Below are positions 1 through 64,000 of a stretch of 64,000 nt of DNA, piece by piece. Origin of the DNA: Rhynchopus sp. YZ270_cl-10 (Eukaryota); contig OZ037833.1 in assembly GCA_964035575.1 (NCBI GenBank), forward strand, positions 62,001 through 126,000, read 5' to 3'. Every line of letters begins with the position of its first letter. The first letter of the stretch is position 1. The notes beneath the pieces were generated by a model. The model made no database searches. It had not been told where the DNA came from and saw only the letters and a program-made list of their open reading frames with translations. The position numbers and the translations under genes are program-made.

Positions 1-3000
1 AGTCCTGCGTCCAGCAGAGCCTGCCCGATGTTTGCAATCGCTGCCCCTGCGTCACTCAGGAAATTCCCAATCGCGCCTGCAATGTTGCTCAACGGCGCGT
101 GGTCGAACGCACCCCTCACAAAGTTCCATGCGTCTGTCACCCCACCCGTCACAGTGTCCCACACGGCCACAGCAGCCTTTCCGACCTCCTTCGCCGCACC
201 GACAACCGCTTCTGCAATTGCCGCCGGGTTCAGGTCCGACGACACACTGACCGAGAACTCTGAGTTCAGGAAGTTCGACGTGTCCAACGTTGCTGTCCCC
301 GAGATTGTGTTACCTACACCGAGCACAGTGATCCCCAGGGAGAAGGAGAGCGTTTCGCCCTGTACCTTCAGCTGAGCCGCAATGCTTACGGCAAAGAGCA
401 CGTCGATGTGCGCGTCGAAGATCGCGTACGGGTGCGGCGCTGCCGTGTCGTACTCAAACAGCACGCGCTTCACCTTCACAATCCCGTACAGGAAGCTCAT
501 GTCCGACAGGCTCATGTGGAACGCCGTGAAGTCCCACGGGAAGTACACGTCTGCAGTCGACGCAAGCGCACCGTCGAAGAGGTTGATCTCCGCGTGGAAC
601 GCCAGCTTCTGCGAGTCAAGCACCAGTGAAATCTCCCCGTACGACTTCAGCAGCGGGATGTCAAACGCACCCTGGATGTTGATCTCCGCACGTGGCGGGA
701 GGATGTTGAGGTCCACCAGGAACCGTGCTCCGCCCGCCGCCTGCTTGTTCCCGTCCAGGTGCGACCCGATGCGCAGGAAGTCGACACTCCCAAACCGGAT
801 GAACACAGGGTCCATCGTTGCGTTGATGTAGAACTGCGACGTGCTGATCGCCACCTCTGCCGCCATCTCCCACCCGATGAAGTTCAGGCGGCCTGCGAAC
901 GCAATCCCCTTTGGCACACTCAACGTCGATGTCCCGAGCACAATCTCCTGCGTCTTCAGTGGACTGAACGACAGGTACGCAAAGCAGTCCATGTTGATCT
1001 CCGTCTGTTCGGCATCTGCAGCAGGCGCAACGCAGTTTGTTGCAAAGTTCTTGTCGTACGGGTACAGCCCAGACTCCTTGAAGGCTGGCGGCAGCGCGTT
1101 CTGGATCCCCTCAATTGTCGATGTCACCTCCGACACGTCCACCCCAATCGCCTCGAACGCTGCCTCGGCCACACTCAACGCCGCGGCAGACCCTTCCCCA
1201 ACAAGCAGCACAAGCCACGGAACCTCCTGCGCCACAAGCTCCGCAATGCCGCCAATCGTCAGGTTCGTCACCATCACCACAAAGAAGTTGTCCTCAGGCA
1301 GCGACGCACTCACCCCGATGTAGGCACGCCCCTCAATGTACGGCTGCACCTTGTTCTGGCAATTGTCCGACGACCCGAGGCACACCGCACCACCCAGCAT
1401 GAACCCCGTCGGCAGCGGCGACTTGATGTCCCACTCCATCCCCAGGAACATGTCCCCAATGTGCGCAAACGGGATCTTGAAGGCCTCGTAGTACCACCCT
1501 GCCGCCGTCAGCTTCCCACGCACCGTCTGCGCCGCAGGCGTCACAATCATCGACAGGTCCCCATCGAAGTACAGGTCCTTGCGTGTCGCAGTCCCGCAGT
1601 CGTCGACACAGATGATCAGCGGCAGCGTCGTCCCAAGCTCCTGCCGCGGCACCCCCCCGTTGATCAGGTACACGAACCGCAGGTACGTCGAAGCACCGAA
1701 CGTACCGAGCGCGTTCGACACACGGAAGTTCTTCGTCTCGTCCGTGTCTGCATCCGTACCCACACGCAGCTCCAGCTGCAGCTCCCCCTCCCACGTCAGC
1801 CCCGCAGACGCCCCAAGACGGATGTCCTCTGCCATGTCCTTCAGCACAGTCACAAACCCGCTGTCCGTGTTCGGCAGCAGCACCGACCCAATCGCAGACA
1901 GCTTGATCCCCGTCGTCGTCACACTGAAGCTCAGCTCCGTGTTCTGGATCCCCATCTCCAGAACAGGCGTCATGATGTCCTTCAAGGCTCCGCTCACGCC
2001 TGCAATCTCCCCCGACGTCGCCAGGTACGCAATGCTCCCAATCGTCAGCGTGTCCACCGACACGCTCGCCTCCACACCGTTGCACGTCGCCGGAGGGCCC
2101 ACACGCCCCACACCGATGATCGAGTCGATCGATGTGTTCGTGGGTCCGCAGTTGCCTGCGCAGAAAGGCATGATGATCTCACCCTTCGTCACAATGTTTG
2201 CCGCCTGCGTCATGAATGCAATCAGGTCTGTTGTCACACTCTGCGCGGCAGCGTCCCTTGCATCCGCTTCCGCCAGCACCTCCGCCCCCCTCCCGGTCAC
2301 AGGTGCGGGCGGGGGTGATGGTGTGGGCGGCGACGGTGTTGGCGGGGCAGGTGTTGGTGGTGATGGTGTCGGTGGGGCGGGTGTGGGTGGCGAAGGTGTT
2401 GGAGGTGCCGGTGTTGGAGGTGACGGTGTGGGCGGTGCGTTTGTCGGGATCGGGTCCGGACACCCGCTGCGTGCGTACGCAAGACTGGCGCCGCTGTTCG
2501 TGTCCTCAAGGGTGATCCCCTCTGCAAACCCAAACCCGTCTGTCGACAACACGGCCGTCACAAGCTCCGACCCCACGCTCCGCATCATCGCCCCAAACTG
2601 GTCCTTGTTTGTCAGCGCATCCTTCAGGTTCGAGAGCATAGAACCCGACGCAGCCTTCTTATCACCCGACCCAGCACCTGGCTTCGGGTCAAACGTGATA
2701 CCGAACCCGCCAAACTCAACCCCGCCCCACCACTGCTCCGAGTGGATCCCGGGCTCCGCCAAGCACCCCCAGTGTGGGTGCGCCAGCGTCACGTGCAGGT
2801 CTTTGATGTGCAGGTTGTCCAGCAGGTACTTGTTCGAGATCGAGATCACAAACGCAAACCCGCTGAACTTCCCTGCGTCCTTGAACCAGTCAATAGAGAC
2901 GTCGACCTCGTCTGCCACCTTCGACCAGAACCCTTTCTTCGCCTCCGTCGGGGTGTTCAGCACGCGTGCCCGGCGTCCGTTCGTGTCTAACACACAGCGC

Positions 3001-4343
3001 GGAACACCCGATATCAGCGTGCACACGTCCTCGATGTCGCAGTCATTGTCGTCTGCACACACTATCCCGCACACACCTTCCGGCAGACACCTCTCTGTGG
3101 CCGGGCATTCGTCGTGCGTCATACACCCGGCGGCCGTTGGCGCAGGTGTGTTGTCTTCACAGAGCCCACCGTTGCACCACGCATCCAGCCCACAGTCCCC
3201 GTTGTCTACACAGGGCTGCCCCGCTGCAGGCACGCACTGCCGCGTGACACAGATCTCTCCCGCCTTGCAGTCTGTCGCCTGCTGCGCGACCGTGCACTCG
3301 GCTGCTTGGCAACGGTGGTACAGGCAGAACTCCGTCCCCGCCACGCACTGCGCGTCGCTTGTGCACTCACGCGGCACACAACGCGCGTTGTTCAGGCAGA
3401 TCTCGGATGCAGTGTTGCACTCGCTGTCCGACGCACACGCTGTTGTCGCAAGGCAGCGCTTGGTCCCGGCAATGTCACACTTCTGCAGCCCTGTGCAGTC
3501 CGTGTGCGCATCGCACACCACCACACAGCGCAGGCTGTCGCACGCCTCGCTCGGCCCGCAGTCTGCCGCGCTTGAGCACACACGCGTGCACTTGCTGTCC
3601 TCGCAGATCGTCGACTGACGTACCTTCGACTTGCAGTCGTCGTCGACCGTGCACGGCTTCTGCCCCTTCGAGATCGAAAACCCGAGGCCCACTCCAATCC
3701 CAAAAAAGTGATGGTCCAGGTTTCCAAAGTCAACCCCCATCGAGACTCCACCCCCGAACTGCAGCCCAGCCTTCCAGTTCGTTGTCAGTTGCAGATCCCA
3801 AGAGGGCAGCGCCGCGTTCAGCGACCCCACGATCAGCGGTGCCGAAAATGCGTTCAGCGCCCCTGCCGTTCTGTTGCTGCCTCCGCCCTGCTTCTTCTTC
3901 TCCAGGTAGGTCTCGCGTGCCTGAAGGTACGCCGCCTCGCGCCTCGCTGTCCCCGTTGTCTGGTCGCACACACCCGTCATCATGTCCAACGCAGGCTCAA
4001 ACTGGTCAGTCAGCAGCTCAATACCGTCAAACGCAGTGCCCCCTTCAAAGAACGACATCATTTCCTCGAGCCCGGTCTCCATCTGCGTCTTCAGGCTTCC
4101 CAGCACAGAGTCCTCACGGAAGGCCTCCTCAAACGCGTCAGTCACACCCAGCTTGTCCAAATGTTCCTCACCCAGGCTCATCACAGAGTTCACCACAGTA
4201 CCACGGAACTCGTCCAGGTGCTCCTCCAGGTTCGCCCCGAGAACATTCAGTGTCAGTGGCTCACCTGTCGTCTCCGTCTGTGCGCTCGCCCCTACTGCGA
4301 ACAGCAGCAGCGGCAGCGGCAGAAGCCCTAGATGGCCTACCAT
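1..4343 (-). CDS. Large secreted/surface protein (3'-partial, >=1447 aa): signal peptide, helical segment, Cys-rich repeats, Pro/Thr linker, long beta-rich region
   Basis: Manual minus-strand translation from ATG at 4343 (MVGHLGLLPLPLLLFAVGASAQ..., signal-peptide-like) stays open to the window edge. It is absent from the ORF track because there is no stop codon in the window. The long plus-strand ORFs here are its antisense shadows. Confidence 0.9.
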   Translation of the reverse strand, partial: MVGHLGLLPLPLLLFAVGASAQTETTGEPLTLNVLGANLEEHLDEFRGTVVNSVMSLGEEHLDKLGVTDAFEEAFREDSVLGSLKTQMETGLEEMMSFFEGGTAFDGIELLTDQFEPALDMMTGVCDQTTGTARREAAYLQARETYLEKKKQGGGSNRTAGALNAFSAPLIVGSLNAALPSWDLQLTTNWKAGLQFGGGVSMGVDFGNLDHHFFGIGVGLGFSISKGQKPCTVDDDCKSKVRQSTICEDSKCTRVCSSAADCGPSEACDSLRCVVVCDAHTDCTGLQKCDIAGTKRCLATTACASDSECNTASEICLNNARCVPRECTSDAQCVAGTEFCLYHRCQAAECTVAQQATDCKAGEICVTRQCVPAAGQPCVDNGDCGLDAWCNGGLCEDNTPAPTAAGCMTHDECPATERCLPEGVCGIVCADDNDCDIEDVCTLISGVPRCVLDTNGRRARVLNTPTEAKKGFWSKVADEVDVSIDWFKDAGKFSGFAFVISISNKYLLDNLHIKDLHVTLAHPHWGCLAEPGIHSEQWWGGVEFGGFGITFDPKPGAGSGDKKAASGSMLSNLKDALTNKDQFGAMMRSVGSELVTAVLSTDGFGFAEGITLEDTNSGASLAYARSGCPDPIPTNAPPTPSPPTPAPPTPSPPTPAPPTPSPPTPAPPTPSPPTPSPPPAPVTGRGAEVLAEADARDAAAQSVTTDLIAFMTQAANIVTKGEIIMPFCAGNCGPTNTSIDSIIGVGRVGPPATCNGVEASVSVDTLTIGSIAYLATSGEIAGVSGALKDIMTPVLEMGIQNTELSFSVTTTGIKLSAIGSVLLPNTDSGFVTVLKDMAEDIRLGASAGLTWEGELQLELRVGTDADTDETKNFRVSNALGTFGASTYLRFVYLINGGVPRQELGTTLPLIICVDDCGTATRKDLYFDGDLSMIVTPAAQTVRGKLTAAGWYYEAFKIPFAHIGDMFLGMEWDIKSPLPTGFMLGGAVCLGSSDNCQNKVQPYIEGRAYIGVSASLPEDNFFVVMVTNLTIGGIAELVAQEVPWLVLLVGEGSAAALSVAEAAFEAIGVDVSEVTSTIEGIQNALPPAFKESGLYPYDKNFATNCVAPAADAEQTEINMDCFAYLSFSPLKTQEIVLGTSTLSVPKGIAFAGRLNFIGWEMAAEVAISTSQFYINATMDPVFIRFGSVDFLRIGSHLDGNKQAAGGARFLVDLNILPPRAEINIQGAFDIPLLKSYGEISLVLDSQKLAFHAEINLFDGALASTADVYFPWDFTAFHMSLSDMSFLYGIVKVKRVLFEYDTAAPHPYAIFDAHIDVLFAVSIAAQLKVQGETLSFSLGITVLGVGNTISGTATLDTSNFLNSEFSVSVSSDLNPAAIAEAVVGAAKEVGKAAVAVWDTVTGGVTDAWNFVRGAFDHAPLSNIAGAIGNFLSDAGAAIANIGQALLDAG
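2302..2450 (-). repeat. Pro/Thr-rich (PTP[AS]P)n linker
   Basis: Translation PTNAPPTPSPPTPAPPTPSPPTPAPPTPSPPTPAPPTPSPPTPSPPPAP; a degenerate 15-bp repeat. Confidence 0.9.
2990..3655 (-). repeat. About 9-10 tandem Cys-rich modules (C-x3-[DEQ]C-x4/7-C-x4/6-C; EB/Dickkopf-N-like)
   Basis: CTVDDDC..C..C, CSSAADC, CDAHTDC, CASDSEC, CTSDAQC, CVDNGDC, CMTHDEC, CADDNDC in the translation. Confidence 0.8.
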
Positions 4344-4680
4344 TGTGTCTTGCAAGGCCTTCCTTGGCTTGCCTTGCTTTTTGGTTTTTTGTATGATTTG
4401 GCTTAATACTCTGCATAGTGGAGTGGTGGTGGTGGTGTGGGTAGCTAGGTGCAAAAGAGCGGACAGGGACAGGATGGTATGGGAAGTGCTTAGAACTCAC
4501 AGCAGCCCACGACGATAGATTGTCTTGCAGAGGACTGCGTTCTCTACCGAACAGCCTGAACGGGTGTGACAGTGAAACATATTAGGTGACGTAGGAGAAC
4601 GTCGCTTGCTGTTATTGTTATCCTCATCAGGATGGATGCGATGAATGAATGTACGTAGAACCAAAATAGAAAAGGGGTGC

Positions 4681-4720
4681 GTGGCAAGTGGTGAGTGGCA
4701 AGTGGCAAGTGGTGAGTGGT
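4681..4720. repeat. Short 7-bp tandem repeat (GTGGCAA/GTGGTGA) in the intergenic region
   Basis: gtggcaa gtggtga gtggcaa gtggcaa gtggtga gtggt. Confidence 0.7.
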
Positions 4721-4821
4721 GGGTAAAGGGTACATTTCGGTGCAAGATCGAGAGTTGTGCAAGTCACATCTTGCAACAGAGAGAAATGGAGATGAAAAAA
4801 GCAAAAAACTATACGGGTGCA

Positions 4822-7800
4822 TCAATCTGAAGAACAGAATTCGTGCACGAGTTGAGAGTGAAAGTCTCTCGTGGCGAGCGGTCTACGTAAATGCTGAAAT
4901 TCGTCACACATCCAGTGCGCGTAGCCCTGGTGCTGTGAGAACGCGACACTGCTGCGCGCAGCGGTTTTGCAAGCACCACAGTAATGTAGTTGACACTCGT
5001 TACATGTAAATACTGAGCAAACTGTGCCAAACCCGACTGGAGTGGACGAACATGAGTCACACTCGAACACATCCACCTCGACTGACTGCAGGCAATGTCC
5101 CTGACGGCACTGCGTCGATATCTGCGGAGAACAGTGAATGTGAGAAAACATACCACAACACGTCTGCATACCTCAAGGCGGTCGTCTGCTTGCCACATGA
5201 GTGCGTCCTTCAAGGGTGTGTCACATTCCTGTTTCAAAATAGTTTCGGGACAACAGAACTAAACATACGTTGCACTTGCCTGAAACCGAACACTTCAGAC
5301 ACAAGAACTTGAACGGACACCCTTCGCACGTTAGGCAGTTGCCTGTTTCAAGTGGAAATGCGCCGCAGCCTTCGCACGAGACGTGACCCCCCCATGGTTG
5401 TGACGGGCACGTGTCAGAAGACGATGCGAGGGGAGGGAGCAACAGTGTTATTATCTTCTGAGCCCTTTCGGCGACAGGCTGGAGTGTCTTAACGTGCTTC
5501 TGCTTTGTCTGCTTGGGAACACTGTGCTCGCACAGACCCAGCACGCCAAGCACGAAGCTGATGCTCTGCTGCGAGCCCACCACCTCCAGGAGCGTCGGGA
5601 GCACTGTGATCTGCACCGCACGCTGCCGCTGCAGGGCAGTCAGCACTGCGCTGTCGTTGCGGGTCAACGCATCTAGCGCCTTACGCAGGGTTCCAACCGA
5701 AAGCGACACCGGCGCTGCATCCACAGTGCTTGGCAGGAGACCGATCTTGAAGCACGCCTGTTCCCCCGGCACCCACACCGCCGCAAGAGGTGTGTCGCTG
5801 TCTGCAAGCTTCACACGCTTCAGCTTCGGCTCGCCTCCCTCTTGCCTCGCACCAACCTGCGCAGACATGCGGCGTGCAGCGACTGCTGCCGACACTGCGT
5901 CACCTGAAACCGTCACATGCCCCCCCACAACAGCGACCTCGCACCCCGTCTCCGTTGCCACAACGTATGCACCACGCTGCCTGCGGATTGCGTCTTTGCG
6001 TGCGAAGATCGCCCTGCAGAGATGTGCCCTGAAGACCTCAAGGTCGTAGCGTGCGAGGGCGATGATGTGGCGCCACTCCTCAAACACACCACGCACGTGG
6101 CCTCGCACACGCTCCACACACTTCGCCTCCAGCGAAGATGCAGCACCACCCTCGCCCTCGCTCCCTGCTATATCCGACAGGAACCTCTCTGCACTGCGCT
6201 CCCGCACAGCCACCTCCTCCATGCACCCAGCCACGTACTGCACCGCACGACCCAGACACCGGTGCGAATGGCGCGACGCAGTTCTGACCAACACCCGCGT
6301 CTGGTCAGTGAGCACCGAGAGCAGCTGCTCGTCTATGGTACACAACGTTTTGAGCTGCGTCGCAAGCTGCACTGCACCTGGGACACCTGGGAGTCGATCT
6401 GAGGGGACGACACGGCATGAGAATGGGTAGGACAGCTTCTGCAGTGCGAGGCCGCCACCGAAGTAGGCACTCACTGTGACAGGAAGGGGACGGCCGAAGG
6501 GGCGGCCACCCTGCAGGACCGAGGTCAGCCAGACACGCACGACATCGGCAAAGCCGCCACCCTCGTCCGCAGCGCACGTCGCGTTGACGATGCTCGCAGA
6601 GAACGTCCCCGCAGGCACAGTGCCTGTGCTCATGGGGTACACAAGGTAGTTAGGCACCACTGCGATGACGTTCTCGAAGGTGCGTTTTATTTCCTGCGGT
6701 CTGCGCATGTCGCCGCTGATGACAGCAGCCGCGTTGTCGAAGACGTGGCTCGTTTCGTCCGCAAACATGTCGTCGCTGTCGAAGGACGCAGCCTCCCTGC
6801 CGGACTTCTGCTTATCGCGCCTCGGGAAGCCTTCAAGAATGCGGACGGAGCAGTGAAGCGCACCACAGCTGAGCACCTCGCCAAAGGTACCGCAGGGGAC
6901 CTTCGCGTTCGTGCCTGCTGCAAAGGCTGCGTAGGAGGCGAACCCTTGGTCGTCGTGCGGGACCACCATGACGACCTGCCCGACCTGCGGGAAGGTGTCC
7001 TCCAGTGCAGCGGAGTTGCACCCGAGACACATGCCCAGAACCGCCTTCGCGACGTTGTCGTTCTGCATCTTCATCAAGTCGTGACGTAGCTTCTCGTGTG
7101 CAGGATACTGCCCCTGCCCTGCGTCTGTTGTGTGTGCATCCAGCTCCGCAACAACGCCGCTAATCAAAGGCGAGTGGAACGCATCCACACCCGCCCACAG
7201 CACCTCCACACGTCCGTGCATCGCAGACGCATCCAAGGCTACACTCCTAAACCCTTCATGCACGACACCCGCACCCTCACTTCCCCCCAGCGCCTCGTCC
7301 GCAGAGTGCAGACAGCCCGCACTGCTCAGAGCCTCCCCCCGAACAGGGTGCATCTCCGCAGGCACCTCCACTGTGATGCGCGAATACGTATCGTGGGCAC
7401 GTGCCCGGGCACGTGTCTCTTCATTTGCAGCCTTGAGCGTGGTGTACCTCTGCACAACCCCACGGAACATGCTGCGGAACTGTGCATTCGCATACGGTGT
7501 TCCGGTGACGAGGAGCCCCGTCGCCGTGAGACGCACCTCCTTCACACAGGACCTACTCAACACTGCGTGGGTAAACCAAAGCTTGCGGAACGCAATCGTG
7601 AACTCCTCCTCCTTCGCGCCCCCGTGGTCTGCGTCGAAGACAGGGACGTGGATCGCGTCTCTACGCAGCCTGCTGTGCGGCCTCTTTCTGCTGTCCTCAT
7701 TTTGGAAAGCGCCGAGCGAGAAAGAGAGTGCGTCGAAGGGCTGCGGGGTGAAGAGCTCGTTCATCAGTGCAGGTGCGAGGGGGAGGTGCTCCGTGCGTGC

Positions 7801-9775
7801 GGTGTGCGTCTGCTCGAGGAGTGTTGCCGCAAGGTCCAAGGGAGCGATGGTCGTGTCCTCTGCATATGGACCACCTTCCGCCACAAAGTGTTCGTCCCCT
7901 GGGAAGCCATGCAACGAAGCACCCACCGACCTCGCAAGGCACATGATCGACCACACAACCTCCTTGCACTCTGCTGCCTCAGTGGGCAGACATGCAGCAC
8001 CGTCACTACTCACTCCATTGGTACAAACGCCCTCGCTTCTGCGCCTGAAAAGACAAAAAAAAGGTAGTGCGGCAGATGTGAGCGTTGCATACGTTATACT
8101 CCTGCAGTTCGCATCCACAAGCACTGCCCCTTCCCACCACTCAAGCGCACTGCCGTCAAGGGAAAGCCTCAGTGCCACCGCACCCCCTGGGCTTGCATAG
8201 CTCTTCAGCACGACAACCTGCGTATTTTATGTTTTTTTCTGACAATTTTGAGATATGTTGCCATACCTTTCTGGGCCTGCATTTATGCAAGACTTGCTGC
8301 GTCATTGTCAGCAGGTTTGCCACCTCTGTGCGTGGTGCGAGAACGATGACATGGTTCTGCCTTGCAGGCTGCAGCACCTTCGCGAGGTTGACACACCGCT
8401 CCACTGACGGGATGTGCCCCTTGAAGTCGACTGTGCAGGCATGGCCTGAGAGGGACTTCACTTCGCCAATCTCGCCGTCTGGGAGCTCGGAGGCTTCTGG
8501 TGCAGCGCTGTCCTCCTTCCATGAGTCCACGAGTGCGGAACGTGCTGTGTCGTGACGATGACGCACACGAACCACATCTTCACGGCGGAGAATTGGTGTG
8601 CGGCGTGCCTCCGGGTCGCGCCAGGCAACGTTGCTGCCCTTCTTCGCGTCGGCCTCGCTTGCCACCAGCGCCACCTCGACACCGTTGTAGTAGCACACAT
8701 CGACCCCCATAGCGTCGCAGCGCTGCAGCACCCAGCACAGCGCAGGCGGGCCACATATGCTGCTTGCCTCTGCAGCTGCAAAGCGCGCGGTGCTGAGGCC
8801 CTGTGGAATCGCCTGGCGCACCTCCTCCTCAAAGAGCGGCCCCCTGCAGAGGTACAGGTCCGCTTCGTGCACGTCCCATGGTGTGGACACTGCGTAGCAT
8901 CCTGAAGTGGTGCACACCTCGGCAAGAAGGCGCGGCACTCTGCACAGCTCCTGCAGGACAGTGTCGGGGACGTTCAGGACAGAGCAGACGACGTCCGTGT
9001 TGGAGTTGCTGCTGTGCTGGAGAAGTGCCGCCACCTTAGTCGCTGCCAGCCCCACACACATCGCCACAGTGCACGTCGCATCGTACAGCACTGCTGTGTC
9101 TGGGAACGCAGCGAACACAGCACCCGCCAGCGCAGCCAGCTCAGACGCACCCCAGGTGGCGTGCACCGTCGTGAAGACAACCTTGCGGAGGCACGCCCGC
9201 ACAGCAGCCGCTGCCTTGGTGCGCTGCACACTGCTCCGCACCTCGAGACTGACGTGCAGCACTGCGTTGTCGGCAGCCACTGCAGGCTCTAACACGACAG
9301 AGGGCATCAGAAGGGCCTGCTCCTGATCAGCGCGCACCACACAAAAACAGCCCCCACACGACTCCGTCAGGCTCTCCCCAAGGCACATAGGCACGCCGTA
9401 CTCCGCAAGACTGATGTGCCCTTCGGAGGGGAAGGAGTCCTCCTGTGGAAGCAGCGCTGCGACAGTGCGCACTGCGATGCGTGTGGGGGACATCGCATGC
9501 TGGGGTACGGTGGTGCTGCTGGGGCTGGTCATGTGGCATGTCACGTTGTCGACGTCGACGTCAAGGCCCACCGCAGCACTCTGCCACTCCACCCACGACG
9601 CAAGCCCGGCAGTGCAGTCGGCAACCGACGCAGTACCTATATCCCTGCTCGTGCAGCTGACAAGTGCCGACACGGACGCAGCGCATTCAGAAGACGTCTC
9701 AGACACTTCCGCATCAGCCGAGGCAAAGTCCCAAGCAAAGCTGCTCCACACCTTTTTGTTCCATATGTCCCGCAT
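4822..9775 (-). CDS. Hypothetical ~1588-aa protein with C-terminal ZZ-like/C1-like zinc fingers and possible KH-like and SH3/KOW-like segments; 5 exons (9775-8267, 8217-8093, 8044-5269, 5228-5172, 5121-4822)
   Basis: Four GTATG...CAG introns join ORFs 8156..9787, 5221..8211, 4809..5237 and 4822..5169 in frame (total 4767 nt, a multiple of 3). Motifs are HVSCEGCGAFP..CLTCEGC..FLCLKC and CRQGH..CDSC..CNEC..YCGAC. Confidence 0.8.
5122..5171 (-). other. 50-nt spliceosomal intron (phase 0)
   Basis: GTATGC...TTCTCCGCAG; splicing gives ..DRLE|ISTQCRQGH in frame. Confidence 0.8.
5229..5268 (-). other. 40-nt spliceosomal intron (phase 0)
   Basis: GTATGT...GAAACAG; splicing gives ..GKCN|ECDTP, completing a CxxC. 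Confidence 0.8.
8045..8092 (-). other. 48-nt in-frame, stop-free intron (phase 2)
   Basis: GTATGC...TTTTTTTTGTCTTTTCAG with a strong pyrimidine tract; length is 3n, so the ORF also reads through. Confidence 0.7.
8218..8266 (-). other. 49-nt spliceosomal intron (phase 0)
   Basis: GTATGG...ATACGCAG, AT-rich; joins ..CRPRK|VVVLKSY. Confidence 0.85.
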
Positions 9776-9789
9776 GTTTTTTTGCACGT

Positions 9790-9862
9790 CTGTGCCAGGT
9801 GTGGTACGGTTTTCAAAAATTGAAGAAAAAAAGGTGAGAAATAAAAAGACCCGTTATTTTTA
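9790..9862 (-). promoter_or_regulatory. Putative trans-splice acceptor (pyrimidine tract plus AG at 9791-9790) 14 nt upstream of ATG 9775
   Basis: TCTTTTTATTTCTCACCTTTTTTTCTTC...GGCACAG|ACGTGCAAAAAAACATG. Confidence 0.45.
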
Positions 9863-10498
9863 GTCATAACAAAGAAGTTGAAAGTGGCCCCACCGTTCAT
9901 CTGCGGATCAGGCACTGAAACATAATAATAAAAACCCCGTTCGTCTTTTGTTTAGTTGGTACACTACCCACGTCGTGCGCAAGAAACAAAAATTCTCAGA
10001 CGTTTGAATCATTTCCCACTACTACAAAGTATTTGTCATAAAAAATGGATTTTTTGAGTAAAATAGAACGCAACTACAGAAATGATGAAAAATGTTCCTC
10101 CTCTGGGTTGCCCGTGGAAACACGTCAAACCAGAGAGGAGAAGAGTTCAAACACGGGAAAAATTCTGTACAAAGAAAAAAAAGCACTCAAAGCACGCTTC
10201 GAAGGCCTTTGTGCGTGTAGTGTAGAAGGGAGCGAAATAAACACCCTTTCAGAACAATAATATTTATGCAAGATCAAATTCACTCGTCAAATAGAACGTT
10301 TGACTTGAAACACTATACCCCGCTCGTGACACGTGTACCTTGGTACAGGACCGGTATATGTGGACCACAACCATGCAGTCCGACATCCATTTCGTGGTTT
10401 ACATGTCTAGGCAAAAAAAGTGAAGTTGAGAGTGCAGAGAAAGAAAGAAAGAAACGTTTTAAGATGAACCTAAGTCATGCTTCATCACCTAAAAATTG

Positions 10499-10532
<34 letters not shown>

Positions 10533-10892
10533 AAACTGTAGTTGTTGATGCAGGCACTCCAACTGACCCACGTACGATGCCAAAACAACAAAAAACAAAA
10601 AAAAATGCCATCGTAGAGTGAGGAAAACGCCTTTTGGGTGTTGATACTCGACAACGATGCTTTTAATACAAAAAAACCCCAAATTCTTTAAATAGGCACC
10701 AAATATGTTTACTTCACCTTTCAACACCTGAAGTGGGGGAAAATCGTTATCTGGTGAACGGAAGAAGCACAGTAAAACCAAGAGTATCAAGGGTGTTAAC
10801 CCTTATAGTTGCCGTCTACTACGAGAGACTCTGCAAAAAAAGAAGAAAAAGAAGAAAAAAAGAAACAAGTAATTGCTATCAGAAAAAACGGG

Positions 10893-11279
10893 CTATGGAT
10901 ACGGGGGCCCACGCTCCTGTAACTCCACCCTGTTGAAATAATCAACAACACGCCCAGCACTCTGCTCTTCTGCAGGTATGCGAAAACGCTCTCTGCGCCC
11001 GCAAATATCATGAACTGATATCAGAACCACTGGGACGCCTGCACCTAAAGAAGGGGGGGGGGGCTCCTCCTCTTCGTCCAGCACCATCTGCTTGATAGCG
11101 TTCCGGACGTAGGCTCGGCGGGCTCGATAACCATCTGCTCGATGGCTGTAGAGGCGGACTCGGCACAGGCTCTCACGCACCGTCGGTTTCGAAAATCGGG
11201 CACGGGGTATTCCACCACACAGCCCGTCTTTTCTCTTAGCAATTGTAGTTCTTGTTGTTATTGTTGTTTTCCACAACAC
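10893..11279 (-). CDS. Possible small hypothetical protein or exon (first in-frame ATG at 11087)
   Basis: GC-richer island in AT-rich DNA, on the same strand as its neighbours, with a protein-like sequence (..MVLDEEEEPPPPSLGAGVPVVLISVHDICG..). No recognisable domain and the start is uncertain. Confidence 0.3.
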   Translation of the reverse strand: MLWKTTITTRTTIAKRKDGLCGGIPRARFSKPTVRESLCRVRLYSHRADGYRARRAYVRNAIKQMVLDEEEEPPPPSLGAGVPVVLISVHDICGRRERFRIPAEEQSAGRVVDYFNRVELQERGPPYP

Positions 11280-11631
11280 CTTCCTTCAACACTGTAGAGT
11301 AGGTTTCTTTTTACCTGAACAGGGTCCGTAGTTGCATTTTTGGATCCGCCCGTGCAGTGGGTGGTTGATGTTGAAAATTGGACAATTTTTTTACCACTTA
11401 AATTTTGGAAAAGCCCGGTCACTAAATAGGTGGGGCCCAAATTGAAATATCGACAAAAAAAAAGAAAAATGTGAGAGGAAAAATAGAGCCTTAGCACTCT
11501 GCTAAAGGGGGGAAAACCTGAAGGAGCTGCCAAAAGGGCACCACAGATATCACAGACATCTGGCTTTTCCCCTCGCGGGGCGACCACAACACTCAATTGA
11601 TCGGGTGAAATATAGCGCATTTTTTATATTG

Positions 11632-11735
11632 CTTGGGAGTATGCGCTCAGAGGTGGTAATGGAGTTTATGACCACTTGCGCAGCGAGATTGGCATATATA
11701 CTATACCATGCACCTCAAGTGAGCACACCCCTAAG
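11632..11735 (-). ncRNA. Candidate structured RNA or tiny foldback element (~104 nt)
   Basis: Minus strand: CUUAGGGGUGUGCUCA pairs with UGAGCGCAUACUCCCAAG, an inner GAGGUG/CACCUC stem, and a UGGUAUA/UAUGCCA hairpin. G-U pairs favour the minus strand. Confidence 0.3.
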
Positions 11736-13617
11736 TGATAGATAGTGCGCCTCAATCGAACCAGAAACATTTTTTTTTATCTACCGGGGAAATAAACGAG
11801 CGGCATTTTCAGCCACATCATTATATTTTGTTTTTTTCTTTCAAAAACTTCAGCACATAACGCTGTTGGTTTTTTTTGATCGTACGGCACACAAGGTGCC
11901 ACAAGGTTCTATGATTTTTTTGACAAAATAAGCGAACACAAAAACCAGCGCAAAGAAAAAAGGTGAACAAATATTTTATCTGAAAGTGAGTGTTTAGCCG
12001 AGCTTATTTCACGAGGTAGATAAAAAAAAAAAAACAAGAAAACAAGAAAATAAGAAAAACGGAACGAAAATAACAATAGGGAAAGACGCTTCGAAGTCTC
12101 AGATACAGGACCCACCACAGGTACGTATTGGGTAGGTTCGAATCGAAAAAACAACGAAAAAGCGTTAGACAAGAACCAACAAAGTGGGATCAATGTCGGA
12201 AAAAAAAATAATATCGCGAAATAGAAAAATGTAGAGTACAAATTTGAATGGTTGATGCGCACAAAAACGACGCATCCCCACGCCCACAAAAAAAAAGGGC
12301 AAATGACAAATTCATATACTTTCAAATAAAATTTGAAAGCATTAGGGAAGTGTATAAAAAACAACAACAACCCATATTTTTTTTTTAAATTTGGCAAATG
12401 AAAAAGACTGAACGAAAAAGAGAGACAGTATTTATTTTTGAGAATTACACACCCGATTCACTTCCATCATACGATCCAAAAGAGCCGGTTCCTTTCGGAT
12501 TGTATTATTCTTTTTGTGTTTCGTTCCTTCAAAAATGTCACAACAATAACACGTTTGGCTTTTGTTTCTGGGAGACACACAAGGTGCCAAGTTCCTTATT
12601 TCTATGCTCGTAAATCACCCTGTGCCTGTTTGTCATGTTGTTTCCCGTGCAATACATGGGGAAACGTTTCGCACTCGAAAATATATGAAGACTGACAGCA
12701 GCAGGTAACAGGGGGTTGTTTTGAATTGAGACGTTTGCACAATATTCTGGTATTTGACAAAGACAAGGAGAAACGTAAGAAGGGCAACACGCTGATGGGC
12801 TATGTGCAGTCAGAGCAAAAAGAAGCATTGATTTTGTATTCATGCCTCAAAGGAAGGGATAAAAAAAACGTCACAAGAGCGCCACGACGAGCGTGCCAGA
12901 CAGAGCAAAATAAAATATGAAAAAGACACGACCGGTACTCTGCCCAAGAGACCACTCAAAACCCAAGAAGGACCTACAATTACAAACTCATTTGTGTCCA
13001 TCGTATCGGGGAGAGCTAAAAGAGTACAGCACAGAGAAAAAACATCCGAGCATAGTACTCTGGACCACAAGAACTCTACCGGACGAAGCCATCTGTCTAA
13101 CAAATATTTTTGAAAGATTTATTGTAGTTTCGTTATATTTTTTGTTTTTGAAAAACCAGCGTGTGCGTAAGAAAAAATAAGATTCATATACTTTCAGTTC
13201 ACAGAATTGAAAGCATTTGAGAGAGGGGGCAAAAAATGGAAATTTTGGTGGTCCTGACAACCCCATTTTGCGGGGTTCATGCGGTTCGTGCCGCTCGTAG
13301 GGTTTTTCATCCCCACCACAGCCCGGGATTGGCTCGGAAATGCCACAAAACACTGTTTTTTTCACCCCCTTATGCACTGTTTGAGGTGCGCTTTTTCCCC
13401 TCCCCCCCTGAAACACATGTCTTTTTTCAGAAAAATTTCTAAAAGTTAGCGCGAAGCCTGCATGTATCGTACAAAGCTCTCAATAATTGTGAATGCATCA
13501 CACGTTAAGAATCTTGGTCTCACGCAGGCTCAACATCTCCGGAGCTAAAATGGAATAACGCCTCTTTTGAAGTCAAACTAATTAAATACTCACTCCTGGA
13601 GGGATCGCCAACCACCT

Positions 13618-16600
13618 TCACATGACAACGGCACTGCTGCGGAGGGGCTCGTTACGTTCCAGCTGATCTGCGATGGCACACAGGACGTCTGCGCTGCGTG
13701 TGCCTGCCGCCATCTTGCGGAGGCTGCGATAGTCCTGCTGCACGAATGCGTGGTGGTACGAAGCAGACCACGTTTCGCAGGCCTCCTCCGTATCTTTGCC
13801 CCACTCAGAGTCCTTCAGCACCTCCGCACGCAGCTGGTACAGCGTGATCTCGGTGGTCGGTATGCTCGCCGCTCCGAAGACGATGGACCTGCGGGGGCCC
13901 TGGCTTCCCGTCAGCATAGCGTTTTGGTTCAGCTTCCACACAGCTACTGGCCGTGCCTTCGACCTGTGAGAAATGTCCGCATACAGGTGTGGGTGATTCG
14001 GCATGCACGTCATCAGGCACAGCACATTCAGCTCCAAGGCCGCAAGCACGACCTGTGGGCACAGCGCAATAGCGTCGCTGAAGATCGCAACAAACTTCTG
14101 AGCGGAGGTGCCGACCTTCCCGTGCGAGAGCTGCCCAGCCACGAGGCCGAGGTATATCGAGAGCAAAGGTGTGTGGATGGCGGAAACAAGGGCAACGAAG
14201 TGCTGAGAGGACTCCGCGTAAGAAGAACACCTGCGTGCCGCATTCCACGAGACGTTTACCTGGTCTCCCGAGAGCGAGTTGATGCTGCCGTCCGTGCGCT
14301 CGAGGCTGAGGGAGATTGTGCTCAGCGCAGCGTTGAAGTTCTGCAGGAAGTTCTCCTTCTGCGGGTCGTGCGACACGACACGTACGCAGCCAACTATCCC
14401 GCGCGACAGGTTGAGTGTGCTAGGGGCCGCAAGTGGCTTTTTTTCACGCCCCATCTTCAAGGAGCTCTTCGACGAGCAGCGGCTCGCGATGCTGAACTTT
14501 TCGCCACGCATGACAGAGCAGCGCGCTGAAAGCGCTTCGGGAACAAGCAGGACGACGTCGTGCACACCGCTGACACCACGCAGGGTCACACCCGAACGGT
14601 CAATGGCGTAGACAGGATGGTGGTGCGTGAAGTCAGACGTCTTCAGCATCGCGAAGAACTCTGACGTGACGCAGAGCGCGCCACCGACGGAGGCAGACTC
14701 AAGGCGCGCTGCCTTGTTGACGGTGCTGCCGGTGTAGTCGTAGCGGTTTGTGATGTCGTTCATCTCTGCGTTCAAGTCGCCAGCGTAGAGACCAATACGC
14801 GTGCGCAGGCCGTGCCACCCGTCGCCCCGACTCGACTGCGGCAGGTCTTCCAGCTCCACCGGCCACGCGTCACCCACGTCGTACAACGCCTGCAACACTG
14901 ACAGGCCAAAGAGGACTCCCGCCTCGTGCTCGTCAAAGGCAACCATGAAAGAGTCGCCAATTGTTTTCACCTCGTAGCCACCACACTTCGCAATGCACTT
15001 CCGGATGGCGCGGTTATGCAGCTGCAGCGCTTCCTTCATCGCATCGGGTTCAGCCTCCCACGTCGCTGTCGAGGCTTGGATGTCTGTGAAGACGATTGTC
15101 GCGAAGCCGTCCATACCAGGCGGGGAGACTTCTGCTTGGTGCGCGTCCTCTTCGCCTGTTTCGTCGTTGTTGAAGAGGGACTCAGGGAGGAAGGGCTTGT
15201 AGCGGGCGAGGTTCGTCATGAGCTGTGAGAACAGCAACTTGAGCTCCTTCACGAGGTCGCTGTCGTCGACACGGTCGCCCAGTTCGCGTTCGGCACCGTC
15301 GAGGTCGAACTCAACGAGACGGTTTGCGATCTTCTTTGCGACGTCGACAGCCTGCTGCTTCTCAAGGCCTGCGATGTAGTCGTAGGAATGCCCACGGTGT
15401 TCGTGCAGGTCGATACCACTGTACTCGCATTCCTCAGAGACCCTGCTCCCGATCGTCTTGTGGATCACGGCGTACGACACTGCAGAGAGAAGCAGGCACC
15501 ACGCACTCACAGAAAGGACAGCAATGCACTGCACGCCCAGCTGTGCCCCGCCGCCGCCCAGGAAGAGCCCGTAGTCTTCGCCAAGCGTGTCGTCCTGTGT
15601 CGCAGCACGGATGCGGTCGGCGTCGCAGAAGAGGCCCACAGAGATACCGCCCCAAACACCACCTCCCCAGTGCACTGCGCCGGCAGACACCACGTCGTCG
15701 ATCTTCAGGCGGCGCGTGAGCCACATCATACCAAAGTACACCGGCACACTCAGCACGCCGATGACAAGGGAGTACACAGGCGCAACATAAGCACAGCCCG
15801 CGGTGATGGAGACCAGCCCCGTGAGCGCACAGTTGCATGCATCGCCAACGTCGTAGTACCCGTTCATCACACGTGACACAAGAATGCCCGACAGCGTTGC
15901 TGCTGCGCTCGCAAGAATGGTCGTGACGCACGCATTTGCGGCTACAAGCGAGCCGCCGCCGCTCATTGATACAACGCTGCCCGCATTGAAGGCGAACCAC
16001 GAGAACCACAGCATGAGCGTGCCCACAGCAAGGTGGAAGCGGTTGTGCGGCTGCACGATCTCCTGGCCCTCTTCGGAGAAGACGTCGCAGCCGTTGAGCT
16101 TGCGCTTCCCTAGCAGCGTGCTGAAGATTAACGCGCACGAGCCGCCGAAGCTGTGGATCACAACACTTCCGGAGAAGTCGAGGCAGCCGTTTGCCAGAAT
16201 GCGGTTTGATGAAAAAGGACTGAGCCAGCCGTCCGCACTCCATATCCAGTGCGCGACAAGGGGGTACCCAAACGACGCGATGCACACAACAAACGCAGCG
16301 TACGCACCAAGGCTGATGCGCTCCGCCACCGCACCACTCACAATCGTCGCGGCCGCAGTCATGTATGTGTACGAGAGGAAGAAATGACCCTGCTTTCCGT
16401 ACAGGTCGTCGGACGGGCTTGGGCTGAAGAAGAAGACCTGCCCCTCTGTGCCCAGGAACTCGTTCCCTTCTGAGAAGGCCAATGCGTACCCGACAGCCCA
16501 CCACGCGACGGCGCTGATGGAGCAGTCCATCATGTTCTTGTACACAATGTTCACGACATTGGTGGATCGCACCGATCCAGACTCAAGATAGCAGAAGCCC

Positions 16601-18375
16601 ACCTGCATCAGGAAGACAAAAATCCCGCAGGTCAGCGCCCACGTCGTGTCCAGGTCGGATCCCAGCGCAGACAACTGCTCCTCAGCCTCTTGCATGCGGG
16701 TGACAAGCTCACTAAAGGTTTCGTTGGCAAGATTCAAGGAAAAGTCGTTCACATGCTCCACATTATCTGCCGCTACTGTGCTTGCCCCCACCAAGGCGAA
16801 GTAGAACACCAGGCGCAGCACCCACCAGTAGCTACGTGCGTCCTCCAGCCGCTCTCCTACTGACGACAGAAACGACCCTGCCTTGAGCGGGTGCACGCGC
16901 ACACCTGTCATCTCCTTCGGGCCCCTCGGGGACCAGTGCACTGTACTCTGGTCCTCAGTATTTGTACGGACCGCTGAGGTCCGCACTGCGTACTGGTGGA
17001 GGCGATTTGCAGGTGGCGTTATATTGTCTGTTGTCTTGTCGTTCGTTTCGGTCCATTCGGTAGTCGGGTATGGGTCGCTGCGATAGGAGTACTCTGTCTC
17101 CACATCTGTGCTCTCGTCGTCGGCACCGATGCAGGCGAAGTGTGCACCGTGCTCAATTTCGTCCTTTTGCACTTCCCACCCGAACAGATGTTTGATCGCC
17201 AACATGCACACCACCATCCAGAAGGCGGCCCACGCTGCAATCACGACGATTGCTAGCGCAACACTCCCGAGGGCTTCGAGCATCGGCTTTCCGGGGAGGA
17301 CGTCGTCACGTTTGAAGAGCACTCCTGCGAAACCACCCCAGACTGCGGGCACAAGACGCGCGGCAATGCTGTGGAGGCGGTCCAACTGCTGTGTGTCGAG
17401 TGTGTGCACACTGTGGAAGAGGAGTGCTGCAACGGCGCCCACGACAGGCGCAAACTGCGTCCGTATCGTCACAGCGGAAATGCTGAGTGCACTGATGCCT
17501 GCCAGCGTGGACCCCAGCAGGTGCTCCACGTCATAGAACTCGAACACCTCACGCGACAACGCAGTCGACGTCACTGCCGCCACCGCCACCCCCAACGTGA
17601 ACGTCACCAACACCGGAGCGCCCTCCGTCGCCTGCAACGCCTGGCTCCCATACCCAAGGAACCCATACACCGAAAACCACGTCATCAGCACACCACATCC
17701 AATGAAAAACGTATTATGCCCACGCCTCCGCTCCGACTTGGGAAACATGACACACATCACCAGACCACAGACACCACCGAAGATGTTCATGACGAGGTAC
17801 CCTCCGTCGATCACTCCGGTGCCTACATGACTTTCGTAGTGTGGGTTCAGCCAGCCGCCGTGCGAGGTGACCCAATGTGCAGCAGCTGGGTAAGGGAAAA
17901 TCGAGAGAAGAACGGTGAGGAAGATAATCGCCTGGACGGTGAGGCGGCCTGAGGCTGCGTCGCAGGCGGCGGTGATTGCGCCTGTTGCGAAGTAGAGGGT
18001 TGCGTAGAAGTGAGCAGACTCGTAGCTCAGGCGGTGCGCGGCCTCTGCTGCGGTACCGTACAGGAAACGCGAGCCACGGTCGCCCACGAACACCGACCCC
18101 GGCTCGTACACCTCAGCAAACCCTGCCACCCACCACGTTAAAGGGATCAATGCCAGAATGAGAAAGTTCTGGTACGTGCATCTCAACACGCCAGCACCAT
18201 TCGCTGAGCCCGCCTTAAAGAACGCCGACGCAGTGTGCACAAAGAACGAAAACGTCCCGCCTGTCAGGAGCCACATCCCCAGCTGGTCATGACGTGCCTC
18301 GCCAGCCCGCACAAGGTAGTCCTCCAGGGCGGTCGCCAGCTCCGCTAGGGAAGTGGCATTGTACTCATGGCCCAT
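13618..18375 (-). CDS. Ammonium transporter (Amt/Mep/Rh)-adenylate cyclase fusion: degenerate Amt + Amt + class III AC + degenerate cyclase domain (1585 aa, intronless)
   Basis: Amt motifs FLMQVGFCYLESG, IVSGAVAER, AHWIWS..GWL, DFSGSVVIH, WFAFNAGS, IDD..SAGAVH, E..GIDLHEH. Cyclase motifs TIVFTDIQAST, YEVKTIGDSFMVAF, GLRTRIG, YDYTGSTVNKAARLES. First in-frame ATG at 18375. Confidence 0.95.
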   Translation of the reverse strand: MGHEYNATSLAELATALEDYLVRAGEARHDQLGMWLLTGGTFSFFVHTASAFFKAGSANGAGVLRCTYQNFLILALIPLTWWVAGFAEVYEPGSVFVGDRGSRFLYGTAAEAAHRLSYESAHFYATLYFATGAITAACDAASGRLTVQAIIFLTVLLSIFPYPAAAHWVTSHGGWLNPHYESHVGTGVIDGGYLVMNIFGGVCGLVMCVMFPKSERRRGHNTFFIGCGVLMTWFSVYGFLGYGSQALQATEGAPVLVTFTLGVAVAAVTSTALSREVFEFYDVEHLLGSTLAGISALSISAVTIRTQFAPVVGAVAALLFHSVHTLDTQQLDRLHSIAARLVPAVWGGFAGVLFKRDDVLPGKPMLEALGSVALAIVVIAAWAAFWMVVCMLAIKHLFGWEVQKDEIEHGAHFACIGADDESTDVETEYSYRSDPYPTTEWTETNDKTTDNITPPANRLHQYAVRTSAVRTNTEDQSTVHWSPRGPKEMTGVRVHPLKAGSFLSSVGERLEDARSYWWVLRLVFYFALVGASTVAADNVEHVNDFSLNLANETFSELVTRMQEAEEQLSALGSDLDTTWALTCGIFVFLMQVGFCYLESGSVRSTNVVNIVYKNMMDCSISAVAWWAVGYALAFSEGNEFLGTEGQVFFFSPSPSDDLYGKQGHFFLSYTYMTAAATIVSGAVAERISLGAYAAFVVCIASFGYPLVAHWIWSADGWLSPFSSNRILANGCLDFSGSVVIHSFGGSCALIFSTLLGKRKLNGCDVFSEEGQEIVQPHNRFHLAVGTLMLWFSWFAFNAGSVVSMSGGGSLVAANACVTTILASAAATLSGILVSRVMNGYYDVGDACNCALTGLVSITAGCAYVAPVYSLVIGVLSVPVYFGMMWLTRRLKIDDVVSAGAVHWGGGVWGGISVGLFCDADRIRAATQDDTLGEDYGLFLGGGGAQLGVQCIAVLSVSAWCLLLSAVSYAVIHKTIGSRVSEECEYSGIDLHEHRGHSYDYIAGLEKQQAVDVAKKIANRLVEFDLDGAERELGDRVDDSDLVKELKLLFSQLMTNLARYKPFLPESLFNNDETGEEDAHQAEVSPPGMDGFATIVFTDIQASTATWEAEPDAMKEALQLHNRAIRKCIAKCGGYEVKTIGDSFMVAFDEHEAGVLFGLSVLQALYDVGDAWPVELEDLPQSSRGDGWHGLRTRIGLYAGDLNAEMNDITNRYDYTGSTVNKAARLESASVGGALCVTSEFFAMLKTSDFTHHHPVYAIDRSGVTLRGVSGVHDVVLLVPEALSARCSVMRGEKFSIASRCSSKSSLKMGREKKPLAAPSTLNLSRGIVGCVRVVSHDPQKENFLQNFNAALSTISLSLERTDGSINSLSGDQVNVSWNAARRCSSYAESSQHFVALVSAIHTPLLSIYLGLVAGQLSHGKVGTSAQKFVAIFSDAIALCPQVVLAALELNVLCLMTCMPNHPHLYADISHRSKARPVAVWKLNQNAMLTGSQGPRRSIVFGAASIPTTEITLYQLRAEVLKDSEWGKDTEEACETWSASYHHAFVQQDYRSLRKMAAGTRSADVLCAIADQLERNEPLRSSAVVM

Positions 18376-18408
18376 CACTACAGGGCGAGAGGGAAAGAAC
18401 TTCCAGAT

Positions 18409-18510
18409 CTGTAGTGTGATGTTGGAGAAGGCGAGGGGTGAGGAGTATGTGGTAGAACCACAGCGAAGTCGGGGGGGGAGAAGGCTTAAAGAAAGAAAAC
18501 TGAAGATGAA
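18409..18510 (-). promoter_or_regulatory. Putative trans-splice acceptor region upstream of the Amt-AC gene
   Basis: Long C/T-rich tract ending ..CACACTACAG| at 18409, 33 nt before the ATG. Confidence 0.5.
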
Positions 18511-18948
18511 TGTGCCTCTTGAGCACACACGTCTTTCGAAAGTGTCTCTGTACCCCAAAAAGGGGAGGACCAAAATCTTAAACACCAACTTAAACAGAAG
18601 TCCAAGAGGGGGCTCAGTTGATTTATAGGTGCATCACCCCCACCTTAATGTTTCAAAGAAAAGCTTAGTGAAGGGCAGAGGTTGCATTGGGTGGAGGTGT
18701 GCAGGACACTTTGTGTGGACAGATATTCAAAAAAGAATTCGCTTTTCTTATTGTTTGGTTATTGTCGCTACAGCTATAAAAAATATGACTCATTTTTGAG
18801 CCAAAGCGTTGTGCTTTTGGCTAGCACGTTCGTCCCCACCCCCCCTCACTCCCCCCAACCCCTTTCCCATCCGTTCCCAACCGCGAACGATTATTTGCTC
18901 TTTCTCTAGGTTTTGCAAAAACAAAACAAAAAAAAGGTGCGTGACATC

Positions 18949-19524
18949 CTATTGGGAACTGTTTCCTTGCGGTGTGGTGTCTGCCACGACTGACACATCC
19001 TGGTCCCCTTCCGGTTGGTCACCACGCTTCGACCATGATGCAAAGTCAATTTCTGTTCTGATTCGCGTGTCACCCTGTGAAGTTAACAAAATAGTTGTTT
19101 TTTTGACCAAAAAAAAAAATACCAAATCAAACCGACAAAAGCCGACTGAGAATCAAAAATAGTTCATCTCTCCACATACCTGCAGGAGCCCCATGATGTG
19201 CCGCTTCTCTGAGGTCGCGGTGATCTTCTCTCTGTCAAGCTTCTGGACGCATGCAGAGGCTTCGTCGCGGAAGACGTGGCACTCTGGGTTCAGCGAACGC
19301 GCACGCCCCTCCATACACCGCAGGTACGTCTTCCACTTTTCCTCGCAGCAGAAGCGCAGCCGCTCCGTCACCTTCAGATCGATTGCCTGCCGGTCCTCGG
19401 TCCCAAGCAGCGTCACCGAACGTCGGTACGCAAGCGTCTCATCTTCCGCCATCACTTCTCGCATGTGGTTGCGACCCACCACACCACACTCCCGCTCTCC
19501 AATTGTCCCCTGTGCTTGCCCCAT
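18949..19524 (-). CDS. Twin-CX9C mitochondrial intermembrane-space protein, Cmc1/COX-assembly-like (156 aa; exons 19524-19180, 19074-18949)
   Basis: C-EEKWKTYLR-C and C-HVFRDEASA-C (two CX9C motifs). A GTATG intron joins LLQ|GDTRIR...SSQ* in frame. Confidence 0.7.
19075..19179 (-). other. 105-nt intron (phase 0)
   Basis: GTATGT...TTCACAG; an alternative acceptor at 19146 cannot be excluded. Confidence 0.65.
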
Positions 19525-20760
19525 TCCAATTTCAAAAAGATTCCCAAAGGCCCTCAAACCTTTTAGGGATAAAGAGGTTAGTAGTGTGTCTGGTGGTGGT
19601 GGTGGTGGTGGGGAGTGTTTTGAAATCCGTTCGTGAAGCAATAAATAAATCCGGGGAGCGAGGGATATGGGGAGTCTGTGAGGTGTTAATGTGGTGAGCT
19701 TCGTGTGAACACCAAATAAATAATCCGGAATGCAGAAGAAATTTGCGGAACATATTTCTCCATTAGTTGGTGTGTAGATAGGAGGGAGAGAGAGGAAAAA
19801 ATGAATAAAAAGTGAAAGGTTGGAGAGCGTGCTTTTTTATTTGTAAATGAGGTGGGTTTTTGGGAGGTGTTTTGTTGTGTGATTCAAAGAACGCACACAA
19901 AATAACCTCCTTTTAGGGAGATAAGAGATCCCCCCGGTTTTGAAGAAATAAACTTTTTTTAGGAGAAGACGAGAGACATCTTTCGCAAAGGGAATCCATT
20001 GCAAGAAGGCACCGTCTTTTGCTCCTTTTTTCCTTTTTCTTTAAAAACAGCATCGAAAAAAATACGAATCTCGTGATCTAGATGTTATTGATTTGTTCGT
20101 TAGCTCTAAGGTGGAAACTCAACTTAAAAAAAGGCTTAACGTTAAAGTGTTAGAAAAATGATGAAAAATAAAAACCGTGAGGTGGGCGGGATCCTCTCAA
20201 CCTCACAACATAGAACTGCGCAAAACAGAATTCAATAAAAAACCGGAACAAAAAAAAAAGTGTTGAACGCAAATCAAAAACACTGATAACAAAAATTGTC
20301 AAACGAACCAAAAGCTTTTGTCAGATGATCCCCAAGGCTGTGCTAAGCTTTGATCGCCTTCAAAAAAAGAGCTTTTTTAAAAGCGTTCCCAAAAAAAAGA
20401 TTGCAGATTGTTCCAGAACTAATTGTCACTGAGGTAGAAAAGGGAAAAAAAACGTTCGTCGTTGGTTTCTTTCCCAAAAAAAAATCAAAGAAAAATACTA
20501 TCCAAATAAGATGATCGTGAACAAGACATTTGTTTGCATAATACACCAGGAAACCGAAAACCGAAACTTGGAAAAAGGACAGACAGCCAACACAGCGGTT
20601 TTTCTCAGGGCTTTGCACACCCATCAACCCATCTATTGCGTTGGGACATCAGTTTTTTTTTTATATCAGTCTAAATGGGAGCCAATTACCCCCCCCCCCT
20701 TGAGGGTCATATTCGGGTTTTGGGGGTAATATAAGGGGGGGGGGTAATAGACACCTACCT

Positions 20761-20878
20761 GTGTACGTGTGTACGTGTGTACGTGTGTACGTGTGTACGT
20801 GTGTACGTGTGTACGTGTGTACGTGTGTACGTGTGTACGTGTGTACGTGTGTACGTGTGTACGTGTGTACGTGTGTAC
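20761..20878. repeat. (GTGTACGT)~15 microsatellite
   Basis: Direct read of the sequence. Confidence 0.95.
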
Positions 20879-21602
20879 CGTATTTGCGGGTTTGCGTATA
20901 CCTGGGTACCCACGGTACCCGGTACCAATGGGATATTTTGGTGATCCCCAAGGCGATTTGCGGCCAGGCACGCCCACCTTAGTGGATTTTTTCACCTAAA
21001 TTTAAAAAAATCCCTGCTCAGCCCCTCTCGTCCTGGGCTGGACGTTAAATCGCATCCGTGGACCCTTTTGTGGCACTCCTCCTGGAACTCTATGAAGGTC
21101 TGACCTGAGGGTAAAAGGTGCTGGGAATGCTACCCTGGGTGCCGAAGGCAGGCACATTACATGTGCGGAGGGAACTACTGGAGCCCGAGCCAGTGAAGCC
21201 CCCTAGGAAACTGGGGTACGGATTGGAAGAGACCTTGCCGGTAGCCGGGAACCCTCCCTGGGCTAGTACAATGACGAAGTGAGTGTACCCAGTACCCAAT
21301 GCCGTGACTTCACCGGCTAACACCGGAAAACACCGGCAAAATCAGGTGGAATATACATAAGTACATCACGGGGGGTAGGGAACAGATAGCGCCGCAGGCG
21401 CATGGTACGCAACTTTTTTCTTTTTCTTTCCCCTTTTCTCTGCTTTCTTTTGATTGCACGAGCCGATTGCTCTCCACGGTGGGGTCACATGTGTGTCCAC
21501 AGCAAATCCTTAAGGATTTCCTTCTACGTGCACGGCGGGGTCCGCACACCCCGAGGGTCCGTAAAACGGCATGTTAGGACACTCCCTCTTTACGGAGTGT
21601 CA

Positions 21603-21695
21603 TTACGTACCCTAGGGTACGTAATTACGTACCCTAGGGTCCGTAATTACGTACCCTAGGGTCCGTAATTACGGACCCTAGGGTACGTAATTACG
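21603..21695. repeat. Palindromic 22-bp minisatellite (alternating CGTAATTACG / ACCCTAGGGT), left subterminal array
   Basis: ~4 units; mirrored at 24090-24148. Confidence 0.9.
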
Positions 21696-22020
21696 GAGCC
21701 TCCCAGGGAAAGGGACTCTCGAAAATTTTTTTTTGCCCCCGTTTAGGGCTAATTTCGACGATTTGAGGCCATTAAAAGCAAAATTTGGCACTTTTGAGCA
21801 TCTGTGGGGGTCTAAAACGCAGTTTAGAGTACCACAATTTTTAGTGGGTTTTACCGAAAACAAGTCAATTTTTGGGCCGAAAAAAAATTTTTTTTGACAT
21901 CACAAAATTGCCCTTGGTGGGCCTATGTGTCCTCAATGAAATGCAAATATAGCTATTTTTAACTTTCACACACAATTTTAACGGGTTTTACCTGTGTACC
22001 TGTGTATCTGTGTACCTGTG

Positions 22021-22124
22021 ACTGGGTACTGGGTACTGGGTACTGGGTACTGGGTACTGGGTACTGGGTACTGGGTACTGGGTACTGGGTACTGGGTACT
22101 GGGTACTGGGTACTGGGTACTGGG
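22021..22124. repeat. (TACTGGG)~15 microsatellite, G-quadruplex-competent
   Basis: Direct read of the sequence. Confidence 0.95.
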
Positions 22125-24089
22125 CACCCAGAGAAAGCACCTTAAAAGCAGCGAAGGCGCAGGTTACGGGGAAGACAAGGTATGTAATTATGTTTAACTT
22201 TCAGTTACTAGTGAAGATTGAACAAAAAAATGCCGCATATTTCAACTTGTTCGTGTTTTCAACTCGAAATAAACGCGTAATGTTCACACTATTAAATAGC
22301 TATTTTTTTACGCACCAATCATTTTGTGTCACCTCATGACATGAAGGAGGAAATAGAAACAAAGCATTTTGAACACACTTGCGGTTCTGGGGACGAACCG
22401 CGCTGCAGAGCCACTCCTCAGGTCGAGGTGTGTGCGTTTCACCACAACCTCTCCCATGGGTTTTATCGTGTGATGAGTGTTACGTTTCTATTTGGTTCCA
22501 CAGGCGCTCGTTACCTGCTTCACATAATTCACCTCGCTTCACTCGAACCATTTGTGCAGCAGGTCACTCTCTCGACCTGTAGCGTGGAAAAAATCTATCT
22601 TATTTCACGGCAATAAATAGCCTTTTTTATTAACCTCACCTTTCCCGACTACTACGTTTGTATACCATAACTTAATCACACCCCACATTTACACTTATAC
22701 AGGATCGTGAAGTCTGAACTGCACCCGCGATTGCGATGAGAAGCTTCACCGCGGTCCGACATTCAACAACTCAAAATCTACCCGCATCAATCTATTCTGA
22801 TTTTGCGGACGAAGATCTGGGTGGAGGGGGGTGGGTACACTTAGTCAGTCACTGCTATAGCCATTAACCAAGGGAGCATAGCTAGTGCAAGAAATTCGAC
22901 TTTGGAAACCTTCCGGAAAGTCTGTCCTCTGCTTGCGGAGGACTAGACACAAGAAAATATTGCGTTCCCCCAGAAAACCAGTGCACATTTCACACTCCTT
23001 GTGGGTGGTCTTGTTGCCTTTTTTGTCAACAGTAATTTTGGCCCAGGCATGCTCTTGAAGCATGACAATTTAGTGTGTATGGGGCAGGGTGTTGTTTTGT
23101 TCTGAATTCTCTTTGTTATAACATCTAAGTCAATCGCGGGTGGTGGTTTGTGTAGCGTGAGGCACTCTTTTTAACAAACTTCCTGCGGCTGCTAAAGTGT
23201 TATTTCTTCGGATTTAACAACGTACAGCGTAACATAGTGGATTAGCCTGGTCGACACAACCTTTGATAGCTATGGGATAACCAACCCCCTTCGACCCCTT
23301 GTGGGTTCACTGAACAAGCCCTAGTGGTAGTTAAACGCGATTGACATTTACATTCCTAAAGATGAAAGAACAAGACAACACTTCTGTACCCGCGCATCAA
23401 AATTGTGGAAAACTTTGCACCCCAAACACCCTCAACAACGCCCGCCAAAAGGCGCCCCTTGTTGCTGGGACTTGGTTCTCATTGATACACTGCACAGCAG
23501 GCATTCCTCTGAGTCCAACGCAGTTTGGCCTGTCTGCAGCGTTGCACCGAAGGTGCACGAAGACAGGGTCTGGTGGTAAATTTTGCGTCTCGCATTCCCT
23601 CAGGGAAGTTTAAAAACTCTTGAGCTCGGTTTGTTGTCAAAGAAATATTCCACCATGTATTGAGGAGGGTAAGACAGTGTTCGCAGTTTCTACTTGATAG
23701 CATTACAACATTTAACTTCTCCACGGGGGTCTTGGGCCGTTCACTCGGTTATACCTTGACTACCGGAAGATATTCTTGAGGCCTTTTTGGTCTCTAGAAT
23801 ATCCGGTCTTCCCGAACGGAGGCACACTTTGTGTGTTACTACGACCTGGCAATTTCCAGCAGTAGGTTAAGTAATCTTTCTTGTAAATTGTTGGATCATT
23901 ATCTCCTCAGTGCATGGTGGAAGACGTCTTTGACAACTAACCGAGCTCACGACTTTTTTCGGTATGTAACTTGGGATAGGCCCACATGATCATGGTCTAT
24001 CATGTGGTACCTGTGTACCACTCGGTTTGCTCCCAGGGCTTTTCGACCAGCAGTCACACATCCAAACAGTGATTTCCCACCTTAGACCA

Positions 24090-24148
24090 CGTAATTACGT
24101 ACCCTAGGGTACGTAATTACGGACCCTAGGGTCCGTAATTACGGACCC
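24090..24148. repeat. Right subterminal palindromic array of the CACG element
   Basis: cgtaattacgtaccctagggtacgtaattacggaccctagggtccgtaattacggaccc. Confidence 0.9.
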
Positions 24149-24317
24149 GGGTCCGCACTTGAGGGTCCGTAAAGAGGGTCCGTAAAATTTACGGACCCTC
24201 GGGTGTGTGGACCCCGCCGTGTGGGACCACCTAAAGGGGGGGGGGGTAATAGACACTGAAAAATCTCGTATTTTCGGATTTTGGAAAAAGGGGGTAATAT
24301 AAGGGGGGGGGGGGGGG

Positions 24318-25450
24318 TAGGGGGGGGCAAAACCTTCAGGACGGGTGAGGCATTTTTGGAAAAAGTGGTTTTGTGAGCAAAAAACCTGTCAACACCCCTC
24401 ATACCCCCCAGAAATGGGTCAGAAACACCCTGAGACCCGAAAATCCATGATTAGGGCACCTCAGAATATGAAAAAATGGCCATTTTTTGAGAAAAAAATC
24501 AAAAAAACAGCAAAATTTCGAAATCATGACAGCTGCTTGGGCACGAAACTACCCCAAAAATGTCCTGTGAGTCCATTCCGACCTGTTTTGGACACTTTAG
24601 GCACTTGTTTTGGTGTTTTTTTTGGTGTTTTGAGGTCAAAAAAGATCCCCTGACTATCCCCTGGCAGCCCTGGGCCGCGACTTGCGCCCTGCTTTTAGAC
24701 CCACTCTGGGCCAAAAAAATGGGCGAAAACCTCCGAAAAAGCACTCTGGGAGCCCAGATAGTTCCAAATTTCCACCGCACACCCTCAAAAACACCTCAAA
24801 AACATGTCAGAAAAACATTTTCAAAAACACACTTTTTCAAATAAGTCATTATGGAACCTGCCCAGATGAACTTTTTGAAAAAAGTGTGTTTTTGAAAATA
24901 TTTTTCTGGCATGTTTTTGAGGTGTTTGGGTGGGTTTCTGGTGGATATATGGAACTATCTGGGTCCCCGGAGTGCTTTTTCGAGGGTTTTCACCCATTTT
25001 TTGGCCCAGAGGGGGTCCAAAAGCAGGGCGCAAGTCGCGGCCCAGGGCTGCCAGGGGATAGTCAGGGGATCTTTTTTGACCTCAAAACACCAAAAAAACA
25101 CCAAAAAAGGCGATAAATGTGTTCAAAACAGGTCGGAATGGACTCGCGGGACATTTTTGGGGCATATTTGTGCCCAGACAGGCCTAATGATGACAAATTT
25201 TTGCTTTTTTTTTTGAAATATTGGTCAAAAATGGCCATTTGACCAAAATGGCCCAAACGGCCAAAATGGTCTATTTTTGCTATTTTTTTCCATTTTTTTG
25301 TATCTCTGGGGTGTCTCACCTATAGAACACCCCCAAACCACACCCCAAAACCATCTCTGACCCGAAATTTTCGGTGGTTTGCGGGTACTTTGCACGTAAA
25401 TCCAAAAAAATCGAAATGCCTCAAAAAAATAGGGGTTTTGCCCCCACCTA
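24318..25450. repeat. Long imperfect inverted repeat (foldback), centre ~24857
   Basis: Arms ~24474-24848 and ~24866-25240 are clearly reverse-complementary, with weaker match out to 24318/25450. The ORF track shows mirrored peptides (e.g. SRAQVAAQGCQGIVRGSFLTSKHQK on both strands). Confidence 0.9.
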
Positions 25451-25475
25451 GGGGGGGGGGGGGGGTAATTGGCTA

Positions 25476-25704
25476 CACGACGGTGATGTACAGTACATTA
25501 CAAGTGAAGTTACATGTAACGTTACAAGTGAAAAACCGTTACAAGTGAGTTACAAGTGAGTTACAAGTGGGATACATGAATTACAGGCAAAATCAGGTTG
25601 TAACTGGTGGGTTACAAGTGAGTTACAAGTGAGTTACATGTAACAAAAGTTACATGTAACTCACTTGTAACTCCACTTGTAACACCCGTTACATCACCGT
25701 CGTG
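25476..25704. mobile_element. 229-bp MITE with CACG termini, 15-bp TIR and TA flanks
   Basis: TA|CACGACGGTGATGTA ... TACATCACCGTCGTG|TA; the interior is made of GTTACAAGTGA/GTTACATGTAAC repeats in both orientations. Confidence 0.85.
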
Positions 25705-26567
25705 TAGGGGGGGGTAATTGGCTCCCATTTAGACTGATACATTTTACAGAAAATGTAACCGAACTTCGGAAGCCAAAAAAAAAATACTTTTACATAAAAA
25801 TGTAAAAAGCACTTTTCCGTTTTCTCAACACATTCAAGTTGTGACAAAAAGAGAAAAGCAACGTACTGCTCTGAATGCTGTAAAGCATTCCTTTCTATAT
25901 ACGTTGCAATCCCCAAGCACCCGCATTGCAACCACGAAGGCATTGATATGAAAGCAAAACAATACAAAATGGCGCAGAAGTCTGAAGAGAGGTCAACATT
26001 TTGTTCTTTAGGACTTTCGTGGCGCTGTGTGATACACACTGCTACAAATTGAGCCGGAAAAAAACAGGTGAAAAAACCTTTGAAAGAAAGAGAAATTTGA
26101 TAAGAATAATTCCTAATTGTATGGCGCCATTCTGCTACCCATATATGGGTACTTGGGGTCTAAAGGGTTAAAAGAAAGAGAAATTTGATTACTTGTGGAC
26201 ACATCTCTTACACCTCTTGGTGTGCTCTTGGTGGACATAACGCGCAACGCCTCTCGCGGACGGTACGGTGTTATTGAACACCTGACATAACAACACACAA
26301 AACAAACACAACAAAAAAACGCAACGAAACAAAGGAATTTTGACACCAATAACAATATGTGTCCGACAAAACAGAACCTCTGCTGGTGGTGGGGCGGCAC
26401 CACGCTCCAGCCACGAAAACAAAACTAAACAGAGGAAGACAAAAAGGCTTATAAGATGAACCTAAGCCTCTCGTGCTTTAGTCACCTTACAACAAAAAAT
26501 CCGGGCACGAATGAGAAAACAAAAGGAAGAATTCTTTTTTGACTTGATTATGGTGTTCCCGAAAGGG

Positions 26568-26665
26568 CCCATATTGACATGTCCTTGACACAAGGTTTAC
26601 AGGGGAAAATGACACACCCGCCCTATATTGACATGTACTTGACATGTCGTTGACATGTCCCCGAC
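26568..26665. repeat. 11-bp-period TTGACATGT repeat cluster (possible transposon subterminal remnant)
   Basis: Copies at 26574, 26585 (variant), 26628, 26639, 26650. Confidence 0.6.
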
Positions 26666-28173
26666 AGCAGATCGGTAACACCAGATTACCGTAAATATAC
26701 AAAATTTACGATATGTGTTTTGAAGCACAGAAAGTATCGTGAAAAACAAAGCCGGGGGAGGGGATGCACAAGATGCGCGACCTCTCACAGAGGGTCTCGA
26801 GTATTTTGCCAAATACGATGAAGTAAAAATCAACGGGAAACGGGTTTTATTGTTTTTTTTTTTAGGACACAAAAAAAAAGGGGCAAACCAAAGGGGAAAT
26901 CTCCAACCCTTGACGCCGAGGTTGCACACTTCAAAGACCACAACTTTCCAAAGCAAAGGGAAATTTTTCGGCGTTACGTCTTTTTGAGTCAACCTTTCTT
27001 TCTGGGTAGAGGAGTGAACTGGGTGTATTCGCAGCACGGGGTGGAGGAGAACAGTGACGTTGAATTCATTCAACAAAAGTGAAGTTGGGCAGCAAAACAA
27101 ACAAAACACCATTTTCTAAAAAAAGCCTGAGTGATCATACAGTATCAGCAGGACGGCTTTCAGCAAAAAGGGGCCGGAGATAATATCATTTCCCCACAGC
27201 CTGAGTTTGAGGTCGTAATTTTTTTCCAAAAAATAGCGAGCTTTGTGACGCTAGCTACCTTCTTGCAGGGGTACTACTGGGAGAACAATAGAGAACAAAA
27301 AGGAATTCACACAAAAGAGAAGAGAGAGAAAAGAGCAATCCTTGAGGATCGATGTTCCTATCTCGTGCACATAACACCAACGAAAGCATAAACGGGGTGG
27401 GAATTGTGACGTTTTTTAAAAAGTGGGGCTTGAAGGTGAAAACGTCTCTGAAGCTAAGATAAGCGAAAGAAAGCCTCCTTAGCACAAAAAGACATTTACA
27501 AAAACAAGACTTTTGGAGAGAAGGAGGAGAAGGGAGAAGGAACGGAAAGACGGGGAAAAGGTAAATTTTCACAAAATGATGAGGTTTTTTGTGTTTCAAG
27601 AAAACACAGCAAAAACAACCCCTCATATTTTTGAGGTCACACAAACATAAACAAACAAATGAACTGGGAACAAAGAGGGAAAGGCATTCTGACACCTTTC
27701 TCAACACTGAGACTGGGGCAAAGCTCTGTTTGACATAAAAAGCTTCAGGAAAACATTGACTCTGATCTTCAAAGGTGAAAACACTACTGCGTCAATAGCT
27801 ATCTTCACCCACACAGGAAAAGAGGCCTTAGCTGCATGGAAGGGTGGAAGCGTACAACTAATATTCAATTAAAGGTGCTAATTCATCATATTATGCCCGG
27901 TAACGGGGGGGTGACTGGGAGGAATGTGAAGGCGGAAACCCATCAGATCCATCAAAAAAAAAAAGAACATTTCAAAACGAAAGAAAACTTTCAAGATGAC
28001 ATGCGTCTCATAGTACACACGCATCTGTTATCGTGCGGGAACACGCTAACAAAAAGAAGCGATTAGGATATTCGCAAACACAAGGGCTCCATGATGTAAA
28101 ACTGGAACACCCTTCTTTTCTACAAAATCTCTGAAAAAGCGAAAAAAACGCTCCTGAAAACGTATTCTTCACT

Positions 28174-28636
28174 TCACCGTCCTCTGGTCGCGACACGCCC
28201 TCCCACGGGTTTGAGACGCTGCCACGAGGACAGTGTGAGGTCGATGTTACCACAGGCGATCTGCACAACCGTTTTGAGCGTCTGGAAGGCGACCAGGTCT
28301 GCGACAAGGCAGATGGCGCACTGCGCGTAGAGGTGCAGCTCGCGTGGGCTGTTGCTGCTGCTGTCTGCCCCGACGTCGCTCCGTGCCCCAAGGAAGTACC
28401 CCGCCACACACAACACCGCCATCGCCACCATATGCAGCACGTACCCTACACTCTTCCACACGGGCGACAGCTCTGCGTCTCTCAGTCGCGTCACCCAGTT
28501 TGTTGCCTTGCGGGAGTTTGCCTTTGCGACCTGAATTTGAAGGGTTTTTGGGTGAGGTGCTGAGTGGGGGGAAACATACGTTGCTGATGGCCTCGTCTGA
28601 GACCACCGGCGCTGCGCAGTCTTCGAAGGTCACCAT
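28174..28636 (-). CDS. Small 2-TM membrane protein (137 aa; exons 28636-28580, 28530-28174)
   Basis: MVTFEDCAAPVVSDEAISN|VAKANSRKATNWVTRLRD.. is joined by a 49-nt GTATG..CAG intron. Hydrophobic segments VGYVLHMVAMAVLCVAGYFLGA and LYAQCAICLVADLVAFQTL. Confidence 0.75.
28531..28579 (-). other. 49-nt intron (phase 0)
   Basis: GTATGT...AATTCAG; restores the frame. Confidence 0.8.
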
Positions 28637-28721
28637 TGTGAAGGTCGGCCGCGTGCATTTCAGGAGACGTGCACCGACGAATCCACGAATCTGTTGATTG
28701 ATTTTTGGTTTTGCAGACAAC

Positions 28722-28760
28722 AACGCAGTGTAACGCAGCGTAACGCAGTGTAACGCAGTG
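28722..28760. repeat. (TAACGCAGTG)x4 tandem repeat
   Basis: Direct read of the sequence. Confidence 0.85.
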
Positions 28761-28907
28761 GTTGTTAGGAAATAATACAAACTGTAAGGATCGGACCTTT
28801 TTGGAATCGAAGGATGAATTCGTGTGTATAATTCGATAGTCTTGTATTTGTTTCCTCTCTCTCTTTTCTCCCCAACCTCTGCTCCCCGACTCCAATTCAA
28901 CCAACAC

Positions 28908-31900
28908 TCACAGACGGGGCCAAAACAAACTCTGCGTTTCAAATAAATAAGGGAGGATGCGTTCAATGAAATCATTTGTGTAGAAAAGTTTCGAGGATGT
29001 AGGTTTTATTATTTTTTGGTTTTTTTTGAAATTATTTTGCATACCCTAACACACTGCAACGTGAACGAATCGGCAGAGACGAACGTCGCCGCTGCGCCAA
29101 ACCAGGAGTCCGCCTTGATAAGCACCTCTGCACCAGTACCTATGCCACGAATCACCACGCCACGTGGCGGGGAGGTGACGTGGAGGGGTGGGTACGTGCC
29201 CTCCAGAAGGTTGATCGTATCGAAGGGGCGCACTGCCTGCAGCGCGTCTGCGAGGGAGGGGAAGGGGTTGGTCTCGGAGAGACCGAGCGCTGTGCCACCC
29301 ATCATGCCTGCGGTGAAGCGTGCCTTTGCTGCGAGGGTTGCGTGCAGGGGTTTCACGAAGAGCTGGCGGTTCCCGCCCAGAGGCGGCAAGGATATGCCAC
29401 GATCGCGTCCCCCTCCGCCACTGCGGGCACACACCGCTGCAGCCTCCTGCAAAAACGCCTTGGTCGCCACCTCACTCTGGTGTGCCTCCTGCAGTCTTGC
29501 CGCAACGTTCGCTGCAGGGCTGCTCTCCGTCAATGCCACTACCTGCGCCTCAAACGCAGCCTCAAAGTCCTCCTGCGGCAGACTCCCCACCTCACAGGCG
29601 TAGTGTTTGGAAAGCCGCCGTCCGTCGGAGAAGCTACGAAGAGGTTTGAGTGCAGTGGCTGCACCGGTTTGGAGGTTTTCCTCCATTGCTCCGGGGCGTG
29701 CTGCGTAGCGGAAGATGTGCGCTGCACGGAGGTAGTCGTGCACGTAGTTGACACTGCGTACTGCATCTGCCCAGGTCGGCAGGGAACGTCCTGCAGCCGC
29801 CATCTCTTCGATGTCGATGAGGTACGCAAACTCTGGGTCTGCCGCCGCCTCCCAAGACGTAGCATCGACAGCCGCGTTAGGTGCTGCTGCAGAGAGTAGT
29901 ACATCGATCTCTTCTGCGTTCAGTCCTAAAGCTTCTGATGCATAGTGCACGACCCATACACGGCAGCTGTCGCGTGTGATGAGAGGACGCAGCTCCGCAT
30001 CCAGCGCAGAGAGTGAGACGCAAAACATGTCGGCAGCGCTGTGCAGTTCGCTCTCTGATACCAATGCAACGGCCTGCGCCCAGGCGGCGTCTCTCTTCGC
30101 GTAGCCTTCCAGCTTCGTTTTGAGTGTTGTGGAGGAGACCCCGAAGCTGTCCTCTGTAATGTCGAGAAGCTCTGGCAGTGTTGTGTGCCCGCCGTGCCCC
30201 GCAAACCCACCCCTGCCCTGCGTGCACGCCATATAGACCAGGTGCAGGGCGAGTGCGGTGTTCCCTTTGTCCAGCTGCAGCTCTGCGAGGCCTTCGTATT
30301 CATCCCCCGAGAGGAGGAAGGCGACGCCACGTGAGGATGCAGGGTTGGAAGCCTTTGCGCTGCCATGTAGTCTCCTTAGGTGTGCATCGCGTGCAAGCCC
30401 TGCAGCGAGCGGTGCTGGGGAGTGCGCTGCAGCGTCGCCATGTGGGGAAGGTGCGTCCTCAAGAGATATAGGGAGGTTCGGCATGTCCTGTGGTGCATCC
30501 TCGGCAGCAAGCGCGGACAGCGCAGTAGGAGGGCTCAGCGGTGCGATGTCCTCCTCCTGCACGTCGTACGCATCGGAGACGATGCCCATAGCAAGGAGCG
30601 CGCCACGTAGGGCAGCGCTTTTGTCCTTATTGGCGAAGGGGTCGTCAGGGTCAGCATCGTCGTTGTTGTCTTCAGGTTTGTGTCGGTGCTGCAAAAACTC
30701 CAGTGAAGGTTGTGTCTGTAGATGCGGCGCCTGTTTGGGAAGACAGCCAGATAAGTTTGGTATGAGGTCGCGCTCCTCCTGTGATTGGTGGGTGCGGCGG
30801 TAAGGCAGGTCTTCGATGGCTGTGAGTGTTGTGGGTGTTGCTGGCTGGTCTGCGTCGGTGTCTGTGTCCGCTGCCGCTGCGGGCGTCTTCTGGAGGATGG
30901 AAGACAGCTTGCGCAGGGTGTTCCTGCGTGACTCTGCCTGTCCTGCAGTGTGTTGCTTGTGCTCCTCACTCCCGACGACACCAGCCTCAAAGCGCACCGC
31001 AGTGTCGCTTGCCTTGCTCACCTTGTTCTTGCGTCGGAACACCTCCAGCTCGGCCTCGCTGAAGTACGGTGCATGGTGGAAGAGGTACGCAAGGGCAAGC
31101 ACAGGGACTTCGCTGAAGAGGACCGTGAGGAGGACTTCCCATGCCTGAAAAAAAGGGGGGTGGAGTGGGAGATGGGAAACTATGTGGGGAATGTGTGGCA
31201 TACTACACGAAGCGCTTCAGGCTCAATATGCTCAAAGGGCGACCACACCGTGCGGAGAACCCCTGTGATGCAGAACATGGTCGCAAGGAGGACGTAGAAG
31301 GACTGCACAGACTGCATGCATGAGATTGGCGTCTGGCGGGTGAAGATGCGGACGAGGATGTGGTTCGTGAGGAAGTGCTTCGCGAGCGACACGCCCTGCA
31401 GCTCCTCATGCAGAAGCGACTGTTTTGGTGTATATTTTTCACTTTTGCATATATCCACAAAATACATACCAATGGATAAAACGGCATGGCATCCGCACTC
31501 TGCGTCATCAACGCACCTTGAGAATGACTCACTGCCTTCAGCGACGCCCTTCGCAGGACTGGAGAAAAGAGCGACTTTGCTCTGACCCGCGCCCGGTCCA
31601 TCTCTTGCGCCTCATTCTCCGGCTGTGGGAGCATGACCACTTCGGAGACTGGGTTGAAGCGTTCGAGAACTATCGTGAGCAGGTCACCACGGTGTTTGAT
31701 ATCCCATCTGTACGCTGCCCCGCAGCTGAGCAGGAAGAACGCTGCAAAGTATGCTGCCATTGGGATCTCAATAAGCGTCTCGCCGACTGCACCGGGCAGA
31801 TCGCTGAACTGGAACGGCGGGCCCAGAGGCGGCGCATTCGGAAGCAAAGGCACCTCATGCAGCGGCATCACCGCCACCACACCAGTACCCTGCGTCTCGC

Positions 31901-34900
31901 ACACCCACCCGCGGTCCGTCACCCCTGCAAGCACGATACCCGCTTGCACCCACACACCTCCAAAAGGGGTGGTAAGCCACCGCACGCATGCCCAAGGCTC
32001 GGTGGCGTTGATCCGCTTCCCAGGCACCTCTGTGATGCTAAGGATGATAGGATGGATGCCAAGATAGTCGACATCGAGCGGCTCTGAGTGCAGCTTGATG
32101 GTGACACTGAAGACAGGGTACTCTGTGCCGTAGTGCAGCGGCGCCTTCTCGTAGACGATGATCTGGATGTCGACGTAGTCGGTCACGTGGAGGTGCTGTG
32201 GTGCCCATTTGTATGTGGTCAAGCTGACCACGATGCGGTTGTAGGAAAGCCCAAAGCGGTCCACCAAGGCCATGGGGTATTCATTGCGGACCATGAGCGG
32301 TGGTGTGACCCTGTGTATGCACAGCTTCGTCGAGGTTGCGTGCAAACAGAAGAACTCCCCAGGGATCGACTCCGCAATGAGCGCAGTCGCAAGCAGGTCC
32401 GTCTGCAGCGTCAGCTTCTCTTCGTACAGAGCGAGCGCGCCGTATTCGAGACCGCCCAAACCGGCAGGTTTGCTGTGGACAGATTCGTGGAGGAGGTTCA
32501 TCACTGCGACAAGGTCCTGCGCGGAGGAGGATGTGAGGCGTGTCAGGTTTGCAGAGAAGCTTGCGTTCTGGTGTGCGCCGCACAGAAAGTCAAAAAGATC
32601 GATCTGGCGCTCCAGGGAGATCCTGCTTAGAGGTGCCTCAGCGGCAGAGCGCACGACCTGGGAGAGCATCGTTGTCACCATCGTTGTGGGGCGTGTCAGA
32701 CGCCCATCCACAACACTGTCCAGCAGCGCCCCAAGGAGAAGCGCATTCGTGTCGGACGTGGCCCCCGCAGCTTGCAGAAGCTGTCTTCCGTGAGTCTGTG
32801 TCAGTGCGTCCTGCTTCCCTTTCAGACTCACCGCACGCAGCGCAGTTGACACACCCAAAGTCAAAGCCTCGCCCGTCAAACTCGCAGGATTCGCTGCAAC
32901 ATTCGATATCGCGCTCTGTATCGCACCCTGCGTCAGACGTTCCGAAGCGACCTGCAGACTGACCTCAACCCTTTGGCCTTCTCCGTAAGAGTCGTAGATG
33001 ATCAGAACGAAGACCACTGTCGCCGTGCGGACGACGTGCGGTGCGGTCACTGTGAACGACGACGACAACACAGGGGAAGGTGTCATGAGTCTGCTCACGC
33101 CCTCCTCTGCGTAGCTGTAGGAGTAGTACAATGCCGTGGTGTCGCGCCACCCACCACCCGACAACACGACAGTGTCGCGTCCACCCTGCACCGCTGTGCC
33201 CTTCGCAAGGCCGGGAGGCCCTGCAACAGTGAAGGATCCGCCCACAGGTGGCATGTTGATCGTGACGACGCACTTCGCAACACCGTCGCGTTTGTACCCA
33301 GGCGCAGTGACGTTCAGCTGAAACGTGTACACGCCCTCAAGGCTGTACGGCGCTATCGCAAGGTGGCGGCGTCTGTCGCCCAGGATTGTTGTGCTCAGCT
33401 CCACAGGACGCCCGCCGCTGACCGTCCACAGGAACTTCAACGTCCCCTGCGGTGCGCGCGACAGCACCTTCCCGAGAACCTGCAGCTTCGTGGAGGGGTT
33501 GTGCAGGCCGGTCGGCAGAGGCAGCCAGATGCCTTCAGTGCGCTGTTTGCTGATCTTCAGGATCTCCACCACCGGGAAGTCGTCCAAGTCTATAGAGATG
33601 ACCAGGTGGTACGGCGGCGACACGACATCCCTTTTCGACACCACCAAGGAGAACCTGAAGCGTCCAGCCGGCAGCACCTTCGTGCCTGTCTCGACATCCC
33701 ATACATGCGGGGTAGGCTTCTGCGACTTCGGGCTGCCACACACCTTCCGCGTGCCGGTGCTGTCGCAGGAGAAGGGACGGCCGCTCAGCTCAAAGGTCCC
33801 ACCACAGCCCTTATCGACCCACACCCCACCACCAGGCTCGCCACCGAAGGAGTCGCCCTCCACGCAGGTGCCGCTGTGTGTCGAGGCGAGCGAAGGGTTG
33901 AAGGGGTGTGGTGCACCCACAATGCAGTCGCCTTGTGCGTCCAGCGTGCACACCGCCCAGGTGTAGGTGAGCGTGCCCGGCATTTCGTTCGGGTCGTACG
34001 ACTGCGATCCATCGAGACAGAGGTGGCAGCCCGACGGTGGCGGCAGGGCAGGCAGCATCCTCTCGCCTCCACCTAGCACTGCAACCATGGGCTCGGGCAC
34101 GACGTTGACCGTCACTAATACTGAGGTGCTCACGGATGGGTTCGAAATGGACCCTGCGGTCACCTTGTAGACGTACGTCACACCCACGGTCAAGGAGAAC
34201 GGCGCAAGAACCAGAGTGTCTGTGGTTCCCCCTGTCCCTAGGGTGGCGGACGCAGGCGTGACTACCTCCCACTGGAAGCGCATATCCTGCAGCTCTGCTA
34301 GGGTGGGTGTTGTAGCATTGCCCGAAGCACTGCACGTGGCAGGCCCACCCTCGACAAGGAGCTGTGTGTTCTGGAAACGTTTGACCTCACGCACCAAAGG
34401 ACCAACGACCTTGAGACGGAAGTACGGTGGGGTGTCCACCTGCACAACAGCCTGCTTGCTGCGGACACTGCCAAACGCGTCGACAGCCTCAAGCGTGAAG
34501 GTCAACGTGCCCACAGGGACCAATGATGCTGGCAACGTCACCGCAAGCACCGTCACGTTCGCAAGGTGTGCCTGCAGGTCTGCGAATTCGATAACATCGG
34601 CTGCCGCCATCGTGGTGGTGTCAGCAGCAACGCTCCACGTGTACAGCGGTGCGGTGGGTACAGTGTGTGTGGAGGCAAGGCCGTCGAGGAGGAGGTCCTC
34701 ACAGAGGCCTATCACGGCAGGTGCGAAGAGCATGACAGAGGGCACGCTTGTGATGCCGCCCGCAACAGGCTTCGCAAGGGTGTGGTCGTTCGCACCGCAG
34801 TTCGCAAACGCCGCAGAGCACGTCATGTCGCGCACGGTGCCCGCACTCACGCCAATAACGTCGCCAGGTCGGACAGAGTAGCCGCTCCCAAGCCTGATGA

Positions 34901-37900
34901 CAAGGACAGTCTGTGTGTCCCACACACACTCTGCAGCGCTGCCAAAGCTGGCTGCAGTGGCGGCGTCGAAGAACAGAGCGCAGTCGCGTATCGACGTCGG
35001 CGCTGTCGGCAGCGACGCAATGTACGCAGCACCGCTGTCGGTGGCGCGTGCGAAGGTGAATGTGATCGCGTCGCCAGTTGCCTTGATCGCCACGACTGGG
35101 CCGTTGTTGATACGGGACGTGTCCGCCAGGTACGTCGTTTCTGTTGTCACCGGCGCAGAAAGACTCTGGGATGTCGCAACAAGGGAGATCGTCACAGAAC
35201 CGCGGAACTGCTTGCTGATGTCGACGATGGTGCTGAAGTGGAGCACGTCCTCGCTCGTCATGTCGCCAAAGCGGCACAGCAGCGCTTTCTGGAACTGAAG
35301 CAACGGGTCCAGTACTGTGCACAGTGTGCTGTTGACACTGAGGATACCTACCTTCCCTGCGGTGGTGATGTTCAGGCGCACTTCTGGGGCAACAAGCAGC
35401 GTACGCGACGTTGTGATGCGCAGCGTGTGCACGTACTCCGCAGTGAACTGTGCATACGTCCCACCAGGGTTCGTCGTGGCCACAGACAACACGGGTGCCG
35501 ACACTTGGTAGTCCTCTTGACGCGTGGACGGCGGGATGTTCGTACCCGAGAGCGTCGCCGTCACAGACGTGTTGCCAACGAAGCTTCTGTTGTGGTCGAC
35601 GTTGATGTCCATGAGCACTCTCTCCCCAGGGGAAATGTCACGCGACAGACACCGCAGCCGTGAGTCAGAGACGGGCACACAGAAGAGCGGGTAGCTCGTC
35701 AGCACAAAGCCCACCGTGTCCACCATCACCGAGGCATCGCCAATCCACGACAGGCCGTAGTTGTCCAGACTGAAGAAGTACGCCCGCGACGCTGTGTACG
35801 CACCGTCGCTGTTGTTATAGCCCCCAGAGCTGAAGCCAAACGCAGGTTGCACAATAGGCATTTCGACCCGGTAGGTCCGCACATCGTTGAGGCTGTTGTG
35901 CGGGAAGAACGCCTGCACGTCAAGTACAGAGACGCCAAACGCGCCTCGCGGCAGGTACAGCAGCAACGGCAGGCGCAGCACGTTGTCGACCGCAGGCATC
36001 ATTGTGCAGTTCATCCCACTCGGTGTATCCACGCAACCAGGCGGCACTGCGACACTGAGTACTTCAGTGAAGCCCACCGCCAACGCCGCAACCTCCAAAG
36101 GAACCTGCCCGACATTCGTGATGACCACATGCACGGTCACGTTATACCCTGTGACCAGTGTTGGTGGCGTGTCCAACGTCACATCCCCGTCACGTGTCTG
36201 GGTGACACAGTACTGTGCGTCCGCCATGCAGCCAAAGACAGACACCGGCGGGTACTGCACTGCTGTTGCGTTTGGGTTGCTCGGGTTCGGCAGGTTGACG
36301 TGAACGACGTCGGCAGTGAGGCGCACATCTTTGGATGGCGGAGAATCGACGAAGACACCAAACCTGAAGTCGTTCAGCACACCAGAGACAACACCGTTGA
36401 ATGCACAGGACACCTGCAAAAGGGCAGGTGGTGCAGACAGCCTCTTGCACCCGGCAGGCATCTCGACAATGGTAGAGCCCTCTGTGGTGGCGAGGCTCAC
36501 CTCCACTCTGTCGAAGTAGATGTTCCGCACGTTGAGGATGTAGTGTGCAGTGTGGCCGTACCGCGGTATGTCAAGTGCGTGGAAGGTTGCGTACAGCCCG
36601 TCCTGCTCGAGCGCCACCTTCTGCACGTGTCTGTTGTTCCCTAAGGGCGGAACGGTGCCGAAGTTGCCAAGGTTCGTTTTATCCATTACATAGCTGTCCG
36701 TCACGAAGGTGAGATGCTGTGCGAGCCCTGCATTCACCCAGGCAAGACCGCCAAGCTGCACTGGTTGTGAGTCCGGTGGCACATCTACGGCCCTGCACAC
36801 AATCTCGAAGCTCGTGAAGTGGCAGCCCTGCTGCAGCGCTATCCCCGAGAGCGAGTTGTGCACCATCTGAAGCGCACTGCTCACACCCTCCCAGGTTTCG
36901 ACACCTATGGTGCCCCACACATTGCGTGGGTCTGCGTACGTGAGCTTCTGCAGTGCCGCCAGGTCGCCGTGCACCTTGAGCGACACGTACGCAGACATGT
37001 ATGAAGGTCCGTGGTTGCGCACCTCCACTGTGAACGGGAACTGTTCCCCACGTTTCGCATAGTCGCGGAACTGCGTTGTGACCTCGATGTCGCCTAGCTG
37101 CACAGCAAAGGGGCGTGTGTTGCTGAAGGCGACAGTCTCGTTGGAGCCTTCTCCTCTGTTGTTGATGACACCCGACACCGCGATCTGCACAGACCCTTGG
37201 AACGTGCTGTTCACAGCTACTTCGATGCGGACGTCGCTTTGCGAGTGAGGCGCGACGTCGCCAAACCAGCAGAAGTACGCATTCGAGATCTGAGGGTGCA
37301 CAATGCACTCTGATGGCGGTGTGGCTGCCAGCACCCCTCCGCTGCTCGCAGTCACAGTGCCGTTCCCTGCTTGCACCCACCCCTCGCCGTTGTTCACAAG
37401 GGACGCTGCGAAAGGCGTCGAAAAGCCTGCACTCAACGTCGCCAGGTCGCGCGAGCTCCCCGTCACCACAGGCGGTGTGAGGGCGAAGCGAATCGAGTCT
37501 GCGTTGTTCGACATGTTTGTGTCGGTGTTCCCGAGCGTCGCAGACATGCGCACCCCACACATCACCTCAGCACCGCGTGAAGGCGTGTAGAGGAACTCCA
37601 GAGTCAGTGCCGCACCTGTCGCGATGTCACCCACAGTGCATGTCATCAGGTTTCGGTCCGCACTTTCCGCACACCCGCTAGCGACAGAGGCAGGAGCTGA
37701 GAAGGAGCCAGGCTGCCCCACAAGCGCCACCTGCACTGCACCCGCTGGGTACGCACCGTTGTTCACGAGGGAGACTGTGATCGGGAGAGCGATACCAGCA
37801 CGCGCTGTGTACGTGGAGGAGGACAGCGACGCAACGACCTCGCCAGACGCGATCGGGATAACAAAGAACGAGCGCAGCAGAACGTTCGACGGTGTGTGCA

Positions 37901-40900
37901 GCTCAATAATGTCGGACCAGAACTGCACAGAGGGCGCCGACGCAGCTGTTCTGATCTGCAGCTGCGTGGTGGTGTTCATCACGCCGGTAAGCTCGCCCAC
38001 CTCGCATCGCGACCACACAGAGGAGTGCAGCGTGCACGACCGAGGAAGTGGCAGAATGAAATCCGCACCACTGATGGTCACATCCACAGCTACGCTCGTC
38101 AGCTTCACAGACGCGACATCGGACATCACTGTCACATTGATGACCGAGTCTGTGTCCGCCGTGAACACGGTGGTATTGTGAAACTGTGTGTAGTACTCCC
38201 CGCCCACGTTGCTTAGCGTCTGCAGCGCAACGTTGTTCGAGGTTGTAGTCTCAAGCGTGCCTGTAGTCATGACAGCTGTCAGCTGCATCGCACCACCTGC
38301 CTGCAGTGTTGACCCTGTCATAATCGCGAACGTCGTTGATGCCAGCGGCGCTAACTCCGCAACTGTGCACACAATGGACGACGTGTTGTACTCACCCACA
38401 CACCCGGACGGGAACATGACTATGAACGCGTCAGCAGCAGACACCTTTACCTCTATCTGCGACGCCCACGCAAGAGAAGACTCGGACGTCACGGCCACAG
38501 CGAAGGTGCACGTCCCCGCACGCTTGCACTCCGCGTCGGACGTGCCCACAGCAACAGACACATCGCCCGGGTCCAATGCAATGGTCGGGTTCGCGTACTG
38601 CACGGTGAAGTCGCCCTGCAGAGAGATGGTGCTTGAGATGGTCGGCAGCGTCACTGCGTCGCGTGGGACCGACAGCTCGAAGGTCCCCACCGCCCTGTTG
38701 CCTGCACCGTAGAGCACGTCGCCCACATCACAGGTCCAGACGTTCGTACCTAGCACATCTGCTGTGCACGCATGCTGGCCTCCTGGTGTAAGTTGCAACT
38801 TCCCCACTGTCAACGTGAACATCAGATTGAACGCGATGGACCCCTCCTGCGTGTTTGTGATGGCATACGAAAACTGGTGCGTCTGTCCGTTGTGCACCAA
38901 GGCAGGGCCGGTCACGGAGACATCGAGAACGGGGGTGCGCGTCACGGCGCTGAAAGTGTCGACGTTGTTCGTTGTGACTGCCTCTGCGGACAGCGTAGTA
39001 ACCTCTGCTGTCATGTTGATGCCGAGAGGCACGTCCACAAGGGGCACGTACACCTGCATGTGCACCTGCACGGTGTCGCCTGGGACAATGCTGCCTGCGC
39101 TGCAGAACACAGAGTTCGTCTGCGCCTGATGCGTGCACGACACACCTGTAGGGACAAAGGACGGCGCACGCAGTACTCCGCCCACCACAGAGAAGGTGAC
39201 ATTTGTCCCATGGGTTGTGTAGCTGCCTGCGCTCTTCACCGCAACGTACATGGTAGTGGTACCGCCCACAGGCATCGTCGCGACACCCGAGATCGCAACC
39301 GTTGCGTCTGCGTACGGCACCGCCACCAGTGTCGCCACCTTCAGGTACACCCCTGTAGGCTTGTCCGCATGGTAGCACACAGAGAACGGTGTGCTCGAGG
39401 TGATCTCGTTGCTGTACACCACAGACGCAACTGTCCCTGTTTGGTCGACTGAACCGACAGTGCGTTCGTAAAGGTTTGGCGAGGCGCAAGGGTTGCTGCC
39501 GTTGTCGGTCGTGATGAACACTGTATCGGACACCTGCAGAAGCGACCCATGGAACGAAATCGTCAAAGCACTGCCAATCAGCGGCGGGTCCGGGCTGAAC
39601 TGCACGTAGTCAATCCCACCGGTCATCTGCAGGGGCAGGCCGACGTGGTGCCACCCTGCTAGGGGCGTGTACGCACAGAGCTCGATCCGGCCTGCCTTGA
39701 ACACGGAGATGACACCGATGGCCACGTTGTCCGGCTCCGAGGCAGGCTTCGTCACCAACACCTCAGTGCCCGTACCACACTCACCCAGGGCTGGTGCCCA
39801 TTCCAAGAGAATGTCGTGTGTGTCGCTTGGTGTCAGCCCGCCCCACTCACCCTTCAGTGCGACCTGTATGGGCTCGCCTGCGATGGGGTTTGCAGGGAGC
39901 ACTTCGTAGTCCGTCGCACCCGACTCGAGGACAAGCAGGTAGGAGGAGTTCATGGAACGCCAGCCGTTCCCTGCGTCCTTGTGGCGGAAGCACACACTGT
40001 ACTCACCGGGCGCACTGGGCGCGTTTGTCACCAAAGTCGGCATCGTGAACTGCTGGATGACAAAGTGCGACTGTTGTGTGCACGGCGCCCCAGCAGGCAC
40101 AATGTTGATATATTCGTCGAGCCCCAACCCAAGGTCACCACCGATGAAGTCAAGAACCATCTGCGAGCCCTTCACAACAGCAGTCGGGTGGAAGGCAGTG
40201 GGGTACGACACGATGTCCTTTGTGTTCCCGAAGGCGTGCCACTGCTGGCGGTCGACCGAGAAGCAGATGGACGCAGACATGGTCGCGGTGAAGGTCATCT
40301 GGGAACGCACCCAACGGTCTGAGCGCACCTCATCCACAGCGCGTGCGTTGGCTTCTGCGTCGTTCTCGCACGTCTGCGTTGCGCTCACATGAGAGATGCG
40401 GCTCGATGCCTCTAAGCCCTCCTGCATGAAGCCTATCCCCGCAACCATAAACGTCACAGGCTCCTGCGTCACGATGTCTGTCGGGTAGTACAAATAGTCC
40501 ACTGCACGCCGCCGGTTCACAGTCAAGAAGGGGCTCACCGCCTGCCACGTACCACTGTTCTGCAGATAGCACAGCGCCACGCCTGCGTACATACCCGTAA
40601 ACTTCGCACCTGTCACGGTGATGGTTGTAGCAGACGTCGTCTGGATGCTGGTGAACGGTTCAACAGGTGTGACGGTGCCGTCGCTTCCTGGGCAGGAGCC
40701 TGAGAGCGACCATGTTACCTTGTCTGTGGAGCTCAGGTTTGTGCCGTAGAAGTTCACCGCAAGCGCTGTGTCTGCGAAGGCTTCGCCGTCGACGAGGTTC
40801 GTGACTGCGTATGAGGAGACACCGAAGTTCAGGATCTGGACGTCGCCAATGGCACCCCACGCAGTGTCGCGGAACTTGTAGCACACGGAGACTGCGAGGG

Positions 40901-43900
40901 ACGGAAGGTTCAAGTCTGCGATGGGAGCCGTGTCGCTCGGCTCTGTGACAAATGCTTCGCCGATGATGCTCGTCGCAGTGCAGTTTTGGTAGTCGTACAC
41001 ATACCCGTAGCGGTCTGCACCGTACTCCCCTGAGAGGTACGAGCCGCCAACAAACGTAGCCCGCACGTTCGACTGCTGCACCGCTAGCCCCGGAGAGACG
41101 CTTGTCGGGAGTTGTGTGACGTTGAACGTCCCCCCGACCTGGTGCCACACCATCCCCGCACTGCCAGAGAGCCTCACACAGACACGCATCACCCCTGGCG
41201 AAGGTGCAATAATGACGCCAGTTCTGCCACTGTGCCCACCCCCGTAGAGCGACAGCAGCGGTGTCTGCCAGTGGCTGAACGGCGCTTCCGTGTGGCAGTC
41301 AAGGCTGCTGTCCAACACAGCCACCATATCCTGCAGTGCCGTCTGCGGGAGGCCCTCCCCATGGAATGTAACAGCACGTGGCCGGGAGGCAACGAGGTTA
41401 GCAAGACCTACCACAGTGTGGACGCCACGCACAACAGGCACGGTGCCAACCTTCAGCCACTGCCCCGTGTACGCATCGGGCAACGTGCGGTGCACCTTGT
41501 AGCAGAGCTCGACCCCAGGCACGTAGGACGCGAGAAGCGAGCAGCGTCCGTAAGAGCTGTTCGTCAGTGTCGGGTGTGCGAAGTGTGTTGCGTTGTCGAA
41601 TTGCATGTACGCCTCGTGCACGGTGGCGCAGTCGGCATAGAGCGGCACCAGGAGACATATGTCAGTCGACACTGCTGTGTCTGCAGAGTACGAGAGGCCC
41701 TGTCCCCACAGCTCAAAGGTCACCGTCGTGCTCTCTACCACGATGTTGTGGCTAGCAGAGAAGCTAAGCACCTTCGGCTGAATGACCTGCAGCGGTGCAC
41801 CGACCTTCATCCACGGCGCAGTCGAGTGGCGCCTGTAGCAGATGTCGATGTCGCTTGCAATGCTGACGGTGATATCCGCAGCAACGTGTGTGCTGTTCAG
41901 CAGCGCCGCAGACACAGCAAACTGCGCTGAGCACGGACTCGGCGTCGGCACCCACGCGATCTGCGGAGGGAGGGTCTCAAGCACTGTGCCCACAGCCTCC
42001 ACCACAACGGTCAACGCCTTCTCCACAAACGGCTGCGAGGCAGTGCTGTACGATGCAGCGCCTAAGCTGTGCACGAGGAACGTGCCCGGCAGCATCTTCC
42101 ACGGAAACGTCTTGTACTTGTAGCACAGCTGGTAGGTGCCCGTCGTCGTAGGCAGCCACAGAGGCACCACCGGCAGGTCTGCTGCTGCCTGCAGGAACTG
42201 CGCCTTGACCGACGCGCACGTATCGCCAGACGGCACCAATGCAGCACGGTCCTCTGCTGTCGTCGAGAGACGTTCCCCACCTGTGAACACAACACGCGTC
42301 CGCACACCAGCAGTGCCGTTTGTGGGGAAGAAGCCTTTCGGGAGTTCGATGACACCTACTTCGGATCCGACTTGGTGCCAACGACCCTTTTGTGCCTTGA
42401 AGCACATGATGTATGCACCTGGGTTGAAGAAGGTCAGAGACCCGTACGCGACGGAGTGGTTGGCTGCGACACGCGACACGGCGGTTGCGGTGAACCTTGT
42501 GGTCTCAGCATCGCACACCTGCCCAGCCACCCACGCAAAGATGTGCTCAGCAGGATGCAGCGGGTCGAAGCCGTAGCCCTCGAAGGTGACGTTCATCGCC
42601 TGCCGCACTGCAGGGTCTGGGTACTGCAGCGCAAAGGCGGACGCAGAGGCGATGACTGTGAAGGTCTCCCCCACAGGGACGTACACACCACAGCCCGACG
42701 CTGCGTAGCACAGCTGGTACGTCCCGATGGTACCCGGTGTCCACCGTGTGAAGGTGCTGTTCGCGTTGTTCTGGATGACCGCAAGCGAGCTCGACACCGT
42801 ACCTACACAGCCAAAGGCCGTCTGAGGCTCGATCCGCATGATCTCCACACGGTCCGCCTGCGTCAGCCCTGCACCAGCAAAGCTGAGAGTCACCTGCCTC
42901 CCAAGGGTCAGACCCAACGCAACGGTGACGTCAGAGGTGAAGTGCGTCGCCCCACCACGCACGGCCCCTGCACAGTCCCACCGCGCGGTCAGTGCCTCAT
43001 CCGTCACAGAGTACTGCGTCACGTTCTGCCACAGCTCCGTGGACGCAAACCGGTAGCACAGCATCAGTGCCTGCGCAGGGCCTACCCGCGACAGGTCGAA
43101 CGAAGCATATGACGAACGCGCATTGTCCGCAACACGCACCTGTGTAGGGGTCAGGTACTGTGCACCGCCCAGCACACCAGAGGTGACACCGCATGTGTAG
43201 CCCAGGAACAGCACGACACCGTCTGCAGCCTGCATGCCGCTGCCACCTACCAGCTCAATGTGCACGTTGGAACGAGGCAGCACAAACGGCAACGCTGGTG
43301 ACCCTGTTACCGGGTACTTCCTCACAAGAAATGGTGGGTCCAGTGTCTGCGTGATGCCGTAGACAGACGACGAGTAGCAGAGCCTGTGCAGGCCGGAGGT
43401 GTTGTACTGCAGTGTGTCGTCGTGCGGTGTGTTGACTGTGAACTGCAGTGTCTTGTGGTTCACGTACACTGCGGTTGCTACTGCAGTGCAGGCGGCACCG
43501 TCGAGCGCCCACCCCACAAGGTCCGATGGGGAGAAGAAGTTCCCGTACAGCGTCGCCACAGAAGACGGCGACGCGTCTGTGTACTGCACATGTGTGCGGT
43601 ACGGGTTCGACCCCTCCGCAGGGTCTGTCGAGTCGTCCCACAGCAGCTGCTCCTTGTCGAAGTGGTACCCCTTCGCACCTGCAGCCACTGCGCTGAAGTA
43701 CGGCAGTTTCACCCAGCTCGCATTGTGCCGGTAGCACACATCCCACTCGCCCTCCTTCGCCACCGTCGCAGTGAACACATGCATCGTCGTCGAGGCAGTG
43801 CTGCTCACAGTCCACGCCGTCTCCCTACCAGGACAGTGTTCCCCTCTCCTGACGTGCGACACAACAGACGCGTCCACGCCAGAAGTCAGATCCGTCCCCG

Positions 43901-46900
43901 TAATGGTGAACGTCGTCGTCACGCCGGTCCGCAGGTGGCTTGGGGACAGCGTTCGTAGGTACGGCCCCACCCGCACAACGCTTATGCGGGCGAGGTACTC
44001 CCACCCACGGTCGCGGTGTTGGTAGCACAGCAGCACCTCTGGGGTCGAGGCAAGCACCGTGACGTCGAAGCTGATGGTGCCCTGCGTCAGATGCGTCACG
44101 TTCCCGAGGCTGGACGCGTACGCACCCTTCTCTGCGTAGGGGCGGTACCCTGCGTCCTGCCAGGCGCCACGCAGGCTGTGCCCTTCTGTTGCGAAGACGT
44201 TCTGCGCAGCAAGAACACACGCATCACCACTGCGCACCTGTGCACTCGAGTACACATCCTCGACCCACAGCAGCGAGTCGTTCGGCATCATATGCTGTGC
44301 ATCGCGAAGTGTGATCTCCGTCGCCACACCACGCGCAACGCTTGTCGGCGCTACGTCACGTGGCAGCTGTGCCACCCTGAGCAGGTCACCTACTTGGTAC
44401 CAGACGGACGCACCCCAGTGCAGACAGACCAGGTAGTCACCTGGGTTGCGGAAGCGCCACCAGAACATAGCCATTGAGGAGTTTGCAGCAAGCAGCACTT
44501 CAGAGGCAAACGGCAGTGTGATGTTCGAGCACGTCTGCACCACTGCGGGCGCCACCACTACTGCATGCGGGTTGCCACGCGGCGTGGTGCTGAGACGCGA
44601 GCCGTTCACTTCAATGCGGACGGCGTCGTCGGAGACGACAGCGTTGCGTGGGTACGTCAGGTACGACATCGAGACGATCACAGACGGCAGGAGGTACACC
44701 GCACCCGAGGAGTTGTAGCAGAGACTGATGTCCGTGTCGCTGGGAAGGTCCGCAATCGCGACTGTCCCTGCAGTGCTGCTGCTGATGCGCACTGCGTACG
44801 TGTTGTCGTTGCTTTCGAGCGTCTTGTTCAGACAGTCCTCACCAGAACGCACCCAGGTCACGCTGTCCGACGTCTCCATCCCATACCCGGTAACGGTCAC
44901 CTGCGTTGGCGGCCACTTCGTTGCGGGGTGCGGTGTGTACGTGAAGTTGTGGCCACCCTTCTTAAAAACCTCCACGGTCTTCCCGACCTTGATCCATTCA
45001 GGCGACTTTGTGTTGACCTCATCCAGCACTGCCACACAGATATCGACTTTCGTACTGTCCCGCGCTGTCGTCACCGGTACAAGCAGGTCCACGACACCCT
45101 TACACAGCCCTGCAGTAGACGGACACACACCTGTCCACGACAGCGTCTGCTCGACAGGAGGCACGCACAGTGCACCCTCCGAGACGTAGCCAGCCTTTGC
45201 TACACCACCAAACGCCTTACCGGTAAACGCAACAGAAAACGGTGCACCCATCAACGGAGTATCAGTGGACAGCACATAGTCTGAGGCACCGCCTGGGGCC
45301 ACTGTCAACACGGCCACCCTCTGCCAGGCCGTCGCTTTGTACTTATAGCATGTGTAGTACGTGCCAGGCTGCAACGCAATGGTGACCTGCACTGTGGGGA
45401 CTGGGTCGACTGTCGCAAAGCCCCCATACAGAAGCGGTGTGGCGCATGATGTGTTCGACAGTGCAATGCCCCAGATGTCGGCAGAGGCAAGGCTGAGCCC
45501 GCCGCTGTACGACAGCTCCATGCTGCTGTCCTGCACCACTGTCGGCGGGTGCGACTCACTCGGAAGACGCGCCACCACGTACACATCACCAACCTGCAGC
45601 CAGCTCCGGTCAACCACTTTGTAGCACACTGTGTACGCACCTTCGCCCATCAGTGCCAACCCGCTGGATTTCTCTGCAGATATCACGACGTCGACTGCGG
45701 TGCCGTCTGTGGAGGACAACGCTTCGCACACAGCAGGCGCCTTGACGAAGGCAAAGCGATCGCTCCCTGGCGTCTCTGTCAGCCCACCGCCGGAGAAGAA
45801 GAACCGCACGTTGGTCCCCGCTGCAGGGTCTGTTGGGTCTGTGGTGTACGACACGGCACGTCTCTGCACTGTCACCCAGCTCGCCTCTATCGTCTGCACA
45901 GTCGCGTTGAAGTACACACAGAGCTTGTACTCTGCCTCTGCAGGCAGCGTTAACGTTGCGTACATCAGCTCCTCGGTGGTAGGGACTGTGACGGCAGAGG
46001 CGACGGATGTGCCCGCAGAGCACGCCTCCTGCCAGGTCATGTCTGTCGGGCTCCGCTGCACTGCGTACAGGTCGTGCCCCTTCTCAGAAGAGAAGCCTTT
46101 TCCCTGGATCGTGATGGAGAAGGCCTGCTGTGGCAGCGGTACTGCGGGGGTAGTGGTGAGATGGGTCATGACACCGACAAAGAGGGAAAGCTTCCCGCAT
46201 GCCACCCAGCGGCCGGTTCCGTACTTGCAACAGAGGTCGACGCTTGGTGAGGTGGAGGTGACGGTGACAGTACCGGCCAGGTACTGCGGGGTGACCTCAT
46301 CCCACGAAGCGTACGTTGCAGTAGGGATGTCGCAGTGTCCAGGGTCGGACCACCCAAAGGCATCGCCGTCGCCGAAGCCCACAGCTCCGTAGAAGCGAAC
46401 CTGAATAGGTTTCCCGATCGCAGCCTTGATCGGGATGTTCAGAGAGGGCAGCTGCGCGACAAAGAGCAGCCCACCTACTTGGTAGTGCGCACCGCCGCTG
46501 GGGCGGTAGCAGAGCCGGTAGTACCCTGCTTCGGGGAAGCGTGCAAGCTGTGCTACAGCGGTGCTGCCGTTCACGTTGTCCAGCGGCGTTTCGTGCACGG
46601 CAGCGCAGGAGCTGTTCGCGAAGGCCCACCCCACAGCGTCGGAGGGCTTCGGCTCATAGGTGCCTGCGTTCTGCGGAGTGTCGAACACCACCGCCACGTC
46701 TTCTGTTGTTGTCGCAGTGCCAGGCAGCGTTGTGTAGCGGTACGGAACAGAGGCAACGTGGAGACGTCCTCCCACCTCTACCGCGTCACGCCCGACCATA
46801 CGGTAGCACACCTGCACCGCAACGAAGTGGCGTACCGTGACAAACGCCGTCACCTCCACTTTATGGGACGCAGTGTGCCTCACCAAGGAGACAGCATCAT

Positions 46901-49900
46901 ACAGCACGGTGCTCGCGTTGCAGGACGTTCCGTAGCGCACATAAGAGACTGCGTCGCCATAGCGCAGACCATGCCCCGTGAAGGTGAGCTTTATAGGGAT
47001 ATGCGCTGCAGGCAGTGCAGGGTCGTGTACATATGTTGCCGCTCCGTAGTCCACCACAGCAAGCCCCCCTGCAGCACGCCATTCACCCTTATTATAAAGG
47101 TCCAGGCAGATGTCCACACGTGGTAAGGTGTTGTTCTTATCAAAGGAAACGAGGACCTGCCCATCAACGCGGTCCTCCCCCACAGAGACCACCCTCGCAG
47201 CAACGCGCTGCGCGCCTTGGCAACCGCCGGGTGGTGCCCAGGCGAGGCTATGAAGGAAATGGGTACGCCCTGCGGTGCTTGCGTACGGCACGGTGTGGTA
47301 TGGGTGTTGGGTGCGGAGCAACGCACCGCCAAAGATGGTGATGCGCGTTGGGGTATCAAGGTGGACGTCTTCAGGAATGGTACGCGATGAGAGCGTCTCC
47401 CGCGAAAGGGGGGTGTACGGAGAGTACGGTCCTGAGAAGACAGTCAGATCCGGGGTCTCCGCGTCGTAGCAGTTCTTTAGGCTGCGCCACCCGTTGTCGG
47501 CACGCCCGGGGACAGACCTGTCTGTGTACACACGGTAGCAGAGATGGTAGTCGCCGGGTTCACTGAAGGTCAGATTCGCCTCTGCCATGCTGCCATCCGC
47601 ATGCGCTGCACTGATGCTCACATTCGCGACATTGTGGTCAGCAAAGCGTCGACACGGTTCCCCCACCAACCCTGTCCTCGCATGCTCCGTATCCTCAGTA
47701 GTGAACAACCCTTGAGAAACGAACGGTCGATGCCTCACTGCAGCAATCCGATCTAAATCCGTCAGGCCTGACCCCTTAAGACGCAGCAACACCTCCCTCC
47801 CTGCCTCAGGGTATCCATCCTGCAACACAAACCCCGCCACACCAGGCCCCACCGTCAACACTCTTGGATGCTCCAACCCCAAAAAGCTCTGTCCAGTCTG
47901 CCCACTCTGATAGCACAAATCGTACTCCCCTTGACTATGCAAAAACATACATGCCCTTGCTCTCTTCTCCGAAGCTGGCCACGCAAACCCAAACGTAGAG
48001 TACCCATCTTCCTCCCAAGGGTAGAACGGAGATATGCCTCTGCCACGTGGCATGCCGATGTTGCATGTGTACCCAAAGCCTCCATCACGCCAGTGTTCAG
48101 AGATGTGAGGGCCAGCGGAGATGGAGGAGATGGTGAGGGGGTCGGATGAGTGGCGTGGGTAGTAGAGGGTTGGGGTGTCTTGGCGGGGGAGGCGTGTGGT
48201 GAAGAGTTCGGAGCAGTGGGTGGAGGCTGCTTCGGCGATGCTGATGGAGAGGCTGCGGTCGCGGTCGTAGCGGGCGAAGTTCGACATCACCTCACCATGC
48301 CCTCCAGACACCCCCCAGAGGTGTGCAAACCACCCCCCCGCCTCGTGGACAGACAGCTCCGCATCGCCGTCGACGTCTGCAAGGGAAAATCCTTCCACAA
48401 AAACGTCCACCGCCGCAGCCGCAGCGCTCCGGTTCCCTCCACTGCCTTCCCAGAAGGCTGACGTATTGTCAACACGAGACAACACCTCTCCCAGACTCAG
48501 CACGCCATCCCCATTTACATCAAAAAGACGTACATAGCGTTGACCTTCAGAAGGCCGCACATCCAGCTCCCTTAGCAATGTGGTGATCTCCACAGCACCC
48601 AGGACGCCGTCCCTCGGCGAGGTGTCAGCTTCATAGAGAAGGGTAAAGGAGGTGAACACTACTCCAGCAAAGCTGAGTGTCCCGCTGCCCTCCCAATCCG
48701 CCTGCAGGACCGCCGTCGCCTCGACCGCAGAGAAGTTCGCGAGAAGCTCTGAATACGTTAGGTTCCCCTGCACACCATCCCCTTCTGTGTTCAACGACAG
48801 AAACGCTTCCTTCAGGGTGTCCCTTAGTAACCCACTACCACCCAACCCGCGGGAGGCAGCTTCCGTGGCAAACAAGGTCACACCACAGGAGGCCGCCTCG
48901 ATGGAGGAGCGATGTGCCTGCAGCGCTTCTGTCAGCGAGATGCGGCCGTCGGCCTCAGAGTAGTGGTAGTGCCTGCGGAATGCATAGGTGCGGTCGCGGT
49001 AGCCGTCAAGGGTGAGGTCGAAGGTGGTGATGAACTTCGCTACGTCCTCCGAAGCGGTTGTGCTCCCCAAAAGGCGTTGTGCTTCTGCAAACCCAATGAA
49101 ACCGTCGCGGTCATAGTCGCCTTGGTAGAACCACCGCCGCACCTTCTCCACCTCAACAAAGTTGTCCACATCCTGCGGAATGATCTCCCACAGCTCCACA
49201 GCACCGGTACGGTCTTTGTCAAGAATATGCACCACATCTGACCCATACGGCAAATGCCGGAGCGTTCCATTATCAAGACCTGCCTCGGTTGTGTTCAGGA
49301 GCAGCGGGTAAAACGATTGGTCAGGGAGCTCCAAGGCCTGCGCAGCTGCGTCTCTGAAGGCTCGGTTGATCTCGTTTGCAGAGAGCCGTGCGTCGCGGTT
49401 GGTGTCGTACACAGAGAAGACGTCTGGGCTGGCAAGGAGGACCTCCCAGAGCTCAAGGTAGCCGGAGGCATCGAAGTCCGCTGCGTTGAAGGCTGCTGTC
49501 GTGGCGGTGGTGGTGGTGGTGCCGCTAGGAAGCGCCTCGGCCTCGGTCAGGCCACGGTAGCTCTGCTGCCGCAACGTCTGCACCGTTGTGTCCACGCTCC
49601 CCGCAGTTACCGCTGCGAAGTAGTCTGCAAACACACCAGCCGCTACAGCACGTTCCCGATAGAACCGTAGGGGCTCATGCAGCAGAGAGGCACCACGCCC
49701 AGAGGAGAGGCCGTTGCCGTCCACATCGAAGCACATATAGCCAGGTCGGTACTGATCAGCGTCGCATGAGGTGAAGTTCTGCGCGCCGTCTGTTTCCATG
49801 AGAACCGGTTGGTGTTCCATGCGTTGCCACCTCCCGAGGAGTGCGTGGTGGTAGCACATCTGCATGTGGCCTTTGAAGGTCACGTTGAGGGTGGCAGAAG

Positions 49901-52900
49901 AGGTGAAGCGGAAGCCCCAGTTGTCAGGTAGGTTGAAGTCGAGAAGGTCGACGGCGGTGGGGAGGGAAAGGTTTGCAGGCGGTGCGAGGGACATATTGTA
50001 AGCATCGTAGGGGTCTGTCATGTTGTACCCCGCCGCACGCCGCAGGGCGGAGGCAGCCCTGCGTGCGTCGTCCGTCACTACGTACGCGTCTTCGTCCTGC
50101 GCAGCACGGTAGTTCTGGTACCGTCCCACCGCAAGCGCATTGTGCAGTGCCGTCGCATCGCTGCACGTCGTCCCCTCAGGTACCAGCAGCATGTGGTCGA
50201 ACGTCGACACCCACGACCCCTGAATAGTGAACACCTGAGGATACCCATCTTCCAAGGTCTGCAGCTCTGTACGTATGTGTCGTGGTTCGAGCACATCAAG
50301 CGTAGGGTGCACGATGGACACAGTGCCGACGTCCCACCAGTAGTTCGCATTGGGGTAGACTTCTGCGTTGAGGCAGAGGCGCACAGTGCGTGACACATTC
50401 GTCTGTACAGGGGTGATGGGGAGGTGCAGGTAGCTTCCTGCAGTGTCGCCGCTGGACCAGCCTGGGCCAGGAGAGCCGTCGCCCTGTGAGTGGCGCAGAA
50501 TGTTTCCTGTGTTGCGCACCTTGAGATAAGTGGCGTTCACAGGTGTCCATTCTTCAAAGTTGCGTGACTTCCCGTGCGGATTCACCCCACCGCAGTCCTC
50601 GTCAAACTTGAACTGCATCCCCTCCTGCAGCGCGTCGTGCCGTATAGGCAGCTCATAAGCATGGTCCAGAGCTATGGTGATGTTTGTTGTCCACAGCGCA
50701 ATGTCCCCGTACAGCGCGTTGTACGTCATCTGCACCTCCTTCAGGTGCAGCACGCTCACATACAGATTCGTGTGCAGTCCAAAGTCGTACACAGAGTCGC
50801 CACTATCCACGGGGTGCGGCAGCACTGCTGGGTGCTCCGCTCGGGTGGCTGGGTACTGCGAGAGGCAGAGGGACCTGCGGTGGAAGGCAGCACCCAGGTG
50901 CATGGCAGCCAGTGTGAAGGTCGCGTTCGTGTAGTATCCGTCCACGAGACCTGACGCTTGACGCAGGGGGATAGGCGCTGCTATGCCGGTGAGCGGCGCA
51001 AACCCGTCCATCGATGTGTTCTGTGGACACGTGGTGGTGTTGTACAGAGTGACACGGAAGTGCTCGAAGAGGCCCCACCCAAGCAGCTCGACTGTTGCGT
51101 CTGAGAAGTTTGCGCGGCGAGTGTAGAAGAAGATCGCATCGCAGTTCGGGTCGAGGCACTTCGCACGCCGTTGTGGTGCACCCCACTTCTCTGGGGAGGT
51201 GGCGTGGAGCTGTCTGTCCCCAAGCGGCTCTGCTTCTGTGATGGCGGAGCTGTACTTGAGGTTGCCGTTGTTGTTCGCAGTGAAGAGCATGACCTCGATG
51301 CTGACTGTGATGCCGGTTGCGAAGAAGATGTGGTTCGTGTGCGCCGAGAGCGAAATGCACAACTGCAGGACGCGCCGGTGCTGCAGACTCTGGTCATGTG
51401 TCAGACTGAACGTCGCGTCCTTGCTGTTCGAAGACGAAGCAGAAAGACCTACACTCCTGAAGCGCCGCCAGCGGCCGTCACGCCACCCCACCCCACCACC
51501 AGTCCCATCCCGTCCCTTCCCTTCGTCGATGTCCTCCCAGTAGCGTCCCGTGTCAGGCACAGAGCCACCAGAGAGGTTCATTGGTGTCTGCAGCCCATCG
51601 ATGCCGCCGTCGTCGCAGGTATACGCAATCTTGACCTGTTGCTCGCCACCAAAGAGCCCCACGCCGGTGACGGTGTGGTTCGTGGCAGACCCGTACGGCA
51701 CGGAGAGGTGTGTACCCGCCACGCCTGACATACCCAGCACGCTAGCGATGTGCGTCACAGTGAGGTAGTTGCGTGTGTAGAAGATAGGGAAGTCCGAGCA
51801 GCGGTCTGAGCTCCCAATAGTGCTGTGCTCGCAGAGCGCGCCAAAGTCGTCTGTGCCACGTCTGCACAGTGCAAGGCGGCGTGTGTCGTTCAGCGCAACA
51901 CCCAAGACAAGACCTGCCTCGTTCCAATACACCTCGCCGGTATGAGTGTCGACATAGCACCCATGCGGGAGGCTTGTGTTCGTCGCATTTTCGCGCAGCT
52001 CGCCGCCCTGCAGGCCAAGCTGCGAGGCGGCGAAGATGCACTCACTGCGGGAGGGAAGCGCAACGTCGCTGCCTGAACAGCCTCTTGGCGCTTGGGAGTA
52101 TGCCGAGTCGAGGAAGGCACGTGCCGCGTGGCCGTCCCCAGCACTGATGCAGAGCTTGAGGTACTCGAGGGGGGTGGCCACGTGGACGCCGGAGAGGTTC
52201 AGCTCTGCGTACGTCCCGTTGTTGAGGACAGTGGTCATGTGAATGGGCGTGTGGTAGTCTGCTGTGTCCAGCGCATACCCACACTCACGCTGCAGAGAGA
52301 CACGGAACCACGGCTGCAGCCCCCACCCATGCAGACGCAGGGTCGGCGTCTCGTCGCGGTACACACGCACGTCGTCGCCTATGCCACGCCACACACCGTA
52401 CACCTCAATCGCGTTGACCCTGATGGTGACATCAACAGTGATACCGGTGTCAAGCCAGTGCTCGGCGTTGCCGAGCTCACCTTCGGGCCAGAGCGACACA
52501 CAGAGTTTGAGGCCCAGCGCGTGTTGGTAGGTTTGCTGCGATGTGAGCTCGATGTAGAAGCGGTGTGAGTCGTTTGTGATGTTCATGGGATGGTGGAACT
52601 CATACGGGAGGCCGTGCTGGTAGGTCTCGTGCATGCCGTTCTGCGCAGTGGTGTTCTCGCAGTCGTACGAGAGCTTCAACTGCATCTCAGGGTTTAGGCC
52701 CACACCAGAGAGCTCGTAACGCTTTGTGTCGCCGTACGGCACCTCGAGGTGGCTTGTCTTCACAGTCCCGTCACCTCTGCACGTCCCACCGCATATGTGT
52801 TGTATGTCCACCACAGTCATGAAGACGCCGGAGTCAATACCAAAGTCAAATCCTGAAGAAGATTCCGAGAGGCAGAGCTTCATGTTCTCAAAGGCATGTG

Positions 52901-55900
52901 CCACGTGGACAGCTGTGAGCGTCAGGTTCGCACGCCAATAGTTGTTGTGCATGAGGGATTCGAGCCCCGTCAGGAACATCGGTGTGCCCCAGTCGAAGCC
53001 ACGGCTGTTGTCAGGTATGACGTACGCAGATGCGTTGTGGCTGCAGGAGGGGAGGATCGCAGCACGCACCCACTCACGGAAGCCGTGCCCCTCGATGTGC
53101 AGCACTGTCTGCTCGCCTCGGTAGACACGCACCACACCACCCGCACCGACGGCGTACTCGTAGGACGACACCTTCTCGAACTTGATCTGGATGTCCACAC
53201 GCAGCCCTGTATCAAAGAAGACCACAGACGGGGCCGGGTAGATCGTGAGGCACACCTTGAGCGGATCACCGTTGGAGATCGGCTTTGTGTGGCGCAGGGT
53301 CTGCAGTGCGGAGAACGTGGTCGACGCATGGAGGCGGTCTGTTGTGCCTGTGTAGATGGGAGCACCACTCCAGTCGGAGGAGTCTGTCCAGTGTGTGAGG
53401 TTGCCTGGGGTGTGGAAGTCGGTGGTGCCTTCGTGGCAGCTTTCGGTGTACGTCACAAATTTGATGCGCGTGCCTGTCATGAGACCGGTGCCGGCAAGGC
53501 GGTGGGAGCTCTGCACTGCGTAGGGGATGATGAGCGTGGTTGTGTTGTCGATCGTCGCAAGACTCACGACAGTCGCGTATATACCAGAATCGATGCTGAA
53601 GTCAAAGAAGAAGTCTGCCCCCCGTGCTGCCTCGCCTGTCGCATAGAAGTGTTGCATCTTCGGCAGTGCGTACCCGACGTTGTCGTTGGTACCTAGCACG
53701 CCTGCTGCAGGGTACTCAGAGAGGCACAGCCTGCGTCTGCAGAACGGTGTTGCCACGTGGTTTGCAGTGACGTTCAGCTCCGCCCTGCTCGCGAAGGCAG
53801 ACTGCACCGCAGTCAGCGCAGAAACGTACTCTGAGTTCTCCCTCGTCAGCAGCGAGCTCCCGTTCGCGATGAGCCCCATCCAGTACAACGTGGTGTCGCG
53901 GTGGTACTTATCGTTATGAGAATCGAGCGGCTTCTGGTGCGGGAACGGCTCTGTGCATGCTGTGTGCATGGCAGCACGCATCCAGGGGAAGAACCCATTG
54001 CCCTCAAGCGAAAGCACTGTTGGGTAGCGGTGGTACATGAAGACCTCGCCACCTGCCCCGTTCTGCACGCCGTAGGTCGCAGCAGTACGCACGGTGACGT
54101 GAAACGATGCGCGCACTCCTGTGTCAAAGTAGTACCGCGACGTGCTGCCGTACGGACAGAAGCACACCAACAAATCGTCATCGTGCCTCTGCGACTGCAT
54201 CCCACTCAACGTCACACTCCCATTCCACCCACGGAAGTGCGCACTGCTCGACACATCCACACCACCAGGCATCACCTGGACACGTGGGTCCGACAGAAAT
54301 CCGTATCTTTCGACCTGAAGCGCGCCGGAAATGTTCAGTGGTGTGTGCACATTGTCGAAAAAGATGTCATCTGTTCCGTTGCAGGAGTACTTCTCAAAGC
54401 GAAGAGCCATGCCCTCACCCAGCAGCACACCAGAGAGAAGCAGTGTCTCCACAGATCCGTAAGCAAGCTCGATCGCTCGCCGTCCTTCGATGAAGGCGAG
54501 CTCGACGACACCAAGCTCGAATTTGTTGTAGTGAATAGAAAAGTCGTCGCCCGAGGCATACTGCGAGACACACATCTTGAGCCCCGTGTGCGAGACGTTT
54601 ACATGAACGAGGCGGAGCTCGACCTCTGCTGCAGTAGTGTTGTAGAACGCATCAGACGCCTGCTGCCATGTCGCGCCTAGGCCGCCTTGGGTGTGCGAAA
54701 GAAAGATCGGCTCATTGAACTCATCTTCAAATCGTGCACTCAGCTCGCATTCCAACAGAAACGCGACACGGAACTGCCGCACCAACGGAGCAACACGCTG
54801 CAGCTCGCCCCTCCCGTCGTGCCCTAAATACCCACCGCGCAGTCCTCCTTCCTTGGTCACAACCCTGTCCCCGTAGCTCCCCTCGGGGTCGTCCTTGCTG
54901 AGCTCTGCGTACAGGCCGCGTCCGTGCAGGGTGAGCACAGAGGGGCTGCCTTTGTAGAGCAGCACCTTCTGCTCCTCAAGGAAGGATGTGTCGAGCACGT
55001 CGACGCTGCGGATGTCGATGACGAACTCAAGCGTCAGCCCTGTGTCGAGGAAGTGCTCGCCGCCGTGGTGCAGTGAGATGCAGATGTGCAGGCCGGTTTC
55101 GTGCCGGTCCGACACTACGCGGTCAAAACTGAACTGTGCCAGCGCATTGTAGTGGTTCTGTGCAGAGGCAAGCGGCACCTCAGCAGCATGTGTGCCGTGG
55201 TATGGAGTAGACTGTGTCAGGTTCAGCGCCAGGTCGTAGCCAGTCTGGTTGTAGCCCTTCTCGCACTGCCGTGCAAAGCGGAGCTGCATATCCTCGAGCA
55301 GAAGCGTGCCCTTGACAGCATGCGTTGTCGTGCTTCCATACGGAATGCTGATAGGTATGTACGGGTTGGTGTACCAGAGTGGCCCGCCGACTCGTCCTGC
55401 GTTGGTTTGGGTGGAGATCTGCGCTAAGTGGACAACACCGATTTCGATCCAGCGGGTGGGAGCGTAGTCAGCTATGCGGAAGTCGTTGCCGGAGGGGTAC
55501 TCACTGAAGCAGAGGCGGAGCCCCCAGACGGCGTCTGCAACGTGCGTTGCGTTGAGGTGGATGTCTGCCTGCAGGCCGACCCCTATGTGGTCGTACTGCG
55601 ACACATAGTCCAGACCTTTCAGCCCCGTCTCCGCCACGCCCTCTGTACGCCCCTCTACAGATAGCAGCGCCATCGGCTCGCCTGCAGCACTCAAATTAGC
55701 TTCTGCCGAACACTCCTCCAGCATCGCCACACGGTGGTGTGCCCATAGACCGTCGCCCTTTATCCGTATGGAGGTAGGGATGCGGTGGTACACAAGAACC
55801 TTTTCAAGCTCGGTGTTCATGTGGTCGTAGGCTGTTGTGGAATCAACGCGGATGGTGATCGAAACGTTCAGCCCAGAAGGAACAAAGTAGGCGCTCGGGT

Positions 55901-58900
55901 ACGGCCGGACGTCGATGCAGAGGAGCAGCTGGCGGGAGTGTTGGAAGGTCTGGTCGCGGGTGAATGTGAACTGCCCGCCGCTCATGAGGCGGTACACGAC
56001 GGTGCCGGCCTGAGGGGAGGTGGAGTTGCAGGCCTGTCCGGTGACGATGCAGACGCAGCGTCCTGAGGCAGCGTTGTGGTAGAAGGTGTCTGTGCAGCCT
56101 GTTGCGTTGACGACGAAGCCTGCGCACTGCTGTGGGTCTGCTGTGTCGCGGAGGAGCTGCTTGCGTGGGCCGAAGGGCCCGTCGCAGATCTGGCCGTCGT
56201 AGAGCACTGCTGTGGTGTGCTCCCAGCGCCCGCCAGCATCGGGGTAGCCGACACCAGAGATGTTCATCGCAGTGTTGCGTGCGGAGGTGTCGTTGTTGCA
56301 GCCCTGCTGCTCCGTCGCAAGCTTGACCTGCATGTGTTCCCGCACGAAGGTGCCGTTGAGCATGTGGGTAGTGACCGCACCATAGTGTATCAGTAGTGCC
56401 TCCACGTTGTCCACCGCAGTCAGCTCCACCACGGACAGAATAAAGTCGTTGTAGCTGTCGTGGATCGAGAAGTCGTCGCCCTTCGCGTACTGCGAGATGC
56501 ACATCCGCACACCCTCCGTCGCCACAGAGGTGTGCAGGTACGTCACCTGCAGCTCTGCGTACTCCGCACCGCGCAGCCCTGTCAGGTAGATCGGGTGGTC
56601 TGCCGAGAGCGGGTCCGCACACTGCCAGGAGAAGGCGACACGCTGGTGTGCGTACAGACCTGCACCGCGCAGGGCCACCGTCGCCTCTGTGCCTTTGTAC
56701 AGCAGCAGCCCTCCTGCAGGCGCCGTGGAGAAGAACCCCGCCTCTGCCACCTCAGGACGCGGCACAGAGAAGCCGTGCGTGCGCACAGTGTCAATCTGGA
56801 TCGCAATGTCGATTGTCACCCCTGTATCAAAGTAGTGTTCATTCGGCTCGCCGTAGAGGTTGAGGCAGACACGTGTCGCAAGGCGGTGCATGTTGGTCTG
56901 TGTCTCGGTCAGGTTCAGCCACGCACTGCCACTCTCAGCAGTGTCGTCGGAAGAGTAGTACGTATACGCCCCACGCATGTTGCGCACCGTCCGCACCGTG
57001 CCTCCGACACTGGTGATGTTAACGGACTGTTCGTGCCCTGCAGTAGTGTCGTTGCAGTACCCCGCAAGCTTGACGGTCATCCCGTCAGAGAGACCGTACC
57101 CAGAGAGGAAGTGGCTGCTCACCGCGCCGTACGGCACGGTGATGTGCCGTTTGGTGTCGATGGTCAGCAACTCCACGACGCGAAGGCTGATCAACGGGTC
57201 GATCGGGAACGACGTGTCTGTGGAGTACTCGCTGATGCAGAGCTTCATTGCTGTGTACGCATAGGAGGTGTGCACCTCTGTCAGCTCGAGCATGCCCTTC
57301 GTGTAGCCGTTGTCCGTGAGGGAGAAGTCTGCTGCATCGGGCCTGCCGTTCAGGTGCGTGAAGGGGATTGGTGTGTGCACGGCAGAGACGTTGACAGAGG
57401 GGAGGCATTCTGTCTGCAAGGAGACGCGGTGGTGGTACTGCAGCCCGTTGCCAGCAATGCGCAGCTCAGGTGGCGGCGACACCGCTTTGTACAGTGGGAT
57501 GATCGTGTCCGCTTGGAATGCGTTTGCTGCGTACGGTTCTGTCACCGTCAACAGATTGATCACAAAGTCCACCACCAGCCCCGTGTCGAAGAAGTGCACC
57601 ACATGCTCGTCACCCTCAGGGTACAGCGAAAGACACACCTTAACACCAATCTCATGTCGTGACGACTGCGTCGCAGTGAACACCACCGTCCCATTCTCAG
57701 TCACGTTCAGCGGTGTCGCCACACCAAGCACCCGGGAGGTGCAGTTCTGTGCACCGCCCTCAGCAAACTTGACTTGCATCTTCGCGCGGAGGCCCACACC
57801 ACTTAAGGTATGCGTCGTGAGCGAGCCGTACGGGACCTCACCACTGGTGTTGTACGGAAGCGCACGGCTGACGAGGTTGGAGATGGAGTCCAGCGAGACG
57901 ACGCCAAAGCGTAGGCCTGTGTCAATGGTGAAGTCTGTGCCAGAGGCGTACTGCGAGAGGCAGACACGCAACTCCGACACCCCCACCTGGACATGTGTCC
58001 AGCCAAGCTGCAGTTCTGCGTAGCTATCCTGCACCAGGTTCACGAGAGGCATCGGAGTCGACTGCGGCACAGTGCTGCGAGCATCGTACAGTGCGTGCCC
58101 ACACTCTGACAGCAGCGCAACACGGTGGTGTGCGTACAGCCCATGCCCAGCAAGGCTTAACGTGGTCGGCACACCACGGTACGCAAGCACACGCTGTCCC
58201 AGGACCTGCCTGTCCGTGAAGCGGCTCTTCACGACACCATGCTCTGTGACGCCTTTGGCACCACCGTAGGGGAACACAGGACGTCCGCGGTTGTAGCCAC
58301 CCCAGGAGTAGACACCGTACGTCGCAGCATGCGAGACGTCGATGACGACATCGAGGGTGAGGCCCGTGTCGAAGAAGATGTGGCTCGCACCACGCCACAC
58401 CGCAAGACACACCTTCAGGTCCAGCGCATGTCGGTTCGTCTGTATCTCAGTCATGTTGACGTACGCAGAGTCCCCTTGTACAGAGGTCCCTGCCAAAGGG
58501 ACTGGTGTGTTGTGCGAAGTGTTCCCCCAATGGTCGCCGGGGAACGCAGTGCTGCAGGAGTTGCGTGCAAGCTTGAGCTGCATTCCGTCAGAGAGGCCCT
58601 CGCCGACGAGACCGATGGTGGGGGTGCTGCCGTAGGTCAACGAGAGGCTGTCGTTGTGGTCTGCATAGGTGAGGCCACGCAGCTCCACGATGCCGAAGAA
58701 GATGCCGGTGTCGATGGAGAAGTCTGTTCCGCTGCTTGTGTCGGAGAGGCATAGACGTAAACCTCTGTGCGCCACGTTGACGTGACCCAACGCCAGATGC
58801 ACCTCTGCACGGCGATACGCAGCCGCATCATGCCAATGCGTCAGATTCGACAACACCACAGGACTGCACCACGTGCACACAAGACTCACATTGCTGCTGC

Positions 58901-61900
58901 ACGCCTCTTGCAGCGAGGCACGCACACTCGACACAAACCCACGCCCCTCTAAGTACAGCACCGTGGGATGCCCCTTGTACGTCACAACACGCTGCGGCAC
59001 GTCAGCCCTGCCCTCTGGATACGCGCCCATAGGGTACCCTGACGTGGTGCGGGCAATGACGTCGCCATCAGTGCTGGTGAAGTATTCTCCGTGTGAGAGG
59101 ACGTGCTCGTCGGGGTGTCCCCAGGTGCGTGTCCATACGCCCCAGGCGGTGACGTACTCCACGGTGATGACGAAGTCGAGTGTGACTGTCGTCTCGTGGA
59201 AGAAGAGTGCCGGAGCAGGCCACACACTGAGGCACGTTTTGAGGCGAAGTTCGTGCCGTTGTGTCTGCGTCGGCGACAGTCCAATGGCAGGAGTGTAGGA
59301 GTCGAAGTCCTGCAGGTGGCGTCCCCTCGCAAGCTCAGTGTTCGCATATCGATACGTCTTGCCCTGCCCACGTGGGTCGTACTCAATCGCAACAGGTGTC
59401 TCGAAGCCTAAGGCCTCAGGAAACCAACGGTCGTAGCATGACTCAGACGCAGCGACGAACTTGATTTGCATTCCCTCACGCAGCCCGGTGCCGTTGATCG
59501 GGAGCAGCACAGTAGACGCAAAGACCACTTCGTTCGTTGTGTTGTACGGATGAGGGAACCCAAATGTGTCGCTGATTGCGGCCAGGTGCACAACGGAGAC
59601 GTAGAGCAAGGGGTCGATGCTGAAGTCGGTATGCGCGTTGTTGTCGTTGTAGGCGTACTCCGACACACACAGCCGCTTGGCCCAGAAGGGGAGGGCCGTG
59701 TGCGAGAGGCCCAGCTGCAGCTCGGCGTAATCGTGTGCGGTGGTGCTGTCGTTCAGCGTAAAGTACACAGGCCCGCCGTACGGGAACGTCTCGCCGTACA
59801 GCAGCGTCGAGGCAAATGGTGCAGACGCACCACGTTCCGTGGCGTCGCTTGCACGGCTCTGGTTGGACCAGCAAAAGTCCAGAATCGCGACACGCTGCCA
59901 CGGAAACAACCCACGGCCAAGAACCTTCAGTGTCGGCTGTGTGTTGAAGTGCACCAGCACTGTGTCCTGCGCCTCGTAGCCACTGCCGCCAACGTAGGTG
60001 CCGTAGCTCCCAGTATGCGTCGGTGTGACGGCAACGTCGATGTTGAGCCCAGTGTCCACGAAGACGACTGATGGCGGCGCGTTCACTGCGACGCACACCC
60101 GCAGGCCAAGGCGGTGCTGGTACGTCTGGTTCGTCGTGAGCTGCACGAAAGCCTGGAAGGCGACAGGGTGACCACGCGAGGCTTCCTTCGTCTGCACCAG
60201 AAGCGGCTGTTGCAGGCCGTCCACACGCGATGTGCAGTACGACGTGTAGCGGTCCCACTCACGCACTGTCTCGCTAATGGGCTCAAACTTGACCTGCATG
60301 TTGTGGTACAGATACGAGCCCTCCAGGTTGTGGTACGTCTGTGCACCGTACGCAACTTCCCCAGAGGTGTTGTACGGGTGGCTGTGGTTGGCCAGGCCAG
60401 TGACCTGCGTGAGCTCTGAGATGCTGAAGAAGATGCGCGACTCGATCGCAAAGTTCGCCCCCGAGGAGTACTGCGAGATGCAGAGCTGCCGCCGTTCGAA
60501 CGGAAACGTGACGTGCGCGGCGTCAATCTGTATCGTTGCAAGGGTGGTGGTGTCGTTGCGCACCTCGTTGTTCTCCCACTCGAACCACGAACCAGCACGC
60601 GTCACCACCGCCATGGCACTGTTCTGCAGCGTCGTGTCGGCAAGCGTCGAGCAGTTCTCTGCGATATGCACACGCTGTGTGTCGTACAAACCCGACCCAC
60701 GCAGGTAGAGCATCTGTGTCTTCCCTTTGTAGAAGCGTGTCATCTCCTCCTGCGCGGTCCACACGTCGTACGACTTGACCTCGTAGATCTTGATCGTGAA
60801 GCTCACCTCTACGTCTGTTGGGAAGAAGTGCTCATTCGGGTAGGCCCACGGTGACAGACACAGGTGCAGCCTGACCACATGCCGGTACGTCTGCGTCTGC
60901 GTCAACGTGAACACACCACGCGTCGTCGCTGCGTCTGCAAACGAGGTGCTCAGGTTGAGCGGCGTGTTGTACCCTGTTGTGCCTAGCGTGCAGGATTCCG
61001 AGAATTTGACCTGCATGCCGTCGCGTAGCCCTATGCCGTAGGTGGTGTGGTTTGAGACTGCACCGAAGGGGACCTCCAGGTGCGTGCGCGAACCCCACTG
61101 GTTCGCAGGTGTGCAGCACCCAGCCTCGACAGCAGACACCTCCACCACGGAGATGTCGACCTGCGCCTCGCCTATGCTGAAGTCACTCCCAGAGGAGTAC
61201 TCAGAGAAGCACAGCTGCATGCTGTCAAACGCCACTGCCACGTGCTCGGCCGTCAGGTTCACGACTGCATAGCGGTTGTAGACAGACTCCGTCGAGACGC
61301 CACTCAGCGACACCGGCTGCCCATAAGGAAAGCTGCCCGCCTCGCCGCACGACGGCAGGATCGCCGCACGGTGCCACGAGAAGAGCCCCCACCCCCACAG
61401 CCGCACCTCCCCAGGGCTGCCCTTCACCATGAAGACGTTTGTTGCGTTGCGCCTGATGATCGGGATGCCGTCGTGGTTAGGGTAGTACGGGTCTGCCCGC
61501 CAGGGGTTCACCGGGTAGCCGTGGTCGTGGCTCTTCACATTGTAGGTGTAGTCCTCTGTGCCTTCGCGTGGTGCACGCATCGCAAGGGTACGCACAGTGA
61601 CACCCCAGGACTCCACAGTGAGCGCTTCCAGCAAGCTGGACCAGAGCAGCCCAGTGTCCACCATGCGTGTTGCGGGCTCCGGCCAGACGGAAATGCAGAC
61701 GTGGAGGTTGTGGTTGTGTCGGTACGACTGCACCGTGGTCAAATTCAGATACGATATGGTTCCGTTCGCATTCGTCCCAGTCAGGTTCATTGGTGTGTCG
61801 CGGTCGGTGACGGCAGCAGTGCAGCCGCCGTGCTCAAGCTTGATCTGCATTCCATCACGCAGCCCGGTTCCCTGCAGGCTGTGAGTCGACTCCGCACCGT

Positions 61901-64000
61901 ACGCAGTGTGCACATGACGCTTCTCGTCGATTGACGCAACCTGCACAATGCTGACGTCGATGAAGGTGTCGATCTTGAAGTCGTTTCCTGTACTGTACTC
62001 CGACAGGCAGAGACGCTTTCTGTTGTACGGTGTTGCCGCGTGCAGGCGGACCAGGGAGAAGTTTGCCTGGTGGCTGCCGTCGTAGTTGGACACCTCCATT
62101 GGGATGGCAGTGTCCGTCAGATTCGCGACGTACACCGAACACTCATCCTGAAGCGACGCACGGTGCCAGTCGTGGAAGCCGAGACCACTCAGGTCCACCA
62201 TCTGCACGTCTCCCGTGTACACGCGGATCTCCTCTCCAGGGTGCACACGGACGCTGGGGTGTGCGTCGCCTCCGAACACCTCAGCATGGTGCACCTCGAC
62301 ACGCACGTCCACGAAGAGCCCTGTGTTGAGGAAGACGTCGCTTGGGGGCGGCCACACCGCAAAGCAGACGTAGCGGATGGAGTGTGTGTACGACTGCTCT
62401 GTGGTGACGAGGAAGCGGGCAGGGGAGCGGATGTTGGTCAGATTCATGGGTGTCTCGAGGCCGGACACATCTGTGTCACATGCCTCGTGTTCGTCGAACT
62501 TGATCTGCATGCCGTCGATGAGTCCGACACCGTACGCACTGTGCCACGCAGACGTGCCGTAGATGATGGGCGCCACTTCAAGCGAGTCGACCGACATGAG
62601 CTGCACGACGCTTGCGTACAGGCCAGTCCAGATGCGGAAGTCCCACCCGTCGTGGTACTCCGACACACACAGCATCCTTGAGTTGTACGGTGCAGCCAGA
62701 TGCGCTGCCGTCAGCACTACACTCGCCGCAGTGAAGCCACGCCCCGACGCCGTCACCGGGTACGGATCACTCCCAAACCCACCCGACGCATCGTGCAGGG
62801 TCTCTCTGTAACGCCCGGTCCCCGGCCACGCAAAGGGCTGCTCAATGCCTTCACTGTGCTGCAGGGCTGTGAGGGGGACCGGTGTGCCTGCAGCAGACAA
62901 CGTGTAGACATCATTGTCTGTGGTGCAGTTATCCAACAGCGCTACACGGTGGTGCGCATAGAGCCCTTGCCCCACGATGTTGACTGTCGTCGTGTTGCCG
63001 TGGTACAGATACACCGTGGACAGACGCCTCTGGTGGAAGAGGTGCTGTGTGTCTGAGTATGCGCCATCAGGGGTGCGCGCGTAAGAGTATTCCAGCTGAT
63101 GTGCCACTGCAGGGCGTGTGTGTGCATACGATGTGGCGGTCACGATGTCGAGGAAGATGTCGACCGTCACATTCGTTGCGAAGAAGACAGTGCTCGGTGC
63201 CTGGTAGACAGCAATGCATAGGGAGAGGACCTCGGGCCAGGCGTGCCGGTTGGTCACTTCTTCGTCAAAGGTGAAGTTGCCGGTGGTGTTCCAGACCCCC
63301 GATACTGTCATCGGCGTGGAGCGTCCCGTTGTGTTGTCGCTGTCGCAGCCTCCATGGGGCTCAAGCTTGAGACGCATCCCATCACCTATGTTGTCGCCCT
63401 TCACCGAATGTGTGGTCCTGCTTCCGTAGATCAGAGGCAGGCGGGTGCTCCAGAGCCCGCTGTACCCGGCCACCTCAGAGTGTGCTTCGATCACGTCTAA
63501 GGAGACCACTGCAAATCGGATGTCGACGTCAATGCCAAAGTCCGTGCCCACGCTGTACTCAGAGAGGCAGAAGCGGACGCGGTTGGTGGGCGTGCCGAAG
63601 GCAGCGTTGACGTGGAAGGACTCGAGAAGGATCTCCGCAGACTGCCAGTCCTCCCCGGTTTTGTCTGTGTTGTCCCATCCGGTGATGTTGTCGAAGGACA
63701 CTGATGCGGTGGGTGTGTAGTCCACAACCCCCGCAACGATGCTGCACGCCGGCAGCACGGCGACACGCTGCCACGCAAAGAGGCCCTTCCCCATGAACGT
63801 GATACGCGGTGCGTACCCGACGTAGGTCAACACCGCGCCGTCGGGGTTGTGAGCGTTGTGCACATCCACTGCGCCTGCCTCTGTCCACACACCATAGGAT
63901 GCAGCACGCTCCACCATGATCTTGATGCTGATCGTCACACCCGTATCAAAGAAGAGTGCGTGCGGTGCAGGGTACACTGCGAGGCAGACTTTCAGTGGTG
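28908..64000 (-). CDS. Giant polycystin-1-like (REJ + GAIN/GPS + 3 TM) surface receptor, 5'-partial, >=~11,620 aa; exons >63998-31470, 31419-31204, 31144-29045, 28931-28908 (last exon tentative)
   Basis: The frame is open to the window edge. REJ/PKD motifs LDGSQSYDPN..LTYTW, LVLAPFSLTVGVTYVYKVT, INMPPVGGSFTV; GPS-like CVRW..W..G..CETQGTGVVAV; TM1 IPMAAYFAAFFLLSCGAAY. Two further TMs are recovered by splicing. Confidence 0.9.
28932..29044 (-). other. 113-nt intron (phase 0; acceptor tentative)
   Basis: GTATGC...AACGCAG; AT-rich. Confidence 0.55.
31145..31203 (-). other. 59-nt intron (phase 0)
   Basis: GTATGC...CCCTTTTTTTCAG; joins ..EALRV|AWEVLL. Confidence 0.85.
31420..31469 (-). other. 50-nt intron (phase 0)
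   Basis: GTATGT...AAAACAG; joins ..FYPL|SLLHEEL. Confidence 0.85.

Follow-up and report, generated by a model that had tools for sequence, protein, structure and literature searches.

An ammonium transporter-adenylate cyclase fusion in diplonemids, a candidate one-piece ammonium-to-cAMP receptor

Open reading frame, assembly support and domain order

The minus strand of the analysed window (64,000 nucleotides, positions 62,001 to 126,000 of contig OZ037833.1, assembly GCA_964035575.1, Rhynchopus sp. YZ270_cl-10) carries a single uninterrupted open reading frame (ORF) of 1585 amino acids, P0001 (Table 1). In order, it encodes a degenerate ammonium transporter (Amt) domain, a signal-peptide-like helix, an intact Amt domain, a helical linker, a complete cyclase and a dead cyclase fold. 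An earlier note, made from the sequence alone, had placed Amt and cyclase in one chain, and this held: no stop interrupts the ORF, and Pfam assigned two stretches to Ammonium_transp (E 9e-124, best 579-998) and residues 1092-1251 to Guanylate_cyc (E 2e-21). That first reading omitted the hydrophobic helix between the two Amt domains as well as the dead first Amt domain and the dead second cyclase, the last two of which shape the mechanism.

Table 1. Features of the Amt-cyclase ORF and its upstream flank (positions in the 64-kb window)
Feature	Residues	Positions	Strand	Basis
Pyrimidine-rich tract + AG, 2 nt upstream of ATG		18378..18415	-	Pyrimidine fraction 0.66 over 35 nt
Whole ORF (P0001)	1585 aa	13618..18375	-	ORF reading; one X1 contig spans it without differences
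Amt domain 1, degenerate	32-419	17119..18282	-	PF00909, E 1.3e-28 over profile 2-396/399; pLDDT mostly 70-95
Disordered linker, predicted cytoplasmic	415-513	16837..17133	-	pLDDT < 50; P0002 spacing similar
Hydrophobic helix, basic start, small-residue end	518-536	16768..16824	-	Comparison with relatives
Amt domain 2, intact	575-1000	15376..16653	-	Pfam, PDB alignment, structural model
Predicted N1/N2 ligands	Gln591, Glu598, Asn614, Asp617, Thr677, Ser680	16336..16605	-	Alignment to 8qj3; residue list of PMC11152129
Helical linker, ending in NLxxYxPxLP	1000-1077	15145..15378	-	Three helices, pLDDT 82-93; conserved in alignment A1
Class III adenylate cyclase	1088-1285	14521..15114	-	Best PDB match T. 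brucei GRESAG4, E 4e-26
Degenerate second cyclase-homology domain + helical tail	1322-about 1515 (domain)	13621..14412	-	hhalign, model

The presence of the Amt-cyclase fusion in one ORF was confirmed. A contig from run X1, which may be the source sample, covered positions 13347-19500 with 0 differences to the window, and a contig from run X3 (14211-16568) crossed the Amt-cyclase junction, again without differences. In run X4, from a second study, both sides of the junction were covered, but two listed pieces ended at 15182 and 15327 and gave no bridging. GC3 was flat along the ORF (0.66-0.80), against a GC of 0.43-0.44 in the 2-kb windows at 10-14 kb.

Long ORFs of coding-like composition were, throughout the window, confined to the minus strand, and the pyrimidine-rich tract with AG just before the ATG is a likely spliced-leader acceptor, judged from its composition and position. 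Both features fit what is expected of gene clusters in euglenozoans (PMC10161547). Polycistronic RNA of euglenozoans is processed by trans-splicing (PMC10161547), which could permit separate expression of Amt and cyclase from a trans-splice site inside the ORF; this, or an artefact of assembly or gene calling, was judged very improbable. An AG with an 85% pyrimidine tract occurred only once inside the ORF, at 17887, within Amt domain 1; the X1 and X3 contigs cross the junction; and the same architecture was found in at least 12 other proteins, including transcript-derived ORFs.

The two Amt domains and the predicted ammonium site

Amt domain 2 displayed the attributes of Amt/Mep/Rh proteins, namely the 11-helix fold, the Trp/Ser site (Trp712/Ser800), the aromatic gate (Tyr671/Phe796, thus with a tyrosine as first gate residue) and the twin histidines (His741/His902), as well as an asparagine at the exit (Asn848). 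The pore histidines lie where the earlier note had placed them, at the ends of DFSGSVVIH (His741, 16155-16153) and DDxxxxxAVH (His902, 15672-15670), and the recruitment site it had named corresponds to the Trp/Ser pair of Sd-Amt1. The structural model of the domain closely matched Af-Amt1 (Z 57.5, rmsd 1.6, 390 aligned) as well as Ks-Amt5 and Sd-Amt1 (Z 54.6, rmsd 1.8-2.0, 387-394 aligned).

Ammonium receptors (AmR) have been defined by their N1/N2 ligands (PMC11152129). The equivalents of all six (Gln22, Glu29, Asn45, Asp48, Thr104 and Ser107) were present in domain 2, and all six were kept, together with the exit Asn, in 23 of 23 diplonemid cyclase-side Amt domains. Phe594 and Lys613 were also found at the predicted site, with Tyr692 slightly downstream. 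Phe594 sits where Af-Amt1 has its Tyr27 wall, and Asn848 occupies the position of Asn269, which narrows the exit of the non-transporting Sd-Amt1; the 'transceptor' of the earlier note, able to transport as well as to sense, is accordingly no more than a possibility.

The published AmR signature, Q-x6-E-x15-N-x2-D-[F/T]-x54-60-T-x2-[S/T] (PMC11152129), was missed by domain 2 at one position, where Cys618 replaces F/T; only Ks-Amt5 has a ligand there (PMC11152129). The domain was therefore filed as AmR-like rather than as a formal AmR member, and its function is a prediction. Among 115 mostly unfused Amts, 19 carried the strict signature and 53 carried it with the F/T position relaxed, and plant transporters (AMT1) fall in the same N1/N2 cluster (PMC11152129), so that the signature is no marker of sensors. 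The site itself is available in domain 2, but it is the fusion, with its context, that speaks for sensing.

Amt domain 1 was predicted from the model to keep its fold. By alignment, its pore histidine pair is replaced by Asn and Arg, the Trp by Thr, the Ser by Gly and the N1 ligand Glu by Lys, and the twin His and Trp/Ser site of Amt/Mep/Rh transporters are thus absent from it. The ligands and the exit Asn were missing from all seven first Amt domains compared, and in four of the seven the N1 Glu was swapped for Lys or Arg. Pairwise identity per helix ranged from 18 to 37% for domain 1 versus 37 to 78% for domain 2, and domain 1 had no conserved polar pocket.

These residues bear on the identity of the signal. 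A receptor cyclase responding to something else (methylamine or another small amine, K+, protons), or one in which the dead Amt 1 is the true ligand binder, appears improbable. Such a reading could draw on Cys618 in place of Phe/Thr beside the N2 site, on Tyr671 at the first gate position and on the recurrent basic residue at the N1 position of first domains, but the N1/N2 ligands and both histidines are invariant in domain 2, and the low identity of domain 1, devoid of a conserved pocket, speaks against a ligand site there.

The hydrophobic helix between the two Amt domains is either a 12th membrane helix or an internal signal peptide resetting Amt 2 to N-out. A hydrophobic segment preceded the last Amt in 21 of the 23 relatives with at least 60 residues upstream (4 of 27 fell below that length and were excluded). 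It was followed by an N-glycosylation sequon in 19 of 23; in a cytoplasmic control, the figure was 2 of 26. This sequon frequency supports an outside loop after the helix and the usual N-out topology of Amt domain 2. Given its signal-peptide-like composition, and given that the counterpart segment forms the N-terminus of P0244, the chain might be cut into two polypeptides. The AlphaFold model of both Amt domains (1075 residues) reached a pTM of 0.81 despite the disordered linker of about 100 residues, which points to a fixed packing, plausibly as trimer neighbours, although AlphaFold may merely echo known Amt trimers.

The cytoplasmic module and the diplonemid family

The helical linker proposed in the earlier note was recovered in the model as three confidently predicted helices (Table 1). 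It is placed like the cyclase-transducing element (PMC9552081). Its identification as a HAMP domain was unsupported: no Pfam match to HAMP was obtained at E 1, and alignment with 25 bacterial post-Amt segments (hhalign) gave a probability of 3%, with one helix aligned.

The cyclase retained the hallmarks of class III enzymes, i.e., the fold, two metal-binding Asp (Asp1098 and Asp1141), the adenine-specifying Lys1137 and Asp1213, and the transition-state Asn1220 and Arg1224. They fall within the motifs on which the earlier note had relied, located at residues 1096-98 (FTD), 1136-38 (VKT), 1140-42 (GDS), 1212-14 (YDY) and 1220-24 (NKAAR). Its assignment to a trypanosome type agreed with the best PDB match, T. 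brucei GRESAG4, onto which the model aligned with a Z of 25.0 (rmsd 2.0, 201 aligned). Each catalytic residue was retained in 120 to 122 of 123 alignment rows.

The C-terminal 260 residues are filled by a second cyclase fold that lacks the catalytic residues and is predicted to be catalytically dead. Searched alone, this domain obtained no match in Pfam; compared with the cyclase of the same protein by hhalign, it gave a probability of 75% (E 2.6e-5). The model showed a cyclase-like order of strands and helices with pLDDT mostly > 90, Atlas cyclase clusters matched the domain at 0.91-0.92, and proteins with two cyclases aligned by Foldseek over about 490 columns. How linker, cyclase and dead cyclase are positioned towards each other was uncertain (pTM 0.59), and the rmsd of about 20-22 Å between the cytoplasmic model and the C1/C2 pairs of AC9 and sAC is to be read with that uncertainty. 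Pairing of the two folds within one chain, as C1 with C2, was ruled out on residues, the second fold having neither half-site, and weakly on the model. The active site thus likely forms between chains.

The gene is no singleton but belongs to a diplonemid-wide family. Three word-based protein searches were run (about 8000 candidates scored in each, 120 matches listed), and the best 23 of the 120 matches listed made up the family of the Amt-cyclase protein, at least 13 of them, including the query, carrying both Pfam families. Among the matches listed, all named close relatives were diplonemids, which makes a diplonemid origin of the DNA probable, and no non-diplonemid protein had both families. 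The other proteins with both (at least 12) include two gene models from Diplonema papillatum and, from Artemidia motanka, four complete Trinity ORFs, which indicate that the fusion is transcribed as a single message in a relative. Members from Namystynia, Artemidia and Hemistasia combine two Amts, with residues mostly retained in both copies, with protein kinase or Ion_trans/cNMP-binding domains. The first Amt copy was decayed in nine ENA-type proteins, P0001 among them.

The cytoplasmic module (linker, cyclase and dead cyclase) was found without Amt in 113 of 361 proteins, a set gathered by similarity to P0001, so that the count conveys abundance and not a share. There it sits behind dCache, Kelch, peroxidase/cytochrome b5 and more N-terminal domains, hence Amt occupies the position of a sensor. 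Conversely, the junction of the same Amt module with kinases and Ion_trans/cNMP-binding domains implies that outputs are swappable. Together with the conserved N1/N2 ligands, the sharing of the cytoplasmic module with other sensor domains strengthens the reading of the protein as a receptor.

In the tree of the cytoplasmic module (FastTree), the 13 Amt-bearing rows out of 126 fell in 3 places, at least 2 of which were forced by starred branches; this scatter may reflect either repeated hook-up or loss of Amt. The Amt tree (83 rows, quick IQ-TREE, LG+G4, midpoint root) came with long-branch warnings for decayed domains. It placed 47 family rows on one side of a 99* branch and ten bacterial fusions on another, with the unfused Amt of D. 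japonicum branching outside the fused family. With thin sampling and without Ks-Amt5 and Sd-Amt1 among the rows, this topology suggests that the Amt of the fusion arose separately from the bacterial receptors. No Amt-cyclase ORF was detected with a diplonemid-type cyclase profile among 75 bacterial Amt ORFs (94 loci chosen by Amt-kinase likeness). A metagenome scan returned 14 distant single-domain loci, and an Atlas search with Amt and cyclase gave scores of 0.78 only, too low to be informative.

Conservation of Amt did not depend on an active cyclase. The close paralogues P0010 and P0011 possess a perfect Amt and have lost the cyclase residues, and P0244/P0245, which nest in the clade beside P0001, are devoid of any output domain. 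Ten relatives have the order Amt-Amt-linker-dead cyclase, with no active cyclase between. The two losses and these ten relatives would suit a silent or regulatory cyclase, for instance one restrained by the dead fold, in a protein serving as dimerisation partner of other cyclase-family members. This is quite unlikely, as the set of six catalytic residues is complete in P0001 and in 10 of 12 Amt-cyclase rows.

The same paralogues, with an intact Amt beside a dead or absent cyclase, would also be expected if the protein were a working ammonium transporter to which a cyclase is merely tethered, producing cAMP near the site of uptake or responding indirectly, to pH, voltage or phosphorylation. The transport pore is complete, the N1/N2 cluster includes plant AMT1 transporters (PMC11152129), and acid as well as osmotic stress can activate trypanosome cyclases (PMC6027212). 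Tethering was nevertheless considered unlikely, though less so than the two preceding functional alternatives: the linker is short, conserved and structured and leaves straight from helix 11, Amt holds the sensor slot of a multi-sensor module and is joined to several outputs, the exit Asn is shared with Sd-Amt1, and D. japonicum has a separate, unfused Amt.

Proposed mechanism and comparison with known systems

The reading retained is that of an ammonium-regulated receptor adenylate cyclase requiring cyclase dimers between chains, a prediction to which we give a probability of roughly 60%. Ammonium would pass the histidine pair of the intact Amt and bind in the predicted N1/N2 pocket. A shift of the linker would then alter the pairing of cyclase domains from two chains. 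Ammonium binding and its coupling to the C-terminal helix are proposed by analogy with Sd-Amt1 and Ks-Amt5, and the need for a head-to-tail dimer by analogy with the trypanosome cyclases (PMC6027212). The dead cyclase fold might act as a scaffold or a brake. The dead Amt 1 would pack against the intact Amt, probably taking one place in the trimer as a protomer that does not conduct, which would lower the number of cyclases per trimer; speculatively, it could bring this number towards two.

A wider scenario is doubtful. Diplonemids may have built a family of one-component ammonium receptors independently of bacteria, in which cAMP, protein kinase and cNMP-gated channel outputs can be exchanged. 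In the branch of P0001, the gene would also provide a pseudo-transporter subunit, which signal peptidase might release at the internal signal sequence; it would fill a place in the Amt trimer, leaving two cyclase protomers to face each other and so solving the mismatch between three-fold and two-fold symmetry. PMC11152129 left unanswered how sensors built as trimers drive enzymes that work as dimers, and the tandem dead Amt would be a natural test case for this.

The principle of an Amt-based ammonium receptor is already known, and the architecture reported here is already in databases. The earlier note knew of no characterised eukaryotic Amt-adenylate cyclase fusion, and none was described in the open literature searched, mostly at the level of titles and the first lines of abstracts; Fig. 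7B of PMC11152129, which gives fused architectures by kingdom, may list Amt + cyclase. In the main text of the D. papillatum genome paper, 'ammoni' and 'cyclase' had zero occurrences. The protein is likely a one-piece ammonium-to-cAMP receptor, and such receptors have so far been tested only in bacteria, where two with fused enzymes and other outputs have been characterised. A eukaryotic version acting through cAMP, if true, would be a nutrient receptor free of G proteins in abundant marine protists. As of 2018, no natural ligand was known for the receptor cyclases of euglenozoans, according to PMC6027212. As the Amt sensor predicts a ligand and homologues exist in the model diplonemid D. papillatum, ligand-driven activation of this type of cyclase becomes testable.

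Among the closest known counterparts are two D. papillatum proteins (KAJ9470023.1 and KAJ9448406.1) that have the order Amt-linker-cyclase-dead cyclase and show 48-49% identity across the region searched. They are uncharacterised gene models in which the first Amt is partial or absent, and are named 'putative ammonium transporter 1 member 5', a name that omits the cyclase.

For the output domain, the closest solved cyclases by sequence and fold are the receptor-type adenylate cyclases GRESAG4.1 and GRESAG4.3 of the trypanosomatid T. brucei (PDB 1fx2, 1fx4), which are activated by dimerisation (PMC6027212) and share the catalytic motifs. Whereas trypanosomatid enzymes have a Venus-flytrap ectodomain and one membrane helix, the diplonemid protein has a polytopic Amt sensor and a dead second cyclase following the first; Pfam found Amt and cyclase only, and the model two Amt folds, with neither the ectodomain nor the single-helix arrangement. 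Mammalian membrane and soluble adenylyl cyclases likewise have two cyclase folds per chain, set behind a polytopic membrane portion and a short transducer segment that is conserved (PMC9552081). Unlike in mammalian C1/C2 pseudoheterodimers, the first fold here holds all the catalytic residues and the second none.

The analogy with bacterial receptors drawn in the earlier note, an Amt domain with a transducer fused at its C-terminus, was upheld for both Ks-Amt5 and Sd-Amt1. Ks-Amt5 of 'Ca. Kuenenia stuttgartiensis', an Amt-histidine kinase (PDB 6eu6; PMC5764959), gave the best match by sequence in the PDB for the Amt domain (E 5.5e-45); it has the same site ligands and no HAMP, a domain that was not detected here either. 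It differs by its histidine kinase output, its one Amt per chain and an extra N2 ligand, Thr51, which corresponds to Cys618. Sd-Amt1 of Shewanella denitrificans is an Amt-HAMP-diguanylate cyclase (PDB 8qj3/8qj4/8qpf; PMC11152129). The diplonemid protein is unlike it in being eukaryotic, in its class III cyclase with a predicted cAMP output, in a linker that is not detectably HAMP, in the extra dead Amt and dead cyclase, and in the Cys at the F/T signature position, and its Amt groups apart from the sampled bacterial fusions in a tree from which Sd-Amt1 itself is absent. Both proteins share an Amt joined through a helical linker to a C-terminal nucleotide cyclase, the N1/N2 ligands, the His pair and the exit Asn, and in both a trimeric sensor would be combined with a transducer that must pair.

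Frames and repeats around the Amt-cyclase gene

The two long frames lacking a Pfam match overlapped by about 70 nt in different reading frames; perhaps both belong to a single gene that is interrupted by a short intron or contains a frameshift. The secreted-type protein combined a cysteine-rich repeat block with a Pro/Thr-rich repeat, and the 123-aa ORF encodes what we take to be a protein similar to twin CX9C mitochondrial proteins. The nested repeat region resembled non-autonomous transposons stacked together. Downstream of the Amt-cyclase gene, a short piece of intergenic sequence had a summed contig depth hundreds of times that of the gene, as a high-copy dispersed repeat does.

Features of the window around the Amt-cyclase gene
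Feature	Position in window	Strand	Remarks
Secreted-type protein	3-4496	-	at least 1498 codons, extends beyond window
Long frame	5221-8226	-	without Pfam match
Long frame	8156-9853	-	without Pfam match
Short intergenic stretch	13180-13355		downstream of Amt-cyclase gene
123-aa ORF	19153-19524	-	two Cys-x9-Cys-like pairs
Nested repeats	20600-25750		tandem arrays with 8-, 7- and 11-nt units
Inverted arms, 47-nt	20664-20710/25693-25739		inside nested repeats
22-nt palindromic units	21577-21722 and 24047-24170		inside nested repeats
Imperfect hairpin, long	24501-25213		inside nested repeats
735-aa frame	29009-31216	-	start at end of giant frame
Giant open frame	31203-63998	-	at least 10,931 aa, continues past window end

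The giant frame and its neighbor

The domain scan of the giant frame, which covered all except about 670 aa mid-frame and about 330 aa at its start, returned EF-hand and DUF11 (three stretches) matches, with a REJ domain close to the C-terminus. Its product is probably a surface-exposed giant protein. The adjoining 735-aa frame had no Pfam match; judging by its sequence, its C-terminus gives the impression of the beginning of a beta-helix/pectin-lyase-type domain, which would probably carry on in a later exon.

Shared modules in related proteins

Among the matches listed, the linker-cyclase-dead cyclase core was common to a large diplonemid family (stored proteins P0024-P0031, P0039-P0068 and P0123-P0233), behind differing N-terminal partners (dCache, Kelch and PA/laminin G, among others), including peroxidase and cytochrome b5 in P0025. 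No published description of this family was found in the titles and abstract openings returned by a literature search.

Amt was also joined to Ser/Thr/Tyr-type protein kinases, in diplonemids (P0015 and P0017, from Namystynia and Artemidia) and in ENA/JGI proteins (P0032 and P0037), the two sets occupying separate regions of the Amt tree. Domain annotation of three chains of 2500-2800 aa from Namystynia and Hemistasia (P0007, P0008 and P0018) displayed the order Amt-Amt-linker-dead cyclase followed by a cNMP-binding domain, with an additional Ion_trans domain in P0007 and P0018. This architecture is that of a cyclic-nucleotide-gated-type channel joined to an ammonium transporter in a single chain.
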